A stretch of DNA of 64,000 nucleotides from Dehalococcoidia bacterium (GTDB lineage Bacteria; Chloroflexota; Dehalococcoidia; Lucifugimonadales; UBA2962): positions 8,827 through 72,826 of the forward strand of contig OZ242262.1 of assembly GCA_965207145.1 (NCBI GenBank), read 5' to 3'. A program made the translations under genes and the position numbers. Numbering within the stretch: position 1 is the first letter of the stretch; every line of letters starts with the position of its first letter. Under the pieces are notes generated by a model. It ran no database searches and was not told the DNA's origin. It saw only the letters and a program-made list of their open reading frames with translations. This document shows positions 1 through 64,000 of this stretch, piece by piece.

Positions 1-3000
1 CTCGTCGTCGGCGAAGGTGGCGTTGGCCGCCGCCGACAGCTGCACCAGGAAGGTCTCGTTCTCCTCGTCCATGGTGTCCTGGGTGGTCTCCACCTCCAGG
101 GTGGCGGTGGTGTCTCCGGCGTCGATGGTCACCGTGGTGGCCGTCACCGCCGTGTAGTCCGTGGCCCCGGCCGGGTGGTCCCCGTCGGCGTCCGCCGCCG
201 TCTTCCAGGAGAAGCTCACGTCCCGCCCGCTGGCCGCCGACAGGGTCACCGTGAACTCCGCCGTGCCGCCCTCCGCCACGCTCACGTCGCCCACCGACAG
301 GGTCGGCGTGGCGTCGTCGTCGGTGATGGTGCCGGTGGCGGTCAGCTCCGCCGCCGTGTTAGAGAGGGCGGCGTTGGTCGCCCCCGTCAGGGTCACGATC
401 ACCGTCTCGTCGTCCTCGTCGAGGACGTCCCCCTTTACCGGAATCACGATGTTGGCCGTCGTGGAACCGGCCGGCACGCTCACGCTCAGCGGGTCCGGCG
501 CCGTGTAGTCGCCGGGCGCCTCGGCCGTCCCGGTCAGCGTGTAGGTGACGGTCACCACCTTCCCCGAGGCCGCCGTCAGGCTCACCGGGAAGCTCATATT
601 CGTCGTCGCCGCCGGGTCGTTCCCCTCGGCCACCGCCGCCGCGGGAGCGCCCACCGAGGCCACCGCCGTGGCGTCGTCGTTGTCGGTGATCGTCCCCACG
701 CCCTCGTCGCCGCCGTCGCTGAAGGTCGCGTTGGCCGCCGCCGACAGCTTCACCAGGAAGGTCTCGTCGTGCTCGTCGATGGCGTCCTGGGTCGTCTCCA
801 CCTCCAGGGTCGCGGTCCGGTCCCCGGCGGCGATGGTCACCGTCTGCAGGGTGCCCACCGCCGTGTAGTCCGAAGCCCCCGCCGCGTGCGCCCCCTCGGT
901 GCTGTCCGCCGCCGTCTTCCACGAGAAGCTCACCGCCTTCCCCGAGGCCGCCGACAGCGTCACCGTGAAGGCGACCGTGCCCCCCTCCGTCACGCTCGCG
1001 TCGTTCACCGACAACGTCGGCGTCCCGTCGTCGTCGGTGATGGTGCCCTGGCCCTCGCCGTCGGCGACGGTGGCGTTGGTCGCATCCGACAGCTGCACCA
1101 GGAAGGTCTCGTCGGCCTCGTCCAGGGTGTCCTGGGTCGTCTGCACCTCCAGGGTCTCCGTCGTCGACCCCGCCGCGATGGTCACCGTCTGCAGGGTGCC
1201 CACCGCCGTGTAGTCCGAGGCCCCCGCCGCGTCGGCCCCGGTGGCGTTGGCCGTCTTCCACTTGAAGGTCACCGCCTTGCTGCTGGCCGCCGACAGGGTC
1301 ACCGTGAACTCCGCCGTGCTGCCCTCGGCCACGCTCACGTCGTCCACCGATAGGGTGGGCGCGTCGTCGTTGTCGGTGATGGTGCCGGTGGCCTCGTCGT
1401 CGGCGAAGGTGGCGTTGGCCGCCGCCGACAGCTGCACCAGGAAGGTCTCGTTCTCCTCGTCCATGGTGTCCTGGGTGGTCTCCACCTCCAGGGTGGCGGT
1501 GGTGTCTCCGGCGTCGATGGTCACCGTGGTGGCCGTCACCGCCGTGTAGTCCGTGGCCCCGGCCGGGTGGTCCCCGTCGGCGTCCGCCGCCGTCTTCCAG
1601 GAGAAGCTCACGTCCCGCCCGCTGGCCGCCGACAGGGTCACCGTGAACTCCGCCGTGCCGCCCTCCGCCACGCTCACGTCGCCCACCGACAGGGTCGGCG
1701 TGGCGTCGTCGTCGGTGATGGTGCCGGTGGCGGTCAGCTCCGCCGCCGTGTTAGAGAGGGCGGCGTTGGTCGCCCCCGTCAGGGTCACGATCACCGTCTC
1801 GTCGTCCTCGTCGAGGACGTCCCCCTTTACCGGAATCACGATGTTGGCCGTCGTGGAACCGGCCGGCACGCTCACGCTCAGCGGGTCCGGCGCCGTGTAG
1901 TCGCCGGGCGCCTCGGCCGTCCCGGTCAGCGTGTAGGTGACGGTCACCACCTTCCCCGAGGCCGCCGTCAGGCTCACCGGGAAGCTCATATTCGTCGTCG
2001 CCGCCGGGTCGTTCCCCTCGGCCACCGCCGCCGCGGGAGCGCCCACCGAGGCCACCGCCGTGGCGTCGTCGTTGTCGGTGATCGTCCCCACGCCCTCGTC
2101 GCCGCCGTCGCTGAAGGTCGCGTTGGCCGCCGCCGACAGCTTCACCAGGAAGGTCTCGTCGTGCTCGTCGATGGCGTCCTGGGTCGTCTCCACCTCCAGG
2201 GTCGCGGTCCGGTCCCCGGCGGCGATGGTCACCGTCTGCAGGGTGCCCACCGCCGTGTAGTCCGAAGCCCCCGCCGCGTGCGCCCCCTCGGTGCTGTCCG
2301 CCGCCGTCTTCCACGAGAAGCTCACCGCCTTCCCCGAGGCCGCCGACAGCGTCACCGTGAAGGCGACCGTGCCCCCCTCCGTCACGCTCGCGTCGTTCAC
2401 CGACAACGTCGGCGTCCCGTCGTCGTCGGTGATGGTGCCCTGGCCCTCGCCGTCGGCGACGGTGGCGTTGGTCGCATCCGACAGCTGCACCAGGAAGGTC
2501 TCGTCGGCCTCGTCCAGGGTGTCCTGGGTCGTCTGCACCTCCAGGGTCTCCGTCGTCGACCCCGCCGCGATGGTCACCGTCTGCAGGGTGCCCACCGCCG
2601 TGTAGTCCGAGGCCCCCGCCGCGTCGGCCCCGGTGGCGTTGGCCGTCTTCCACTTGAAGGTCACCGCCTTGCTGCTGGCCGCCGACAGGGTCACCGTGAA
2701 CTCCGCCGTGCTGCCCTCGGCCACGCTCACGTCGTCCACCGATAGGGTGGGCGCGTCGTCGTTGTCGGTGATGGTGCCGGTGGCCTCGTCGTCGGCGAAG
2801 GTGGCGTTGGCCGCCGCCGACAGCTGCACCAGGAAGGTCTCGTTCTCCTCGTCCATGGTGTCCTGGGTGGTCTCCACCTCCAGGGTGGCGGTGGTGTCTC
2901 CGGCGTCGATGGTCACCGTGGTGGCCGTCACCGCCGTGTAGTCCGTGGCCCCGGCCGGGTGGTCCCCGTCGGCGTCCGCCGCCGTCTTCCAGGAGAAGCT

Positions 3001-3597
3001 CACGTCCCGCCCGCTGGCCGCCGACAGGGTCACCGTGAACTCCGCCGTGCCGCCCTCCGCCACGCTCACGTCGCCCACCGACAGGGTCGGCGTGGCGTCG
3101 TCGTCGGTGATGGTGCCGGTGGCGGTCAGCTCCGCCGCCGTGTTAGAGAGGGCGGCGTTGGTCGCCCCCGTCAGGGTCACGATCACCGTCTCGTCGTCCT
3201 CGTCGAGGACGTCCCCCTTTACCGGAATCACGATGTTGGCCGTCGTGGAACCGGCCGGCACGCTCACGCTCAGCGGGTCCGGCGCCGTGTAGTCGCCGGG
3301 CGCCTCGGCCGTCCCGGTCAGCGTGTAGGTGACGGTCACCACCTTCCCCGAGGCCGCCGTCAGGCTCACCGGGAAGCTCATATTCGTCGTCGCCGCCGGG
3401 TCGTTCCCCTCGGCCACCGCCGCCGCGGGAGCGCCCACCGAGGCCACCGCCGTGGCGTCGTCGTTGTCGGTGATCGTCCCCACGCCCTCGTCGCCGCCGT
3501 CGCTGAAGGTCGCGTTGGCCGCCGCCGACAGCTTCACCAGGAAGGTCTCGTCGTGCTCGTCGATGGCGTCCTGGGTCGTCTCCACCTCCAGGGTCGC
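1..3597 (-). repeat. Nucleotide-perfect 1,392-bp tandem repeat, at least 2.58 copies; each unit encodes 4 diverged Calx-beta modules inside the giant gene.
   Basis: Positions 1.., 1393.. and 2785.. start identically (ctcgtcgtcggcgaaggtgg...). ORF-track proteins at 161/1553/2945, 175/1567, 359/1751, 545/1937, 899/2291 and 1241/2633 are identical. The first mismatch between copy 3 and copy 1 is at 3598 (equivalent to position 814). The repeat touches the left window edge. Confidence 0.9.
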
Positions 3598-6500
3598 CGT
3601 CAGGCCCCCGGGGTAGATGGTCACCGTCTGCAGGGTGCCCACCGCCGTGTAGTCCGCAGCCCCCGCCGCGTGGGCGTCCTCGGTCTCGTCCGCCGCCGTC
3701 TTCCACGAGAAGCTCACCGCCTTCCCCGAGGCCGCCGACAGCGTCACCGTGAACCCCGCCGTGTCACCCTCCACCACGCTCACGTCGTCCACCGACAACG
3801 TCGGCGTCCCGTCGTCGTCGGTGATGTCGCCGATGGCCGCCTTTTGGGACGGCGTGTCAGGCAGTTTCGCGTTCGTCGCCCCCGTCAGAGTGACGATGAT
3901 GTACTCGTCGTCCTCGTCCAGCATGTCCCCCTTGATCGGCACCACGATGTTGGCTGTGGTCGCACCCGCCGCGATGGTCACGCTGAGAGGGTCGGACTTG
4001 ATGTAGTCGCTGCCTGGACTGGCGCTGCCGCCGAGGACGTATGTCACCGTCACGTCCTTGCCCGAGGCCGCCGTCAGGCTCACCGGGAAGCTCATGTCGG
4101 TCGTCTTGGTTGGGTCGTCGCCCTCCGGCACCGCCGCCCCCGGCGCGGCGACCGAGACGGTTGGCGCGTCGTCGTCCACCGGCGCGTCGTCGTTGTCGGT
4201 GATGGTCCCCTGGCCCTCGGCGTCGGCGAAGGTGGCGTTGGCCGCCGCCGACAGCTGCACCAGGAAGGTCTCGTCCTCCTCGCCCAGGGTGTCCTGGACC
4301 GTCTGCACCTTCAGCTTCACCGTCTTGAACCCCGCCGCGATGGTCGCGTCGGTCTCCGCCACCGCCGTGTAGTCCGAAGCCCCCGCCGCGTGGGTCCCGT
4401 CTGCGTCCGCCGCCGTCTTCCACTTGAAGAAGACCGCCTTGCCCGAGGCCGCCGAGAGGGTCGCCGTGAACTCCGCCAAGCCCCCCTCGGCCACGCTCAC
4501 GTCGTTCACCGACAGGGTCGGCGCGTCGTCGTCGTCGGTGATGGTTCCCGTGGCCTGGCCGTCGACAATGGTGGCGTTTCGTGGCTGCGAGAGCTTTATG
4601 AGGAAGGTCTCGTCATGCTCGTCCAGCGTGTCCCCGACGGTTCGCACTGCGAGCCGGCCGCTGGTGTTGCCCGCCTTGACTCTGACAATACCTGTGTCGT
4701 ATACGAAATCCTTTTGCTGTTCAGCCGGGTGGTCCCCGGTGCTGTCTGGACTCGTCCGCCACCCGACGAACACATCCGTAGGCGCGATCCTGCTTATGCT
4801 GACTGTGAACACCATCGTCTTGCCTTCGGCCACGGTGAGGTCGGCGATCGACAGCTCTATCGTCTCGTCGTCGTCGGTGATGGTCCCCGTGGCCGTCAGG
4901 TCCGACGCGTCCTCGTCCAGCGCCGCGTTGGTCGCCCCGGTCAGGGTCACGATCACCGTCTCGTCGTCCTCGTACAGCACGTCCCCCCTGATGGGGATGA
5001 CGATGTTGGCCGTGGTCGACCCCGCCGGCACGCTCACGCTCAGCGGGTTGGGCGCCGTGTAGTCGCCGGGCGCCCTCGCCGTCCCGGTCAGCGTGTAGGT
5101 GACGGTCACCACCCTCCCCGAGGCCGCCGTCAGGCTCACCGGGAAGCTCATGTTCGTCGTCGCCGCCGGGTCGTCGCCTTCGATGACCGCCTTGGCGTCG
5201 CCGATGGACACGACGGCGGTCTGCGCATCGTCGTCTTTGATGGTCGCGGTTACGGTCACCCGGGGGTCCAGACCTCTTGTGGCGTAATCCGTGCCATCGT
5301 CTGTAATAACGAAGTGAACTTCGTCGGAATGAATGGAATTCCCGACACTGGCGTTAAGCTCAATGAGGAAGGTCTCGTCATGCTCGTCCAAGGTGTCCCC
5401 GGCGGTCTGCACGGTTATAAATTTGTCGATGTCAGGCGCAGAGTAGGTGGTTGCCCAGGTGATGGTGCCGGTTGTCACCGGGGTATAGTCGCTGGTGCCC
5501 GCCGGGTGGTCGCCATCGGCGTCCGCGGCCGTGTTCCATTCCAGGGTGACGTCGTCCCCTTCCGCGGGGGAGCCAAAGTTAATATGTTGGATCTGCACCT
5601 TGAAGGTGACGGGATCCCCTTCATCGACCGGCTTGACCGGGTGAATCACAATAGCGGCCCGAATTACGTCGGTTACCGTTACCTCCACGTTCAGCCTGGA
5701 GGCCAAGCCCGATTCATCGGTCGCCACCAGTGTAACCTCGTACACGTTGTCCCCGTCCTTGTCCTTGGGGTCCTCGAAGTCCTGGGCGGCCAGGGACAGT
5801 TTGGCCCTGGTCACGTCGGGGGTGGTCATTGACGTGTCGGTCACGGTGAAGAGGTCGGCGTCGTCCCCGCCGAGCGTCCAGGCGATGGCGCCGGTCGGGT
5901 TGCCCGCAACCGTGAACTCACCGCTCCACGCCACATTCTCCAAAACTCTGTACTCTGCCCTTCCACGCAGGGAGAATCTGTCGCTGATGGTGCCCACCGC
6001 CTCGGCGTCGAAAATGGTCGCGTTGGTGGGAGAAGAGAGCTGCACCAGGAAGGTCTCGTCGTGCTCGTCGATGGCGTCCTGGACGATCTGCACCTCCAGG
6101 GTCGCCGTCCGGTCCCCCGCCGCGATGGTCGCCGTCGTGGCCGTCACCGCCGTGTAGTCCGTGGCCCCGGCCGGGTTGGCTCCGTCGGTCTCGTCCGCCG
6201 CCGTCTTCCACTGGAACGTGACGTCCCTGGCGGAGACCGTCGACAGCGTCACCGTGAAGGCAGCCTTGCTCCCTTCGGACGCGCCGGCGTCGGCCACTGA
6301 CAAGGTGGGCGGGGCGTCGTTGTCAACGATAGTCGCGGTCACGCTCGCCGTGGCGTTCGGACCCAGCTTAACGACGTCGCGATTGCCTAAAATGGTGAAT
6401 TCCACTTCGTGGGGATGAACGGGATGCTTGGCAATGGCGTTTAGTTCGATCAGGAAGGTCTCGTCGAACTCATCCAGCGCGTCCTGGGTGGTCTGCACGG

Positions 6501-9500
6501 TGATCGTTTCGACGACGTCTTCTAAGCCCCTGCTGCCTGGCCAGCCAATGGTCTGGTCTGTCACCGGGGTATAGTCGCCGGCGTCCGCCGGATGGTCGCC
6601 GTCGGCGTCCGCGGCCGTGTTCCATTCCAGGGTGATTTTTTCCAGCGTCGAATCTTCGATGAGCGAGAAGACCCTCACCGTGAATGAGACGGCATTCCCT
6701 TCATCCACCGCCGTGGGCGGTTCAAACACAACGCCGCCAATGCTTACGTTGGTGACCGTGACTTGCACGTCAGTTGCAGCGGACAGGCCCTTCGTATCGG
6801 TGGCCACCAGCGTGACCTCGTAAACGTTGTCCCCGTCCTTGTCCTTGGGGTCTTCAAAGTCCTGGGCGGGCAGGTCTATCTGTGCCTGTACCGAAAGGCT
6901 TGATGAAATGCTGACAACGGTGAAGAGGTCGGCGTCGTCCCCGGTAAGCGTCCAGGTGACGTCGTCGTGCGGATTGCCGTAGATGACGAAACTGTCGCCA
7001 GGACTGCTCCAGGCAACATTTTCGGTCGCTTCGAAACTGGTGTCTCCGGTGATCTGGAACCCGTCGGTGATGGTGCCTTCGCCCTCGCCGTCGGAGATGG
7101 TGGCGTCGGTGGGCGAGGACAGCCGCACCAGGAACGTCTCGTCCTCCTCGTCCATCGTGTCCTGGGCGGTCTCCACCTCCAGGGTCGCGGTCGTCGACCC
7201 CGCCATGATCGTCACCGTCTGCAAAGTGGTCACCGCGGTGTAGTCCGTTCCCGCCGTGGCCGGATTGGCCCCGGTTGCGTCGTCGGACGTTCCCCACTTG
7301 AAGGTCACCGCCTGCTCCGAGGCCGCGCTCAGGGTCACCTCGAAGGCCACCTTGCTGCCCTCGGGCGCTTCGGCGTCGGCCACCGACAGGGTGGGCGGGG
7401 CATCGTCGTCGGTGATGGTGCCCGTGGCCGTCAGGTCCGCGGCCGTGGCGGACAGCTCCGCGTTGACGGCCCCGGTCAGGGTAACGGTCACCGTCTCGTC
7501 CTCCTCGTCCACCACGTCGCCCTTGACCGGGATGACGATGTTGGCCGTGGTAGACCCGGCGGGGATGGTGACTTCCAGCGGGTCCGGGGTCGTGTAGTCG
7601 CTGACCTCCTCGGCCGTCCCGCCTGTGGCCGTCCCGCCCAGGGTGTAGGTTAGCGTAGCGTCGCTGTTCCTGGCCGCCGACAGGCTCACCGGGAAGTTCA
7701 GGGCAGTCGTCTTGGTTGGGTCGTCGCCCTCGGCCACCGCTGCCGCCGGGGCCGCCACCGACGCTATGGGGAAGCTGGTGACGGTTACCCGCACGGCCTG
7801 GGTATCGCTATTGCCGTCTTCGTCGGTGGCCCGGGCGGTTACCTGGTACACGTTGTCCGTGTTCTGGTCCTTCGGGTCATCGAAGTCCTGGGCCGGCAGG
7901 GAGATGACGCCGGTGTCCGCGTCAATGGTGAAGCGCGCGTCGTCGTCCCCTTCCAGGGTCCAGGTCACGTGGCCCAGGGGAGCGCCGGAAACCGTTGGGA
8001 CGGGCGATTCCCAGTCCAGACCCTCCAGTCGCTCCGCGTCGCTGTAACCGCTGACGACCACCGAACCCAGGTCATCGTTCCGGATGGTTATCCGGGGCAT
8101 CCGGTACGATTGGTTACCACCGACGGGGAAATATCCCCTGTAACGAGGCTGCGGGGGATTGACGGAAGCTATATAGAACAAAACCCCCAGGTCTTCATCG
8201 GCTTCAACGCGGCTGTCCTCAGTGGTGGGGACGGGCAATTTCCAGGATTGAGTTCCCGACAATATAAGAACGGTGCGTGACGGATAACTCCCGTATCCGG
8301 TAATTCGTCTGCCCCGTTCCCAGCCGGTGTAGTCCACGTCGTCGTCGGCTGCCGGATTGCTGACCCCGGCAGTTGTCAGGTACACCAGACCCGTTACGAG
8401 ACGCGTCAACGGGTTGGTTGAATTGAACAAGATGTCAACCGTTTCCCCTTCGTCCACCACCCGGTCGGGGATGTAAAGATCCGTTTGGGTGGAGTCGTTG
8501 ATCTCGACGGTGGACTCGCCTTCCACGGGGTGGATGTTCAGCCCGGCGGACGCCTCTTCCAGGAAAACGGTGAAGGTCTCGGGCACGGGCTCTGCCCGGC
8601 CGTCCTCGAATATGACGACATCGACCGTCTGCGCCGTTTCTCCGGGGGCGAAGGTGATCTTTTCGCGGACGGGCTGATAATCCTCTCCGGCGATTGCGGT
8701 GCCGTTCCTGACGTCGACGAAGACCTCCAGCGCCTGCGTGTGGGGCTTGGAAAGGCTGACGGTGAACCGGGCGCGCCCGGCGTCCTCGTTCACCGAGGCG
8801 GGGCCGCTCACGGACGCCTGGGGCCGCTCGTCGTCAATGATGGTGGTGGTGAGCACCAACCCCAGCCGGGCGTCAGGCGAGAACAGGCTCCACCCCCTCC
8901 CAACGAACGGATAGAGCCACAGGGACAGGGTTTCGTTGCCTTCTGCCAAACTGTCTCCGCGGGGCCGCACACCAAACGTAATCTCGCGGAGTGTTCCCCC
9001 AAATTGTACGGTGTGAATCTCCGCCAGCTCGCCAATTCGAGTTCGCTCATGGCATTCCACTAAACTCGCCCGGAACTCGCCGTTGGCGATTTTGCCAACT
9101 GAGACATCCGTGCTGCCGGCGGCGCCCACAGTCAGGCCCCGAGGCGTCGCTCCTCCCGGGAAATTCCGGGGGTTGGGACGCGTCAGGGCGCACACCTGAA
9201 ATCCGAACTCGTCCCATGGAAAGTTCACTTCATCGGGATGCGCCGTCCGTCTGATCTTCACCTGATAGATCGTGTCGTCGTCCCAGTCGGCAGTCGTGCC
9301 CTCGGGAAGGGCCGCGGGGAGGACGCCGACGATCTCCCAGGTCAGGGCGTCGTCGTCCTCGATTTCGGCATAGCCGACGACGTTGCTGAAGTCGATGCTG
9401 GCTTCGTCGCCGCTGATGGTCACCCGGAACTCTTCGGTGTTCTCGATGAAATCGTCGTCATTGACCGTGACCGAAACCGTCTTCTCGGTTTCGCCGGCCG

Positions 9501-12500
9501 CGAAGGTGACGGAGCCGCTGGCGGCGGTGAAGTCATTCTCTCCCTGGTTGCCGTTGCCTCCGCTGCGGGCCGAATGGAGTGGGCCCGAGGCCCCGTCGCT
9601 CGTTGCCCACCGGACGGTCACGGCCGAGGTCTGGGCCGGCTTGAGGCTGATCACGAAATCGGCCGTGGCGCCGGGACCCTCGGTGACCGGGGCGGCGTCG
9701 GCGATGGCTACCTGCATGGTGTCGTCGTTCTTGATGGTGCCCACGGCGGTGGGGTCCCGGAACTTGGCATGGGGCGCGTGGGCCAGCTGGATCCGGAACT
9801 GCTCGTCGACCTCGGGCTCGATGTCGGGCTGGGAATCCACCACGATGGTCTTGCTCAGCTCGCCCGGCGCGAAGGTGACGGTCTGCCGCGCCGTAACGCC
9901 CACGTAGTCATTGTCCAAGACACTGGCGGTGTCGTCCTCCGTCACCCATATCACCGACACCGGCCTCTCCGAGGCGGCGTCCAGGGAGATGGTGAATTCG
10001 AGGCTGCCGCCTTCCACTGCCTCGGCGTCGCCAATGGACATCCAGGGCCGGGAGTCGTCGTCACGCACGGTCACCACCGCGTCAGCGTCGTCGGGCAGGG
10101 CGCCGGTAACGGAGACCACCGTCACGGTGAAGTACTGGTCGCCCTCGTCTATCGTGTCTTGCAGCGTCTGCACCGCGGGCAAGTCGATACTGGTCTCACC
10201 GGCGGGGATGGTGGCGGACTGCATGGTCCGCGCCGTGTAGTCCTTGCCTGCCTTGGCGGTGTGGGCGTCGTCGGCGCCGTTGCCGCCGTCCTGGGTCTTC
10301 CAGGTGAAAGTGACGTCGGTGGCCGACGGATCGCTGAGGGTGGCCCGCACGTGAGCCGGCTGCCCTTCGGTGACCTTGTCTTCCAGGACCGTCAGCGACA
10401 GGCCGGGCCGGTCCACGATGGTGATGGTGGGCATGGAGACGCTGGCCGCCAGGTCTGCATACTCGTAGTTGACCCCGAACAGTTGTTTTCGGACACGTTC
10501 ATTTTCTGGCGCAACGCCCAGCAAGAAAAGGCTGGCCCCGGCTTCAAACTCCAGGGTGAAGGTTTCCAGACCCTCGCCGCTTATCCCGTCGTCATGAACT
10601 CCAATCGCCTTGCGACCAGTGGTTTGGCCTTTCGGGACATGGATCCAAAAGGCCGTGCCGCTCAGGTCTCGATAATCAACCCCTCCCGTCGCCGTAATGT
10701 CTTTGGTCTTGAAGTTGGCGGACAGATCGTAGGGCACGGGCCTGGAGAGGGTGAGACGAACCACGGCCGAGACTCCTTCCAGCACCGTGGCGTCATCCAC
10801 GGCAACCGTCAGTTCCACCGGGTCGTCGTCGTTGAGGATGATGCCGCGAGAGATGAGGCCGCCGCCTCCGCAAGAAGGCACGCCGCGGAAGCAGGCGTTC
10901 ACCGCGTTGGTAAAGCTAATCCACACGACTTCATCGGGTTCTTTCTCGTAATCGCCCTTGACGGTAACCTCAACCTTCTTTCGCGTTTCGCCGGGCAGGA
11001 AGGTGAGGGTGCCGGAACTCAGGGCCTCATAGTCCGTGCCCGATGTGGCCTGGTCAGGCAGTCCGGTTCCGGCCCGAGAGATTCTTGCGTAGTTCACTTT
11101 GACCGTCCGGCCGCTGGACCGGTCCAGCCGGACAACGTAGGTGAGCTTGGCGGTTTCCCCTTCGTCGGGCTCCCTCACCGTCGAACTGGTCACGGACACG
11201 ATTGGCGGGTCGTCGTCATCCGTGATGGTCAGTTCCTTCAGGAAATAGCGATGTTCATTGCCGTCAGCGTCGGTCTCTACTATGGGCTGGCCGCCGTCGG
11301 CGTCGACCGCCCGCAACCCTTCGGCATTGCCATAGAACACCAGGATGCATTCGTCGTTCTCATCCAGAACATCCCGGCGGGTATAGACCTCGAAGTGCCT
11401 GGTCTGGTCTCCTGGCCCAAAGGTGAAGCGCTGTGAATTCACTGCCCGGTAATCCACGTGCTCCACCGCTTGTTTTTCGCCGCCGGCGCAATGGCTGCCC
11501 GTTGGCTCGACGACTTCGGCGAGGATGCTGGCATGCTCGCCGGGCCGCAGCGCCCGCGCCAGGGTGACGGGCAGCCGGGCCGCCTCACCCTCCGCCACCG
11601 TGCCGCCGCGGATCGTGACGTCGACGGTGTCTTCGCTTTCGATGAAGCCGTAGGCCTTGAGGGTTGTATCCGGAGTTCCGTCGCCGTCCTGGTCGGGAAA
11701 CTCCAAGTTGCCGGATGGATTGCTGAGGGTCAGGGTAAAAGCCTCCACCCCCTCAACGAGATTGTCGTCGACCGGGGTGACAACAATCTCCTGTACCTTG
11801 GTGTCCAGGAAGGAGAGTGTTCCCGATGCGCCGCCGGCGGGCGGCGTGTAGTCGCCGGCGCTGGCGGCATTACTGAAATCGGGTGGGGCGTCGGGTGTGA
11901 TGGCGTAGTTGACGGTTTGAGCGGCGCCCTGTGGCGCGGTCGGCAACTCAACCCGAAAGACGACCTTGCCGTCCTTCTTGGCAGCTTCTGTGGCGCCGTC
12001 GTCCCAGTCCTCCTTGCCTCGGTCGTTTGCCACGTTGACGGGGAGCGGCCGGTTGGTGATAGTGACCGTTATCTTGTTGTTGGGAAAACTAACTTCCGGA
12101 TCCGAAAAGTTGAAGGGTTGGAAATCAATTGCGAACCTTTCCGGCTTCTCCGCTATACCATCCCAGATTGCCTCCAAGGATATGGTTGCGGTGCGAGCCT
12201 CTTCCGAACTGCCGCTAAGCGTTATAGTCCCCTGCCGAACGACAGTGTTTCCCCCAACCTTCGCCGTGAAGTCCTGTCCATATATACCAGCGGACCCGTA
12301 AGTTTCGGTGATGTCGATCGAGGGAATAAAGGTATAGTAAAATTTGCGCTCTCGGGTTCCGGAATTTGCCGGTATCGTTAGCGTGATGTCTTGGGCCGGT
12401 CCGCCTTCTAGAATCGTGACGCTGGTCGGGGATACTGTCACTGGGACACGGTCTGGGCCCTGCTGGGCCGAGACGTCACTGGCGAACAGGCCGACAAGGG

Positions 12501-12657
12501 TGGCGCCAACGATCAGGAACAGGCCCAGCCAATGCGTGTGCCATCCAGACCGGCTTTGGCGCTCTCGCGAGGCTTCCGCCGGTGTGCTGAATTCTACGAT
12601 AGATGCAATCCGCGCCCAGTCTATGGACCGTTTCACCATATAGTCACCCATACTCAT
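1..12657 (-). CDS. Giant secreted Calx-beta / cadherin-like repeat surface protein. The N-terminus is complete; the C-terminal part runs off the left window edge (4,219 codons visible).
   Basis: The minus-strand frame whose codons end at position 1 is in phase with the ATG at 12657 ((12657-3)/3 is an integer; alternative ATGs at 12651 and 12639). No stop-delimited piece of this frame appears in the ORF track, which implies it is open to the window edge. The reverse complement of 1-340 reads ATGTITDDDATPTLSVGDVSVAEGGTAEFTVTLSAASGRDVSFSWKTAADADGDHPAGATDYTAVTATTVTIDAGDTTATLEVETTQDTMDEENETFLVQLSAAANATFADDE, a classic Calx-beta pattern. The reverse complement of 7780-7990 reads WTLEGDDDARFTIDADTGVISLPAQDFDDPKDQNTDNVYQVTARATDEDGNSDTQAVRVTVT, which is cadherin-like; similar modules lie near 6780-6990 and 5700-5900. 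The N-terminus is MSMGDYMVKRS...RSGWHTHWLGLFLIVGATLVGLFASDVSAQQ, a signal peptide. Confidence 0.85.
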   Translation of the reverse strand, partial: MSMGDYMVKRSIDWARIASIVEFSTPAEASRERQSRSGWHTHWLGLFLIVGATLVGLFASDVSAQQGPDRVPVTVSPTSVTILEGGPAQDITLTIPANSGTRERKFYYTFIPSIDITETYGSAGIYGQDFTAKVGGNTVVRQGTITLSGSSEEARTATISLEAIWDGIAEKPERFAIDFQPFNFSDPEVSFPNNKITVTITNRPLPVNVANDRGKEDWDDGATEAAKKDGKVVFRVELPTAPQGAAQTVNYAITPDAPPDFSNAASAGDYTPPAGGASGTLSFLDTKVQEIVVTPVDDNLVEGVEAFTLTLSNPSGNLEFPDQDGDGTPDTTLKAYGFIESEDTVDVTIRGGTVAEGEAARLPVTLARALRPGEHASILAEVVEPTGSHCAGGEKQAVEHVDYRAVNSQRFTFGPGDQTRHFEVYTRRDVLDENDECILVFYGNAEGLRAVDADGGQPIVETDADGNEHRYFLKELTITDDDDPPIVSVTSSTVREPDEGETAKLTYVVRLDRSSGRTVKVNYARISRAGTGLPDQATSGTDYEALSSGTLTFLPGETRKKVEVTVKGDYEKEPDEVVWISFTNAVNACFRGVPSCGGGGLISRGIILNDDDPVELTVAVDDATVLEGVSAVVRLTLSRPVPYDLSANFKTKDITATGGVDYRDLSGTAFWIHVPKGQTTGRKAIGVHDDGISGEGLETFTLEFEAGASLFLLGVAPENERVRKQLFGVNYEYADLAASVSMPTITIVDRPGLSLTVLEDKVTEGQPAHVRATLSDPSATDVTFTWKTQDGGNGADDAHTAKAGKDYTARTMQSATIPAGETSIDLPAVQTLQDTIDEGDQYFTVTVVSVTGALPDDADAVVTVRDDDSRPWMSIGDAEAVEGGSLEFTISLDAASERPVSVIWVTEDDTASVLDNDYVGVTARQTVTFAPGELSKTIVVDSQPDIEPEVDEQFRIQLAHAPHAKFRDPTAVGTIKNDDTMQVAIADAAPVTEGPGATADFVISLKPAQTSAVTVRWATSDGASGPLHSARSGGNGNQGENDFTAASGSVTFAAGETEKTVSVTVNDDDFIENTEEFRVTISGDEASIDFSNVVGYAEIEDDDALTWEIVGVLPAALPEGTTADWDDDTIYQVKIRRTAHPDEVNFPWDEFGFQVCALTRPNPRNFPGGATPRGLTVGAAGSTDVSVGKIANGEFRASLVECHERTRIGELAEIHTVQFGGTLREITFGVRPRGDSLAEGNETLSLWLYPFVGRGWSLFSPDARLGLVLTTTIIDDERPQASVSGPASVNEDAGRARFTVSLSKPHTQALEVFVDVRNGTAIAGEDYQPVREKITFAPGETAQTVDVVIFEDGRAEPVPETFTVFLEEASAGLNIHPVEGESTVEINDSTQTDLYIPDRVVDEGETVDILFNSTNPLTRLVTGLVYLTTAGVSNPAADDDVDYTGWERGRRITGYGSYPSRTVLILSGTQSWKLPVPTTEDSRVEADEDLGVLFYIASVNPPQPRYRGYFPVGGNQSYRMPRITIRNDDLGSVVVSGYSDAERLEGLDWESPVPTVSGAPLGHVTWTLEGDDDARFTIDADTGVISLPAQDFDDPKDQNTDNVYQVTARATDEDGNSDTQAVRVTVTSFPIASVAAPAAAVAEGDDPTKTTALNFPVSLSAARNSDATLTYTLGGTATGGTAEEVSDYTTPDPLEVTIPAGSTTANIVIPVKGDVVDEEDETVTVTLTGAVNAELSATAADLTATGTITDDDAPPTLSVADAEAPEGSKVAFEVTLSAASEQAVTFKWGTSDDATGANPATAGTDYTAVTTLQTVTIMAGSTTATLEVETAQDTMDEEDETFLVRLSSPTDATISDGEGEGTITDGFQITGDTSFEATENVAWSSPGDSFVIYGNPHDDVTWTLTGDDADLFTVVSISSSLSVQAQIDLPAQDFEDPKDKDGDNVYEVTLVATDTKGLSAATDVQVTVTNVSIGGVVFEPPTAVDEGNAVSFTVRVFSLIEDSTLEKITLEWNTAADADGDHPADAGDYTPVTDQTIGWPGSRGLEDVVETITVQTTQDALDEFDETFLIELNAIAKHPVHPHEVEFTILGNRDVVKLGPNATASVTATIVDNDAPPTLSVADAGASEGSKAAFTVTLSTVSARDVTFQWKTAADETDGANPAGATDYTAVTATTATIAAGDRTATLEVQIVQDAIDEHDETFLVQLSSPTNATIFDAEAVGTISDRFSLRGRAEYRVLENVAWSGEFTVAGNPTGAIAWTLGGDDADLFTVTDTSMTTPDVTRAKLSLAAQDFEDPKDKDGDNVYEVTLVATDESGLASRLNVEVTVTDVIRAAIVIHPVKPVDEGDPVTFKVQIQHINFGSPAEGDDVTLEWNTAADADGDHPAGTSDYTPVTTGTITWATTYSAPDIDKFITVQTAGDTLDEHDETFLIELNASVGNSIHSDEVHFVITDDGTDYATRGLDPRVTVTATIKDDDAQTAVVSIGDAKAVIEGDDPAATTNMSFPVSLTAASGRVVTVTYTLTGTARAPGDYTAPNPLSVSVPAGSTTANIVIPIRGDVLYEDDETVIVTLTGATNAALDEDASDLTATGTITDDDETIELSIADLTVAEGKTMVFTVSISRIAPTDVFVGWRTSPDSTGDHPAEQQKDFVYDTGIVRVKAGNTSGRLAVRTVGDTLDEHDETFLIKLSQPRNATIVDGQATGTITDDDDAPTLSVNDVSVAEGGLAEFTATLSAASGKAVFFKWKTAADADGTHAAGASDYTAVAETDATIAAGFKTVKLKVQTVQDTLGEEDETFLVQLSAAANATFADAEGQGTITDNDDAPVDDDAPTVSVAAPGAAVPEGDDPTKTTDMSFPVSLTAASGKDVTVTYVLGGSASPGSDYIKSDPLSVTIAAGATTANIVVPIKGDMLDEDDEYIIVTLTGATNAKLPDTPSQKAAIGDITDDDGTPTLSVDDVSVVEGDTAGFTVTLSAASGKAVSFSWKTAADETEDAHAAGAADYTAVGTLQTVTIYPGGLTATLEVETTQDAIDEHDETFLVKLSAAANATFSDGGDEGVGTITDNDDATAVASVGAPAAAVAEGNDPAATTNMSFPVSLTAASGKVVTVTYTLTGTAEAPGDYTAPDPLSVSVPAGSTTANIVIPVKGDVLDEDDETVIVTLTGATNAALSNTAAELTATGTITDDDATPTLSVGDVSVAEGGTAEFTVTLSAASGRDVSFSWKTAADADGDHPAGATDYTAVTATTVTIDAGDTTATLEVETTQDTMDEENETFLVQLSAAANATFADDEATGTITDNDDAPTLSVDDVSVAEGSTAEFTVTLSAASSKAVTFKWKTANATGADAAGASDYTAVGTLQTVTIAAGSTTETLEVQTTQDTLDEADETFLVQLSDATNATVADGEGQGTITDDDGTPTLSVNDASVTEGGTVAFTVTLSAASGKAVSFSWKTAADSTEGAHAAGASDYTAVGTLQTVTIAAGDRTATLEVETTQDAIDEHDETFLVKLSAAANATFSDGGDEGVGTITDNDDATAVASVGAPAAAVAEGNDPAATTNMSFPVSLTAASGKVVTVTYTLTGTAEAPGDYTAPDPLSVSVPAGSTTANIVIPVKGDVLDEDDETVIVTLTGATNAALSNTAAELTATGTITDDDATPTLSVGDVSVAEGGTAEFTVTLSAASGRDVSFSWKTAADADGDHPAGATDYTAVTATTVTIDAGDTTATLEVETTQDTMDEENETFLVQLSAAANATFADDEATGTITDNDDAPTLSVDDVSVAEGSTAEFTVTLSAASSKAVTFKWKTANATGADAAGASDYTAVGTLQTVTIAAGSTTETLEVQTTQDTLDEADETFLVQLSDATNATVADGEGQGTITDDDGTPTLSVNDASVTEGGTVAFTVTLSAASGKAVSFSWKTAADSTEGAHAAGASDYTAVGTLQTVTIAAGDRTATLEVETTQDAIDEHDETFLVKLSAAANATFSDGGDEGVGTITDNDDATAVASVGAPAAAVAEGNDPAATTNMSFPVSLTAASGKVVTVTYTLTGTAEAPGDYTAPDPLSVSVPAGSTTANIVIPVKGDVLDEDDETVIVTLTGATNAALSNTAAELTATGTITDDDATPTLSVGDVSVAEGGTAEFTVTLSAASGRDVSFSWKTAADADGDHPAGATDYTAVTATTVTIDAGDTTATLEVETTQDTMDEENETFLVQLSAAANATFADDE

Positions 12658-12667
12658 TTTACTATGC

Positions 12668-12685
12668 GGGGGGGGGGGGGGGGGG
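12668..12685. repeat. G18 homopolymer (C18 on the coding strand of the giant gene), 10 nt upstream of its first ATG.
   Basis: Direct reading: actatgc + 18 G + ctaccc. On the minus strand this is C18-GCATAGTAAA-ATG. Confidence 0.9.
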
Positions 12686-12896
12686 CTACCCTAATGCAAC
12701 GAGAATGAGTCCAAGATCCACTACCCAGCGGCAAGAATGCGATTTCGGGCCACTTGGTTGGGCCGGTGTCGGTGACGCCATCTTCACGGTGACGGCCAGC
12801 ACGAACGGGTCTTCCCCGGCTCGCGGCGCTGCCGGCAGTTTCCCCCAGAGATTCATCCACGGATTCGCCCCGTTGTCATCGCGCCTCCCCCATGTC

Positions 12897-13485
12897 TTAC
12901 GCCTCCAGCAGCAAACGAAGGGTCTGGGCCGACGTCCTCTCCTCCACCTCCGCCATGAAGACATCTGCCGATGGAAGGAAATAGTCTTCTGCGGGCCACA
13001 GGTCTCCCACAGGTGGAGGGTCGGCAAAGGTGGCAACCTTCTCCGGGTAGTGCACATAGGCTTCACGGACTCTCCGGCGCAGAGCTCCTATTCGTTCCAT
13101 GGCCTCGGCCATGCTTATCTCGTCCTCCGGGTATGACCAGGTGGTCGCACCCATGACGTCGCCCACCTGCCAGTCGGTCTTGGGCGGAGTTCGCGTCGCT
13201 GTTGTGGCAGACAACGCACGCCTCCGCCGAGGCGATGTCCGTGAACATGGCAGTCTGAAAGCCGATATCCGGGTCCAAGAAGAACTGCGGCTCGCCGGTG
13301 CGCCTGATGACCTGAAAGTGCTCTGTCTGCAAGCCGGTGAATTTGTTGGCGTCGTTGATCGGAAAGTCCGAGCCGAGGAAGAGATACAGGGGGACTGGAC
13401 TACGCCGGAGACCCTCGGCAGTCTCCCGCAGGAAGAGCGCCGGAAGCGGCCCGGCGTGCGTGGGGGTGATGGGGTCGTCCTCCAA
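12897..13485 (-). pseudogene. Single-haem c-type protein (CVVCH; tentatively Tll0287/DUF3365-like) interrupted by an apparent 1-nt frameshift.
   Basis: ORF 13063..13485 carries ...FQTAMFTDIASAEACVVCHNSDAN (CXXCH at 13204-13218) and then decays into Arg/Gly-rich sequence. The +1 frame (ORF 12897..13214) continues with protein-like TPPKTDWQVGDVMGATTWSYPEDEISMAEAMERIG... The frame switch must lie within about 13180-13203. Confidence 0.5.
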
Positions 13486-13917
13486 CTAGGTGTCCTGGTG
13501 GCAGTGGGTGCAGAAACCGATGGTGGGCTGAGTCACCCGCACCCCTTGGTGCTCGGTGTGGCAGGCGACGCACATGTGGGCCTCGATGTGCTCCCGTGCA
13601 TCGGCGAAGCGCGGCTCGAGGAAGCGGGAGATCGGGTGCCGGTCGTCAGGCCTCTCGTGGCAGTCCAGACAGGCTGCGTTACCGACATCCTCGGAGCCAA
13701 AACCGATGGTGGACTCCCGCAGGCCCAGCCAGTCGTAGACGTTGGAGTTCAGTTGCTGCGCGGCGGTGCCCGCTACGGCTGAGTGGCATTCCTGGCAGCC
13801 CAATCCCTCGTGGCCAGTGTTCATGGGCCCCTTGGCAACCAGCGCGTTGCGGTCCGGGAATGTGAGAAACGCCACCAAGAGCAGGCCCAGCGCGACGGCC
13901 GACTGCAACTCCGACAT
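13486..13917 (-). CDS. Membrane-anchored tetrahaem c-type cytochrome.
   Basis: 143 aa with an N-terminal hydrophobic helix (AVALGLLLVAFLTF) and four CXXCH motifs: CQECH, CLDCH, CVACH, CTHCH. Confidence 0.8.
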   Translation of the reverse strand: MSELQSAVALGLLLVAFLTFPDRNALVAKGPMNTGHEGLGCQECHSAVAGTAAQQLNSNVYDWLGLRESTIGFGSEDVGNAACLDCHERPDDRHPISRFLEPRFADAREHIEAHMCVACHTEHQGVRVTQPTIGFCTHCHQDT

Positions 13918-14282
13918 ACCTCCAGTGCTTCAATAACGTCCTGATAGCAGCCCCGTTCCCGAGCGGGTCCTTAAGTGCCTCAATTAGGATATGGGGCAGA
14001 CTAGGGCCGGGAATGCACGGGTGTGTCAGCACTGATCTGATGAGGACGGGGCGGAAGCGGGATTAGGATGCGGTCAGCCCGACGCAAGTTGCTACAAGCC
14101 TCGCGTCGGCTATTGACAGGCTATCGCATGGCGGATGGGGAGACGCGAGGAGAGTAGACCTCCAGTGACCAGCGCTCACGTTTCCCCGTCACTAGGCGTC
14201 ACACTACAGGTATCGCAAGTCCTTGGTGCGCCGACAGGCTGCCAAGCGACATCTCGAAGATGGCGGTATCTACCGTAAGCGG

Positions 14283-14343
14283 TGGTGGGCCAAAGTGGAC
14301 TCGAACTCTCATCGGATTGGTTCGAGTCCAGCTAGGCCCACCA
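14283..14343. repeat. Imperfect 24-nt inverted repeat whose arms resemble tRNA T-arm plus acceptor 3' ends.
   Basis: TGGTGGGCCAAAGTGGACTCGAAC - 13 nt - GTTCGAGTCCAGCTAGGCCCACCA, with 21 of 24 positions complementary. The right arm contains GGTTCGAGTCC and ends in ...GGCCCACCA. No D-arm or anticodon arm could be found on either strand. Confidence 0.5.
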
Positions 14344-14428
14344 CGCTTGACAGAATCAAGAACTTTCACATTGAGGTTCACGTTGGACTTGTAGCCGGGC
14401 CACCACCCGGATCGGCAGGGACGAAGCG

Positions 14429-15733
14429 TCAGGCCGCCTCCAGCCATAGAGACTCCAGCCCCCGCAGCGTCACCTGGTTCCGGTAGCGTGGTTCTTCGGC
14501 CAGCCGCAGGTTGCCCAGGCGTGGCAGCAGCGCCTCAAAGGCGACACGTCCCTCAAGCCGCGCCAGTGGCGCGCCGAGGCAGTAATGAATGCCCCGCCCA
14601 AAGGCCAGATGCCTGGCAGAAGAGCGTCCCACGTCCAGCCGGTCCGCGTCGGAAAAGACATGCGGGTCTCGGTTGGCCGCCCCCAGGAGGCAGAGCACCC
14701 GCTGTCCGGGAACTATTCGCTTTCCACGCATCTCAACCAGCTCACGGGCTATCCGGCTGTCCACTTGCACCGGACTATCGAAACGCAGAAGTTCATCAAT
14801 CGCTCTGTTCAGCAGCGCAGGGTCTTCGCGCAGCCTCCGGAGCTCGTTGCGATGACGCAGCAGCGCCAACGTGCCATTGCCGATGAGGTTACGCGTCGTC
14901 TCGTTTCCTGCCACCAGCACGAGCAGCAGGTTTACCAGCAGGTCGTCGCGCTCCAACCGTTCACCTTCGACCTCCGCCGTCACCAGGGCGCTGACCAGGT
15001 CGTCCTGCGGGTGGCGACGCCGTTCTTCCGCCACCGCTTCGAAATAGGTGAACACCTCATCGACAGCCCGCTGCACCTTCATCACCTGGTCTTCATTCAG
15101 CAGCGGGTCGACGATGAGGGAAACGATGTTGGACCACTCGTTGAACTGCTCGCGGTCCTCTGGTGGAACCCCCAACATCTCGGCGATGACGATGACCGGT
15201 AGGGGAAACGCGAGCTCCGCGATGAGGTCAAAGCGCTCCTTTGCCTCCACGCCGCCAAGCAAACCGTCCACCGTTTCCCGGATTCGCGGTTCCAGGGCGG
15301 CAACGGAGCGTGGAGTGAATCCGTGGGAAACCAGGGCCCGGATCTTGGTGTGTTCCGGCGGGTCCAGGTCCAGCATGCTCACCTGTGGAATGTAGCCGAA
15401 TTCCCTGCCTGCATTCCCGAACCGTCGGTTATCCCGCAGCACCATGTCGACTTCGGCATAGTCCGTCAGGACCCAGGCGTCCTGCAGACGCATCCGGTGG
15501 ACAGGATCTCTCCGCCGCAACTCCTCGTAGAAAGGGTACGGGTCTGCACGCAGTTCCCGGGAAAGGGGATTGTAGGCCACACCAGATTCGAATCGCTCCC
15601 ATGCCAGGAGAACCCGCATGGCCACAGGCCGCATGGTTCTCACAAGGTAATCGGACAACGCGTTCAATCCTTCCCTCCCCATCCCAAGTGTTGCGCGAAA
15701 CCGGGATCGTTTCTGATGAACCAACGGCGGCAC
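14429..15733 (-). CDS. Cytochrome P450.
   Basis: 434-aa ORF with the haem-thiolate loop FGRGIHYCLGAPLARLE, an ExxR-type helix K region and typical P450 length. The true start may be an internal Met (MRPVAM...). Confidence 0.9.
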   Translation of the reverse strand: MPPLVHQKRSRFRATLGMGREGLNALSDYLVRTMRPVAMRVLLAWERFESGVAYNPLSRELRADPYPFYEELRRRDPVHRMRLQDAWVLTDYAEVDMVLRDNRRFGNAGREFGYIPQVSMLDLDPPEHTKIRALVSHGFTPRSVAALEPRIRETVDGLLGGVEAKERFDLIAELAFPLPVIVIAEMLGVPPEDREQFNEWSNIVSLIVDPLLNEDQVMKVQRAVDEVFTYFEAVAEERRRHPQDDLVSALVTAEVEGERLERDDLLVNLLLVLVAGNETTRNLIGNGTLALLRHRNELRRLREDPALLNRAIDELLRFDSPVQVDSRIARELVEMRGKRIVPGQRVLCLLGAANRDPHVFSDADRLDVGRSSARHLAFGRGIHYCLGAPLARLEGRVAFEALLPRLGNLRLAEEPRYRNQVTLRGLESLWLEAA

Positions 15734-15748
15734 CGATGGCCAGCGCCT

Positions 15749-16042
15749 CTACTCGTCCAGTAAACCGTTCCGCACGGCCCAGACCAGCAGCTCCTGCTTT
15801 GTCTCAATCTTTAGCCTGTCCTGAATGCCGTAGATCGCGTTACGAACCGTCACCGGCCGGTTGCCCCTGGCTTCGGCGATCTCGGCATACGACAATCCCT
15901 GGGCAAACGGCGTGAGAATGTCCCGCTCCCTCCGGGTGATCATGCCAGGACTCGGGTTCCTCTCTCCCTGAGCCGATGTGCGGAACTCGGCAAACACGCG
16001 CCCTTTCGCCCCTGCGGGTATGCGGTACTGGCCATCCGCCAC
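15749..16042 (-). CDS. LuxR/GerE-family HTH transcriptional regulator (small).
   Basis: The C-terminal sequence ITRRERDILTPFAQGLSYAEIAEARGNRPVTVRNAIYGIQDRLKIETKQELLVWAVRNGLL matches the GerE HTH pattern. It lies immediately upstream of the P450 on the same strand. Confidence 0.8.
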   Translation of the reverse strand: MADGQYRIPAGAKGRVFAEFRTSAQGERNPSPGMITRRERDILTPFAQGLSYAEIAEARGNRPVTVRNAIYGIQDRLKIETKQELLVWAVRNGLLDE

Positions 16043-16061
16043 GTCGCGTGCCCGGCCGCAT

Positions 16062-16472
16062 TCAGGCCTGGATGCTTCTGAACATCCGGCAGCCGGTGAC
16101 GCCCAATACGACAGGCATCAGCGCGTCGATGACGGCCCAGAACTGCCCGTCAGGCTCGTTGTTGGGGGACAGGAGGCTGAACCAGTTCCAGAAGTACAGC
16201 AGGAACACGACGCACGCGGCGTAGAAGACGACGTTGGCCCCGATGTAGCGCCTGATGTCCACCGAGCCGTCGACGTCGACGCCGCGCTTTTCCACGTAGC
16301 TGGCGGCCAGCGCGATCACCATGCCGACGGCCATGAACCAGTTGAGTATCTCCCAGACGGTGAACGGCTCTTCTCCGCCGGGGTGGTACAGCGGGGTGAT
16401 GATGAAGTTGATGGCGACGGCTGCAGCAAGCAGTACGAGATAGGCCGCCGCCACTCGAATCAGGATTGACAT
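16062..16472 (-). CDS. Hypothetical integral membrane protein (about 4 TM helices).
   Basis: 136-aa ORF with four hydrophobic stretches (VAAAYLVLLAAAVAINFII, WFMAVGMVIALAASY, VVFYAACVVFLLYFW, AVIDALMPVVLGVTG). No family recognised. Confidence 0.55.
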   Translation of the reverse strand: MSILIRVAAAYLVLLAAAVAINFIITPLYHPGGEEPFTVWEILNWFMAVGMVIALAASYVEKRGVDVDGSVDIRRYIGANVVFYAACVVFLLYFWNWFSLLSPNNEPDGQFWAVIDALMPVVLGVTGCRMFRSIQA

Positions 16473-16735
16473 TGCTTCCTCCTTTGACCCTAACCTGGGT
16501 CGCTTTGCGGGGCCGTCAGTGTATCCAGCATTAGCCCTGCGCTGACAGCTCCATTGGTGCCGGATACGACCCCCGCGGAGCCGGTTGACTCCAGAGGCCG
16601 TAGGCGCCGACCGAAGCCCTCAGCAGCGTCACCTTTCGAGTGGGCGTTGACCCTCGGGCAGGAGCACCAGACCGTCTTGACCAGATTTGTACGCAGGGCA
16701 CAACACACGTGTGAGGACGTCGCATGGCGGCATCC

Positions 16736-16945
16736 TCACACGACCGAATCCGTATGTGTGGCCTTTCTAGCGTTTCCGGACTGGAGGCGAAAATGAAGCG
16801 TATCCAAGTGAAGGGAATCGATGTCCGCAGCCGCCGCCAGAACAGCGTTGAGGCTGTACCAGACCTGAAGCATCTCCGGTTCAGCGATGTTCAGTTCGGT
16901 CGCGTCGACCATGGACACAAATTCTCTCTTTGTCAGCCTATTCAA
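16736..16945 (-). CDS. Small hypothetical protein downstream of the amidase.
   Basis: 69-aa ORF co-directional with the amidase gene and 71 nt downstream of it. No motif recognised with confidence. Confidence 0.3.
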   Translation of the reverse strand: MNRLTKREFVSMVDATELNIAEPEMLQVWYSLNAVLAAAADIDSLHLDTLHFRLQSGNARKATHTDSVV

Positions 16946-17016
16946 CTGGAAACTCCCCTCTTCCCGCCGAGACTCTACACCTATAGATATCCGTCATCGG
17001 CCAGGAAGCACCCTAT

Positions 17017-18444
17017 CTAAATGGGTGGTCTCCGCAGATGCCATGCGGTTGCCCGCTGGTAGGCGTCAGCCACCCTCAGCACCATCGCTTCATCGCCCGG
17101 CTTGCCAGCAATTTGCATGGCCAGTGGCAAATCAGCGCCTCCATGGCTGACGAAACCACAACAGATCGACAGTGCCGGGCCGCCTACCAGGCTGAACAGC
17201 GCCCTTAGGTTGTCGCCCATCAGCTCAGAGGCCGCCTCCTGCTCACCGTCGAAGGATGGGTTGGGTTCTATCTTCTCCGCGGTGCCTGCCATCGTTGGCG
17301 TCAACAGTACATCGACCTCTTCAAAGGCATTCAGCGTCTGTGCCCGGATCATTGACTGCAACTTCTGTGCAGTGCAGTAGACGCTCGCGGGCAGCAGTTC
17401 AGCTGCCAAAAGCTGCACCCTGTTATATGGATCAAAGTCGTCTGCTTGATCACGTAGCCAACTTGACACCAGACTGGCGCATTCAACGGCGATGATCACG
17501 TGACTTGCGAATCCGGCGTGTTTCGCCAGCGGAAGGGAAACCTCGCTTACCTCTGCACCTAGACCGGATAGCACCCTTGTCGCCGAGGCAATGCCGTCCA
17601 GCACTTCAGTGCTGGCGCCCGACCCTTCAGCGTCAAGCATTTCCCGTACCAGACCGATTCTCACCCCCGCTGCATCTCCGGTCAGTGAGGCCAGGTAGTC
17701 TGGCACGGGAGTATTCCAGGAGTACGGATCTCTGGGGTCATGACCCGCGACCACGCCCATGGCCGCTGCACAGTCCTCGGCCGTACGGGCAATCGGACCA
17801 ATGGTGTCCATGAACCTGGATGCGCCGATGAGACCATATCTGCTCACCCTGCCCCACGACGGTCTAAGACCGGTGAGTCCGCAGTTGGCCGAGGGATTTC
17901 TGATTGATCCGCCGGTATCGGCGCCAAGCGAGGTAGGACACATGAGAGCGGCCGTGGCTGCTCCTGAACCCGAACTGGAGACCCCCGGCGTGCGTGTGAG
18001 ATTCCATGGGTTGCGCGTCATCCCGGATGCCGATGTCGCGAAGTTACCGAAGGCGAGTTCAGACATGGTCGTCTTGCCGACTATGATCGCGCCCGCCCGT
18101 TTGAGGTTGCGAACCACCGTGGCGTCCTCGGTTGGGACGAAATCTGCCCAGAGGGCAGACCCACCCGTGGTCTGGACACCTGACATGTGAATCTGATCCT
18201 TGATCGCCACGGGAACGCCGTGAAGAGGTGATCGAATGGTGCCGTTGCCGAGTTCCCTATCCGCACGGCGTGACAACTCCAATGCCTGATCGTCAAGCAC
18301 GGTGACAAAGGCATTCAGCTTCGGGTCTACGCTATCGATGCGGTCGAGGTGAGCTCTCGTCACCTCAACCGACGAGACCTCGCGCCGGCGCAGGAGACCA
18401 CCCAGTTCTATCGCGGAAAGCTGAATGATCTCCTGCTTATCCAA
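17017..18444 (-). CDS. Amidase-signature family amidase (GatA-like).
   Basis: 475 aa with the amidase signature GVSSSGSGAATAALMCPTSLGADTGGSIRNPSANCGLTGLRPSWGRVSRYG. Confidence 0.9.
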   Translation of the reverse strand: MDKQEIIQLSAIELGGLLRRREVSSVEVTRAHLDRIDSVDPKLNAFVTVLDDQALELSRRADRELGNGTIRSPLHGVPVAIKDQIHMSGVQTTGGSALWADFVPTEDATVVRNLKRAGAIIVGKTTMSELAFGNFATSASGMTRNPWNLTRTPGVSSSGSGAATAALMCPTSLGADTGGSIRNPSANCGLTGLRPSWGRVSRYGLIGASRFMDTIGPIARTAEDCAAAMGVVAGHDPRDPYSWNTPVPDYLASLTGDAAGVRIGLVREMLDAEGSGASTEVLDGIASATRVLSGLGAEVSEVSLPLAKHAGFASHVIIAVECASLVSSWLRDQADDFDPYNRVQLLAAELLPASVYCTAQKLQSMIRAQTLNAFEEVDVLLTPTMAGTAEKIEPNPSFDGEQEAASELMGDNLRALFSLVGGPALSICCGFVSHGGADLPLAMQIAGKPGDEAMVLRVADAYQRATAWHLRRPPI

Positions 18445-18577
18445 CGGCCCGTTCCTGAACGATTACGACCCTAAAGACTCACTGTGAGGTGAATGCATGA
18501 CCAGTAACGTCCAACCATGTGCTGGGACGTTACCTTATGCCCCGCCAATCACGAATGTCCGTCGCATTCACAGCCAC

Positions 18578-20320
18578 CTAGAACAACCCGTCGAGGTTAT
18601 CCCAAAGGTTCCGCCACCACCCTCGATCCGATCCGTGGTCCGGCACGAAGTGGACCTCGTATGTCCCGCCCTCGCTCACCTTGAGCCATCCGCCCAATGT
18701 CAGCCGCTTGCCCAAGGAGACTTCTTCGAAAGCTCCAATCGGTACGCGTACGATCACCTGCTGCACGTAATTCCCCCGGTCAATCTCCAGAACCAGCTTG
18801 TCGACCTCCTTGGATACCAGCGTGCCGCCGACCATCACGCACACATCGCGGAAAAGGTCGCGGGCCGACGCAATCTGCGCTGGCGTCGGAATCGGCGGAG
18901 ATTCCAGGGGACATGGTTTGTCACGAGGCGAGACCACATCGAGGCTGAGCAGGACGATCAAGGCCACCACCCCTATGACCAGAAGACTTACCAACCATAT
19001 GAGGCACCCGCGGAGCCGTCCTCCGCCCTCCGGCTCCTCAAACAGCTCCCCTGACCTGTACTGTTGGTACTTGACCGATGGCGGCCGCTCCTGGGCAGTC
19101 GGAGACTCACGCTGCGATTCCAGCTCTCCAGCGATCTCTTCGCCCTGGTCGGTGGTCCCTCCGTGCGCCGTGAGTTCCGGCTGCACGGCATCCGACGATT
19201 CCCGGTCAAGTTGCTCCAGCTGTTCAAGCAACTGAATTTCCTCTTCGTAGCCCCACTGCGCAGCCGCCTTCGCCGCATCCTCCGACCGTCCGGTTAGCCA
19301 CCACTCCGGCGCGTGCATGAAGGCGCGATAGGCCGCGTCCAGTTCGGCGCCCCGCAGGGAGGATTCCCCGCTTGATCCGAACCACGGCGGAGCCGACGCC
19401 GCAACGTCGAGCCACGGCTGGGCCACATTGAACGCGACCGCGTGGGCCAGCATGGGGTCTGATTGGCTCCGAGCGCCGGGAGGGGAAGGGCCGGCCATGG
19501 ATGCTTTCCAGCCAAGCCACTGACTTATCTCAAGTGCCCCCGCTGGAGTTGGCTTCAGCATGCCTGTCCTTAGCCCCATCGCCGACGGCAGCGCAAGAAA
19601 CGAGTACAGGAGACCCGCGAACGCGCCGATCAGGACATTCGCCCACCACTGGTCAAGCCACAGAGACGCCCAGAACCCGCTGCCGACACCCGTCAAGATG
19701 GAAGCCACCATCCACCAATCACTTCCGTCGTCGGACTTCTCCCTCCTTACCCTGACAGGGTTGTCATCGAATAGTCCGCGCTGCCTCAGGTAGTCACCTA
19801 TCTGGTCGCCGATGGCATCCTCGCGCTTCTCTATCGCTTCCTTGAGCGCATCAACTGTTGAAAAGCGCGACGGCAGGCTGTTACATATCGTTCGCTCCCA
19901 GTCATAGTGTGTGAGTCCCTGCCGGGACAGCCGGTACAGGAAGCCGACCCTCGTTCCGACGGCCTCGATCCGCAACGTGCGGCGCTGGCACATCTCGATG
20001 ATGGAAGCCAGCAGTGCCGGGCTCCCTACCGCGTGAACTTCCAGCGCTGATACCGCAGCCGCTGGCATTGAATCCGGCTTCGGGGGCCCCGAGTACCACG
20101 TGCTCGCGTGCGGTGGGCGGTGCTTGGGCCACAGCCACAGAGCGATGATGAGCAGTTGCGCCAGGACCACCCCTACCGTGCGGAAGCTCCAGACCGCGAG
20201 CTGCTTCCAGCCCATATCCCGGAATTCGGGAAAGCCGCTTTCGGCGATGGCTCCGCCGGGGTCCAGCGCGAACAGCAAGCCGATGGCGGCAAGGACCGCC
20301 ACCGCTGTGACCACACTCAC
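18578..20320 (-). CDS. Large multi-pass membrane protein of unknown function (DUF2207-like, tentative).
   Basis: 580-aa ORF with several TM segments, an acidic low-complexity linker, one further TM segment and a C-terminal globular part. The family call is only a resemblance by eye. Confidence 0.55.
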   Translation of the reverse strand: MSVVTAVAVLAAIGLLFALDPGGAIAESGFPEFRDMGWKQLAVWSFRTVGVVLAQLLIIALWLWPKHRPPHASTWYSGPPKPDSMPAAAVSALEVHAVGSPALLASIIEMCQRRTLRIEAVGTRVGFLYRLSRQGLTHYDWERTICNSLPSRFSTVDALKEAIEKREDAIGDQIGDYLRQRGLFDDNPVRVRREKSDDGSDWWMVASILTGVGSGFWASLWLDQWWANVLIGAFAGLLYSFLALPSAMGLRTGMLKPTPAGALEISQWLGWKASMAGPSPPGARSQSDPMLAHAVAFNVAQPWLDVAASAPPWFGSSGESSLRGAELDAAYRAFMHAPEWWLTGRSEDAAKAAAQWGYEEEIQLLEQLEQLDRESSDAVQPELTAHGGTTDQGEEIAGELESQRESPTAQERPPSVKYQQYRSGELFEEPEGGGRLRGCLIWLVSLLVIGVVALIVLLSLDVVSPRDKPCPLESPPIPTPAQIASARDLFRDVCVMVGGTLVSKEVDKLVLEIDRGNYVQQVIVRVPIGAFEEVSLGKRLTLGGWLKVSEGGTYEVHFVPDHGSDRGWWRNLWDNLDGLF

Positions 20321-20829
20321 AATGCCCTGCCTTCCTTCTCCGGTCCCGCTACCTGACCTGACTCCACCGGACTTTGAAGGTGGAGACGCCCGGGGTAGTC
20401 TTACACCTCCCCTGAAAAGGCGGATGCGCTACCGCTATCCGCTCATTGAGGCCTGCATATCCCGGCGCGACTACCTAATCTGGTGGTCGACGCGCTACGA
20501 CAGATCGCTGGAGAGACCGGCTTGTATCGCCGGTCCATCCCAGTCACACAACCGTAGAGTCAAGACCACATACAGGTGGCCCGAACTGTTCGTCGACACC
20601 TACACCAGCATGCGGTGTAGACCTGCCCTCGCACTCCTTGACCAATCCGTCTCTGGCCATCCCCGTTCCCATATCCGTCTGAACAGGCCTGACGGCTTCA
20701 GCGGGCGGAATCGTCCCGGGGTCCGGCAACAGTCTAACCGGGCCGCTAACGGCGCAACGGGGGCACGATGGGCTGGCGCCAGCCCCGCTGCTACACAGGG
20801 TCTAGACCAGTGTGCTCGGAAACAGGCGG

Positions 20830-21069
20830 TTACCTGTCCTTGGAAGCTAGTTGCTGTATGACCTCGGTAATGAGGAATGCGACAAAGGATATGCCCAAAG
20901 GTATGACTATCGTCGCCAAGCCCGCCCATCCTGTAGCCTCGGCTCCGCTTGCTGAGTGCATGGCCTTTGCCGCGAGCGCCAGGGCTATACAGAATAGGGC
21001 GGCGCTCATCGCATAGCCGAGCATGAGCCTGTCTAGATTGATTTCAAACTTCATTACTGCCTCCCACAA
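20830..21069 (-). CDS. Small two-TM membrane protein (hypothetical).
   Basis: 79-aa ORF with two hydrophobic helices. It lies in a lower-GC stretch and has no homology evidence. Confidence 0.35.
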   Translation of the reverse strand: MWEAVMKFEINLDRLMLGYAMSAALFCIALALAAKAMHSASGAEATGWAGLATIVIPLGISFVAFLITEVIQQLASKDR

Positions 21070-21570
21070 ATGAATGGCGTGGATGGGTTAATCGGCGATT
21101 GTCTCGCCACTCCTGATCTTTCATTCCTTTTGTGCCTGCGCCTTACTATCACTAGCCGAGTCGATACGATCTGCTCCCAGAATTCTGTTCCAGTCGGAAC
21201 GTTAGTTCTGCGAGAAGTCGCGATTGCCACTGCTGTCCACGGCCCCCACAGCCTACAGCCATGTGATATGGCCCGCATATCAATCGACGATGATTTCGCA
21301 TGAATCGCTGTATGTTTTCTTCAAGCACTGGTTAGTTGGGTCCTCAGCCTGCAGAACACTCGAACCAGGCCGTCATGTGGCTCTTGAGCTGGAGCCGAAC
21401 CCCAAAAGGGCCGGCGAACGGCGAGCGCGGCCGACGATTGGGGAGACGTTAAGCATGCGGGTCCTCAAGCTCCCAATGGCCACCGACTGCATCACTGTTC
21501 CCATGGTGACTCCCGCAGTCTCACCGGATGGGCCAGTGACAAGCAACATAGCTCCCAAAGCGAGAGCCGG

Positions 21571-22656
21571 ATGAACGATGGCGGCTGCACTCGACGGCGA
21601 GGAGTACCGGATGCCATAGCCACTAGCTGGTCCTTGCCTACCTCCGCCATCCTCCTGGGGCTGCTGCTCCTAGGGACCATCACCGCGTGCGAGGACAATG
21701 CTCCGGAGGTCACGTCGCCGATCGTAACCTCTTCCCCCACAGCGACTGCGTCACCTACACCTGAGCCAACGGCCACGCCTACATCGACCGCCACGCCCAC
21801 AGCCACACCCGCACAGGCCGCGCCCCCCTCCCCCACAGCGACTGCGTCACCTACACCCGCGCCGACGGCCACGCCTACACCGACCGCCACAGCCACACCA
21901 ATCCTGATACCCACGGACACGCCTACACCAACGCCTGAGCCGACTGCCACGCCGACACCAACGCCTGAGCCGACTGCCACGCCGACACCCGGGCCGACTG
22001 CCACACCAGAAACGGGGACAGCTTCTCAAGAGTGGGTGGACGAGTTTCTGGAAGGGCTCGACGCCAATCCAGTTGTCGAAGACGCTGTTGCCGCCCTGGA
22101 GGAAAATCCGATTTTCAGAGCCGTCCGCACTCAGACGCTCTATGACGGAGACACTGAGATTTTTGATGCTGTCTTCGAGTACACGGGCGATTCCGACGCT
22201 CCCTTTTCGGCTCAGGGAACACACACTACGACTTCTATTGGCCGAATCTATGAACACGATTCAACGTGGCACTCGACCTGCCTCCGGGCAATCGCCCCTC
22301 GTGTACGGCATTGGCTGTATTTCGAACACGATCACTGGTGGAAAACTGGACCGAATCTAGAAATATTCGTCCCGGCCATTCCGTTCGCCTCTTTGTTTGT
22401 TGACGGCGCGGAGTGGGAGGCAATCGATGTCCACAGGCGAAGCGGCCCCCTCGAGCTTGTCCTCCGTACGACGCTTCCTGACGGCGTAAGCTACACCGTC
22501 CACATCTATCCAGAAGAACATCCCTTTCGCCTAGTCGCTGAAAAGACCTATCTCTTTGACCGACTCTTTTCTGACACGAATTACCTTTACGACATCGAAG
22601 AGACGCCGGCAGTCCATGAGAGTAAAGAAGACTGCCTCTCCCGCAATACCGGCTGA
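21571..22656 (+). CDS. Lipoprotein with a long Pro/Thr-rich linker and a C-terminal globular domain of unknown function.
   Basis: The signal and lipobox read LLGLLLLGTITAC, followed by about 110 aa of TPTPEPTATP-type low complexity and about 210 aa of ordinary composition. Confidence 0.65.
   Translation: MNDGGCTRRRGVPDAIATSWSLPTSAILLGLLLLGTITACEDNAPEVTSPIVTSSPTATASPTPEPTATPTSTATPTATPAQAAPPSPTATASPTPAPTATPTPTATATPILIPTDTPTPTPEPTATPTPTPEPTATPTPGPTATPETGTASQEWVDEFLEGLDANPVVEDAVAALEENPIFRAVRTQTLYDGDTEIFDAVFEYTGDSDAPFSAQGTHTTTSIGRIYEHDSTWHSTCLRAIAPRVRHWLYFEHDHWWKTGPNLEIFVPAIPFASLFVDGAEWEAIDVHRRSGPLELVLRTTLPDGVSYTVHIYPEEHPFRLVAEKTYLFDRLFSDTNYLYDIEETPAVHESKEDCLSRNTG
21736..21990 (+). repeat. Coding tandem repeats of the PT linker (96-bp and 30-bp periods).
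   Basis: cccacagcgactgcgtcacctacacc... recurs at about 21736 and 21832. acaccaacgcctgagccgactgccacgccg occurs twice in tandem at 21925-21984. Confidence 0.7.
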
Positions 22657-22739
22657 CCGATCCCTCAACCCCTGGACTGGCTCTGCCGTTCCTGATTCAA
22701 GGTTGCCACGCAGGCACGGGATATAGAACTCTCGGGAGA

Positions 22740-23018
22740 GTGACCTACGCGATCGGTATGTTCGCAACCGGCATGTCCCCGGCTTCGGCGTTGTTGGGAT
22801 TCGTCGCAGCATTGATGTTGGTATACGCACTGGGCAAGACGATCGTGAGAGGCCCTCGCGCTGCCTGGGAGATGCTGACATTGGCCTCGCTCATGACACT
22901 CGGCCTCGCGGTCCCATTCTTGTTGACCTTTGGATTCTTTGCCTCCCAAATCGGTCTCGCGCTGCTGTCTTTCTCCGTGGTCAAGCTCGCCAAGAGCTTA
23001 ATGATTCGCCAAACGTAG
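22740..23018 (+). CDS. Small three-TM membrane protein (hypothetical).
   Basis: 92-aa ORF that is hydrophobic throughout. The antisense ORF 22745..23107 looks less protein-like. Confidence 0.35.
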   Translation: MTYAIGMFATGMSPASALLGFVAALMLVYALGKTIVRGPRAAWEMLTLASLMTLGLAVPFLLTFGFFASQIGLALLSFSVVKLAKSLMIRQT

Positions 23019-23090
23019 TTTGAGTCATACCTGCCCTCTGAATTCTGCTCCGGCGGGAATGTCAATCGCCTGAATGGTTTAGCTTCCCGT

Positions 23091-23330
23091 CTAGGCCGAT
23101 ATCCCAAAGCACACTACTCTGGGGGCAAGGAGCGCAGAGCTGTGCCTAACTCGCGATCCTTTGAGTTGCTCTCCAGCTACAGTTGCGCGTTCCAGCCCAG
23201 CTTCTCCGCCCAGTCTCCAGCGGTCTTTAATCCGGCCGTTATGCGGTTCCACCGTCATGACAGTCCCATACGGTGAGCGATCCATCTCCTTGCGACCACA
23301 CCCTGAGCGTCCTGGAACGCGCGCACTGTA
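23091..23330 (-). pseudogene. Possible decayed C-terminal fragment of an integrase-core (rve) transposase.
   Basis: The translation ...TVEPHNGRIKDRWRLGGEAGLERATVAGEQLKGSRVRHSSALLAPRV loosely follows the rve pattern P-x-T-N-G-K-V-E-R-F-x-R-T-L ... Y-N-x-x-R-P-H-S-A-L-G. No catalytic DDE region is present. Confidence 0.25.
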
Positions 23331-23732
23331 GGAAATCCTGGAGGAGCTGGCAGTAGGGCCTGACGTGTGAAGTATCCGGCTATCGCCGCCATCACCGCGG
23401 TGATGGCTTCCCCCTCGGCTTTGCGACATGCAGTATGTCAGGAGATCACCTCTTCCGGAGGTGGGCCACCCTGCATCGTCACACTGGGAGCCAACGCGAC
23501 AACGTCCAGTCATGGAGTGCCGTCACGTGCGTGCGGCCAGTCGACCAACTAGACATGCTCCGATGTCAGCGGGAGACTGGGCGCTTCCTCGCCGGCGGCA
23601 AGTGGCTAGCCACGTTCAACCAAAGAGGCACTGCCGTTGTACTGGCGATCTGGGCGGCTCTCACCGCCGCGGGTATCTTCGCCTACACGTACGACCGGCA
23701 TTTCAGCCTCTGCTCGTGATGGGATTAGCCAG

Positions 23733-23747
23733 TGTAACAAAGTTACA
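23733..23747. promoter_or_regulatory. Perfect palindrome TGTAAC-AAA-GTTACA, about 215 nt upstream of the orphan response regulator.
   Basis: Read directly. The same 15-mer (reverse complement) recurs at 55104-55118 upstream of the paralogous regulator. Confidence 0.5.
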
Positions 23748-23963
23748 TCGGTCGGAGAACGTTGGGATCGTCACTGCACCTGCTCATCAAAGTGAATTAG
23801 ATTAGTCTATAGACGCTTCAGCTGGAAATGTGGGGACGATCTGCTCCACAGCCTTTTGTGACTTGTATAACTAAGTTGACAGCGAAATAAACTTGCCATT
23901 AGATTGGTCGGCAAGGCAAAGCGCTTGACCTCGAGTGGTCCCCCCGGAAGGAGTCGGATTGCC

Positions 23964-24476
23964 ATGGAGGAACAGGAAGGCGGAGTAGAGGTGCTTCTTG
24001 TCGAAGACAACCCTGGAGACGCAAGACTCACCCAAGAGGCACTGAAGGATTCCAAGTACGAGGTGAACGTGTCCGTCGCCGAGGACGGTGAAATAGCCCT
24101 GTCACGCCTCCGCAAGGAGGGCGAGTTCGCCGACACGCTATCTCCCGAGCTGATTCTCCTCGACCTGCAACTACCGAAATACTCAGGCGTAGAGATCTTG
24201 ACCGAGATGGACAGGGACGAAGAATTGCGCCAGATACCGGTTGTCGTACTGACCGGTACTTTGGCTGAGGGCAGTATGCTTGAGTCGTATGGGATTTCGC
24301 CGTCGCGTTTCATGAGAAAGCCCATTGACGTTGCCCGCTTTGACGTGACCGTGACAGCTACGCGGTCGCATTCGAAGAAGGCGAACGTCCTCTCGCCTGA
24401 CGTTCTGGCCCAAGCATCTCCAATCACGGAAGCCCGCACACCTTCAAGCAAGCACTGGTGGTGGCCGTTCGGATAG
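23964..24476 (+). CDS. Stand-alone response-regulator receiver with a C-terminal WWWPFG tail; orphan paralogue of 54392..54889.
   Basis: MEEQEGGVEVLLVEDNPGDARLTQEALKDSK...LILLDLQLPKYSG...PVVVLTG...MRKP is a CheY-like receiver. The ATG at 23964 is preceded by GGAAGGAG. The tail ends ...SSKHWWWPFG. Confidence 0.85.
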   Translation: MEEQEGGVEVLLVEDNPGDARLTQEALKDSKYEVNVSVAEDGEIALSRLRKEGEFADTLSPELILLDLQLPKYSGVEILTEMDRDEELRQIPVVVLTGTLAEGSMLESYGISPSRFMRKPIDVARFDVTVTATRSHSKKANVLSPDVLAQASPITEARTPSSKHWWWPFG

Positions 24477-24736
24477 GCACGGATCTATTCTTGGAGCCGT
24501 GACTCTAGGGTCGGACGCAAGTCCGAGTCCCGCCATCCGATCAACGGTCGACCGAGTGCGATTGCCCCTCTTGGCATGACGCGGCGGTCTCTGCCAATGC
24601 AGATTCCGCTAATGCACCACGTGTGGGGGCGTTACTCCCCATCGCGCCAGGTCTACGCACACGCACACCCAGATTCTCGCTTCAGGCGCCGACTACAATC
24701 AGCCTGCCATCCATATGTTCCAGACAAGGTGCGAGT

Positions 24737-25858
24737 ATGAGAATCGAGACCCTTGCCGTTCACAGCGGCCGACATGTCGACCCGGCCACCGGCGCAGTTA
24801 CCCCACCGATACATATGTCAACTACGTTTCAACGAGGGGTCGACGGCTCATATCCCCAGGGGTACGTCTACGGACGGTCTGACAACCCCACCCGGTCCCA
24901 TTTGGAGGAGTGCATCCGGGACTTGGAAGGTGGAATGGCTGCCGCGGCGTTCTCTTCAGGCTTGGCGGCAATCTCGGCTGTCTTCCAGTCCCTGGCCCCC
25001 GGCGACCACATAGTCGCCCCCAAGGACATCTATCACGGGACGACCCTGCTGCTGCGGGACCGACTGGCCCGTTGGGGCCTCAAGGCCACCTTTGTTGACA
25101 TGACGGTCACTGATAGGGTCCGCGAGGCGATCACACCTGCTACCAAGCTCATCCTCGTAGAGACCCCTTCCAATCCTTTGCTGAAGATCACCGACATCGC
25201 CGCGGTGGCGCAGTTGGCACGTCAGAGAGGAATCGTTTGTGTCTGCGACAACACCTGGGCCACACCTGTGCTGCAGCGGTGCCTGGAGCTAGGAGCGGAC
25301 ATGGCAGTCCACTCGACCACGAAGTACCTCGGCGGCCACGGCGACGTTACCGGGGGAGTAGTGGTCAGCGACGGGAACAACGCCATGTTCGAAGAGATAC
25401 GGGCGATACAGCAAGGCGGCGGGGCTGTCCCGTCTCCTTTCGATTGCTGGCTGATTCTCAGGGGAATACGAACCCTGCCCTACCGCATGCGTGCCCACTC
25501 CGAAAACGCTGCCAGAGTAGCCGCCTTCCTGAACGGCCATCCCCGCGTCCTGAAGGTCTTCTATCCGGGGCTTAGAGCTCATGCCGGACACGACGTCGCA
25601 CGTTGCCAGATGAGCATGTTCGGGGGGATGCTGTCTTTCCGGGTCCGCGGCGGTGAGGAGGCAGCTTTCAGGGTTGCCGCTCGGACTTCCCTGTTCACTC
25701 GAGCTACAAGCCTGGGCAGCTACGAAAGCCTGATCGAGCACCGGGCCTCCATTGAGGACCCTGGCAGTGCTACTCCCACTGACCTGCTGCGAGTGTCGGT
25801 AGGCCTTGAAAACGCCGAAGATCTAGTCTTGGACCTTGAACAGGCCCTAGCCGAATAG
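24737..25858 (+). CDS. PLP-dependent Cys/Met-metabolism enzyme (cystathionine gamma-synthase / gamma-lyase / beta-lyase family).
   Basis: MRIETLAVHSGRHVDPATGAVTPPIHMSTTF... together with the PLP-lysine region HSTTKYLGGHGDVTGG. The ATG at 24737 follows AAGGTG. Confidence 0.85.
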   Translation: MRIETLAVHSGRHVDPATGAVTPPIHMSTTFQRGVDGSYPQGYVYGRSDNPTRSHLEECIRDLEGGMAAAAFSSGLAAISAVFQSLAPGDHIVAPKDIYHGTTLLLRDRLARWGLKATFVDMTVTDRVREAITPATKLILVETPSNPLLKITDIAAVAQLARQRGIVCVCDNTWATPVLQRCLELGADMAVHSTTKYLGGHGDVTGGVVVSDGNNAMFEEIRAIQQGGGAVPSPFDCWLILRGIRTLPYRMRAHSENAARVAAFLNGHPRVLKVFYPGLRAHAGHDVARCQMSMFGGMLSFRVRGGEEAAFRVAARTSLFTRATSLGSYESLIEHRASIEDPGSATPTDLLRVSVGLENAEDLVLDLEQALAE

Positions 25859-25884
25859 AGGGTGCAGCGACTCTCCGATACGAT

Positions 25885-26105
25885 TCATTCGCTCAGCTTG
25901 ATCCATCTCAGCCGAGCGCGAACTTACAGCACACAGAAATCTGCCAAAGCATACGAATCTGGGGAAGAGAACAAGGGCCTCTGCATCCTTCACCTGTCCT
26001 TCACTTCCTATCCACCAGTCCACCACCCGGTCGGTGGCGCTGCAGCCTAAAGTGATATGACGTATGGAAAGGTTCTACGGTCAGTCACCTATGACCACCA
26101 CTCGG
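25885..26105 (+). repeat. Copy A of a roughly 220-bp dispersed intergenic element (copy B at 44365-44595).
   Basis: Co-linear same-strand similarity with 1-nt indels, for example GGAAAGGTTCTACGGTCAGTCACC vs TGAAGGGTTCTACGCTCACTCACC, and TATCCACCAGTCC vs TCTCCACCAGTTC. Confidence 0.5.
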
Positions 26106-26148
26106 TGCAACGTGGAAGGCTTATCTCACCGTATTGGCGGAACAGAGA

Positions 26149-27315
26149 TCACGGCCGCTGGGAAGTTGGGATCCAGCCGCGCTCCTCGCGCCAGCCTGGG
26201 CCGACGTCAGAGAATCGGCCCAGTCCAAGGGCACTGATGTCTATCCTCGACTCGCCGTAAAGCACCAGGTCGCTTACGGCCTTGCCCGTGGCCGGCGCGA
26301 TGCCGAACCCATGCGCCGACGCCGTGACGACAACGTAGTTGCTCACGCCGTCCGCGATGTCGATGATGGGTAGATAGTCCGGGGCCTGTTCCACCACTCC
26401 GGCCCAGCTTCGGATTACCGGTACGTCCGCCACCCGCGGAAGAAGCTCCGCGAGCCTCCTGGCGATATTCCTGATGAGGGGGGTATTGGGCTTGTGCGGG
26501 TCGGTGACTAGGTCCACGTCGATCCATTCATGCGGGCCTCCCCCAAAGAGTAGATTGCCCCTGGCCGCCTGACGCCCGTATAGACCATTGCCCACAAGGG
26601 CGATGTCGAAGAGCGGTTCGAGAGGGGCGGTTGCCAGGATCTCCACCCTTGCCGGTGCAACGGGAACGTGAATGCCAACCATATCCGCCAGCAGACCTGT
26701 CTGGGGCCCGGCGGCGGCGACCACCATATCGGCCTCAATAGAGCCCGCGGCCGTCTCCACGGATGAGACCCTTTCGCCGACAACCGACATGCCCGTGACG
26801 GCGGTGTTCTGATAGAGTCTGCCCCCCAGATCCTGGAAGGCCCATGCGAATGCCTGGACCGTCCGCTGAGGGTTGGCGTGACCGCCATTGGCGAAGAAAA
26901 GCCCGCCCAATGTTCTCCCCGTGATTTCGGGAATCAGTCCTTGAATCTCCGAAGGGTCGAGCAGTTCTACACTGAGGCCGTGGCGCAGCGCTTCCTCTCT
27001 CTCCGTGTACAGGTCGCCCATCTCCTCTTCACTGACGGCGACCTGGAGCCTGCCCTCGTGTGTGAACTCCGTCGGATAGCCCAGTTCATCGTCCAGCGTC
27101 GGCCATATCTTTAGGGACTCTACCCCCATGGGTATCATCGGAGGCTCGTCGACCCGTTCGCTGATCATTCCGCCGTTTCGCCCGGAGGCCTCGCCGCCCA
27201 CGGTGCCCTTATCGACCACCACGACATCCTTGCCCGCCTTGGCAAGATAGTAGGCCGAGGCCAGGCCCGAAACGCCGGCTCCGATGACGACTACATCTGC
27301 ACTTCTTTCAGGCAT
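26149..27315 (-). CDS. FAD-dependent oxidoreductase, DAO family (SoxB / HcnC / OoxB-like).
   Basis: The N-terminal dinucleotide fold is DVVVIGAGVSGLASAYYLAKAGKDVVVVDKG. 388 aa, typical for the family. Confidence 0.85.
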   Translation of the reverse strand: MPERSADVVVIGAGVSGLASAYYLAKAGKDVVVVDKGTVGGEASGRNGGMISERVDEPPMIPMGVESLKIWPTLDDELGYPTEFTHEGRLQVAVSEEEMGDLYTEREEALRHGLSVELLDPSEIQGLIPEITGRTLGGLFFANGGHANPQRTVQAFAWAFQDLGGRLYQNTAVTGMSVVGERVSSVETAAGSIEADMVVAAAGPQTGLLADMVGIHVPVAPARVEILATAPLEPLFDIALVGNGLYGRQAARGNLLFGGGPHEWIDVDLVTDPHKPNTPLIRNIARRLAELLPRVADVPVIRSWAGVVEQAPDYLPIIDIADGVSNYVVVTASAHGFGIAPATGKAVSDLVLYGESRIDISALGLGRFSDVGPGWREERGWIPTSQRP

Positions 27316-27350
27316 GATCCCACTCCGGTGGCTCGATCCTGAACCGTCCT

Positions 27351-28865
27351 CTACCCCAGCACCTCGTTAGCTGGGCTGAACCATTTGGGCCAGTCCCTTC
27401 GCACCTGATCCGGCTCCTCGTGGGGCCACATCACATTCAGGGGAAGAGGGCGGACGGGAGGACGGTAAGACATGAAGGGGGTATCGGCCAGATCCGCTCC
27501 GGACTCCTCGGCCAGCAGCATGGACACCTGCTCGCGGCAAAGTCGACCCTGGCAATGGCCGGTTCCCACCCGCGTGAGGCGTTTCATCTGGTTCGGGCTA
27601 ACCGGACCGTCTTCCAATAGAGTCCTGAGATTCCGTCGGTTCATTCGCTCCGACTCCCATCCCAGGTATCGCGGAGGCCGCGTGCCTGTGAGGTCGGCGC
27701 AAGTGACCTCCTCGCACCGGCACACGAAGATATCCGGCCCACCTGCCCTTACGAGGGACTGAAGCCAGGACTTCCAGTTTGATCGTGCTTCGATCGGCGC
27801 CCACCGGACCCCGGCTGCCCGCAGGTCGGCCATCCGGGCGAGCGTTTCCTCCTTATCGATAGCCCCGAGAGACCCGGAGGCGGCAATTCCGGCCAGACGG
27901 CCCTGATTCCGGGCTATTTCGGAGTTCAGGGTCATCCCCTCGTGGGAGCCTGCCACATCGCCTGCGACGAATACCTCACCGACGTTGGTCATCATCCTGT
28001 CGTCGTGGACGGGTACGTACCCGCCAAGGTCCGACTCGAAGGAAAGCTCGCAACCCAGAAGACTGAGGAGCTCAACGTTGGGAACGAGGCCTATGGCAAG
28101 GCACACGGTGTCGGTGGGAATAGATTTCTCAGTGCCGGCAACAGGGTCGCAATTCTCGTCGATCTCGACCAGGACGACGGACTCGATCTCACCGTCTCTG
28201 CCGACCGCCCTCCGAACCGTGTGGGAGGTGTACAGCTCTACGCCCCTATCCCGCAACTCCGTCGCGACGGCCTCGTCCCCCCGCACCGAAGACGATACCT
28301 CCACGACGGCGGGAACCTCGATGCCGCCGTCCAACGCCATCCTGGCTGTGTTGAGGCCAAGATTGCCGGAGCCCACGACCACAAGTCGCCGCGAGGACAG
28401 CGCCCCGTAGCGACTCATCAGCGAATGTGCGCCGTTGGCCCCCATGGCACCCGCCAGATCCCATCCCGCAAAGGACATTCCCATGTCCCGCGACCCCGCC
28501 GCCACGATGAGCCGCTCGTACTTGATCAGCCACGATCGCTCGCCGTCGGCCAGCCCAAGCTGCGGCCCGTCGATAACCCTGCTGGTCTCTGAATTGCGGA
28601 AGGCACCCCACACGCACGTCCCCAGCAGGACATCGACGCCGGCGTCTACCGCCTCGCCCATCGCATCGTTGGCTGCGACCACCCTCTCCAGCATCAGGGG
28701 TGCATCTCGCACACCGCCTGTGAAACGCTGGCCGAAGAACTGGGGAACATCCAGCGCCATCATCGCGGTCGACAGGGGATTCTCGTCGACAAGCGTGACC
28801 TGCACTCCGGCACCGGCCGCCTCTATGGCAGCGGCCGTACCCGCTGCTCCCGCTCCCACAACCAC
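27351..28865 (-). CDS. FAD/NAD(P)-binding oxidoreductase with a BFD-like [2Fe-2S] Cys motif (HcnB / OoxA-like partner subunit).
   Basis: Two Rossmann motifs (VVGAGAAGTAAAIEAAGAG and VVVGSGNLGLNTA) plus FVCRCEEVTCADL...GTGHCQGRLC. There is no ATG; the first in-frame start is the GTG at 28865. Confidence 0.8.
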   Translation of the reverse strand: MVVGAGAAGTAAAIEAAGAGVQVTLVDENPLSTAMMALDVPQFFGQRFTGGVRDAPLMLERVVAANDAMGEAVDAGVDVLLGTCVWGAFRNSETSRVIDGPQLGLADGERSWLIKYERLIVAAGSRDMGMSFAGWDLAGAMGANGAHSLMSRYGALSSRRLVVVGSGNLGLNTARMALDGGIEVPAVVEVSSSVRGDEAVATELRDRGVELYTSHTVRRAVGRDGEIESVVLVEIDENCDPVAGTEKSIPTDTVCLAIGLVPNVELLSLLGCELSFESDLGGYVPVHDDRMMTNVGEVFVAGDVAGSHEGMTLNSEIARNQGRLAGIAASGSLGAIDKEETLARMADLRAAGVRWAPIEARSNWKSWLQSLVRAGGPDIFVCRCEEVTCADLTGTRPPRYLGWESERMNRRNLRTLLEDGPVSPNQMKRLTRVGTGHCQGRLCREQVSMLLAEESGADLADTPFMSYRPPVRPLPLNVMWPHEEPDQVRRDWPKWFSPANEVLG

Positions 28866-28950
28866 AAGTGGCTTGGATTCGATGAGAGGTACCTCTTGTC
28901 GGGCTGAAGGCCTTGCTTACGTCACACGCGCTTGTGTCTGCGTAGACCCC

Positions 28951-30024
28951 TTACAAACCAGCTGGTGAGCCTCTTCGCGGAGATGAGACCCGTTCCGGCA
29001 GCGCCCCGCCCAGGGCCCTGGTGTAGTCGACGCCGAATCCACAGCATGTGCCGATGATCTGGGCTCCCATTCCGACCCAGTCGACGGCCTCCCGCCTCAA
29101 CCCCTCGGCGGTTTCTTCGTTGGCGACCATGCTGTCCTGCCAGGCCTCGAGATAGTCTTCCCTGCCCGCATCCGGATAGACGACTATGGGCCCGGCCCAC
29201 CGGTCGAGGACAACGTCAAGCGCCGCCGTGGTCTCCGATAACCTGCTGTGGAACACGCCGAGCACGTCTGGGTTCAGCGCCGTAATCTCATCGATCCCTT
29301 CGGCCAGGGTCATGTCATAGTCGACAGTCCGCCAACTCGAAGTGAACATCGGCATCCCCATACCGGTGCTGTAGTAACGGTCATCTCCCAGGCTCAACCT
29401 CACCGTCTGTCCGTCACCTGCCACCGATGCCGTAAAGCCCACCCAGACCGGCAGTCCCGTGGCCATAGCCGCTTCAGTGGCAATCAACCTCGACTCGTTG
29501 TCAGCCCACATGTTCTCCATCAGAAAGAAGTCAACACCGGACTCTGCAAGGACATCCGCCTGCTCGTCGACATAGGTCCTCAGCTCGTCTGCCGACAGGC
29601 TGGCGCCATAGCCGAAGCCGGTGCCTCCCAGGAGTGTTCCGGTCCTGCGGTCGCGAACGGGGATGCGGCACGAGATGGACCCGGCAATGTACACAGGCCT
29701 GTCTACGGCGGCCCGATCTATGGCCTCAAGCGCCGCGTCCACCGCGCGCACATTGATCTCCCTGACTAACTCCTGGTACCCGGACGCCTCCAGAGCGGGA
29801 CGGAGGGTGTTGAAGGTATTGGTGGTGATGATATCGGCCCCGGCCCGTATGTAACGCTCGTGCATCTGACGCACCGTGGCCGGATGCGTGTAGTTGCCCG
29901 GACCGCACCACGCGGCCGGATGCATCGGCACGCCCATAGCCTGTAGCTCAGTCCCGATTGCGCCGTCCAGAACGATAACTTCACCCTGATCTATTCGACC
30001 TCTCAGCTCGTCGTATTTGGCCAT
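28951..30024 (-). CDS. Homocysteine S-methyltransferase family protein.
   Basis: VIVLDGAIGTELQ...ADIITTNTF...IIGTCCGFG, with the zinc-binding Cys pattern of the S-methyl_trans family. Confidence 0.85.
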   Translation of the reverse strand: MAKYDELRGRIDQGEVIVLDGAIGTELQAMGVPMHPAAWCGPGNYTHPATVRQMHERYIRAGADIITTNTFNTLRPALEASGYQELVREINVRAVDAALEAIDRAAVDRPVYIAGSISCRIPVRDRRTGTLLGGTGFGYGASLSADELRTYVDEQADVLAESGVDFFLMENMWADNESRLIATEAAMATGLPVWVGFTASVAGDGQTVRLSLGDDRYYSTGMGMPMFTSSWRTVDYDMTLAEGIDEITALNPDVLGVFHSRLSETTAALDVVLDRWAGPIVVYPDAGREDYLEAWQDSMVANEETAEGLRREAVDWVGMGAQIIGTCCGFGVDYTRALGGALPERVSSPRRGSPAGL

Positions 30025-30346
30025 GGCCTGATTCTCCGCTACGGCTCAGAACCCTATCCTTCCTATCCAACGCCAGGTTGCCCAGATCGAAGACGCACAG
30101 CTTTTGGGAGCGCAATCCTAAGTTCCCATCTTGGACGCCGTCAACCACCCAAAATTGACCATCGACCGGGCATGGATTTGCTTCTGCTGGCCTGCTCCCC
30201 AAATGCCTGTCCAGCCGACGGGTTAGTTTCGTGGTAAGAGAAAGAGATAGATAAGGGACCGGCCCCTGAAGAGGCCCCTCCGGCGTCCTTGTCCACCGTG
30301 TCCAGAAGCACGGCTGATGAGGCCGGCAGGCAGCAGCCTTTGACAG

Positions 30347-31153
30347 CTATTGCCGCATCGCCTCGCGGGACAGGTCCTGGCAGATCAGCCGGGCTATCGC
30401 CGTCGCAGTCCCGTCATCCTCGAAGATGCTGAGGGCCTGATCCACCATCTCCAACGACGGGCGGTCTCCCGCAATATCCTCGTTGGCCGCATAGCAAGCT
30501 GCCAGAGTCGCTACCGCATCGGCCCGTTCGGCCGAGGGAGATTCGATTTCTCTCGGCTCCATTCCCGCCGTGCCGCAGGCCATGTACGTCATCGTCACCA
30601 GCTCGACGTCGTTTACCGTGCGCTCCGCGTTGAGCCGGTAGTTTTCGAGAACCAGCTGTTGCATCTGTTCCGGCATTCCCTGGTCCCGCAGGGCCAGGCA
30701 CCTCGCTCCTGCTTCAATGACCGTCTTCTGGTCGGTGCTGGCGCCCTCCATGGTGAAGCGCGGCTCCTCCTGCAACAGCCTCTCCAGTTCCATACCCATT
30801 TCCTGGAGCATCTGCTCGTCGGTGAGTCCCATGCCGACCCTATTGCCGGCACCGGGTTCCCCGGTGAGCAGGGCCATCACCAGGGAGCGCGTCTCCTCGT
30901 TCATTGCCTCGTTGGCATCTCGCTCGGCTTCAGCCCGTTCCAGAGCCTGCTCCAGGGCGGCCAGCCGTTCGGCAATTTCAGCCCGCTCGGCTGCGGCAGT
31001 CTCCCTGCCCTCGCGCTCCCGCGCCTCGGCGCGGCTCAGGCCTTCCTCCAGTGCGGTGATGCGGACATCGCTGTCGCTGCTGTTGCATCCCGCCAGCGCC
31101 AGGGTAGCAATGACCAATAGAAGTATCGTCAGGATTCTTGCCGTGTTCTGCAT
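30347..31153 (-). CDS. Lipoprotein with an Ala/Glu/Arg-rich coiled-coil N-terminal region (hypothetical).
   Basis: The internal start at 31153 gives MQNTARILTILLLVIATLALAGC (lipobox LAGC). Confidence 0.6.
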   Translation of the reverse strand: MQNTARILTILLLVIATLALAGCNSSDSDVRITALEEGLSRAEAREREGRETAAAERAEIAERLAALEQALERAEAERDANEAMNEETRSLVMALLTGEPGAGNRVGMGLTDEQMLQEMGMELERLLQEEPRFTMEGASTDQKTVIEAGARCLALRDQGMPEQMQQLVLENYRLNAERTVNDVELVTMTYMACGTAGMEPREIESPSAERADAVATLAACYAANEDIAGDRPSLEMVDQALSIFEDDGTATAIARLICQDLSREAMRQ

Positions 31154-31275
31154 ATCTGTCTCTCGTCTCTCAAGGCTCAACATGGAATGTTGACGCGTAC
31201 GATGCGGCCCCATTCCTCTACTTCACTTTCACAGGGGAACATCTCAACCTGCAAGATGTGCCCACACCCGCAGCT

Positions 31276-32478
31276 TTACCACTGGGAAGACTCCTCCGAA
31301 TACATGTGGTCGGGCAGCCTGTAGCTGATCCCCATCTCTTCCAGCACCGAGGCCTCCAGCAGCGACGTGAACCTGGTGAAGTTCGAGTTCTCCACACTCC
31401 TTCGGCCCAGCCTGGCCAGAAGGCGCTGGTACCTGGCCTGCATCCGAAATATGAACAGGGTCCCAAAGCTGGGGTCGGATGGGTACATCAACTGGTCGGC
31501 CAGCGCGTTGCCGATCAGGGCGCGGGACACTTTGAACACGTAGCTTGCCATCTTGCGGCGTTCCGATGGGTCGGTAACGTCAATCACCAGCGGGGCAGAG
31601 TTGATCAGCGCGTTCGCCATGACGATCGACTCCAGGGAGGGCGGAGGCTCGCACATCGAGCCGATCTGGAGCAGGTACCGAGCGTCTTCCTCGTCCTGGA
31701 AGAGCATGGAGGAAGGAATGCCCATGACATGCCCGGTGTACCGCCAGATGGACATGAGGCTCTTGCGTTCCTCGTCGGTGAACTCAGCCCCCAGGCTCTT
31801 CATGTGGTCCAGGAGCCTGGCCGAGAAGGCCGTGATCGCGTAACCCAGATGGGCCGAGCTTATGGGCAGGCCCCACGCTTCGTGGTCCCATTCATCGGAG
31901 TTCCCGAGCAACCGTCTGAGCTGGGCGTGCACCAGCCGGATCCGCACCGACAGCTTCCAGCCGTCTCCGTCCCTGGTCAGACCGTCGGGCATGAATATCT
32001 CGATCATGTGCCGGTTGTTCTGCCTCAGCCTCCGTACCCCCTGGTCCCGCAATTTCCCACTGATGAAGAAAGACTTGCTGATGTTGGTGGCGAACCCCTC
32101 CACAAGCGTGCCCCCGACAAATGCGCCCAAGATGAGGTGGGAGTTCCGATGGAACATGCGGATTCCCGGGATGAATGAATCAAAATCCACCCAGTCCGGC
32201 ACTTTCTCCGCGTCATCGAAGAATTTTCTCGCCGACGAAGGAGCGTCAGCCAGGCTTTCCCAGTCCTGTTCCTGCAACACCGCCTGAAACAGCAGCGCCT
32301 GCTCCCGCCTTGAGACGCTGGACAGGTCTTCCATCATGGCGTCGGCCAGAGGATCTCCAATCAACGTGTGGGCGACATAGTTGGCGGCCGTCTCCGGCGC
32401 CAATTGGCGCGCCTTCTCGTACCCGGCCCGGTAGTCGGTGGGTATAGTCGCCGGGAGTTCGTATTCAATCGCTGCCAT
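31276..32478 (-). CDS. Oxygenase MpaB-family / DUF2236-like protein (tentative).
   Basis: 400 aa. The overall pattern (...FHRNSHLILGAF...RIRLVHAQLRRLL...) resembles DUF2236. Recognition is by eye only. Confidence 0.5.
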   Translation of the reverse strand: MAAIEYELPATIPTDYRAGYEKARQLAPETAANYVAHTLIGDPLADAMMEDLSSVSRREQALLFQAVLQEQDWESLADAPSSARKFFDDAEKVPDWVDFDSFIPGIRMFHRNSHLILGAFVGGTLVEGFATNISKSFFISGKLRDQGVRRLRQNNRHMIEIFMPDGLTRDGDGWKLSVRIRLVHAQLRRLLGNSDEWDHEAWGLPISSAHLGYAITAFSARLLDHMKSLGAEFTDEERKSLMSIWRYTGHVMGIPSSMLFQDEEDARYLLQIGSMCEPPPSLESIVMANALINSAPLVIDVTDPSERRKMASYVFKVSRALIGNALADQLMYPSDPSFGTLFIFRMQARYQRLLARLGRRSVENSNFTRFTSLLEASVLEEMGISYRLPDHMYSEESSQW

Positions 32479-32623
32479 GCTGACTTTCTTGCTTTACCGA
32501 CACCTCACCAATCGCCCCAGCCCGGGTCTTGGGCCAGATCGGGCAGGGCCATCGTGTGCTCCGTGTAGGGACGGCCCACGCCTGCGAACGGCTGAAGGCC
32601 GAGGTCTGCTGGCAACGCCGGAG

Positions 32624-32875
32624 CTAGGCAGCCTTACCGATTCGGAACGTCCTCGTGGGACGGACCGGACAGGTACCCGGAGTGGCCAGCCTGCCGTTCT
32701 TCATCGTTATGGACCGGGGGTTGCGCCTCTCCCTCTTGGACCGGCACTTCGTGCAGTAAGCCTTCGAGACACACCTCCAAACTTGTAGTGTTGGCGATCC
32801 GGGCGGTAGTCCCGCCTCCCGTGATGGGTTGGTGCCTGGCCCCGCCCAGATCAGGCGCTCCGGGGTCACCGGCAT
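32624..32875 (-). CDS. DUF5679-like zinc-ribbon mini-protein, possibly degenerate.
   Basis: The C-terminal 45 aa read AYCTKCRSKRERRNPRSITMKNGRLATPGTCPVRPTRTFRIGKAA, which resembles the AYC-x-KC...MKNGR...GTCPVCGTK-x-FRIG family. The second CxxC reads CPVR (CGT where TGY is expected), and no start codon sits next to the conserved core. Confidence 0.3.
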   Translation of the reverse strand: MPVTPERLIWAGPGTNPSREAGLPPGSPTLQVWRCVSKAYCTKCRSKRERRNPRSITMKNGRLATPGTCPVRPTRTFRIGKAA

Positions 32876-33732
32876 GCCGCCCTCGGAGCCAGCGAGATGT
32901 GGGGCTGCATCCCCACCCCTGTGTCGGGGGATCGTGACGCACCAGCGCTTTTGCCCAGGGTGCCCAGCGCTATCTTCCTTCCATGTAGCTGAATTACCTC
33001 ACCTCCCGGCCTTGGCCGCCTAGGATGTTCCGATGCACTTATCGCAACGCTTAACGCGGTCGGCGTACATCCGCACAAGCCCCGCCGCCAGCCACGCAAA
33101 GGGGATAGGCCGGCTCCACCATGCAGCTGCATCAGGCTTGCGACGCCGGTAGTCGCAACAAGCGGTCGTGTGTATGGAACAGCCCGACAATCGAGGCGGG
33201 TTCGGGAAGTGAAGGACATACATCCTCACTGTCGGACTGCCAGGAGGGGTGGGACGTCACCGCGGCCCACGGGCCGGTTCCCTCTCTGTTGACGGACGCC
33301 ACTCGTATCTGCTGCTGTCGTCCATCGCCTGCCGGCCGGTGACGTTCCGCAGAATCGGATACTAGCTATTGGCGCTGAAGTCCCAGGGTTTGTACGCCGT
33401 GCCGTCGCCGGTTACTCCACGGTCCAGTTGACGTAGATCCCAGCGTAGCCGGTGGGCGTCTGCGGCTACCTGGCAGTGCTGCCCGGCAGCCGGTTGACCC
33501 TGTCTTCGTCAGCAACGTTGCTGTTGCTTCGGGCGCAGTTGATGGTCTTGTCCCTTGAGGTTGCTGATACGTCCGGAAAACTCCATCGCAAATGCAAAGT
33601 ACCATACAATATCGTAAATGCAAAACACTCGTATGGTCTGCCGGGGCCGTTTCGACTTCAGTGGACGATGCGCTCTATGCCTGGAAACCTCCTCTCCACT
33701 TGTGGGGACCTGGCGGCACCCGGAGGCCTGAA

Positions 33733-34857
33733 GTGAATCCAGCTGGCGCCGACATTGACGAGCGCATCCACGCCGTTCTCTCCGAGTTCAAGCTCCTCAA
33801 CCCGTTCTCGGCGGGATATCCGGTCAACCAGAGGTTCGACTACTCAAGGCTCTACCCGCTCCTGGACTACTGCGGTAACAACATCGGCGACCCCTTCGGC
33901 TATTCCCGCTACCAGTCCAACACCCACGAGGTCGAGCGAGACGTCGTGCAGGCCATGGCGAAGCTGGCCCGGCTGCCGGCCGCAGAGGCCTGGGGATACG
34001 TCACCTCCGGCGGCACCGAGGGGAACATGTACGGCATATACGTCGGCCGGGAGGTCCTGGGCGAACCCGTCGCCTACTTCTCCGAGGACTCCCACTACTC
34101 GGTCCACAAGATTCTCCACGTCCTGAGGGTCCGAAGCTGCATGGTCCACAGCCAGGACAACGGCGAGATGGACTACGCCGACCTGCGGACCGCAATCCTT
34201 CGCAACCAGGGGCATCCGGCGCTGATCATCGCCAACATCGGCTCGACCATGAAGGGAGCGGTGGACGACCTGGGCCGCATCCGGGCCATCATCGATGAGA
34301 CGGCTCCACCCCGGGCATACATCCATGCCGATGCCGCGCTCAGCGGCATGATCCTGCCCTTCGTGAACGATCCTCAGCCGTTCGGGTTCGACAGTGGCAT
34401 CGACAGTTTCGCCGTCTCCGGGCACAAGATGATCGGCTCCCCCCTGCCCTGCGGTATCGTCCTGGCCCGCCGGGCCTACGCCACGCAGATCAGCGGCGCA
34501 GCGGAATACGTCGGGGTGATGGACACCACCTTGCTTGGCTCCCGGAGCGCATTTGCGCCCATGATCATCTGGTACGGGCTGAACAGGTTCGGGTCCGACG
34601 GCTACCGGAAGATCGTGGCCGGCATGCTGGACACCGCGGAGTATGCCGTGGAACGATTCAAAGCCAGCGGGATACCCGCCTGGCGAACCAGGAACAGCCC
34701 CATTGTCGTTTTCCCCAGACCATCTCCCTACGTGCTCTTCCAGTGGCAGCTGGCTCCACTGGGGGACATCACCCACCTGGTTACCATGCCGCACGTGACC
34801 CGGGAGATCATCGACCAGGTGGTGGCCGATTGCCTGGAATGGCCCGCGGTCCGCTGA
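33733..34857 (+). CDS. Group II PLP-dependent decarboxylase, histidine-decarboxylase-like.
   Basis: TSGGTEGNMYG...HADAALSG...SFAVSGHKMIGSPLPCGI (PLP lysine). The GTG at 33733 is preceded by GGAGG with a 7-nt spacer, giving 374 aa. Confidence 0.8.
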   Translation: MNPAGADIDERIHAVLSEFKLLNPFSAGYPVNQRFDYSRLYPLLDYCGNNIGDPFGYSRYQSNTHEVERDVVQAMAKLARLPAAEAWGYVTSGGTEGNMYGIYVGREVLGEPVAYFSEDSHYSVHKILHVLRVRSCMVHSQDNGEMDYADLRTAILRNQGHPALIIANIGSTMKGAVDDLGRIRAIIDETAPPRAYIHADAALSGMILPFVNDPQPFGFDSGIDSFAVSGHKMIGSPLPCGIVLARRAYATQISGAAEYVGVMDTTLLGSRSAFAPMIIWYGLNRFGSDGYRKIVAGMLDTAEYAVERFKASGIPAWRTRNSPIVVFPRPSPYVLFQWQLAPLGDITHLVTMPHVTREIIDQVVADCLEWPAVR

Positions 34858-34924
34858 CCGATCGGAGGCTCGCATTGAACTATGCCGGAAATCATCCCTG
34901 CACCGGCGGCGTGCGCGTTAAGGA

Positions 34925-35950
34925 ATGGCTGTGCTAAAGCCTCTAGCGGCCCTGCTGCTCATGTCCTTCGCCGCCTGCTCGGCGGGCGATACCCCTTCCG
35001 AAACGTGCACGGAGGGAGACCGGGTCCTCACGGTCGGCTTCTACGCCTTCTTCGATCCCGTGAGCCACAGCGCCGACCCCGACCCAGCCTCCGAGGGGTT
35101 CAACACCCATCTGGGGTACGAGGCCGACCTGCTCACCGCGCTTGAAGCGATGGAGGGAGCCGGGCTGTCCTTCTCCCGGCGCGGCATCGCTCCCTGGGAC
35201 GACATCTGGCTGCTATCTGCAGGTCCCGAGTACGACATCGTGGGCGGCGGCATGACCATTCTCGACTCACGCACACGCAACGCGGCGGGTGAGGAGGTCG
35301 TCTCATTCACGTCGGGCCACGTGAAGTTTCGACAGTCCCTGCTGGTCCGGGCCGACGACGCGGGGCGGATTGCCTCCCATTCCGATCTGAATAGCGACAT
35401 GCGGGTGGGAGTGCTCGCGGACACAACCGGAGAGCGCCGCCTGCTGGAACTGACCGGCCTGGTGGACGCCGACGGGGTGTTTGTCGCGGGCACGCGCATC
35501 GAGACCGATGCCGGCACGCTGACCGCCGACGGCAGCGCCAACTACACCATCGACTTCGCCGCCGAGTCCCCCGCTCTGGAGGGTCGGCGTCACCTGTACC
35601 CGCCGTCGGAAGACATGCCCCGGGTGGTCTATCTCGGCGACGAGAGCGGTGAGTCCGAGCTTCTCGCAGCGTTGCGGGCAGGCGATGTAGACGCGCTGGC
35701 AAGGGGCGAGGTGGGCAACCTTGAGGCGGCCAGAGATTCGGAAGGCGCGTTCGTCGTCACCGCCCTGGACGATGCGGTCGAGCTGGGCGGCTTCACCCTG
35801 GCGATCGAAGACGCCCAATTGCGTTCCTGTCTCGACGAGAAGATTAACTACCTGACCGACAACCGGCGCATCGGCTATGCTGAGTGGGCGGCGGACCCGG
35901 AGGTGTTCATGCGTCGCGCCGGCGAAATGCGCTTGCAGGACGCGAACTGA
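34925..35950 (+). CDS. Family-3 solute-binding-protein-like lipoprotein.
   Basis: The signal and lipobox read LLLMSFAAC. The body resembles polar amino-acid SBPs (VGFYAFFDP...GYEADLLTAL...). Confidence 0.65.
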   Translation: MAVLKPLAALLLMSFAACSAGDTPSETCTEGDRVLTVGFYAFFDPVSHSADPDPASEGFNTHLGYEADLLTALEAMEGAGLSFSRRGIAPWDDIWLLSAGPEYDIVGGGMTILDSRTRNAAGEEVVSFTSGHVKFRQSLLVRADDAGRIASHSDLNSDMRVGVLADTTGERRLLELTGLVDADGVFVAGTRIETDAGTLTADGSANYTIDFAAESPALEGRRHLYPPSEDMPRVVYLGDESGESELLAALRAGDVDALARGEVGNLEAARDSEGAFVVTALDDAVELGGFTLAIEDAQLRSCLDEKINYLTDNRRIGYAEWAADPEVFMRRAGEMRLQDAN

Positions 35951-35968
35951 GACCCACGGCGGAGCCGG

Positions 35969-36715
35969 CTACTCCGGCGGGCGCTGCTCCCTCAGCTCCG
36001 CCAGCTCCTCTCGCATGATCCTTACCTCCTCGACCAGGGCGGCGACGGCGGCCGGGCCGATGTCCTTCCTCCTGACCAGGATGGACGCGAAGTTGGCCGT
36101 GAGGGCGCTGAAGAGCCCGATCCCGCCGATCATCAGGACGTAGGCGAAGGCCCGGCCCACCTGGGTCACGGGCACCACGTCGCCGTATCCCACCGTCGTC
36201 ACCGTTCCGATGGACCACCAAAGGGCGTCGGGGAATGAGTCCAAATCCGGGTTGTGTCCCCGCTCCGCCGACATGACGAGGGTCGCCACGACCAGGACGA
36301 GACCAATGGCATACACGACCAGGGAGTCGACGTTGGCCAGACGCACGACCCCCCGGTAGGATCTGGAGCCGAACACGATGAGCCGCAGTAGCCGCAGGGG
36401 ACGCGCAACGGGAAACAGCACGACCAGCACTTCGAGCCAGTGGCTCCTGACGTACTCGACGCGCCGGGGGGCGACGGCCACCTTGACCGCCAGGTCCGTT
36501 GCGAAAAGCGCCCAGATGAGCGTGTCGAGAGCGAGAGTCACCGTCCTGGAGACCGGGCTCAGGTCCCAGAAGAGGGGCGCCGCCAGCAGGGGAACCATGG
36601 CAAAGCCGAGGACCAACAGCGGCAGCTCGGTCATCCGCTCGATCCTGTGCAGCAAGGCCTCGCGGTGGTCCTGCCCGGGAGAATCGGTCTCCGGCGTATC
36701 GGCGTGTCCGTTCAC
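35969..36715 (-). CDS. Potassium channel (ion-transport family, TVGYGD selectivity filter).
   Basis: WWSIGTVTTVGYGDVVP, preceded by an S4-like segment with regularly spaced Arg (FPVARPLRLLRLIVFGSR). Confidence 0.85.
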   Translation of the reverse strand: MNGHADTPETDSPGQDHREALLHRIERMTELPLLVLGFAMVPLLAAPLFWDLSPVSRTVTLALDTLIWALFATDLAVKVAVAPRRVEYVRSHWLEVLVVLFPVARPLRLLRLIVFGSRSYRGVVRLANVDSLVVYAIGLVLVVATLVMSAERGHNPDLDSFPDALWWSIGTVTTVGYGDVVPVTQVGRAFAYVLMIGGIGLFSALTANFASILVRRKDIGPAAVAALVEEVRIMREELAELREQRPPE

Positions 36716-36896
36716 GTTCCTTTCCTCCTTTTCAATCGGAGCCTCAGCTTCTCAATCCGCCGCCGCCGTTCATGGGGACGCGGACGCATTCCTCCCATTC
36801 GTTCGCCCTGTGCAGGGCGTTACCCATTCAACTGCTGCGGTGCTACATTCATGCCTGAATATGCACAGTGGAGAAACACAGCCGGAGGAGACGGTG

Positions 36897-37397
36897 ATGC
36901 GCGAGACCAGCGAGACCACGGAACGCGACGAGGAGATACTTCCCGTCCTCGGGTACCTGGCGGCCGGCATGACGGCCATGCTGGCGAGGCTGTCCAGGGA
37001 GGCGCTGGCTCCCTTCGGCATTACTCCCGTGCAGACCGCAATTCTCATGCACTGCTCGCGAAACGAGGCAAACACGACCGAGAGCTTGGTGGGCGCAATA
37101 CACCTGGACCAGGCCAGCATAAGCCGCCACGTAGCCAGACTGGTCGGCAAGGGCCTGATCCGGCGGACGCGCCCATGCGACGACAGGCGCGTCGTGCACT
37201 TGGAGTTAACGGAAGAGGGATGGACCTTCATGCCCCGGCTCATCGAGTCCCACCAGGATCTCAACGCCCTGGTCAACGTCGGGATCGGCGAGGAGGAGAA
37301 GAGGGTTTTTCTGGACGTCACCAGGAAGATACACGGGAACCTGAGGACGGGACTGCAGGAACTTAGACAAGCTGCGGTGCGTGAGGTCCGGGGTTAA
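36897..37397 (+). CDS. MarR-family transcriptional regulator.
   Basis: LAPFGITPVQTAILMHC...LVGAIHLDQASISRHVARLVGKGLIRRTRPCDDRRVVHLELTEEG. The ATG at 36897 follows GGAGGAG. The ORF-track extension upstream is antisense to the channel gene. Confidence 0.85.
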   Translation: MRETSETTERDEEILPVLGYLAAGMTAMLARLSREALAPFGITPVQTAILMHCSRNEANTTESLVGAIHLDQASISRHVARLVGKGLIRRTRPCDDRRVVHLELTEEGWTFMPRLIESHQDLNALVNVGIGEEEKRVFLDVTRKIHGNLRTGLQELRQAAVREVRG

Positions 37398-38069
37398 GCT
37401 GAAGAGTAGCGTCTGAGGCGTTCCCCGCGCCGGCCCCCGGCGGCTGTGCCGGGCTGCGGCGCCGAGCCTATCGCTGAAGCCACGGATGGCCGTGGGCCCG
37501 GCTGTCCCGCCGATCCCCCCTCTCAGCAGGCTAGATCCACCGCGGCGCCCCTGTCTCCCTCGGCCGCAGACCCGACGGCTGCGGAGCCCGCAGTCTCCCC
37601 TCTCATCATCGTTGGAGAAAACGCACTCGTACTCGCGTTGCATATGTTTTGCATCTGCAATATAGTGCCCGGCGCAGAATAGCAGACTTGCGGCGAAATC
37701 ACGCGCCCAGGAAAGCAGGAACTCTCTAGCTCGAGTATCTCTAGAGCATGTCGCGGGGAGCATGAGCGCGCCTAGAGAAAGGATGTGCCGGCATGTCCAA
37801 GGTCCCTTACGCCCTGAGCTGGCTGGTCACCATCGAGTCCGACGCGGGCGGTGTAGTGGGCGGCAGCCTCTCCCGGCCACCGTCTCCGAGGAGACCCCCG
37901 AGGCCCTCGGCCCGCAGATGATGCAACTGATGACCCTGGCCCTGCATGAAGCACATCAGTCAGGTCCGCACACGGGGGCGAAGGTCCGGTGGCAAGCCCG
38001 GCCGCCGCAAAAGTCGACCCAGCCCCGCCGAGGGTCCCCGTTTCCGAATCGGATGGAGAAGGTCAGGTC

Positions 38070-39389
38070 ATGACGCATAGAGCGCTCGGGACAGCGGGTA
38101 CAGCCTTGGTCCTGCTCAGTGTGGTCCTTCTGGCAGCCTGTGGAGGCGACGATAAGGGTCTGTCCCGCATGGATGTCGAGGAGATAGTGCGCTCCGAGCT
38201 TGCTGCGGTCCAGGAACGGCAGTCAAACGCGGCCCCTCCCAGGTACATGCCGGAGGAGTACACCAAGTTCCTGGTAAGAGAGGCCATTGGCCGGTACGAG
38301 TCGGACGGCCGTGACGCCACCCTTGCCCACTACAACTCCGTGGAGAGCATCGACGGTCAATGGTACGTGTTCATCGGTGAACCGGACGGTGCGTTCCTCG
38401 CTCATGCCGCCAATCCCGACCTGGTGAACCGCCCTGTCTCCGATGCCGTGGGGCCGAACGAATACCCTGTGGGGGAAGCCGTGGCCGCAGTCGCCGACGA
38501 GGACGGCGAATGGTTCAGCTACACCTACCCAAACCCCGACACCGGCGCTGTCGAGACCAAGCACTCCTGGATGGTGAGCAGCCACGGGCTGGTCTTCGGC
38601 TCGGGGTGGTATGAGCGGGGGCCCAAGAAGTCGGACCCGGCGGCCTACACGCAGGCCTTCGTGCGGCAGGCGCTGAACCTCTACGACGCCATGGGGCTGG
38701 AGGACACCCTGGCCTACTACAACAGTAGTGAGAGCATCGACGGCCAATGGTACGTGTTCATCGGCGACCGGGATGACGTGCTGGTGGCCCACGCCTTCGA
38801 TCCGGACCTGGTGGGCCGTCACGCCTCGGAGGTCGTGGGGCCGAACAACTACCCCTCGGGCCTTGCGGTCCTAGCGGTGGCGGACCAGGACGGCGAATGG
38901 TTCAGCTACACCTACCCGAACCCCGCCACGGGCACCATTGAGACCAAGCACTCCTGGATCGTCGCGCATGACGGCCTTGTCTTCGGCTCCGGCTGGTATG
39001 AGGCTGGCCCCCCCAAATCCGACACTCCCGCCTACACCCGGGCCCTCGTCCAGCAGGCCCTGAACCTCTACGACGCCCTGGGGCTGGAGGACACCGTTGC
39101 GTACTACAGCTCCGAGGTCAATGTGGACGGTCCGTGGTATGTGTTCATCATCGGCGAGGACGGCCGCATAATCGCCCACTACGATCCGGAGCGCATGGGG
39201 CTGGATGCCGGTTCCCTGACGGATTCTGCGGGACGTCTGTACGGCCCTGAGCTGGTGGGAGCCACCGAGGAAGGCGAATGGGTGGACTATGTGAAGCTCA
39301 ACCCGGAGACGGGCCAGGAACAGCAGAAGTACTCCTGGGTGGTCCGACATGACGGTCTGGTCTTCGGCTCCGGCTGGTATGAGCGGTGA
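38070..39389 (+). CDS. Lipoprotein made of three tandem single-Cache (sCache_2-like) modules with no output domain.
   Basis: The lipobox reads LLAAC. It is followed by three repeats of ...YYNS-ESIDGQWYVFIG...AHA-NPDLV...VGPN-YP-G-AV-AVADEDGEWFSYTYPNP-TG--ETKHSW-V-H-GLVFGSGWYE. Confidence 0.75.
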   Translation: MTHRALGTAGTALVLLSVVLLAACGGDDKGLSRMDVEEIVRSELAAVQERQSNAAPPRYMPEEYTKFLVREAIGRYESDGRDATLAHYNSVESIDGQWYVFIGEPDGAFLAHAANPDLVNRPVSDAVGPNEYPVGEAVAAVADEDGEWFSYTYPNPDTGAVETKHSWMVSSHGLVFGSGWYERGPKKSDPAAYTQAFVRQALNLYDAMGLEDTLAYYNSSESIDGQWYVFIGDRDDVLVAHAFDPDLVGRHASEVVGPNNYPSGLAVLAVADQDGEWFSYTYPNPATGTIETKHSWIVAHDGLVFGSGWYEAGPPKSDTPAYTRALVQQALNLYDALGLEDTVAYYSSEVNVDGPWYVFIIGEDGRIIAHYDPERMGLDAGSLTDSAGRLYGPELVGATEEGEWVDYVKLNPETGQEQQKYSWVVRHDGLVFGSGWYER

Positions 39390-39817
39390 AGATGATCCGG
39401 CGGACCGATCACTTCCTCGGTCCTACTGGTGCGCGGTCGTCGCTCCGTGGAAACCGGGCGCTACAGCAGAGCTAGGACAGGCGAACCTGGAAGCCTGCCT
39501 CGACGGAAGAGTGGCCTCGGTGATGGGTCAGTTGGGTGTAGCTATGGGATCGGAATTCGCGGGCATGTTTGACCTCTCCGAGTCCTTTGAAGACATACCT
39601 ACAGAAGGTATGCCAAGAGACCAAGACGGCACACTTACGATCTGGGTGTCCGACAGCATGCTCAGCTGTAGGTCAAGTGACCTCAGGTAGCGGCCCGTAT
39701 GCGGCGCAGAGACCTTTTCGAATCTGATGGCGAGGACACTCCGTTTTGGCCTGGAGTCATAGGGTTGGCGGTGCTGGCGGCGGTGATGATCGGTCTCGTG
39801 CTCACACTCTCTAGAGG

Positions 39818-40015
39818 GTGCCACTCCAGTTGAAGATTAGGGCCTACTACTCCACCCTGCGCATCGTCTACCACACCCACGACGACTGCGAAGAGGGAAG
39901 GCGGATTCCCGAGAAGTTCCTGAAACGAGGCAAGGGTGGCAGGTCACTCTGCACCGACTGCAGGGCGCTGAATCAGAGACGAGTCCCCAAGTCCAACGAC
40001 GATGCGATCGACTGA
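39818..40015 (+). CDS. Small Cys-containing hypothetical protein.
   Basis: The probable TTG start gives MKIRAYYSTLRIVYHTHDDCEEGRRIPEKFLKRGKGGRSLCTDCRAL... This pattern recurs in small conserved hypotheticals of high-GC bacteria, from memory only. Confidence 0.3.
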   Translation: MPLQLKIRAYYSTLRIVYHTHDDCEEGRRIPEKFLKRGKGGRSLCTDCRALNQRRVPKSNDDAID

Positions 40016-41059
40016 CTGCAAGTGGGTTGCGGTCATAGTGCTGTCGGTGTCAGTCGGTGCAGCGTTTGCCCTCACCATCATCTTTGTCGGGTAGGGAGAG
40101 GAATTGGCCTACAGCGTTTACAGGGACGGGACACCATGCAGGGGATGGTCCACGACATCAATTGCCTCTTCACAAGCTTTCACCTCATGGAAAGCCCCAA
40201 GCCGGTGTCTTATTTCCAGGCCTCGACATGGGCACGCCGAATAGGGCAGCTATCTCTCTGCGTGGCTTCTTGCCCTGATGCTGATCAGCGCCGTCTTCAC
40301 AGTCGTCGGCAGCTGCGCCACGTTTATTCTCACCACCCAATGACATGAAGGCTATCCCCGTACTTGGACTGCTCATAGTCCGCCGCGGTTATCTATCGGA
40401 CCGCTACAACCGTGTCATGAATTTCCCTGGAACCGTGGCACCTCCGTAGATTTCTTCCACAGGTTGGAAGATCACAGGGAAATGGCGTTCCAGATCCTCT
40501 CGGCTGCTGCTCCGCCCCAGTTCGTCCGTCACCGCAAAATAACCGGTGCTTAACACGGCGAAAAGGCTCGCTGAAAGCCATTGCAACTACCGTATACGGT
40601 AAGATACTGAACTGGTGCTACAGTGCCCTTACGCTCGTTAACTGCTGGAAGACGCGCTTTATCGGTGTGGACTGGGCCGTTGCAATGTGGATCCGAGCGG
40701 ACTGACCTTTCGACGATCCTGAAGTAATACGGTCGTTCAGCTACTGCGAAAGCAACATGTCATTTGGGAGCGTCGAGAAGCGAAAGTCTGGGGCTTACCG
40801 GCCGCCCGGGCAAGAGTCTACAGACGAATGTACTGCGAATTAGGGTAGACACCTGTTCGCTACGTTGGGCAACAGCATTGGCCACACATGACGATGACAT
40901 TGACGCCATGTCGGTCCTAAAGGAGCACCCTGTTAGGCACCTAGCTTCTCCATTTGGCCGATCTTGGAAGCTTTCTGTGCCGGTAAGAGATGCTGCCATC
41001 GAGGGGCGGAAGCCTAGACTGGCACATCGCATCAAGATAGTGCATCGAGGTCAGACCTG

Positions 41060-43087
41060 ATGACTGCGTCAAAGGGTGAAACGACGATCCAATCGCTCAG
41101 CTTGACTGAAGAACTCCTCCTGATGCTCCTCAACGAGGAGAGTGGTTATTTCCACCAGGTGCCCGGATGGGACCTTAACTGCGCCGTCGTCGGTGCCGTG
41201 CTAGCGGAACTTTCACTCAGGTCTCGAATTGACACAGATCTTGAATCACTTTTTGTCGTTGACGAGACAGAAACGGGTAGACCCACACTGGACTCTATCC
41301 TGAAGGAAATCGCAGCCGAACCGGTCCAAAGGACCACGCAGTACTGGATCGAGAGGCTGGCGCCCCGCGCGGAGTCAATCATCGATTGGACTCTTGATCA
41401 CCTGGTTGACCTGAAGATTCTGGAACACCACGACGGGGAGTTCTGGACGCTGTCCCGTACTACATGGCAAGAGGGGATGTTTGGCAACTCGTCGGAGGGG
41501 ACCGCAGTCCAGTTTGTAAAGACCCGTATCAGCAACGCGATCTTCAATAACGAGATCCCTGACCCGAGGGATGTCATCATCATCTGCCTGATCAACACGT
41601 GCGACGTCTTCCGTTTCATGTTCCAGCTTGATGACGAGGCGGAGGAGCGTATTCAGTTCATCTGCAAGATGGACCTGATCGGCCGCTCCATAGCTGAAGC
41701 GGTGGCCCACAATCTGGCGGGCCCGCTGTTCCGACGTTCGGCCCTGACCAAGAAGATCCCTACCGCTTCCTTGCGCAAGATCCTGTTCAATCCTCACATC
41801 CGCAAGGGCAACATACCGGCAGTGTTCGCGGACCTTGCGCACGAGTATGGCCCGGTGTTTCAGATCCGACCTCCGTTTTCCGAGCCCATGATCGTCTTGG
41901 CGGGCTCCGACACAAATCAGTGGGTCCATCGCCGAGGTCGAATGTACCTGAGAGCGAGGGACTATTTCTCGGACTTTGAGAAAGTCTATGGCGCCGCCGG
42001 GGTGCTGCCCGCCCTTGACGGCGCCGACCATTTCCGACTGCGCAAGTCCTTATCGGCGGCCTATTCCCGCAAGAGACTGGCGGGACAGATAGACGACCTT
42101 TACGGACATGCGCGAAGGCATATGGCGCAGTGGACAGTTGGGGAGGTCTACCCAGCGACCGGCATGAGCCGGCAAATGATCAACGCTCAGATCTCGCCTT
42201 TCATGGTGGGAGTTGAGACTCAGGACATCATTGACGACCTGCTCAAGTTCAAGGAACGGGCGCTCAGCGTCCACATTATGAAGATCATGCCGAAGTTCAT
42301 GCTGAAAACTCCCGGCATGAGGCGCCGGGCGAAGTTCATCGAAGCGTTGCTCGAGCGCGTCTACAGCGTGCATACCCCCGCCCAGCGAGCCGGACGGCCC
42401 CTAGACCTGGTGGACGACTATCTGAGCCTGCATGCGAGCGATCCGCAGTTCATACCCGAATCTAACCTCAGGTTCGCCTTTACCGCGGCGCTGGTGGCCA
42501 GCGCATACCTCGGCGATGCGTTTAGCTTCACCCTGTATGCCATGGCCTCGCAGCCGGAGGTCCACGCGAGAATCCAGGCCGAGGCCGACGCCCTGTTTGG
42601 CAACGGCGATCCGAAGCCCGAGGACTTCAGCCCGTCCACGATTGATGTCACGCACCGCTTCATGATGGAGTGCATGCGCATGTACCCGGTCGTTCCGATG
42701 TCCATTCGAAACGTGATGAATTCCTGTGTGGTAGAGGACTACGAACTGCCGGTGGGTTCGAGGGTCATCATCGCCCAGACGTCCACGCATTACATGGAGG
42801 ATGTCTTTCCAGATCCCTTCAAGTTCGATATCGACCGCTATCTGCCCCCGCGCAATGAGCACCTCAGCCCCGGGTACGCACCCTACGGGCTGGGTACCCA
42901 CACATGCCTCGGCTCCCGGTGGATGGAGTTGCAACTGGCCGTCAACCTGCTGATGGTTGCGCACTACTTCACGCTTGAGGTGCTGCCGAAGAACTTCGAG
43001 TTCCGGTTTAACCCCATACCGTCGATGAAGCCGAGCAGCAGGCTGAAGTTCCGCATAACCGGGAAAAGGCGCGAACTGAGCGCTTAA
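41060..43087 (+). CDS. Fusion protein: N-terminal GPP34/GOLPH3-family domain plus C-terminal cytochrome P450.
   Basis: The N-terminal region reads LSLTEELLLMLLNEESGYFHQVPGWDLNCAVVGAVLAELSLRSRI, the GPP34 pattern. The C-terminal region has ExxR (ECMRMYP) and the haem loop APYGLGTHTCLGSRWMELQ. It is a single uninterrupted 675-aa ORF. Confidence 0.85.
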   Translation: MTASKGETTIQSLSLTEELLLMLLNEESGYFHQVPGWDLNCAVVGAVLAELSLRSRIDTDLESLFVVDETETGRPTLDSILKEIAAEPVQRTTQYWIERLAPRAESIIDWTLDHLVDLKILEHHDGEFWTLSRTTWQEGMFGNSSEGTAVQFVKTRISNAIFNNEIPDPRDVIIICLINTCDVFRFMFQLDDEAEERIQFICKMDLIGRSIAEAVAHNLAGPLFRRSALTKKIPTASLRKILFNPHIRKGNIPAVFADLAHEYGPVFQIRPPFSEPMIVLAGSDTNQWVHRRGRMYLRARDYFSDFEKVYGAAGVLPALDGADHFRLRKSLSAAYSRKRLAGQIDDLYGHARRHMAQWTVGEVYPATGMSRQMINAQISPFMVGVETQDIIDDLLKFKERALSVHIMKIMPKFMLKTPGMRRRAKFIEALLERVYSVHTPAQRAGRPLDLVDDYLSLHASDPQFIPESNLRFAFTAALVASAYLGDAFSFTLYAMASQPEVHARIQAEADALFGNGDPKPEDFSPSTIDVTHRFMMECMRMYPVVPMSIRNVMNSCVVEDYELPVGSRVIIAQTSTHYMEDVFPDPFKFDIDRYLPPRNEHLSPGYAPYGLGTHTCLGSRWMELQLAVNLLMVAHYFTLEVLPKNFEFRFNPIPSMKPSSRLKFRITGKRRELSA

Positions 43088-43116
43088 CGCACCACTGGAT
43101 CGCGCCCGACAGGCTG

Positions 43117-44172
43117 CTAAGGAGAGGGGCTAGGTCTAAGAGGCTTGCGCGCCAGGAAACAGTAAAGTGGCGTGAAGATCCCGGCCCTGCCGCCCGCGAC
43201 ATAGGCGTTTGCAGTCCTATCCAGCAGCCTGACGACGTCCGCAGAGCCCTTGGGAAACACGCCCAGCACCTCGGCCAGCCTGCATACCCCGACAAAAGCC
43301 TTGCGGCCCAGCGGAATCCTGTAGAGGGCGCCGCGCAGTGCTCCGTCCGGGGCTTCCATGGGTCGATACCACGGGGTGATCGAACCGTTCTCCCCGACGC
43401 CGCGGTCAATCCCCTCGATGACCTCGAATCCCGCCGCTACGAGCGACCGGTTCACCTCATCCGTCGTGGCGATTTCCTTGAGCGCTATGCCGTGCATCAG
43501 GTCCTGCTTTTTGGCCAGGTGCCCAGCATCGCTGGGGTCGAACCTGTCCGTCATGCACATCTCCTGACCCCAGAAGAGAGCTCCGGGCTTCAGCACGCGG
43601 CATATCTCGGCGAACGCTCCCACCTTGTCCGGGGCATGGCAGGTCGATTCGATCGCGTAACCGCGGTCGAACGTGTCGTCCGCGATTGCGCCCATGTCCA
43701 TGAAGCTGCACTCGAGGTAGTCGACCATGTAGTCGACCCCCGCCTCGGCGTTCAACGATTTCGCCCTGTCAAGCTGGATCTTATTGTTGTTGACCCCTAC
43801 GACCCTGGCGCCGACCTCACGGACTACACGGCGCATGGGGCCGCCTATCCCACAACCGACATCGATCACCGTCATGCCCTCGCTCATCTCCAGCTTGTCG
43901 ATCATCAGTCGCTGATGCCTGAGCTTGGACTCCTCCAGGCTCTCCCCGGGCGATAGCGGCGCGAAGTGGAGGGATTCGCCCCAGCCGAACACCATGAATT
44001 CGCCGCAAAGGTCATAGTACTCCTTGACGGTTGCTGCGTGGTCGTAGCCCGGCCCGCTAACCCCCTGCGCGGACGCCCTGTCGAGCCATCCATCAAATCG
44101 CTGCACGCGACGGGCTACGGGGGATCCCAGGTACGCGGCCTCCAGCCCTTTGCGTAGATTGCCGAGTTGCAT
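43117..44172 (-). CDS. Sterol C-24 methyltransferase (ERG6/SMT1-family) homologue.
   Basis: YYDLCGEFMVFGWGESLHFA (SMT region I), VIDVGCGIGGP (SAM motif I), YAIESTCHAP (SMT region II), VLKPGALF, EMCMTDRFDP, and the C-terminal TPWYRPME...GRKAF...LGVFPKGS...AGGRAGIFTPLYCFLARKP (Sterol_MT_C-like). Confidence 0.8.
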   Translation of the reverse strand: MQLGNLRKGLEAAYLGSPVARRVQRFDGWLDRASAQGVSGPGYDHAATVKEYYDLCGEFMVFGWGESLHFAPLSPGESLEESKLRHQRLMIDKLEMSEGMTVIDVGCGIGGPMRRVVREVGARVVGVNNNKIQLDRAKSLNAEAGVDYMVDYLECSFMDMGAIADDTFDRGYAIESTCHAPDKVGAFAEICRVLKPGALFWGQEMCMTDRFDPSDAGHLAKKQDLMHGIALKEIATTDEVNRSLVAAGFEVIEGIDRGVGENGSITPWYRPMEAPDGALRGALYRIPLGRKAFVGVCRLAEVLGVFPKGSADVVRLLDRTANAYVAGGRAGIFTPLYCFLARKPLRPSPSP

Positions 44173-44364
44173 GAGTTCCTTTCAGAACAGCTGGGCCGAG
44201 CGGACTATTCGCCTGCGACAGGGGTACCTTCGCGGGAGATTACTACCCTAGCTGCTGTCATGGTGCCGCTGCCCCAACACAGTAGCGGAGAAACGGTCAC
44301 GTTTGTACAGGGAGATTCTATCTAATTGCAGGTAGGCCCCGTCGATGGACTCACCTGCGCCCAT

Positions 44365-44595
44365 CTTTCGTTTCAATCGCTGTGACGCTGCCATATACGC
44401 TTGAGCCTGCAATCCAGGCAGATCTGTCGAAGCCCACGAGCCCACGATTCCGGAGAAAGAACGAGGGGCTCTGCTTCCATCACACGTTCATCATCTGCTC
44501 TCCACCAGTTCATAACCGGATCCTTGGCGCTAGGAGCTAGAGTGATGCTACGCACTGAAGGGTTCTACGCTCACTCACCAGCGGCCCATCACTGC
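44365..44595 (+). repeat. Copy B of the dispersed intergenic element (copy A at 25885-26105).
   Basis: See copy A. It lies between the two methyltransferase genes. Confidence 0.5.
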
Positions 44596-44709
44596 GGGCC
44601 GTTCGACCGGGCCTGAGTCCAGTCGGGGATTACCGGGATCTGTCGCACTCGTCACGCCGGCCAAGGCCGGTATCCAGGGGCCAGGCAGATCCGCGCAGGA
44701 TGAACCAAT

Positions 44710-45549
44710 CTAGTCGCCCTTCACCCCCACTGCATGCGCCCTCGCCGTTGACAGGTAGGCGTCAGGGTGCTTTGCCCACTCGCGGATGCCGCTGACCATC
44801 GACTCTAGCTCAGAGTCAGTGGTCAGGCCCAGTTCAATCGACTCCTGGAACAGCGGGACGTTCTCAATCCACGCGATGTAGATCTCGGCCGACGCGCTCG
44901 CGGCGTCCTGCCCCAACACGTGGGACATATTGGTCTCGAACTCGATGACGTCGAAACCGGCCTCACGCATGTGGGACCTCAGGAAGCGCCCTCGGTTAAG
45001 CGATCCGCCGATTCGCGTAAAGCCGCCCTCGAACAGCTCGAAGAACCTGCTCAGCTCAGGACACTCCGGCACGATGAACGGGAACGACCAGTCGGTACGA
45101 GCGACCGCTCCGACGCCGCCGGGTTTCGTGACCCTGAGTATCTCCCTCAGCGCACGGACGGGATCGGACAGGTGCTCGGTGACCGCGCTGGAAAACACGA
45201 CATCGAACTCGCCGTCTTCGTATGGCAGGTCGTAGATGTCCGCTACCTGGAACGCGAGGTTCTCCAGTCCGCTGTCGGCGGCTAGCCGGTTGGCCCGCTC
45301 GATCATCGTCGGCTCGATGTCGATGCCCACGACCCGGCCGGGCGCCACGATCTCCGCGAAACTGAGCGCGATCGGCCCCGGCCCGCAGCCGCAGTCGAGT
45401 ACGCTCTTACCCTCAGACAGGTGCGGCACTAGGAAGTCGGCGAGCCGGACTGTGTCACGGTTAGCGTAGCCCCGCTGAACTCTGGCCGAGTCGTATCCGT
45501 AGAATGGTCTTCCTCCGAACTGCGGAGTCTGTGGTACGTGTGCCGTCAT
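44710..45549 (-). CDS. Class I SAM-dependent methyltransferase (Methyltransf_11/25-like).
   Basis: VLDCGCGPGPIALSFAEIV...VVGIDIE...FDVVFSSAVTEHL...VTKPGG. Confidence 0.85.
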   Translation of the reverse strand: MTAHVPQTPQFGGRPFYGYDSARVQRGYANRDTVRLADFLVPHLSEGKSVLDCGCGPGPIALSFAEIVAPGRVVGIDIEPTMIERANRLAADSGLENLAFQVADIYDLPYEDGEFDVVFSSAVTEHLSDPVRALREILRVTKPGGVGAVARTDWSFPFIVPECPELSRFFELFEGGFTRIGGSLNRGRFLRSHMREAGFDVIEFETNMSHVLGQDAASASAEIYIAWIENVPLFQESIELGLTTDSELESMVSGIREWAKHPDAYLSTARAHAVGVKGD

Positions 45550-45736
45550 AATCGTGGTCCTATTGCTGCCTCACGGCTTCTCGTATATTTGAGCGCGGTG
45601 CCTGTTGGACTCGGTCTCGGTGCGCCCGCCTGACTGATGCTACCCTGATACAGGCTGATTTGGAGGATGGGTTCTTCGATAGGTCGAGTTACGGCGTGCT
45701 CAAGGACAACATGGGCGGCGTCTGACTCTTTGGTGG

Positions 45737-46306
45737 GTGGAGGTACGATCGGTGGTGAACGCTAATCGCGGCTGTCGCTTAAGCATCGCCGGGAAAGTAC
45801 TGTTCCCGCTGCTAGCCGGGACCATCGTCGCTATCCTGTCCTGCACCGGCGAGCCGGGCAGTTCTTCGACACAGATGACCGTGGTTCCATCCATCACCCC
45901 GGTCCCTACAGTCCCCAAGGATGTTCAGGGGTGCGCCGTAGGCCCAAACGCGGAGTGCCCGGGCGCCAGATTCGATGGACAGGACTTCAGCGAGATTCCT
46001 TCAGTCCAGGGTGGTGGCTCCAGGGGCCGGGAAGCGGCCGATTTCTCCGGGTCTACCCTCGAGGGAGCCAGCTTCGTGGGCTCCAATCTCGAAGGGGTGT
46101 TTTTTGAGGGGGCGAACCTGCGCGACGTGGACTTTCAGGATGCCAACCTCAGAGGAGCCTCCTTCTATCAGGCCGACCTGTCAGGGTCCGACTTCACCGG
46201 TGCAGACCTCGAGAACGCTGACATGGAGGATGCGATATTGCAGGGAGTCATTTACTGTCGCACCAAGACTCCTGATGGCTCCGTTAGTGACAGGGATTGT
46301 CCCTGA
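45737..46306 (+). CDS. Pentapeptide-repeat lipoprotein.
   Basis: The lipobox reads VAILSC. It is followed by ADFSGSTLEGASFVGSNLEGVFFEGANLRDVDFQDANLRGASFYQADLSGSDFTGADLENADMEDAIL. Confidence 0.8.
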   Translation: MEVRSVVNANRGCRLSIAGKVLFPLLAGTIVAILSCTGEPGSSSTQMTVVPSITPVPTVPKDVQGCAVGPNAECPGARFDGQDFSEIPSVQGGGSRGREAADFSGSTLEGASFVGSNLEGVFFEGANLRDVDFQDANLRGASFYQADLSGSDFTGADLENADMEDAILQGVIYCRTKTPDGSVSDRDCP

Positions 46307-46579
46307 GTTCCATAGAGCGTGAGGGCGGAGACGGGTGAATCGCCATGAGCAATCTCTGGCGGAGGCCAGAGGTGCACGGTCGAGTCTGGCTCGAGCGATG
46401 CCGACGGATTAACGAGAAAGGCCACCGCTAGTGAACGAGTTTCCTCGTCGCTGCACGGGGAATCCACGCGGTTGTGCGTTCTGCGGGAGCAGACTCCTGC
46501 ATGAGAGAATGCAGACCATATGCTTGGCTTAGAGTACGAGTGCTCCAGAGGTTGGAGATGAGGATCACGGTTTTTTTCC

Positions 46580-46939
46580 TTGATTGCGGTGGGGCTAACC
46601 GTGCTGGCGATAGCGGCGTGCGGAACGGAGGAATCTCGCCCTCAGAGGCTATACGACTTTTACCAACACGAGAGAGAATCTAATCCCACCCGATTGGCCG
46701 CGCGAATTGCGGCCGAAGAAATGCGCAAGTTTTCGGGCCACATAACGAACATTGACGGCCCGAAGGTTCAATTCCACCCTGACGATCGGATATCGCAACG
46801 GGATCGGTATATCGAGTGCCGGTTCGCTGATCTGGAATCCGTTTCGCAACTGGACACGGGCCAGTACATCACTTTGTTCGGAAGACTCGTCCGCGCCGAC
46901 CACATAATCGTCTTCGACGATTGCACCGTCGCCCAGTGA
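46580..46939 (+). CDS. Hypothetical lipoprotein. The start is uncertain; see the T7-tract finding.
   Basis: The TTG start gives LIAVGLTVLAIAACGTEES (lipobox IAAC). An ATG at 46558 with an AGAGG RBS would supply a proper MRITVF n-region if the T7 run at 46571-46577 were T6. Confidence 0.55.
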   Translation: MIAVGLTVLAIAACGTEESRPQRLYDFYQHERESNPTRLAARIAAEEMRKFSGHITNIDGPKVQFHPDDRISQRDRYIECRFADLESVSQLDTGQYITLFGRLVRADHIIVFDDCTVAQ

Positions 46940-47225
46940 CAGACCTTCCCTTCCTTCAGTTGATATAGCCGCGATCCGGCGTCAGTGGCCCCAGGTCGAT
47001 CATTGGCGGTGGGTCCGATTGACCACGTCGCGGCCTGACGATTCCCTGAGGCCAGACACATCGCCGGATTCGCCGGCCAAAGGGCACGGCCTGGGCATCA
47101 ACGACCCGCCACCCGGCCACAGACGGTGGCGCCAATGCCTGACCGTCGGTTGGTATGGAAACTATCAACGCCACCTGTTACCCTCGCTGCTCAGCAACGA
47201 GCATGGTGAAGGACACATAAAGGTC

Positions 47226-47876
47226 GTGTTGCGCACCCTGACTGGCAGACCGGCACTGCTTGCTCTGGCCACGTGTTTTTCTGTGGCCGCTCTGCTCGTC
47301 GGCTGTGGAGGGGAGACTTCCGGGACAGAGAGCCCTACCTCCCGGCCGGTTTCCACACCTACAGTCACGACCATCTCGGAGGAAGCCCAACAGCCTGAGC
47401 CAACGGCCGTTCCAACGACACCGCCTACCCAAATGGCGCTGGAGGTCGGGCATAAGGCGGGACAGAAAGCCCCGGACTTCATGCTGACCACCGTCGAAGG
47501 TGAGCAGGTCAGCCTGAACAGCTTTAGTGGTCGCCCACTACTCCTCTACTTCTACACCACCTGGTGACCAACCTGCCGTGCCTCGTTGAGGCACCTTAAG
47601 GAAGTTCAACCCGAATACGCGGATCGCGTGGGAATTCTTGCGGTGAACATAGACCCGCTGGAGACCGCCGAACAGATCCTGGCCTACAAGCAATCCGAAG
47701 GGTTCGTGTGGCCAATGACCGTGGCTGATGTGCAGGTTGTAAGGAACTACAACGTCACCCGCCAGGCCGCCTACGTCACTCTCGATTCAGACGGCGTCGT
47801 TTCGACCAGCGTCACCTACGGTAGTGAGACCGCTGAGGATTGGCGAGAGCTTTTCGAAGCCCTGCTGGATTCCTGA
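47226..47876 (+). CDS. TlpA/ResA-like thiol-disulfide oxidoreductase lipoprotein with an in-frame UGA at the first redox Cys position (candidate selenoprotein, UxxC).
   Basis: ORFs 47019..47567 and 47586..47876 are in the same frame, separated only by the TGA at 47565-47567. The joined sequence is APDFMLTTVEGEQVSLNSFSGRPLLLYFYTTW-U-PTCRASLRHLKEVQPEYADRVGILAVNID..., so the UGA sits exactly where the WCxxC Cys is expected. The GTG at 47226 gives the lipoprotein signal ...AALLVGC. Confidence 0.75.
47578..47594 (+). other. SECIS-like hairpin 10 nt downstream of the UGA.
   Basis: GTGCCTC-GTT-GAGGCAC is a perfect 7-bp stem with an apical loop starting GU. The loop begins 18 nt after the UGA. Confidence 0.6.
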
Positions 47877-48161
47877 TCACAGTTGCCGCCCCCGTAGTCT
47901 GGCCACGCCTGCGGCCCCTTTACGGTGTCAGATTGGGTGGGTAGGCCGCCCCGATCCCTTTTGCAGCGATTAATCGCCTACACCAGGCGAACACCTAGCC
48001 TCCGATCGGGAGTTCGTTTTTCCTGTTGTTGTCGGGCCTATTGCAGGAACAGCCGCTCGAAACGCCGCATGAGCCTGACTTTGGCGGTCGGCACTGCCAC
48101 TTTGCCACCGATAGCCGCTGCAGGGCAGGCAGTGCCGGTCCCGCACGGCCCAGGACCGTAT

Positions 48162-49217
48162 TTAGGCGGCCGGGGTGTCAGAATCGCTGGGGTCGGGATA
48201 AAACTGGGCGCAGTAGGCTCTAAATGGCATGAGCTCACCGTCGGAACGGCATAGGCGCGGGCGAGACTGATATTGCTTGCGACTCCAGATGAGCACGTCC
48301 TGTAGCACATCCTTTTCTTGCTGGGCGGCCATGAACTTGTTCATGATGGGCGCGCGCATCCCCACCGGGAGAAATCCGAGGCCCAGTATCCACCGCCTGG
48401 GGTTACGAATCTCCCGCACCTGACCTACCAAAGACATGTCGATCAGCGTGCCGTCGACGGGCGTCGCCAGTATCCACAGGCGCAGGTCCATGCCGATGGA
48501 GTGCTCGCGGATCTCCACGTACGAGTAGCCCAGTCCATAGATTCGCGTCCTCGCCGATATATTGAACGTTAGGCTCGCAATGCCTGCGATCGAGCGCGTT
48601 CTGGTGAAGTCGAAATCGCTTTCGAGAAGGTGTCCGTCCACGGACACGGGGTCGACGCGGTTTACGCCGTCGTAACCGTGCACGTACCGCAGGTGCGCCA
48701 GGTCAACCGAATTCTCCGTAGTCTCCTGAGGATGCCCGGGAAAACGGATGGTCTTGATATCAAGATCGCTCCAACCAGTTTGATCAGGCGACTCCGCGGG
48801 CAGGCTCCACTGGGGCGGCCTTCCCCGGATTCCCCACCACGCGAAGATCAACCCGGCTATTTCCCGTGTTTCGAAGACCCGCAGCCTTGCGAATTTCGGC
48901 GGAGGGGAAAAGGGAGTGGCAACGCATTGGCCCGTGGCATCGAACTCATAGCCATGAAAGGGACACACGAGCCGACCATCGCACACCCTCCCCCCTGCCG
49001 CAGGCCCCAGATCGGCACCAAGGTGAGGGCAAAAGGCCCCGGATACGCAGACTCGCCCGTCTTCATCGCACCAGACTATGATGCTCTCGCCCATCCAGGT
49101 CTTTTGGATGAGCTTCTCCCTCGAGATGGCCCGACGACTTGTAACGAAATACCAGCCCTCAGGGAAAGGGGAAGCTAGCGGGGCGTCAGCGGGCGCCTTA
49201 TAACGGGTTGCTATCGT
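48162..49217 (-). CDS. Rieske [2Fe-2S] non-haem-iron oxygenase (KshA / cholesterol-desaturase-type architecture). The N-terminus extends upstream of the first ATG.
   Basis: CPHLGADL...CPFHGYEF (Rieske) and ENSVDLAHLRYVHG (mononuclear iron). The reading frame stays open 41 codons upstream of the ATG at 49094 and encodes ...PFPEGWYFVTSRRAISREKLIQKTW, the first strands of the Rieske domain. Confidence 0.8.
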   Translation of the reverse strand, partial: TIATRYKAPADAPLASPFPEGWYFVTSRRAISREKLIQKTWMGESIIVWCDEDGRVCVSGAFCPHLGADLGPAAGGRVCDGRLVCPFHGYEFDATGQCVATPFSPPPKFARLRVFETREIAGLIFAWWGIRGRPPQWSLPAESPDQTGWSDLDIKTIRFPGHPQETTENSVDLAHLRYVHGYDGVNRVDPVSVDGHLLESDFDFTRTRSIAGIASLTFNISARTRIYGLGYSYVEIREHSIGMDLRLWILATPVDGTLIDMSLVGQVREIRNPRRWILGLGFLPVGMRAPIMNKFMAAQQEKDVLQDVLIWSRKQYQSRPRLCRSDGELMPFRAYCAQFYPDPSDSDTPAA

Positions 49218-49329
49218 TCAACACTCCTCGTGCGACTAACAGAGTAGCGCATAGCCGGTCATACGCGGCCGCCGCGGGCAAGGCGCAACTGGCGTTCGCT
49301 CAAGTGACGAAGGCCCCAAACCCGTCGAT

Positions 49330-51816
49330 CTAAGGAGTGCTCGGCTGATCCTGACCGTGACGCCGGTGCACATCCTCAATGGCCTCGTCAAGGTCGCTCC
49401 ACATGCGTTCGACCATGGAGCGCAGCCGCATGTTCTGGTACGCGCCCCAGACGACCATCGCGGGCAGCACCACCAGGATGGAGACTATGAGGGAGTAGGC
49501 GATGGTGATGGTCGCCGTGATACCGAACTGCTGTGACGCAAGCAGGGGCGAGGCTATCAGCACCCCGAATCCGAACGCCGTCGTCAGCGCCGAGCCCATC
49601 AGCGCCGAGCCCGTGGTAGCCAGGGTCCGCACAGCCGCTTGCTCCGGGTTGCGCAGACGGGCGAACTCCTCCCGGTAGCGATGAATCACGTGGATGGTGT
49701 AGTCCACCCCGATTCCGATCGACAGCGCCGTGATGATGGAGGTGACCAGGGTGTAGGGAATGTCCAGCAGCGCCATCGTACCCAGCACGCTGATGAGGAC
49801 GAGCACTATCGGCCCCACCGCAACGAGCCCGAGCATGGGCTGGCGCAGCGTCACCCAGAAGAAGATGGTGAGGATGCCCAGTGCAACCGCTACGGTGACA
49901 CTAATCGACTCCGTCTGCCGTCCGGTGATCTGGTCCGTGACCGCGATGGCGACGATGCTGCCCGAGGTCGCCGTGATGGCGCTGTCGTCGCCGGACCAGA
50001 GCGCCTCTATCTCCTCCTGTATCATCCCCGTTCCCTTGGGATCGCCCTGGTAGGTGGGGAACTGCAGCAGCAGCGTATCGACCCCGTCCGGATCGTTAAC
50101 GAGGAAGCGCGCCAGGTGGGGTTCCAGGTCGACAAGCCTGTCGATGACCTCCTGCATCAGTTCTCGATCGAGGCCCACCCCAACGGAGGCTTCCCGGTAG
50201 AGAGCCGCAAGCTCGGGGTCGTAGTTGTCTCCGGGCTCTCCTGTGTCTTCTACCCAGTCGCTCAGTGCCGAGTAGTACGAAGCCTGGATCGGTCCTGCCG
50301 CCTGGGGAGGACGGCGCGACTCGTCCTCAAATGCGGCCGTGAGATCCTGAAGATTCAGGAGCGTGCGTGTCTCGGTAGCCTCGGCCTTGACCACTACGCT
50401 GGTGAGCTCCGTAGAGCCTCCCACGGCTGCTTCGAGCGTTTCCATGTCCTCCAGCACGCTCCCACCCCGGGGCAGGATGTCGCGGATGCTGAATTCGGAC
50501 TTCAGTCCCGTTGCGGCGAACCCGAGCCCGACGGTCACCGCTATGACGCAGACCAGATAGGGCGCGGGCCAGCGTGTTACCGATCGCCCCAGCCGCTCCG
50601 CCAGCAGCGGGATGCCGGGCAATGCGTTAGAGATCGGTCGCGCGGGCGGCAAGGTGCCTCGTGCCTCGCGCCGCCGGTCTATGATGGTTCGTCCGGCCGG
50701 GATCAGGGTCAGCATCACTATCAGGCTCAATCCCACGCCCAAGCCCGCGACGATGCCGAAGTCGCCAATCACCCCTATCGGGGAGAACAGGCTCGCCAGC
50801 AGGCTCACAATTGTCGTGACGGCGGCCAGGGTTAGCGGGATCGTGACATTGCGCAGCCCCGTGCGGACGGCCGTCAGGACAGGCGCGCCTGCGGTTCGCT
50901 GCTCGCGGTAGTGGGACACGGCCTGAATGGCATAGTCCACCGTGAGGCTGATGAGGATCACGGGCACCATGGCGGTGAGCGAGCTGGGAGGGCCAATCGC
51001 TCCCAGCGCCTCCGGCCCGAGCCAGCCTTCCGCCCCGACAACCCAGATTATCGAGAGGATGAGGCCGAGCAGCGTTAACAGCGTATCCGAAATGGCGCGC
51101 GTAAAGAGCAGAAGCAGCGCTGCGATCAGGAGCAGCGCCAGGCCTATGAGCGGTGCCATACCCGACTCGGTGGCCTCCTTGTACTCGTCCTCGATGATCA
51201 CCGGGGATAGGCTGCTCACGTCAAGGGGGCCGTCATCCGCTGTAGCGAGGTCGCTGATCGCTCGTTCGGCGTCCTCGATTCGCTCGTCACCGGTGTCGAT
51301 CAGGCTTATGGTGGCGATCCCAACCGGCTTGCCGTCCTCGTCCTCTCCGGTCAGCGCGGAGAATGCCTCCTGCAACTGCGGCGTCCCGACCACGGAGTCG
51401 ATCTCTGCCTGCGTGACCGAATCGAAGCCGTCGACCCGGAGCACAGACTTGACCAGCGAAGTCGGGGCGGCGACGGGATCACCTGCAACCAGTAGCTCAC
51501 GAACGCCCTGGTCACTCTCGATCTCACCTAGCAGCGCGTCCATCTGAGAGAGCCCGTCGGGAGTGAGCACATCTCCGCGGAACACGAGCGTGGCAACGCT
51601 CACATCGCCCGAGTCGGCGAACGACGCCTCTATCTCCTGCGTCGCCGCAGCAACGGCGTGCCCGGGCGGAAGGAACGCCAGGTCGGCTCCTTCCGTGGGA
51701 GGGGCGCGCATCGTCACGCCCGCGCCAAGCAAGACTGTTACGGCGAGAAGGACTAGGAGCGTGACGTACGGGCGGACCGTGATCAGCCAGCTCAGCCTAT
51801 CGAGTACCTGGCCCAT
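49330..51816 (-). CDS. MMPL/RND-superfamily transporter (HpnN-like architecture).
   Basis: 828 aa with two blocks of about 6 TM helices, each preceded by a large soluble loop. The sequence texture is typical of MMPL proteins (…LSIIWVVGAEGWLG…, …GIGVDYTIHVIHRYREE…). Confidence 0.85.
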   Translation of the reverse strand: MGQVLDRLSWLITVRPYVTLLVLLAVTVLLGAGVTMRAPPTEGADLAFLPPGHAVAAATQEIEASFADSGDVSVATLVFRGDVLTPDGLSQMDALLGEIESDQGVRELLVAGDPVAAPTSLVKSVLRVDGFDSVTQAEIDSVVGTPQLQEAFSALTGEDEDGKPVGIATISLIDTGDERIEDAERAISDLATADDGPLDVSSLSPVIIEDEYKEATESGMAPLIGLALLLIAALLLLFTRAISDTLLTLLGLILSIIWVVGAEGWLGPEALGAIGPPSSLTAMVPVILISLTVDYAIQAVSHYREQRTAGAPVLTAVRTGLRNVTIPLTLAAVTTIVSLLASLFSPIGVIGDFGIVAGLGVGLSLIVMLTLIPAGRTIIDRRREARGTLPPARPISNALPGIPLLAERLGRSVTRWPAPYLVCVIAVTVGLGFAATGLKSEFSIRDILPRGGSVLEDMETLEAAVGGSTELTSVVVKAEATETRTLLNLQDLTAAFEDESRRPPQAAGPIQASYYSALSDWVEDTGEPGDNYDPELAALYREASVGVGLDRELMQEVIDRLVDLEPHLARFLVNDPDGVDTLLLQFPTYQGDPKGTGMIQEEIEALWSGDDSAITATSGSIVAIAVTDQITGRQTESISVTVAVALGILTIFFWVTLRQPMLGLVAVGPIVLVLISVLGTMALLDIPYTLVTSIITALSIGIGVDYTIHVIHRYREEFARLRNPEQAAVRTLATTGSALMGSALTTAFGFGVLIASPLLASQQFGITATITIAYSLIVSILVVLPAMVVWGAYQNMRLRSMVERMWSDLDEAIEDVHRRHGQDQPSTP

Positions 51817-52118
51817 GGCGCACTATTCTATATGAGTAAGCCCCGGTGGCCAGAACACGGGGACTCAGGCGTACGCGGCGGTCTTACCGGCCGCCAGGCC
51901 TCACCTCCGGCGGCTGTGATCCGCCCTCCACGTCTTCTAAGAGGCCCAGATGGTGACGACGCTGACGGGGCAGATCAGCGGTTCAGCCAACGCCTGGCGC
52001 CTGATGGCCTGATTGGGACCTCTCTCTAGGGTCGGGGTGAGCCGGGAACCATCCCCCGGCTGACGCGGATTCGCCACCTGTCCACTTTTGGCTGCCCTCG
52101 GCGAGGTTCTGATATGTC

Positions 52119-52562
52119 TCAGCGGGCTGGCGACGCCGGCGGGAGGGTGACGATGGTCAGCCAGAAATCCTCGATGGAATTAACCACCTTGACGAACTGG
52201 TCCAGGTCCAGTGGCTTTGTGATGTAGCAGTTGGCGTGCAGGTCGTAGGTGCTAAGCACATCATCTTCGGCCTGCGAACTGGTGAGGACCACCACAGGTA
52301 TGCGCTTGAGCCCATCGTCGCTCTTCATCTGAGCCAGGACTTCCCTACCGTGCTTTTTCGGCAGATTCAGATCCAGCAGAACCAGGTCGGGCAGTCTTTC
52401 GGCGCCGGTCAATATCTCCATCGCCCGCTCTCCATCGGACGCCACGACCATATCGTTCCGGACCTTGGCATCGCGCAACGCCTCTTGGGCAAGTCGGACG
52501 TCGCCCGGATTGTCCTCGACCATCAGTATGTGGATGGGCCTGCCGAACCGGGAATCACTCAA
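52119..52562 (-). CDS. Stand-alone response-regulator receiver (CheY-like).
   Basis: IHILMVEDNPGDVRLAQEAL...PDLVLLDLNLPKKHG...PVVVLTSS...ITKP. The TTG start overlaps the kinase stop (cTTGagTGA). Confidence 0.85.
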   Translation of the reverse strand: MSDSRFGRPIHILMVEDNPGDVRLAQEALRDAKVRNDMVVASDGERAMEILTGAERLPDLVLLDLNLPKKHGREVLAQMKSDDGLKRIPVVVLTSSQAEDDVLSTYDLHANCYITKPLDLDQFVKVVNSIEDFWLTIVTLPPASPAR

Positions 52563-54375
52563 GCTGCAGTCCCCCAGAGCCGTTGACCGAGGCCGGCATC
52601 GTGAACCAGAAAGTGGAGCCTAGTCCGGGCTCAGACTCGGCCCAGATTCTTCCCCCGTGCCTCTCCACGATCTTCTTGGCTATCGCAAGACCTATCCCGG
52701 TCCCCGGGTATTCGCTCCTCGTCTGAAGCCGTTGAAACACTCCAAATATCCTGTCCGCAAACTTTTGCTCAAAGCCTATTCCATTGTCCTTTACACCGAA
52801 GAGCCAGTGCCCTTCCTCGGCCACCGCCGACACCGAGACCTTCGGGCGATCCTCGCCCCGGTACTTGATGGCATTGCCGATCAGGTTCTGGAAGACCAGC
52901 TCGAGCTGGCCCGGATCGGCGTTTACCTCGGGCATCTCTTCGAAGATGACGCGGGCCTCCGTCTCGTCGATCAGAACCTGAAGGTTCTCGAGCGCTCTGG
53001 CGAGCGCGGCCCGGCTGTCGGTGGGAACAAGTTCACCGCCCCGGGTGCCCACGCGGGAAAAGGCCAGCAGGTCCTGGATGAGCTGCCTCATCCTCTCGGC
53101 TCCGTCGACGGCGAAATGAATGAAATCGTCAGCATCGGCGTCCAAACGGCCCTGGTACCTGCGCTCAAGCAGCGTTACGTAGCTGGAGACCATCCTCAGG
53201 GGCTCTTGCAGGTCGTGCGAGGCTACGTAGGCGAACTGCTCAAGGTCGGCATTGGAGCGCCTGAGCTCATCGTGGGTACTCTGCAGCTCGGTCACCAGCA
53301 GGCTGGTAGCCACCGCCCCGGCAACCTGGTCTCCGACCAGGCACAAAAACTGCAGATCTTCCTCCGAGTACGCGCCTTCTGCCTTGGACGCGACGGTCAG
53401 AAACGCCACCGTCTCGTGCATGGACAGCAGGGGAACGGTGATGATGGATCGGAATCCGGCTTCCATGCTCTCCAGCTCCCCGGGCAGGACGCCGGATTGC
53501 ACGATTTCCCCGGTCAGGTTCCAGATGCCGGCCCCGCCGAGCAGGGCCTGCTCCTCGGTGGTGCCCTTCATGGGCATGTCCTGCCAGGAGGCCCAACTCC
53601 CCGGAATGTCCTCTCCGCTCAGGTATGCAACACGGATGGTGTCCTTGGCCCCTCCAAGGACGGTGACGTTGATCCTGTCCACCGAAACCCTCTCGGCCAC
53701 CGCGGCCGCGAACTGCCTGTAGACATCGTCCATGTCGGAGGTGGACGTCACGATCCTGCCGATACGGGCCAGCAGGTCCCTTTCCCTCACCATCTCGCCG
53801 AGCCGGGAGACCATCGCCGAGTTGTAGAGTGCGCCCGAGATCTGGTTACCTACCTCCGTGGCCGACCGGAGATGGTCCTCGGTGTAGGCGTTTAGAGATC
53901 TTGACCGCAGCGTGAGAACCCCAATGACCTCCCCCCTGTAGAGCAGGGGAACCGAGATCTTTGATCTGAACCCGGCCCGGTAGTGCAGAGCCTCGACGCT
54001 GTACTCACCCGCCAGCCTCTCGTATTCATCTCCGCATGCAACCAGCCCCCTTTGCGATCTGGCCACGAGGAGCGCGGTCGTATCGTCCAGACGTCTGGTG
54101 GCGGCCCCATCCAGCTCCTGGGGCCCTGCACCGGCCACGTGGGAGTTGATCACCTCGTTGGACTCAAGGTCCAGGGTGGAGATGCTTATCCTGTCGAACG
54201 GGATAAGCCGGGCCACCGTGGAGTCGAACTGCTGGTAGACATCACCGATGTCATGCGTCGACGTGACTATCTGGCCGATCCGGGCCAGTTCCGCGTAAGC
54301 GACCCCGGAACTGGGTTGACCGGCGCTAGAGAGATCAGTACCCGGGCTCTCGTTCGGCCCTGGAGTGTGGGCCAT
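52555..54375 (-). CDS. Cytoplasmic sensor histidine kinase (GAF-GAF-HisKA-HATPase_c).
   Basis: The H-box is FAYVASHDLQEPLRMV, the N-box is NLIGNAIKY and the G-boxes are GIGFE / GTGIGLAIAKKIVERHGGRIWAESEPGLGSTFWF. The two N-terminal units of about 160 aa are GAF-like. No TM segment is present. Confidence 0.9.
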   Translation of the reverse strand: MAHTPGPNESPGTDLSSAGQPSSGVAYAELARIGQIVTSTHDIGDVYQQFDSTVARLIPFDRISISTLDLESNEVINSHVAGAGPQELDGAATRRLDDTTALLVARSQRGLVACGDEYERLAGEYSVEALHYRAGFRSKISVPLLYRGEVIGVLTLRSRSLNAYTEDHLRSATEVGNQISGALYNSAMVSRLGEMVRERDLLARIGRIVTSTSDMDDVYRQFAAAVAERVSVDRINVTVLGGAKDTIRVAYLSGEDIPGSWASWQDMPMKGTTEEQALLGGAGIWNLTGEIVQSGVLPGELESMEAGFRSIITVPLLSMHETVAFLTVASKAEGAYSEEDLQFLCLVGDQVAGAVATSLLVTELQSTHDELRRSNADLEQFAYVASHDLQEPLRMVSSYVTLLERRYQGRLDADADDFIHFAVDGAERMRQLIQDLLAFSRVGTRGGELVPTDSRAALARALENLQVLIDETEARVIFEEMPEVNADPGQLELVFQNLIGNAIKYRGEDRPKVSVSAVAEEGHWLFGVKDNGIGFEQKFADRIFGVFQRLQTRSEYPGTGIGLAIAKKIVERHGGRIWAESEPGLGSTFWFTMPASVNGSGGLQLE

Positions 54376-54391
54376 GGTTAGCGAACCCTGC

Positions 54392-54889
54392 CTATCCGAA
54401 AGGCCACCACCAGCGCCTTCTGGGAGCGGCGGGCGATTCTGTAACCGAGACCTCAGCGGGCTGCTCGGCCTCCCTCTCCGAATAGGACCGCAGAGTCGTC
54501 ATTGTCACGTCGAAGCGCGCGACGTTGACTGGCTTTCTCATGAAACGCGAAGGCGAGATCCCATACGACTGGAGCATGCTGCCCTCGGCGGAAGTCCCGG
54601 TCAGCACGACGACAGGTATGTGACGCAGTCCCTCGTCCTTGTTGATCTCGGCCAAGACCTCTAGGCCGGATCGCTTTGGCAGCTGCAGGTCGAGGAGAAT
54701 CAGCTCGGGAGAGAGCGTATCGGCGAACTCGCCCTCCTTGCGGAGGCGTGACAGGGCTATTTCACCATCCTCGGCGACGCTGACGCTCACCTCATACTTG
54801 GAGTCCTTCAGCGCTTCCTGGGTAAGTCGAGCGTCACCGGGGTTGTCCTCGACAAGAAGCACCTCGACTGTTCCCTCTTGTTCCTCCAT
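54392..54889 (-). CDS. Stand-alone response-regulator receiver with a WWWPFG tail; first gene of the RR-HK-RR operon.
   Basis: MEEQEGTVEVLLVEDNPGDARLTQEALKDSKYEVSVSV... differs at only 2 of the first 72 residues from the 23964..24476 product. The tail ends ...PRRRWWWPFG. Its stop is 16 nt before the kinase ATG. Confidence 0.9.
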   Translation of the reverse strand: MEEQEGTVEVLLVEDNPGDARLTQEALKDSKYEVSVSVAEDGEIALSRLRKEGEFADTLSPELILLDLQLPKRSGLEVLAEINKDEGLRHIPVVVLTGTSAEGSMLQSYGISPSRFMRKPVNVARFDVTMTTLRSYSEREAEQPAEVSVTESPAAPRRRWWWPFG

Positions 54890-55103
54890 TGCAATCCAAC
54901 TCCTTTCAGGGGACCGTCTGGGGTCAGGCGCGTTCCCCCGACGAACAATCTAATGACAAGTTTTTCTTGTTGTCAACTTAGTAAACGGAGTCACAATGAA
55001 CCGAACCTTCATCTAGTCGCCTATTTCCCCCAGTTAGCTTATAGACTAGTCGCCTTCAGTACGGCAAGCATGTGGGCCAATGCTCGTTACGTTGACCACC
55101 CTA

Positions 55104-55118
55104 TGTAACTTTGTTACA
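55104..55118. promoter_or_regulatory. Palindrome TGTAAC-TTT-GTTACA in the divergent promoter region between the RR operon and the wHTH gene.
   Basis: Read directly. It lies 31 nt upstream of the ATG at 55150 and about 215 nt upstream of the RR ATG at 54889. Confidence 0.5.
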
Positions 55119-55149
55119 TTGAACTATCCAATCATACGTAGAGGTTGAC

Positions 55150-55632
55150 ATGCCGGTTATACGTATAAGCGAAGATACTTGGCAGCGACTGAAACGTTGG
55201 GCATCGCCTCTCGAGGACACCCCGGATTCGACCATCGGGAAGTTGCTCGACCAGGTCGACAAGAACCTGGATTCCCCCGGCAAAAGGACCGCCAAGCAGG
55301 CCGGGGGCACTCGCCTGCCGAGAGGAAGAAAGACCGCCGAGCGAGAGTTCGAGAAGCCGCTGCTCGAAGCGCTGTTCGAGCTTGGCGGCACGGGCGTAAT
55401 GTACGAGGTCCTGCCCGTCGTTGAAGAGAAGATGCGTCCAATCCTAAAGGAAGTGGACTACGAGCGATTGCCTTCGACGGGTGTCGCCCGATGGCGCAGC
55501 ACCGCCCAGTGGACCAGGCACCGCCTGACCGAGCGTGGACTCATCAAGAGGGGGCCGACGAGAGGAATCTGGGAGCTGACCGAATACGGGGCAAAGACCG
55601 TCGGCCAGTGGATTGAGGAAACCACTCTATAG
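55150..55632 (+). CDS. Small DNA-binding protein with an Mrr_N-like winged-helix domain.
   Basis: FEKPLLEALFELGGTGVMYEVLPVVEEKMRPILKEVDYERLPSTGVARWRSTAQWTRHRLTERGLIKRGPTRGIWELTEYG matches the Mrr N-terminal wHTH pattern. Confidence 0.65.
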   Translation: MPVIRISEDTWQRLKRWASPLEDTPDSTIGKLLDQVDKNLDSPGKRTAKQAGGTRLPRGRKTAEREFEKPLLEALFELGGTGVMYEVLPVVEEKMRPILKEVDYERLPSTGVARWRSTAQWTRHRLTERGLIKRGPTRGIWELTEYGAKTVGQWIEETTL

Positions 55633-55647
55633 AAAGGGAGACCCTTA

Positions 55648-56097
55648 ATGATCAATGTGGACGCATTCTCGCACCTTCAAGCCGATCAGGTGGACCGCAT
55701 CCTCGGCTTGGGCGAGCGCCGGATGGTGTCGGCGGGAACCCTCCTCGGGCACACTGACGAGCCGGTGACCTCCTTTTACATCATCCTCAGCGGGCAAGCC
55801 GAGTTGTCATACGGGTCGCAGTCGTGGGAGATGGCGATCCGACTGGCCGGCCCGGGCGAGACGTTTCCCTGGGCGGGTCTGGGGAGCACCGGCAACCTCG
55901 TTACGAACTGCAGGGCCAGGATCGACATGGAGGTCCTGGACATTCCCATCGACGACCTGACGGCTCTGTTTCGTAAGGATCCTGAAATCGGGATGGGCTT
56001 TTATCACGGTGTCATGGAACTGTTTGCCGGACAGTACAGGCGGACTCTGGCGATGCTGGCGGCAAATGTGGAGCGCGAGCTAACCGGGATGCGCTAG
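55648..56097 (+). CDS. Cyclic-nucleotide-binding-domain protein (no HTH).
   Basis: 149 aa with ...FYIILSGQAELSY...RLAGPGETFPWAGL..., the cNMP-binding beta-roll pattern. It starts 15 nt after the wHTH gene. Confidence 0.7.
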   Translation: MINVDAFSHLQADQVDRILGLGERRMVSAGTLLGHTDEPVTSFYIILSGQAELSYGSQSWEMAIRLAGPGETFPWAGLGSTGNLVTNCRARIDMEVLDIPIDDLTALFRKDPEIGMGFYHGVMELFAGQYRRTLAMLAANVERELTGMR

Positions 56098-56380
56098 GGG
56101 CACGCGATGCCTGGTAGACCCGAGCGGCCAGGCCTACCGGCAGTCACAGAGGCCCAGGTAACTTGAGATGTGCTGGCGCTGGGAGGACAGGACCGACGAC
56201 GATAAAGCGTAGGTACCGGGACCAGCGTCCAGCAGGACCCTGGCACGTTCCCTCGGAAAGAACCGGACGGTTCTACTACCTATCAGACGCTCTGAGTTCC
56301 TCCCGGGTTGCAGCTGCGAGCAGGCCATGACCGCGGCTGGCGACCGTCCGCAGATCCTACCCAGACCTACCTGGCCAGGA

Positions 56381-56944
56381 TCAAACGGGGGCGTCTGGAA
56401 TGGACGGTAGTCCAGCGGCCTCGGCCAACTCCTTCACCACCTCGGTGAGCATCCGCAGGATCACCTCATCGCCTATATTGCCGTCTGCATCCACCGACTT
56501 GGCCACTTCGCATACTGGGTGAGGGCCACCTATAACACTCGCCTCCGCACTGCTGAGCACGGTGATCGTGGTTTCCTGAGCCCATTTGGCGCCGAACCGG
56601 GAGGGGCTTGCGCCGACAACCGCCACTGGCTTGCCTGAGAAGGCCGACTGACCGTAGGGCCGAGACGCCCAGTCGATCAGGTTCTTCAGCACACCCGGGA
56701 TGCTGCTGTTGTATTCGGGGGACGCGATCAGAATGGCATCGGCCGATCGAATCCTCCTTCGCAGCTTCAGCACCGGTAGAGGAGTCAGGTCGCCTTCGAA
56801 GTCCTGGTTGAACAGCGGTATGCTTGGCCCATCCTCGTAGATGTCGACTTCCACTCTCTCAGGAGCAAGTTGCCTCGCCGCCTCGAGAAGGGCCCTGTTG
56901 TACGAATCCCTCCTGAGGCTGCCGGGAATCGCCAGTATTCTCAT
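56381..56944 (-). CDS. NAD(P)H-dependent FMN reductase.
   Basis: MRILAIPGSLRRDSYNRALL...ADAILIASPEYNSSIPGVLKNLIDWASRP. The internal ATG at 56944 fits the family N-terminus. Confidence 0.85.
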   Translation of the reverse strand: MRILAIPGSLRRDSYNRALLEAARQLAPERVEVDIYEDGPSIPLFNQDFEGDLTPLPVLKLRRRIRSADAILIASPEYNSSIPGVLKNLIDWASRPYGQSAFSGKPVAVVGASPSRFGAKWAQETTITVLSSAEASVIGGPHPVCEVAKSVDADGNIGDEVILRMLTEVVKELAEAAGLPSIPDAPV

Positions 56945-57446
56945 GCTTTCTTCATCCAATCCTGAACCCTCTGCCAAATCGCATCTCCCTTCAGCGAATA
57001 TGGTAGCCACCAAGGATCTGGCCCCGGCCGCCCTGACGTTAGGCAGCCTCCTATTGGCACGGCCGCGGGAATTGGGGCCGAAAGCTAAGGTACCAGAGTG
57101 GGCTCATGGAGCCCCCTCCTTGTGCAGCTTTGGGGCGCACGGTCACGCGAGGCCTTGCTTGCGGGCCTAGCCCGTGAAGTCCGGGGTACACGGCAAAACC
57201 ACTGGGAGGCCGTGGTTAAGTGGAAGGGCAGCGGCATCGCAAATGAAACCGGCAATGCGACAAACATGGTCGGAGTCTGCCCGGATCGCGGTCCGCCGGA
57301 CGGAAGCGCCGGTCGGGGGCGGTCACCCATGAACCGTCGATCCAGGTTTCGGGTCTCAATTGACGTCTATGGCGCCGCCGGAGCCCGGGGGCAGTCGGGT
57401 ATCATCCAAACGAAGTCTCGTCCAACGGACCTAGGCAGCCTTTCAG

Positions 57447-58757
57447 ATGACGCAAGACCGCTACGCTCGTTCCCGACAGCTGTTTGAAGAGGCCCAGGAG
57501 CTGGTCGCAGGCGGCGTCTCCAGCCAGCTGAGGCGAAGCGAGCAGCCCGTACCCCTTTTCTTTGCCAGGGCGAAACACGGGCGCATGTGGGACGTGGACG
57601 GCAATGAATACGTCGACTACGTGCAGGGCATGGGCCCGAACATATTTGGTCACTCCCCCGACTTCCTCACAGAAGCGGTTGCGCAGGCGATGGGGGATGG
57701 CCTGGTCTACACCGGGCAATTCGGGCGTGAACTGGATGTCGCCCGCCTGGTGCGGCAAGCGGTCCCGCTCAAGGGCACCGTGCGTTTCGCCAGCTCAGGT
57801 ACCGAGATCGATCAACTCGTCATCCGCCTGGCCCGTGGGTTCACGGGTCGCAGGAAGTTCATCAAGTTCGAAGGGCACTACCACGGCTGGACGGACTCGG
57901 TGAACTACAGCGTTCATCCTCCCCTGGACAAGGCGGGCCCTGGTGAGGCCCCCCTGCCCGTCGGGGAGTCCGCGGGCATGGATCCGGCCAGCGCCGAGAA
58001 CGTCGTCGTCTGTCGCTGGAACGACATCGACGCGCTGTCCCACGCCTTCGAACGGCACCACGACCAGATCTCAGGGGTCATCATGGAGCCGATTCTCATC
58101 AACACCAACTTCATCGCGCCCAGGGAAGGATACCTGGAGGAGGTAAGGGACCTGTGCGCAGCCCATGGAGCGCTGCTGATATTCGATGAGGTGATAACGG
58201 GCTTTCGAATAGCGCTGGGCGGAGCGCAGGAGCTTACCGGGGTCGTGCCCGACCTTGCTACCTATGCAAAGTCCATGGCCGGGGGTTTCCCGCTGGCGAT
58301 GCTGGTCGGGCGTCCGGAAGTGATGCAAGTTCTGGGCGACGGCACAGTCCAGCACGGCGGGAGTTTCAACTCGAACGTCGTGTCAATCGAGGCGGCCCAC
58401 GCCTCGCTTGCCCACATCATGGAGGACAGCGACCGGTTCTATGAGGACATTAGCAGGCGGGGCATGCATCTCATCGAAGGTCTAAGGGATGCCGCCAAGG
58501 AGACCGAGTCGGATCTGAGAGTGCATGGCCTCGGTTCGGTCTTCTCCACATCGTTCACGACCCGCACGCAGATCGACGACTACCGCGAGCACGCCCTCTA
58601 CTGCGACGAGGCAAAGTACCAGAGATTCCGTGCCGCAATGCTCGATCAAGGAGTCCGCCTGTCCGTGAACGGCCGGTGGCACATGGCCTCCACTCACACA
58701 GATGAGGACATCGACGTGACCATCGCTGCCGCAAGGGACGTCCTGTACTCGATGTGA
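57447..58757 (+). CDS. Class III aminotransferase (glutamate-1-semialdehyde aminomutase-like).
   Basis: ELVAGGVSSQLR...DVDGNEYVDYVQGMGPNIFGH...LIFDEVITGFR...DLATYAKSMAGGFPLA (PLP lysine). Confidence 0.85.
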   Translation: MTQDRYARSRQLFEEAQELVAGGVSSQLRRSEQPVPLFFARAKHGRMWDVDGNEYVDYVQGMGPNIFGHSPDFLTEAVAQAMGDGLVYTGQFGRELDVARLVRQAVPLKGTVRFASSGTEIDQLVIRLARGFTGRRKFIKFEGHYHGWTDSVNYSVHPPLDKAGPGEAPLPVGESAGMDPASAENVVVCRWNDIDALSHAFERHHDQISGVIMEPILINTNFIAPREGYLEEVRDLCAAHGALLIFDEVITGFRIALGGAQELTGVVPDLATYAKSMAGGFPLAMLVGRPEVMQVLGDGTVQHGGSFNSNVVSIEAAHASLAHIMEDSDRFYEDISRRGMHLIEGLRDAAKETESDLRVHGLGSVFSTSFTTRTQIDDYREHALYCDEAKYQRFRAAMLDQGVRLSVNGRWHMASTHTDEDIDVTIAAARDVLYSM

Positions 58758-58927
58758 CGGCAGCCGCCAGCCCTGCAGCTAGCTTGAGCTAATCTACCGA
58801 GCTGGGCCGTGTGCCGCCTGCTCTGACCCTTTGCGCACCGTCGTCCTGCCACATTCCTCAGACCATGGGCCCTGTTGAGACGCCCTGCATCGCATGGCGG
58901 TAACAAGGTGAATCCGGCCGCCCATTC

Positions 58928-59422
58928 CTAGGAGGAAACTTCCTTGAGGTTCCCCGTGGCGCAGTCGTAGACGAAGCCGCGGATATCGTCCTTGTCTGGA
59001 ATGAACGGACTCGCCTGTATTCGAGCTATCGAGTGGCGTACGTCTTCGTCCAGGTCACCGAACGCCTCCAGAGCGAAGGGCGGACGAAGGCCCGTATCAG
59101 CCTTGATCGAGTCCTTAACGTCATCGTCCCGAAAGGTCAACATCCCACAATCCGTGTGGTGGATAAGCAGGATCGATTGGGTGCCCAGCAGGCGCTGGGA
59201 GATCGTCAACGACCGGATCGCGTCGTCGGTGACCACTCCTCCCGCGTTTCTGATGACGTGCGCGTCGCCTTCCTCAAGACCAAGCAGCGCGTGAGTATCG
59301 AGGCGTGCATCCATACACGCCAAGACCGCCAGCTTTCGGCCTGGGGGCAAGGGCAGATCACCCTTACTGAATGTCTCCGCATAACGGGCGTTGTTCCCGA
59401 CCAGTTCATCTATGACGGACAT
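58928..59422 (-). CDS. Beta-class carbonic anhydrase.
   Basis: The internal ATG at 59422 gives 164 aa: KLAVLACMDARLD...LLIHHTDCGM (CxDxR and HxxC zinc ligands). Confidence 0.85.
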   Translation of the reverse strand: MSVIDELVGNNARYAETFSKGDLPLPPGRKLAVLACMDARLDTHALLGLEEGDAHVIRNAGGVVTDDAIRSLTISQRLLGTQSILLIHHTDCGMLTFRDDDVKDSIKADTGLRPPFALEAFGDLDEDVRHSIARIQASPFIPDKDDIRGFVYDCATGNLKEVSS

Positions 59423-59818
59423 AAAGACACTCCTTGGCAACGCTGCGCGCGTGCTGTCCAGATTTCCCGGGCCACAGGGCGCGGACCGGGGCGGGCGCCA
59501 AATTGTGACATTGCCGACTGGCCAGAAACAAGACCTGGCCCCCAGCAGGACGGCCGCTCTCAGCCTGCCGAGTGAAGCGATCGGCCACCTAGAGACAGGT
59601 GACTCTGCCGACACCTTTTTCGGGGGGAAGTCGGGTTCCAACGATTCGACCGTGGCACCGGGTCGCCTAGAGCTTGCGTCCGTAGCGCAAACCGCGACGA
59701 ACACACGAGGGCCAATCCGCCTCCCGTGCGGGACGGGCGGCAGTGTCAGCCCATGCTTACCCCAGGCCGGCCAGGCCCTCCCCTATCAGGGCAGCCTCGG
59801 CTACACGATGGACCCGCA

Positions 59819-60190
59819 TTAGCAGCCCGATATCCTGAAGCGGTTTCTGGCGACCAGCCTGTAGAGGGGGACACCGATGAAATGGAGTCCAGGCAGCCAC
59901 ATCAGCAGGCCCAGGGGGACGAGAACCGGCAGCGCCATTAGCAGTCTTCGAAAGGCGAAAAATCCCTCGAAGATGTCTCCCCGAGCATCCTCTACATAAG
60001 CCGATCTCTCCAGATCATCGCGCGTCAGGCCCTGCGGCAGGCACGCCGCCTCCTGCCAGGGCCGCCAGGAAACCCTCTTGCGCCAGTCGAGCGGACTCAG
60101 GCATCTGACGCATGCGGTGCAGAAACCGCAATCGCCGTCATAGTAGAAGATCAAGGCATTTGCAGCGGGCGGCAGACGACCAGACATCAA
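59819..60190 (-). CDS. Thiol-disulfide oxidoreductase DCC-family protein (DUF393).
   Basis: LIFYYDGDCGFCTACVRCL, followed by a C-terminal hydrophobic region. Confidence 0.8.
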   Translation of the reverse strand: MMSGRLPPAANALIFYYDGDCGFCTACVRCLSPLDWRKRVSWRPWQEAACLPQGLTRDDLERSAYVEDARGDIFEGFFAFRRLLMALPVLVPLGLLMWLPGLHFIGVPLYRLVARNRFRISGC

Positions 60191-60866
60191 ACAGGCTGCG
60201 CCTTCTACCCCCTCAATCGTTGACCGGCAGGTGTCCAGCGTCCCGAAGGCGGAAATTCCATGGGCTGCCTTTGAATGAGCTCATCCTGAATGGTGGGTAG
60301 CGGTTCGTGGTGATAAACGCTGTGTATGCGGTAATGCGCCAGGATCGACGAACGTTTTGGGCGTCATCGGTCGACGGGGACAGGTCTGTCATCGGTTACG
60401 AGTAAACTCCGACTCGAGCCGAGCGTCACGCGCGCTCAAGGTTGAAGTCGAACCACCAGCGCGGGTACTTTTCCCAGGGAAGGAGCATCAACACCAGTGG
60501 CGGAGTGGTCATTCCTGCCAGCAACCCATCAGCGATCCGGCTGGGCCTTGTTAGAAAGAGTCGAAAGAGAGTGCTCACCCGGCCGACTCCCTGTTGGGGC
60601 ATTCGGCATCGTAGCTAAGTGGATGGGAGTTCATCGGTTCTGATGCCATACTCTCCCTCTTGGGCCCGCAACTTGGTCGGAAGGCCCGACTCGCCCTACC
60701 TCTTCCCTCCCCTTGCAGGCGCCGAGGATACCACGGCGCAGCGACGCTCCCCGCGGCCGGGCGCCTGCGGGCATGATGCAGTTCCAGGAGGGTCGTCGGA
60801 TGCAGGTACATTAGATCTGTCCCTGGGCAACGCGGCCCCTTTACCAGGTAACGCACCTTCAGGTCG

Positions 60867-61601
60867 ATGCCCGTGACTTTCCTTAAGCCCATCCGGATCA
60901 CCGACGGCCTGTACCAGGTACGGGCAATTGGAGCACGGGTAACCGTCCTGGTGGACAAAGATGCGGTCCTGCTTGTGGACGCAGGCTCGCTGGGGAGTGC
61001 GGGCCTCATAGCACGGGGTCTAGGAGCACTGGGCCTTTCTGCCAGTCACGTGGAACGCGTGGTAGTTACCCATGCCCATCCCGACCACTGTGGCGGGTTA
61101 AGCGGGTTGATCAAAGGAAGGGCGATTGCTGTCGCGGCGCATACCCTGGATGCTGACTTCATAGACGGAACGGCGACTCCCCCGAGCCCGGTGCAGAACA
61201 TCATCCTCGGCAGGCTGACCCACCCGATCTATAACGCGCTAATGGGCAGGCCCGTGCCCGTCGCGGACAGACTCGAGGACGGCGACCTGGTTGACTTCGG
61301 GCTGGAGGTCCGGGTGGTCCACCTTCCCGGACATACCGACGGGAGCATCGCACTCTATGTACCGGCAAAACGTGCGGTGATCGTCGGGGATACCCTTCAG
61401 TACAGGTTCGCCCGAAAGCTAGGACCCCCGGCGAGGTGGGTGACCAGGCGACCGGAAGTGGCGATACGTTCGCTCGAAAAGCTCCTCAATCTGAATTTCG
61501 ATGTCATATGCTTCAGTCACTTCCCGCCCCTGCGCGAGGAACCCCACAAAGCCATCCGGAGGCTGATCGATCAACACTCTCTCCGACCGTCGCCCACTTG
61601 A
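60867..61601 (+). CDS. MBL-fold metallo-hydrolase.
   Basis: VVVTHAHPDHCGG (HxHxDH) and a downstream VVHLPGHTDGS. Confidence 0.85.
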   Translation: MPVTFLKPIRITDGLYQVRAIGARVTVLVDKDAVLLVDAGSLGSAGLIARGLGALGLSASHVERVVVTHAHPDHCGGLSGLIKGRAIAVAAHTLDADFIDGTATPPSPVQNIILGRLTHPIYNALMGRPVPVADRLEDGDLVDFGLEVRVVHLPGHTDGSIALYVPAKRAVIVGDTLQYRFARKLGPPARWVTRRPEVAIRSLEKLLNLNFDVICFSHFPPLREEPHKAIRRLIDQHSLRPSPT

Positions 61602-61696
61602 CCGCGACAGTGGCCGCCGTCGCCATGTGACATAGCGCGCGAGCCTGCCTGGGATCTCGTATCGTGTGATGGCCAGCAGCGATGTAGGAGTGAACC

Positions 61697-64000
61697 ATGC
61701 CGCCTAGCGAAACATTCGATCACCCGGCGGGCGAAACCGTCATCGACTTTATTCGCGCGGCGACCGACAGGTACGGTCCGCGCGATGCCCTCCTCATAAA
61801 GCCTGCATTCAGATACATGCGCTGGACCTATTCACAGGTCTGGGCACAAGCTGGCCAGGTCGCCACCCTCCTACAGCAAAGGGGCCTCAGCAAGGGAGAC
61901 CGGGTTATTCTCTGGGGACCGAACTCGCCTCACTGGGTAATCATCTTCTTCGGCTGCCTGAGGGCCGGAGCCGCAGTCGTTCCACTCGATGTTCGCAGCG
62001 CGCCGGACTACGTGTCCCGCGTGCTGGCGCAGACCGAACCCAAATTGGCTTTCACGTCGCGCCTCACTCCAAAGGGCGATCTTGACCTGGCTATCGAGGA
62101 GATCGCGTTCGAGGACCTCGAGGCGGCGATAGCCGGCTTATCCGATCCGAAAGACGTGACCTTAGAGCCGCATGACCTTGCCGAGATCATGTTCACGTCC
62201 GGCACGACGGGGGATCCAAAGGGCGTTATGCTCACCCACCGAAACCTTCAGGCGAACATTGAGGGCATTTCCCAATACATCTCCTGCGAGCCTTCAAGCC
62301 GGCTGCTGTCCATCCTGCCCCTGAGCCACATGTATGAGCAGATGGGAGGGCTGTTCATAGCCATGTACTACGGGGCCAGCATCACCTACCCGACCAGCCG
62401 TCAGCCCACGGTGCTCGCACGAACGATGCGCGAGCGCAGGATCACCATAATGCTGCTCGTTCCCCAGGGCCTGGAGCTTCTGATGAACGGCATAGAGCGG
62501 GAGATCGGGCGCCAGGGCAAGGAGGCCCTCTGGGGCCTGCTCCTGAGGGTCGCCGGGCGGACACCCTTCCGGTTGCGACGACACCTGTTCGGCCGGGTGC
62601 ACAGGCAGTTCGGAGGCAAACTTGAACTCATAGTCTCGGGCGGGGCAGCGCTCGACCCCGATCTGGGGAGGAAGTGGGAGCTCATTGGGGTGAAGATCCT
62701 GCAGGGCTACGGGGCCACCGAGGCCTCTCCCGTGATCAGCAACCATGCCCTCGATGAAAGGCGGCTCGAATCAGCCGGTCGCCCCCTGCCGAACCTGGAG
62801 GTCAAGATAAGCGGCGCGGGCGAGATCTGGGTACGTGGGGAGAACGTTACTCCGGGCTATTGGCGCGCTCCCGAGCAGACCGCAGAGGTCTTCGAAGGTG
62901 ACTGGTACAAGACGGGCGACCTGGGGTACCTGGACGACGAGGGATTCCTACACATTCAGGGACGAATGAAGGACATGATCGTTCTGCCAAGTGGTCAGAA
63001 CGTGTTCCCGGAGGATATCGAAGCGGTATTGCTCAAACATCCCCAAGTCAAGGATGCGACAGTTGTGGGGATAAGCAGGGGCTCTTCCGTCGAGGTCCAC
63101 GCGGTGCTGATTCTGGAAGACGCGGGCGAGGCGCAGCAGGTCGTCTCGTGGACCAACGACCAGCTGGCAGAGCACCAGAGGATTAGAGGCTCGACCGTAT
63201 GGAGGGCCGAGGACTTCCCACGCACCCACACCCTGAAGGTGAAAAAGCAATTGGTGATCGACTCTGTTCTCGCAGGCACAGAACCGGTGGGCCCGGCGGC
63301 CGCCGCTTCAGGCGGCGGGCGGGCGGGTGGCGCGCAAGGACTTGCTCAGATCCTGTGTGAGGTCGCCAGAATTGACCCCGAGCACCTGGGCGAGGACCTC
63401 AGGCTTGGCGACGATCTCGACCTGGACTCCCTCGGCAGGGTGGAACTGCTGTCGACGATTGAAGCGGAGATGGGCGTTTACATCGACGAGGATCAGCTGG
63501 GCCCGGATACCACCGTTGCACGCTTGGCGAGCCTCGTCGAGGAGGGCTCAAAGAGTCCTCCAATGCTCAGCTTTCCGGTCTGGGGGATGCGGTTGTGGTG
63601 TCGCATGCTCCGCGGCCTGCTCCAGAGAACACTGGTGTTTCCATTCCTCACCCTCATCTACAGCCTCAAGATCACCGGAGGCGACAACCTAGACGGGCTC
63701 GTTGGGCCCGTCCTGCTGGCATCCAATCACCATCTGGGCATGGATCACATCCTGATCACGAAGGCCGTACCGCTTAAGTGGCGCCGCCGCATGGCGATTG
63801 CCGCGGCCGCCGGGCTGTGGAGAAATCCCGTGCGCTGGGTATTGAACCCACTGCTTGGCAACGGCTTTCCCCTGGCAAGGGAAGGCGCCGTCCGTCCCAG
63901 CCTGGAGAACATGGGCAGGATCATGGATAACGGATGGTCGGTCCTCATATTCCCGGAGGGAGAACTCACCTATGGAGGACCCATGAAGCCCTTCATGACC
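61697..64000 (+). CDS. Tri-domain fusion: acyl-AMP/CoA ligase, carrier protein (PP-binding) and lysophospholipid-type acyltransferase. The 3' end is truncated by the window.
   Basis: It is not in the ORF track because it has no stop in the window. The ATG at 61697 follows GGAG. MFTSGTTGDPKGVMLTHRNL (AMP-binding), then LGDDLDLDSLGRVELLSTIEAEMG (phosphopantetheine Ser), then LASNHHLGMDHIL and LIFPEGE (HX4D and PEG acyltransferase motifs). All motifs are in the frame of 61697. Confidence 0.85.
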   Translation, partial: MPPSETFDHPAGETVIDFIRAATDRYGPRDALLIKPAFRYMRWTYSQVWAQAGQVATLLQQRGLSKGDRVILWGPNSPHWVIIFFGCLRAGAAVVPLDVRSAPDYVSRVLAQTEPKLAFTSRLTPKGDLDLAIEEIAFEDLEAAIAGLSDPKDVTLEPHDLAEIMFTSGTTGDPKGVMLTHRNLQANIEGISQYISCEPSSRLLSILPLSHMYEQMGGLFIAMYYGASITYPTSRQPTVLARTMRERRITIMLLVPQGLELLMNGIEREIGRQGKEALWGLLLRVAGRTPFRLRRHLFGRVHRQFGGKLELIVSGGAALDPDLGRKWELIGVKILQGYGATEASPVISNHALDERRLESAGRPLPNLEVKISGAGEIWVRGENVTPGYWRAPEQTAEVFEGDWYKTGDLGYLDDEGFLHIQGRMKDMIVLPSGQNVFPEDIEAVLLKHPQVKDATVVGISRGSSVEVHAVLILEDAGEAQQVVSWTNDQLAEHQRIRGSTVWRAEDFPRTHTLKVKKQLVIDSVLAGTEPVGPAAAASGGGRAGGAQGLAQILCEVARIDPEHLGEDLRLGDDLDLDSLGRVELLSTIEAEMGVYIDEDQLGPDTTVARLASLVEEGSKSPPMLSFPVWGMRLWCRMLRGLLQRTLVFPFLTLIYSLKITGGDNLDGLVGPVLLASNHHLGMDHILITKAVPLKWRRRMAIAAAAGLWRNPVRWVLNPLLGNGFPLAREGAVRPSLENMGRIMDNGWSVLIFPEGELTYGGPMKPFMT

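Follow-up and report, generated by a model that had tools for sequence, protein, structure and literature searches.

A probable selenoprotein gene for a membrane-tethered thiol-disulfide oxidoreductase in a Dehalococcoidia bacterium

The region 47226–47876 of a Dehalococcoidia contig is, with high likelihood, a single gene for a selenocysteine (Sec)-containing, membrane-tethered thiol-disulfide oxidoreductase. The region lies on the forward strand of a 64,000-nucleotide stretch of contig OZ242262.1, the whole of which was analyzed and is called the window here. That the region represents one real gene is almost certain, and selenocysteine is very probably inserted at its internal UGA. A selenoprotein gene was well supported by the conservation of the UGA among related loci, by the occurrence of Cys at the same position in full-length relatives and by a conserved hairpin directly downstream. 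The gene adds to a known kind, the UxxC thioredoxin-fold selenoproteins. The features of the gene are listed in Table 1.

Table 1. Features of the candidate selenoprotein gene (window coordinates)
Feature	Position	Strand	Description
Whole selenoprotein CDS (candidate)	47226..47876	+	216 codons plus stop TGA 47874–47876
Predicted lipoprotein signal peptide	47226..47306	+	R3, R8, hydrophobic stretch, lipobox L-V-G-C, Cys27 at 47304–47306
Pro/Thr/Ser/Glu-rich flexible linker, lipid anchor to catalytic domain	47307..47432	+	Composition from translation
Thioredoxin-fold redoxin domain, ResA/TlpA-like class	47454..47810	+	Pfam, PDB sequence matches, P0160 model
In-frame UGA, proposed Sec codon (residue 114)	47565..47567	+	TGA in all 25 homologous loci
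Redox motif U-P-T-C	47565..47576	+	Resolving Cys117 at 47574–47576
Bacterial SECIS-type hairpin (candidate)	47578..47594	+	7-bp stem GUGCCUC/GAGGCAC (GTGCCTC 47578–47584, GAGGCAC 47588–47594), apical loop GUU (GTT 47585–47587)
Spurious "downstream ORF", 96 aa	47586..47876	+	TTG start within hairpin, in ORF list

Gene Structure and Annotation

The region was translated in one frame, and its sole internal stop was the TGA at 47565–47567 (...LLLYFYTTW*PTCRASLRHLKEV...LFEALLDS*). The list of open reading frames cut the gene into 47019–47567 and 47586–47876, both in the same frame, and the view of the preliminary description that a one-frame gene had been split at this TGA was borne out by the translation. 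The GTG start at 47226 was provisional because the frame was open upstream as far as the TTG at 47019. A start near 47226 gave a canonical signal peptide, like that of the homologues beginning MKIPTFKSRWLPLAAG....

The same split was found as an artefact in public gene sets (protein P0003 and the 96-aa genes of loci L002 and L003), and every public gene call retrieved for the clade cut the gene in two. In an exhaustive search with the C-terminal half, about half of the 132 cluster representatives were fragments of ~77–100 aa with the same first residue. These universal split calls and the high share of fragments among the representatives indicated that the family is systematically mis-annotated.

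The complete chromosomes that carry the gene include OZ220697.1, OZ244723.1, OZ240206.1, OZ244792.1, and OY763929.1, among which OZ220697.1 was nearest to the window (~88–92% nucleotide identity). The search of metagenome contigs returned, besides several very short matches, distant relatives only, with at most ~40% identity.

Conservation of the In-Frame UGA

The TGA was present at the equivalent codon in 25 of 25 related loci fetched, among them 13 Dehalococcoidia genomes that represent species and five metagenome loci at a greater distance. In the close set, comprising seven metagenome loci and the 13 GTDB species-representative Dehalococcoidia genomes (57–96% amino-acid identity), it was always kept. 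The gene was co-linear and ungapped in comparison with 20 close homologues, and 102 ungapped codons followed the TGA up to a common stop in the close clade, except in locus L005, the 3′ end of which was frameshifted. The TGA was also found in four more divergent clusters (five loci) and in one two-domain relative, and it was retained down to ~36% identity in the C-terminal half without other disruption. Among the eight closest database proteins, seven ended at ...LYFY[TA][TR]W and the eighth was the C-terminal half alone.

The dN/dS ratio was 0.12–0.29 downstream of the TGA vs. 0.03–0.26 upstream, and the downstream part is translated. Six residues separate the TGA from the first possible downstream start (TTG 47586), and they were conserved as P-x-C-R-[AS]-x, which indicated that the downstream part is not an independent gene. 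Nor did the family end at the TGA, as both this motif and the C-terminal half were conserved.

Full-length homologues carried WCP[YVTIF]C at the TGA column; proteins P0009–P0014 had TTWCPYC, and P0160, P0184, and P0190 had WCPVC. The column was thus occupied by TGA in all 25 loci and by Cys in the full-length relatives, and the stop fell exactly at the catalytic position, as had been proposed from the window (W-[TGA]-P-T-C, compared with W-C-x-x-C in relatives). In the close Dehalococcoidia clade the Sec codon, the Pro and the Cys were invariant, with T, V, or S between Pro and Cys, and the more distant Sec forms followed U-[PS]-x-C. The two-domain relative (L122) carried both forms in one gene, WCPIC in domain 1 and W-TGA-PSC in domain 2. 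A global reassignment of TGA was rejected because this codon terminated 17 of the 43 long open frames within the window.

The Hairpin Downstream of the UGA

The hairpin lay within the codons for Arg-Ala-Ser-Leu-Arg-His. It started 10 nt after the TGA, the spacing between UGA and loop was 17 nt, and the fold energy of the isolated hairpin was −10.1 kcal/mol. The preliminary description had reported a perfect 7-bp hairpin ten nt past the TGA with a loop that begins 18 nt after it; the hairpin was present, and the loop G was the 18th nt after the UGA (17 nt intervening). It had further placed the hairpin within the spacing and loop rules of bacterial SECIS elements. In the published consensus, the bacterial SECIS has a stem of 4–16 bp, a loop of 3–9 nt with a G in the first two loop positions, a distance of 16–37 nt from the UGA and a minimum free energy (MFE) of ≤ −7.5 kcal/mol (PMC13188914, Fig. 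2). Set against this published model, the hairpin agreed in its 7-bp stem, its GUU loop with G first, its 17-nt spacing and its energy, so this claim also held.

By itself, the hairpin was only modest evidence. Of 1894 TGA trinucleotides in the window, 19 (~1%) preceded a hairpin of matching geometry whose stem comprised ≥ 7 bp without a mismatch, and the fold z-score was only −1.5 in a 66-nt context. It was the conservation that raised the hairpin above chance, and not the hairpin as such. The core GCCTCGTTGAGGC was invariant save for one pairing-preserving A-to-G change in locus L013, and it showed zero synonymous change. Among the 27 codon columns that had an invariant residue and at least four-fold degeneracy, 24 varied synonymously; the sole three that never did so were adjoining codons of the hairpin, GCC TCG TTG. 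As judged from the alignment, the hairpin is under RNA-level selection.

In distant members, the stem was GCUCCGC/GCGGAGC or GCGCCGC/GCGGCGC with an unchanged GUU loop, and three pairs were changed on both sides. The covariation score was 0.30, compared with 0.10 ± 0.03 in shuffled alignments (none of 500 shuffles reached 0.30), although this covariation came from few divergent sequences that possibly share ancestry. The paired cells amounted to 89%, vs. 30–50% with slid partners, and the close clade contained just one compensatory change and one wobble change in the hairpin. In L122, the hairpin followed the TGA domain, whereas none was found at the homologous place after the TGC domain of the same gene. 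The stem varied from 5 to 7 bp with a triloop among the homologues, and in some of them the core alone reached only −7.3 to −7.4 kcal/mol. An extended lower stem (CCU/AGG), seen in the MFE fold, was rejected because its columns varied without keeping the pairing.

Protein Architecture and Fold

In nearly all homologues, a lipobox-like L/F-x-[GAS]-C was found behind a hydrophobic stretch (LAGC, LSGC, FAGC, LISC, or LAAC). The window protein would likewise be a lipoprotein, since its L-V-G-C agrees with [LVI][ASTVI][GAS]C, as a pattern match only. The linker was highly variable in length and sequence, and the lipobox Cys was located 67 to 218 residues before the Sec among the homologues.

When the stop was replaced by Cys, the top Pfam matches (PF00578 and PF08534) were AhpC-TSA (8e-19, 68 bits; residues 79–190) and Redoxin (2e-18; residues 77–195), and both described one domain spanning the TGA. 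The closest solved sequences were ResA and TlpA-type oxidoreductases (4nmu, 1st9, 1jfu, and 2b1k; 1e-14). The structure model was that of the Cys homologue P0160, standing in for the window protein (pLDDT 96–98 in the domain). It matched ResA with a TM score of 0.86–0.92 and an rmsd of 1.3–1.6 Å, and it also matched Etrx2 and CcmG. Together with the Pfam and PDB sequence matches, the modeled homologue indicated that the window protein has a ResA/TlpA-type thioredoxin fold (cd02966 class). At the start of helix 1, the W-C-x-x-C active site took the form W-U-P-T-C, with Sec first.

The cis-proline loop was not found in the alignments. HMMER paired NVTRQAAYVTLD with GVGPLPTSFLID of ResA, which put Ala at the cis-Pro column; the multiple alignment likewise showed no cis-Pro, and the wider subfamily had SQ[AS][ST]K there. 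Without this proline, catalysis in the family may differ in detail from that of TlpA and ResA. The family cut-offs were also missed (ResA 69 of 170 bits, TlpA 37 of 230, DsbE 26 of 123, and StoA 43 of 210), and with the ResA and TlpA scores so low the protein is not an equivalog of either. The designation "TlpA/ResA-type" in the preliminary description was appropriate for the fold and the motif. Assignment as a peroxiredoxin was rejected, because PxxxTxxC was lacking (L-Y-F-Y-T-T-W-U has Thr at −3 and Leu, not Pro, at −7) and because the ResA-type structures ranked ahead of AhpE as structural neighbors, despite the AhpC-TSA match.

Selenocysteine Machinery and Genomic Context

As previously noted for this stretch, the window contained no selA, selB, selC, or selD: ARAGORN found no tRNA in it, Rfam found nothing, and Pfam detected no SelA, SelB, or SelD domain in 40 of its ORFs. 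A tblastn search with E. coli SelA and SelD gave no match in the window or in any of the fetched loci, and ARAGORN found no tRNA-Sec in 20 loci. Over the window and ~400 kb of flanking sequence from the fetched loci, no gene for selA, selB, selD, or tRNA-Sec was detected. When the E. coli SelA query (identical to PDB 8uzw) was searched against the protein database, the best 120 of 8000 candidates were all enterobacterial. Two metagenome-assembled genomes (MAGs) of Dehalococcoidia with 46 and 49 selenoprotein genes are recorded in BSepDB (PMC13326102), and one of them follows the isolate naming scheme of the present assembly.

The neighbors of the gene were not conserved, and no conserved association with genes for cytochrome c maturation, Sco, or CcdA was seen across the loci. 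A codon-score scan for further genes with an in-frame TGA, covering the window and 20 loci, returned mostly noise from antisense frames or adjacent genes; it gave an OsmC-like candidate only, and no further candidate in the window. This OsmC-like gene, with an in-frame TGA at the catalytic Cys, adjoined the selenoprotein gene in loci L015 and L016. Together with the BSepDB counts, it speaks indirectly for the use of Sec in this lineage.

Alternative Explanations

Here, three other explanations were weighed against the selenoprotein gene with its own SECIS. The TGA could be a genuine stop, so that the region would be a pseudogene, or an N-terminal lipoprotein fragment followed by a separate 96-aa protein that begins at TTG 47586. 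Public gene callers all treat the region in this way and a TTG is at hand, but the TGA was kept in 25 loci, down to ~36% identity of the C-terminal half, with no other disruption, and the six intervening codons up to the TTG were conserved as protein. In addition, a single Pfam domain spans the TGA, the downstream part evolves in frame with a dN/dS of 0.12–0.29, both halves would fall short of a full thioredoxin fold and the active site would be missing from the first. A genuine stop is therefore most improbable. Somewhat less remote, though still improbable, is that the UGA is read through without Sec, either by a conserved hairpin that stimulates the insertion of Trp, Cys, or another residue or by another recoding route. 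Such an event would fit the shortness of the hairpin and the lack of Sec-machinery genes in the window and the ~400 kb flanking the fetched loci, and the inserted residue cannot be told from the sequence alone. However, the UGA replaces precisely the redox-active Cys of the CxxC motif, a classic Cys/Sec pair, and a Trp in place of the nucleophile would inactivate the redox site. In its geometry and its G-first loop the hairpin corresponds to bacterial SECIS elements, TGA otherwise serves as a normal stop within the window, and Dehalococcoidia MAGs are documented to be rich in selenoproteins (PMC13326102).

It is also conceivable that the region is a selenoprotein gene whose hairpin at 47578–47594 is not a functional SECIS, being conserved instead for the CRASLR motif or for mRNA stability while another element is used. 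Against this, synonymous sites were frozen exactly in the stem-loop codons; the encoded residues differed in distant members (RASLRH, RSALRS, RAELRR, or RAALRR), yet the pairing and the GUU were kept; the Cys forms kept neither the xLR pattern nor the hairpin; and the first 60 nt past the UGA contained no further conserved structure. The stem is short and 12.6% of bacterial selenoprotein genes are without a canonical SECIS (BSepDB, PMC13326102), but we consider this explanation very unlikely. Decoding of the UGA as Sec with the help of the conserved hairpin thus remained the preferred reading.

Proposed Mechanism and Implications

In the mechanism that we propose, the hairpin would act as a bacterial SECIS that binds SelB-GTP-Sec-tRNA(Sec) and places the complex at the ribosomal A site, and the UGA at 47565 would be decoded as selenocysteine in place of termination. 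The full-length pre-protein would be exported and lipidated at Cys27, and the Pro/Thr-rich tether would hold it at the outer face of the cytoplasmic membrane. There, the selenolate of Sec114 in the ResA/TlpA-like domain may attack disulfides or oxidized sulfur in exported client proteins. A selenenylsulfide with Cys117 would be formed and then re-reduced by a CcdA/DsbD-type electron shuttle in the membrane.

The gene leaves the knowledge of selenocysteine decoding unchanged, and its type is already known and is routinely split by automatic annotation. It adds a predicted surface-tethered selenoenzyme to the selenoprotein-rich Dehalococcoidia. Its very small and well-conserved SECIS, together with the natural Cys/Sec internal control in L122, offers material for studying SelB recognition beyond the E. 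coli model. A more far-reaching reading, which we find possible but rather doubtful, is that the protein represents a distinct, undescribed subfamily of exported TlpA-like lipoproteins. Such a subfamily would have lost the cis-proline loop (T-x-Q-[AS]), would change without restriction between Cys and Sec forms, with both occurring in a single two-domain protein, would have Sec fixed in a host-associated or marine Dehalococcoidia clade, and would use its own minimal SECIS (5–7 bp, GUU triloop). If this were true, both the export of selenoproteins and a SelB-SECIS pair specific to one lineage could be studied in a compact model.

Comparison with Known Systems

Thioredoxin-fold selenoproteins of the UxxC type, which the preliminary description had named as known from marine metagenomes, are indeed listed, with Geobacter and the Sargasso Sea and GOS metagenomes as sources (Table 1 of PMC13188914; PMC9312934). 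The window protein shared with them the same domain, the Sec at the first position of UxxC and a SECIS within the coding sequence directly after the UGA. The window clade would differ from them in its predicted lipoprotein nature with a long Pro/Thr tether, and it had T-R-Q-A-A in place of the cis-Pro loop of TlpA-like proteins. The NCBIfam selenoprotein models redoxin_TUGYCR, WAxxUGC_long, SelL_rel_redox, and Rcas_1661 scored 17–24 bits, against cut-offs of 100–300.

ResA (Bacillus), TlpA (Bradyrhizobium), and CcmG/DsbE (E. coli) are extracytoplasmic thiol-disulfide reductases in the maturation of cytochrome c or copper centers. They provided the best sequence matches among solved structures, the best NCBIfam match was ResA, and the window protein, like them, is predicted to be membrane-anchored outside the cytoplasm. 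E. coli CcmG carries WCPTCRA, to which W-[C/U]-P-T-C-R-A of the window protein is equal. The differences were the Sec in place of Cys, the Ala in place of cis-Pro and the lack of a conserved link to cytochrome c maturation genes.

Etrx1 and Etrx2 of Streptococcus pneumoniae and SdbA of S. gordonii combine a lipoprotein anchor with a TlpA-like domain at the cell surface, an arrangement that is also predicted for the window protein, and structures of this group (4hqz, 2yp6, and 5um7) were among the top structural matches. These are Cys enzymes of Firmicutes, whereas the window protein has the proposed Sec. The Etrx proteins work with the neighboring MsrAB2 and CcdA; unlike them, the window gene was not adjoined by a partner gene of the MsrAB2 or CcdA type.

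Within the phylum Chloroflexota, the Rcas_1661 family (NCBIfam NF041057), described as "DsbG-like" in Chloroflexi, constitutes a precedent for an exported, lipid-anchored, thioredoxin-fold UxxC selenoprotein. It is a different family: the window protein scored only 17 bits where the cut-off is 190, and the match covered the signal and linker region.

Reading frame and conservation of the in-frame TGA

Positions 47226-47876 (+) formed a single frame with one internal stop, the TGA at 47565-47567 (translation ...GRPLLLYFYTTW*PTCRASLRHLKEVQPEY...WRELFEALLDS*). The mechanical ORF list split the gene into 47019-47567 and 47586-47876, which lay in the same frame, and all of the elements in the preliminary description were found where it had placed them. 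One Pfam AhpC-TSA/Redoxin domain extended across the stop (E ~1e-18) when Cys was substituted for it. Across the window, 17 of 43 long open frames ended in TGA, so a global reassignment of this codon was rejected.

The Cys-substituted sequence was searched against 5.8 billion proteins. Seven of the eight closest matches (45-90% identity) stopped exactly at ...LYFY[TA][TR]W, and the eighth was a C-terminal half annotated as a separate gene. Among full-length proteins, the nearest shared only ~38% identity and carried TTWCPYC, which bore out the earlier view that the stop falls at the catalytic position. The analysis covered the DNA of seven of these loci and of 13 species-representative Dehalococcoidia genomes (57-96% identity); of the genome loci, L011 was left out as redundant, since its contig is as long as that of locus L001 and the two domain sequences are identical. 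Every fetched close locus had TGA at the same codon, the column in which the nearest full-length proteins had Cys.

If the TGA were a true stop, the gene would be either a pseudogene or two separate genes. Against these readings stood the TGA shared by all close loci, the 102 ungapped codons that followed it to a common stop in all of them except L005, and a downstream dN/dS of 0.12-0.29, similar to that of the upstream part. In addition, the six codons that separate the TGA from the earliest possible restart were kept as P-x-C-R-A-S, which argues against two separate genes. A true stop, whether in a pseudogene or between two genes, is therefore very unlikely, and the independent downstream gene considered in the preliminary description was not borne out. 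In L005 (~3400-3486) the common C-terminus was lost (...LFERRRSAFCAC...), probably through a frameshift or an assembly error near the 3′ end.

The hairpin as a probable SECIS element

The hairpin reported ten nt downstream of the TGA was recovered as a perfect stem-loop. Alone it folded at -10.1 kcal/mol. About 1% of the window's TGA trinucleotides preceded a hairpin of equal quality and geometry, and the local fold z-score was only -1.5; by itself, the hairpin is weak evidence. The bacterial SECIS consensus comprises an apical loop of 3-9 nt with a G within its first two positions, a stem of 4-16 bp, a UGA-to-loop distance of 16-37 nt and an MFE no higher than -7.5 kcal/mol (PMC13188914). With a GUU loop, a 7-bp stem and 17 nt between UGA and loop, the hairpin lay within these rules, as had been proposed. 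The single-sequence fold pointed to an extended lower stem, which was rejected because its columns were not conserved.

Among 20 close homologues, 27 codon columns had an invariant residue with at least 4-fold degeneracy. Synonymous variation occurred in 24 of them, and the only three that never varied were the consecutive stem-loop codons GCC TCG TTG. Both non-synonymous changes in the stem left the bases paired, with U-A replaced by C-G in L002 and by U-G in L013, and divergent members had other stem sequences around the same GUU (GCUCCGC/GCGGAGC, GCGCCGC/GCGGCGC and GCGCCG..CGGCGC). In a 17-sequence alignment, three stem pairs were altered on both sides, the covariation score was 0.30 compared with 0.10 ± 0.03 for shuffled alignments (none of 500 shuffles reached 0.30), and 89% of cells were paired, compared with 30-50% when the partners were slid.

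A third line came from L122, a two-domain relative (2501-3640) on a 2.3-Mb contig. Its domain 1 carried WCPIC and its domain 2 carried W-TGA-PSC, placing Cys and Sec versions of one domain in a single mRNA. The domain 2 TGA was followed by the hairpin GCGCCGC-GUU-GCGGCGC, whose counterpart was missing from the corresponding site downstream of the domain 1 TGC. Judged from these comparisons, three independent lines (synonymous sites, covariation and the L122 control) show that the hairpin is selected as RNA.

Split annotation in the wider family

In an exhaustive HMMER search, the 96-residue C-terminal part matched 132 related cluster representatives (P0155-P0286). About half were proteins of ~77-100 residues that shared one starting residue and represent further genes broken at this position. 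The remainder were full-length proteins with WCP[VTIF]C. In all five divergent loci from four of the fragment clusters (L117-L121; 36-47% identity), TGA occurred at the same codon, 18 nt upstream of the called ORF. This implies that Sec-containing members of the subfamily are widely split in public gene calls.

Features of the probable selenoprotein gene and associated loci
Feature	Location	Strand	Remark
Hairpin GTGCCTC-GTT-GAGGCAC	window 47578-47594	+	10 nt after TGA; perfect 7-bp stem
Predicted lipoprotein-type signal peptide	residues 1-27		ends L-V-G-C
Pro/Thr/Ser/Glu-rich linker	after signal peptide		variable length
GPP34 + cytochrome P450 fusion	window 41060-43087		
Sterol methyltransferase	window 43117-44172	-	Sterol_MT_C domain
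Rieske/KshA-like oxygenase	window 48162-49094	-	
MMPL transporter	window 49330-51816	-	sterol-sensing domain
ERG4/ERG24-type sterol reductase	L002 10823-11962		directly after L002 selenoprotein gene
OsmC-like gene, in-frame TGA	L015 ~1660-2085	-	TGA 1938; adjoins TlpA-like gene
OsmC-like gene, in-frame TGA	L016 ~10511-10936	-	TGA 10789; adjoins TlpA-like gene

Protein architecture

Lipobox-like sequences were kept in nearly all homologues. Among solved structures, the catalytic domain had its closest sequence matches in extracytoplasmic thiol-disulfide oxidoreductases of the ResA and TlpA type. A model of the Cys homologue P0160 built with AlphaFold (domain pLDDT 96-98) superposed on ResA with a TM of 0.86-0.92 and an rmsd of 1.3-1.6 Å. 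It also matched Etrx2, a pneumococcal surface lipoprotein, SdbA, StoA, DsbE/DsbF and CcmG, all ranking above the peroxiredoxin AhpE. A peroxiredoxin was rejected, since the PxxxTxxC motif was absent and the model was nearer to ResA-type structures than to AhpE. The TlpA/ResA assignment held for the fold and motif, but the best NCBIfam match, ResA, scored 69 bits, far below the cut-off of 170, and alignments placed Ala in the cis-proline column. The whole subfamily had T-x-Q-[AS] at this site. The W-U-P-T-C-R-A motif resembles WCPTCRA of E. coli CcmG.

Indications of selenocysteine use in the lineage

As previously noted, selA, selB, selC and selD were absent from the window: there was no tRNA, Rfam match or SelA or SelD homologue within it, and no Sec-pathway Pfam domain in 40 of its ORFs. 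These negatives cover 64 kb of a genome of ~3 Mb and are uninformative for the rest. A SelA protein search gave only enterobacterial proteins among the best 120 of 8000 candidates.

BSepDB places two Dehalococcoidia MAGs among the ten selenoprotein-richest bacteria (49 and 46 genes), one with the isolate naming scheme of genomes found here (PMC13326102). The TGA of the OsmC-like genes (L015 and L016) lay at the catalytic Cys position (...ELLLSALGT-U-TAMT), with a Pfam OsmC match across it (1.6e-18). The NCBIfam model 'OsmC-related (seleno)protein' was matched weakly as well, and this gene is a candidate second selenoprotein. Together, the BSepDB counts and this neighbouring TGA give indirect support for a Sec machinery.

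Genomic surroundings

Gene neighbourhoods varied from locus to locus, and in the loci examined they lacked genes for cytochrome c maturation, Sco or CcdA. The selenoprotein gene lay inside a group of sterol-type genes (41060-51816). Together with the sterol reductase of L002, these suggest that sterols are made or modified in a Dehalococcoidia MAG.

Elsewhere in the window, positions 1-3838 (to ~6000) had 71% G+C, a strongly negative AT skew and a 339-nt unit repeated 11 times in tandem (67% match). Both strands carried long open frames, those on the + strand had no Pfam match, and the region probably encodes a large repetitive surface protein. Six consecutive putative genes (177-732 aa) at 6967-13782 (+) had no Pfam match at 1e-5. 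Sarcosine-oxidase-like subunits (DAO; Pyr_redox_2 with SO_alpha_A3), a homocysteine S-methyltransferase and a Cys/Met PLP enzyme at 26149-30024 (-) and 24623-25858 (+) look like methylated-amine and methionine metabolism. The flanks of L001 and L002 encoded cadherin-like, fibronectin-III and collagen-repeat proteins, a sulfatase, a 3180-aa polyketide synthase and many transposases, giving us the impression of a host-associated (sponge-type) Chloroflexota genome.

Proposed mechanism and relation to known selenoproteins

The original selenoprotein call is correct and well supported. SelB bound to the hairpin would direct decoding of the UGA as Sec, a step strongly supported by the comparative evidence; the pre-protein would then be exported and lipidated, and export is supported by the conserved sequence pattern. 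By analogy with the ResA/TlpA family, we infer that Sec114, at the membrane's outer face, would attack oxidised client cysteines and pair with Cys117 in a selenenylsulfide; a membrane thiol-disulfide transporter would then re-reduce this bond.

The practical value lies in the annotation error exposed and in a compact SECIS that comes with its own Cys control. The protein matched none of the curated selenoprotein-specific models. NCBIfam also includes a thioredoxin-like seleno-lipoprotein family from Chloroflexi, and UxxC thioredoxin-fold selenoproteins, cited as known in the preliminary description, have indeed been catalogued since 2004-2008. By its predicted domain and motif, the gene fits among them.
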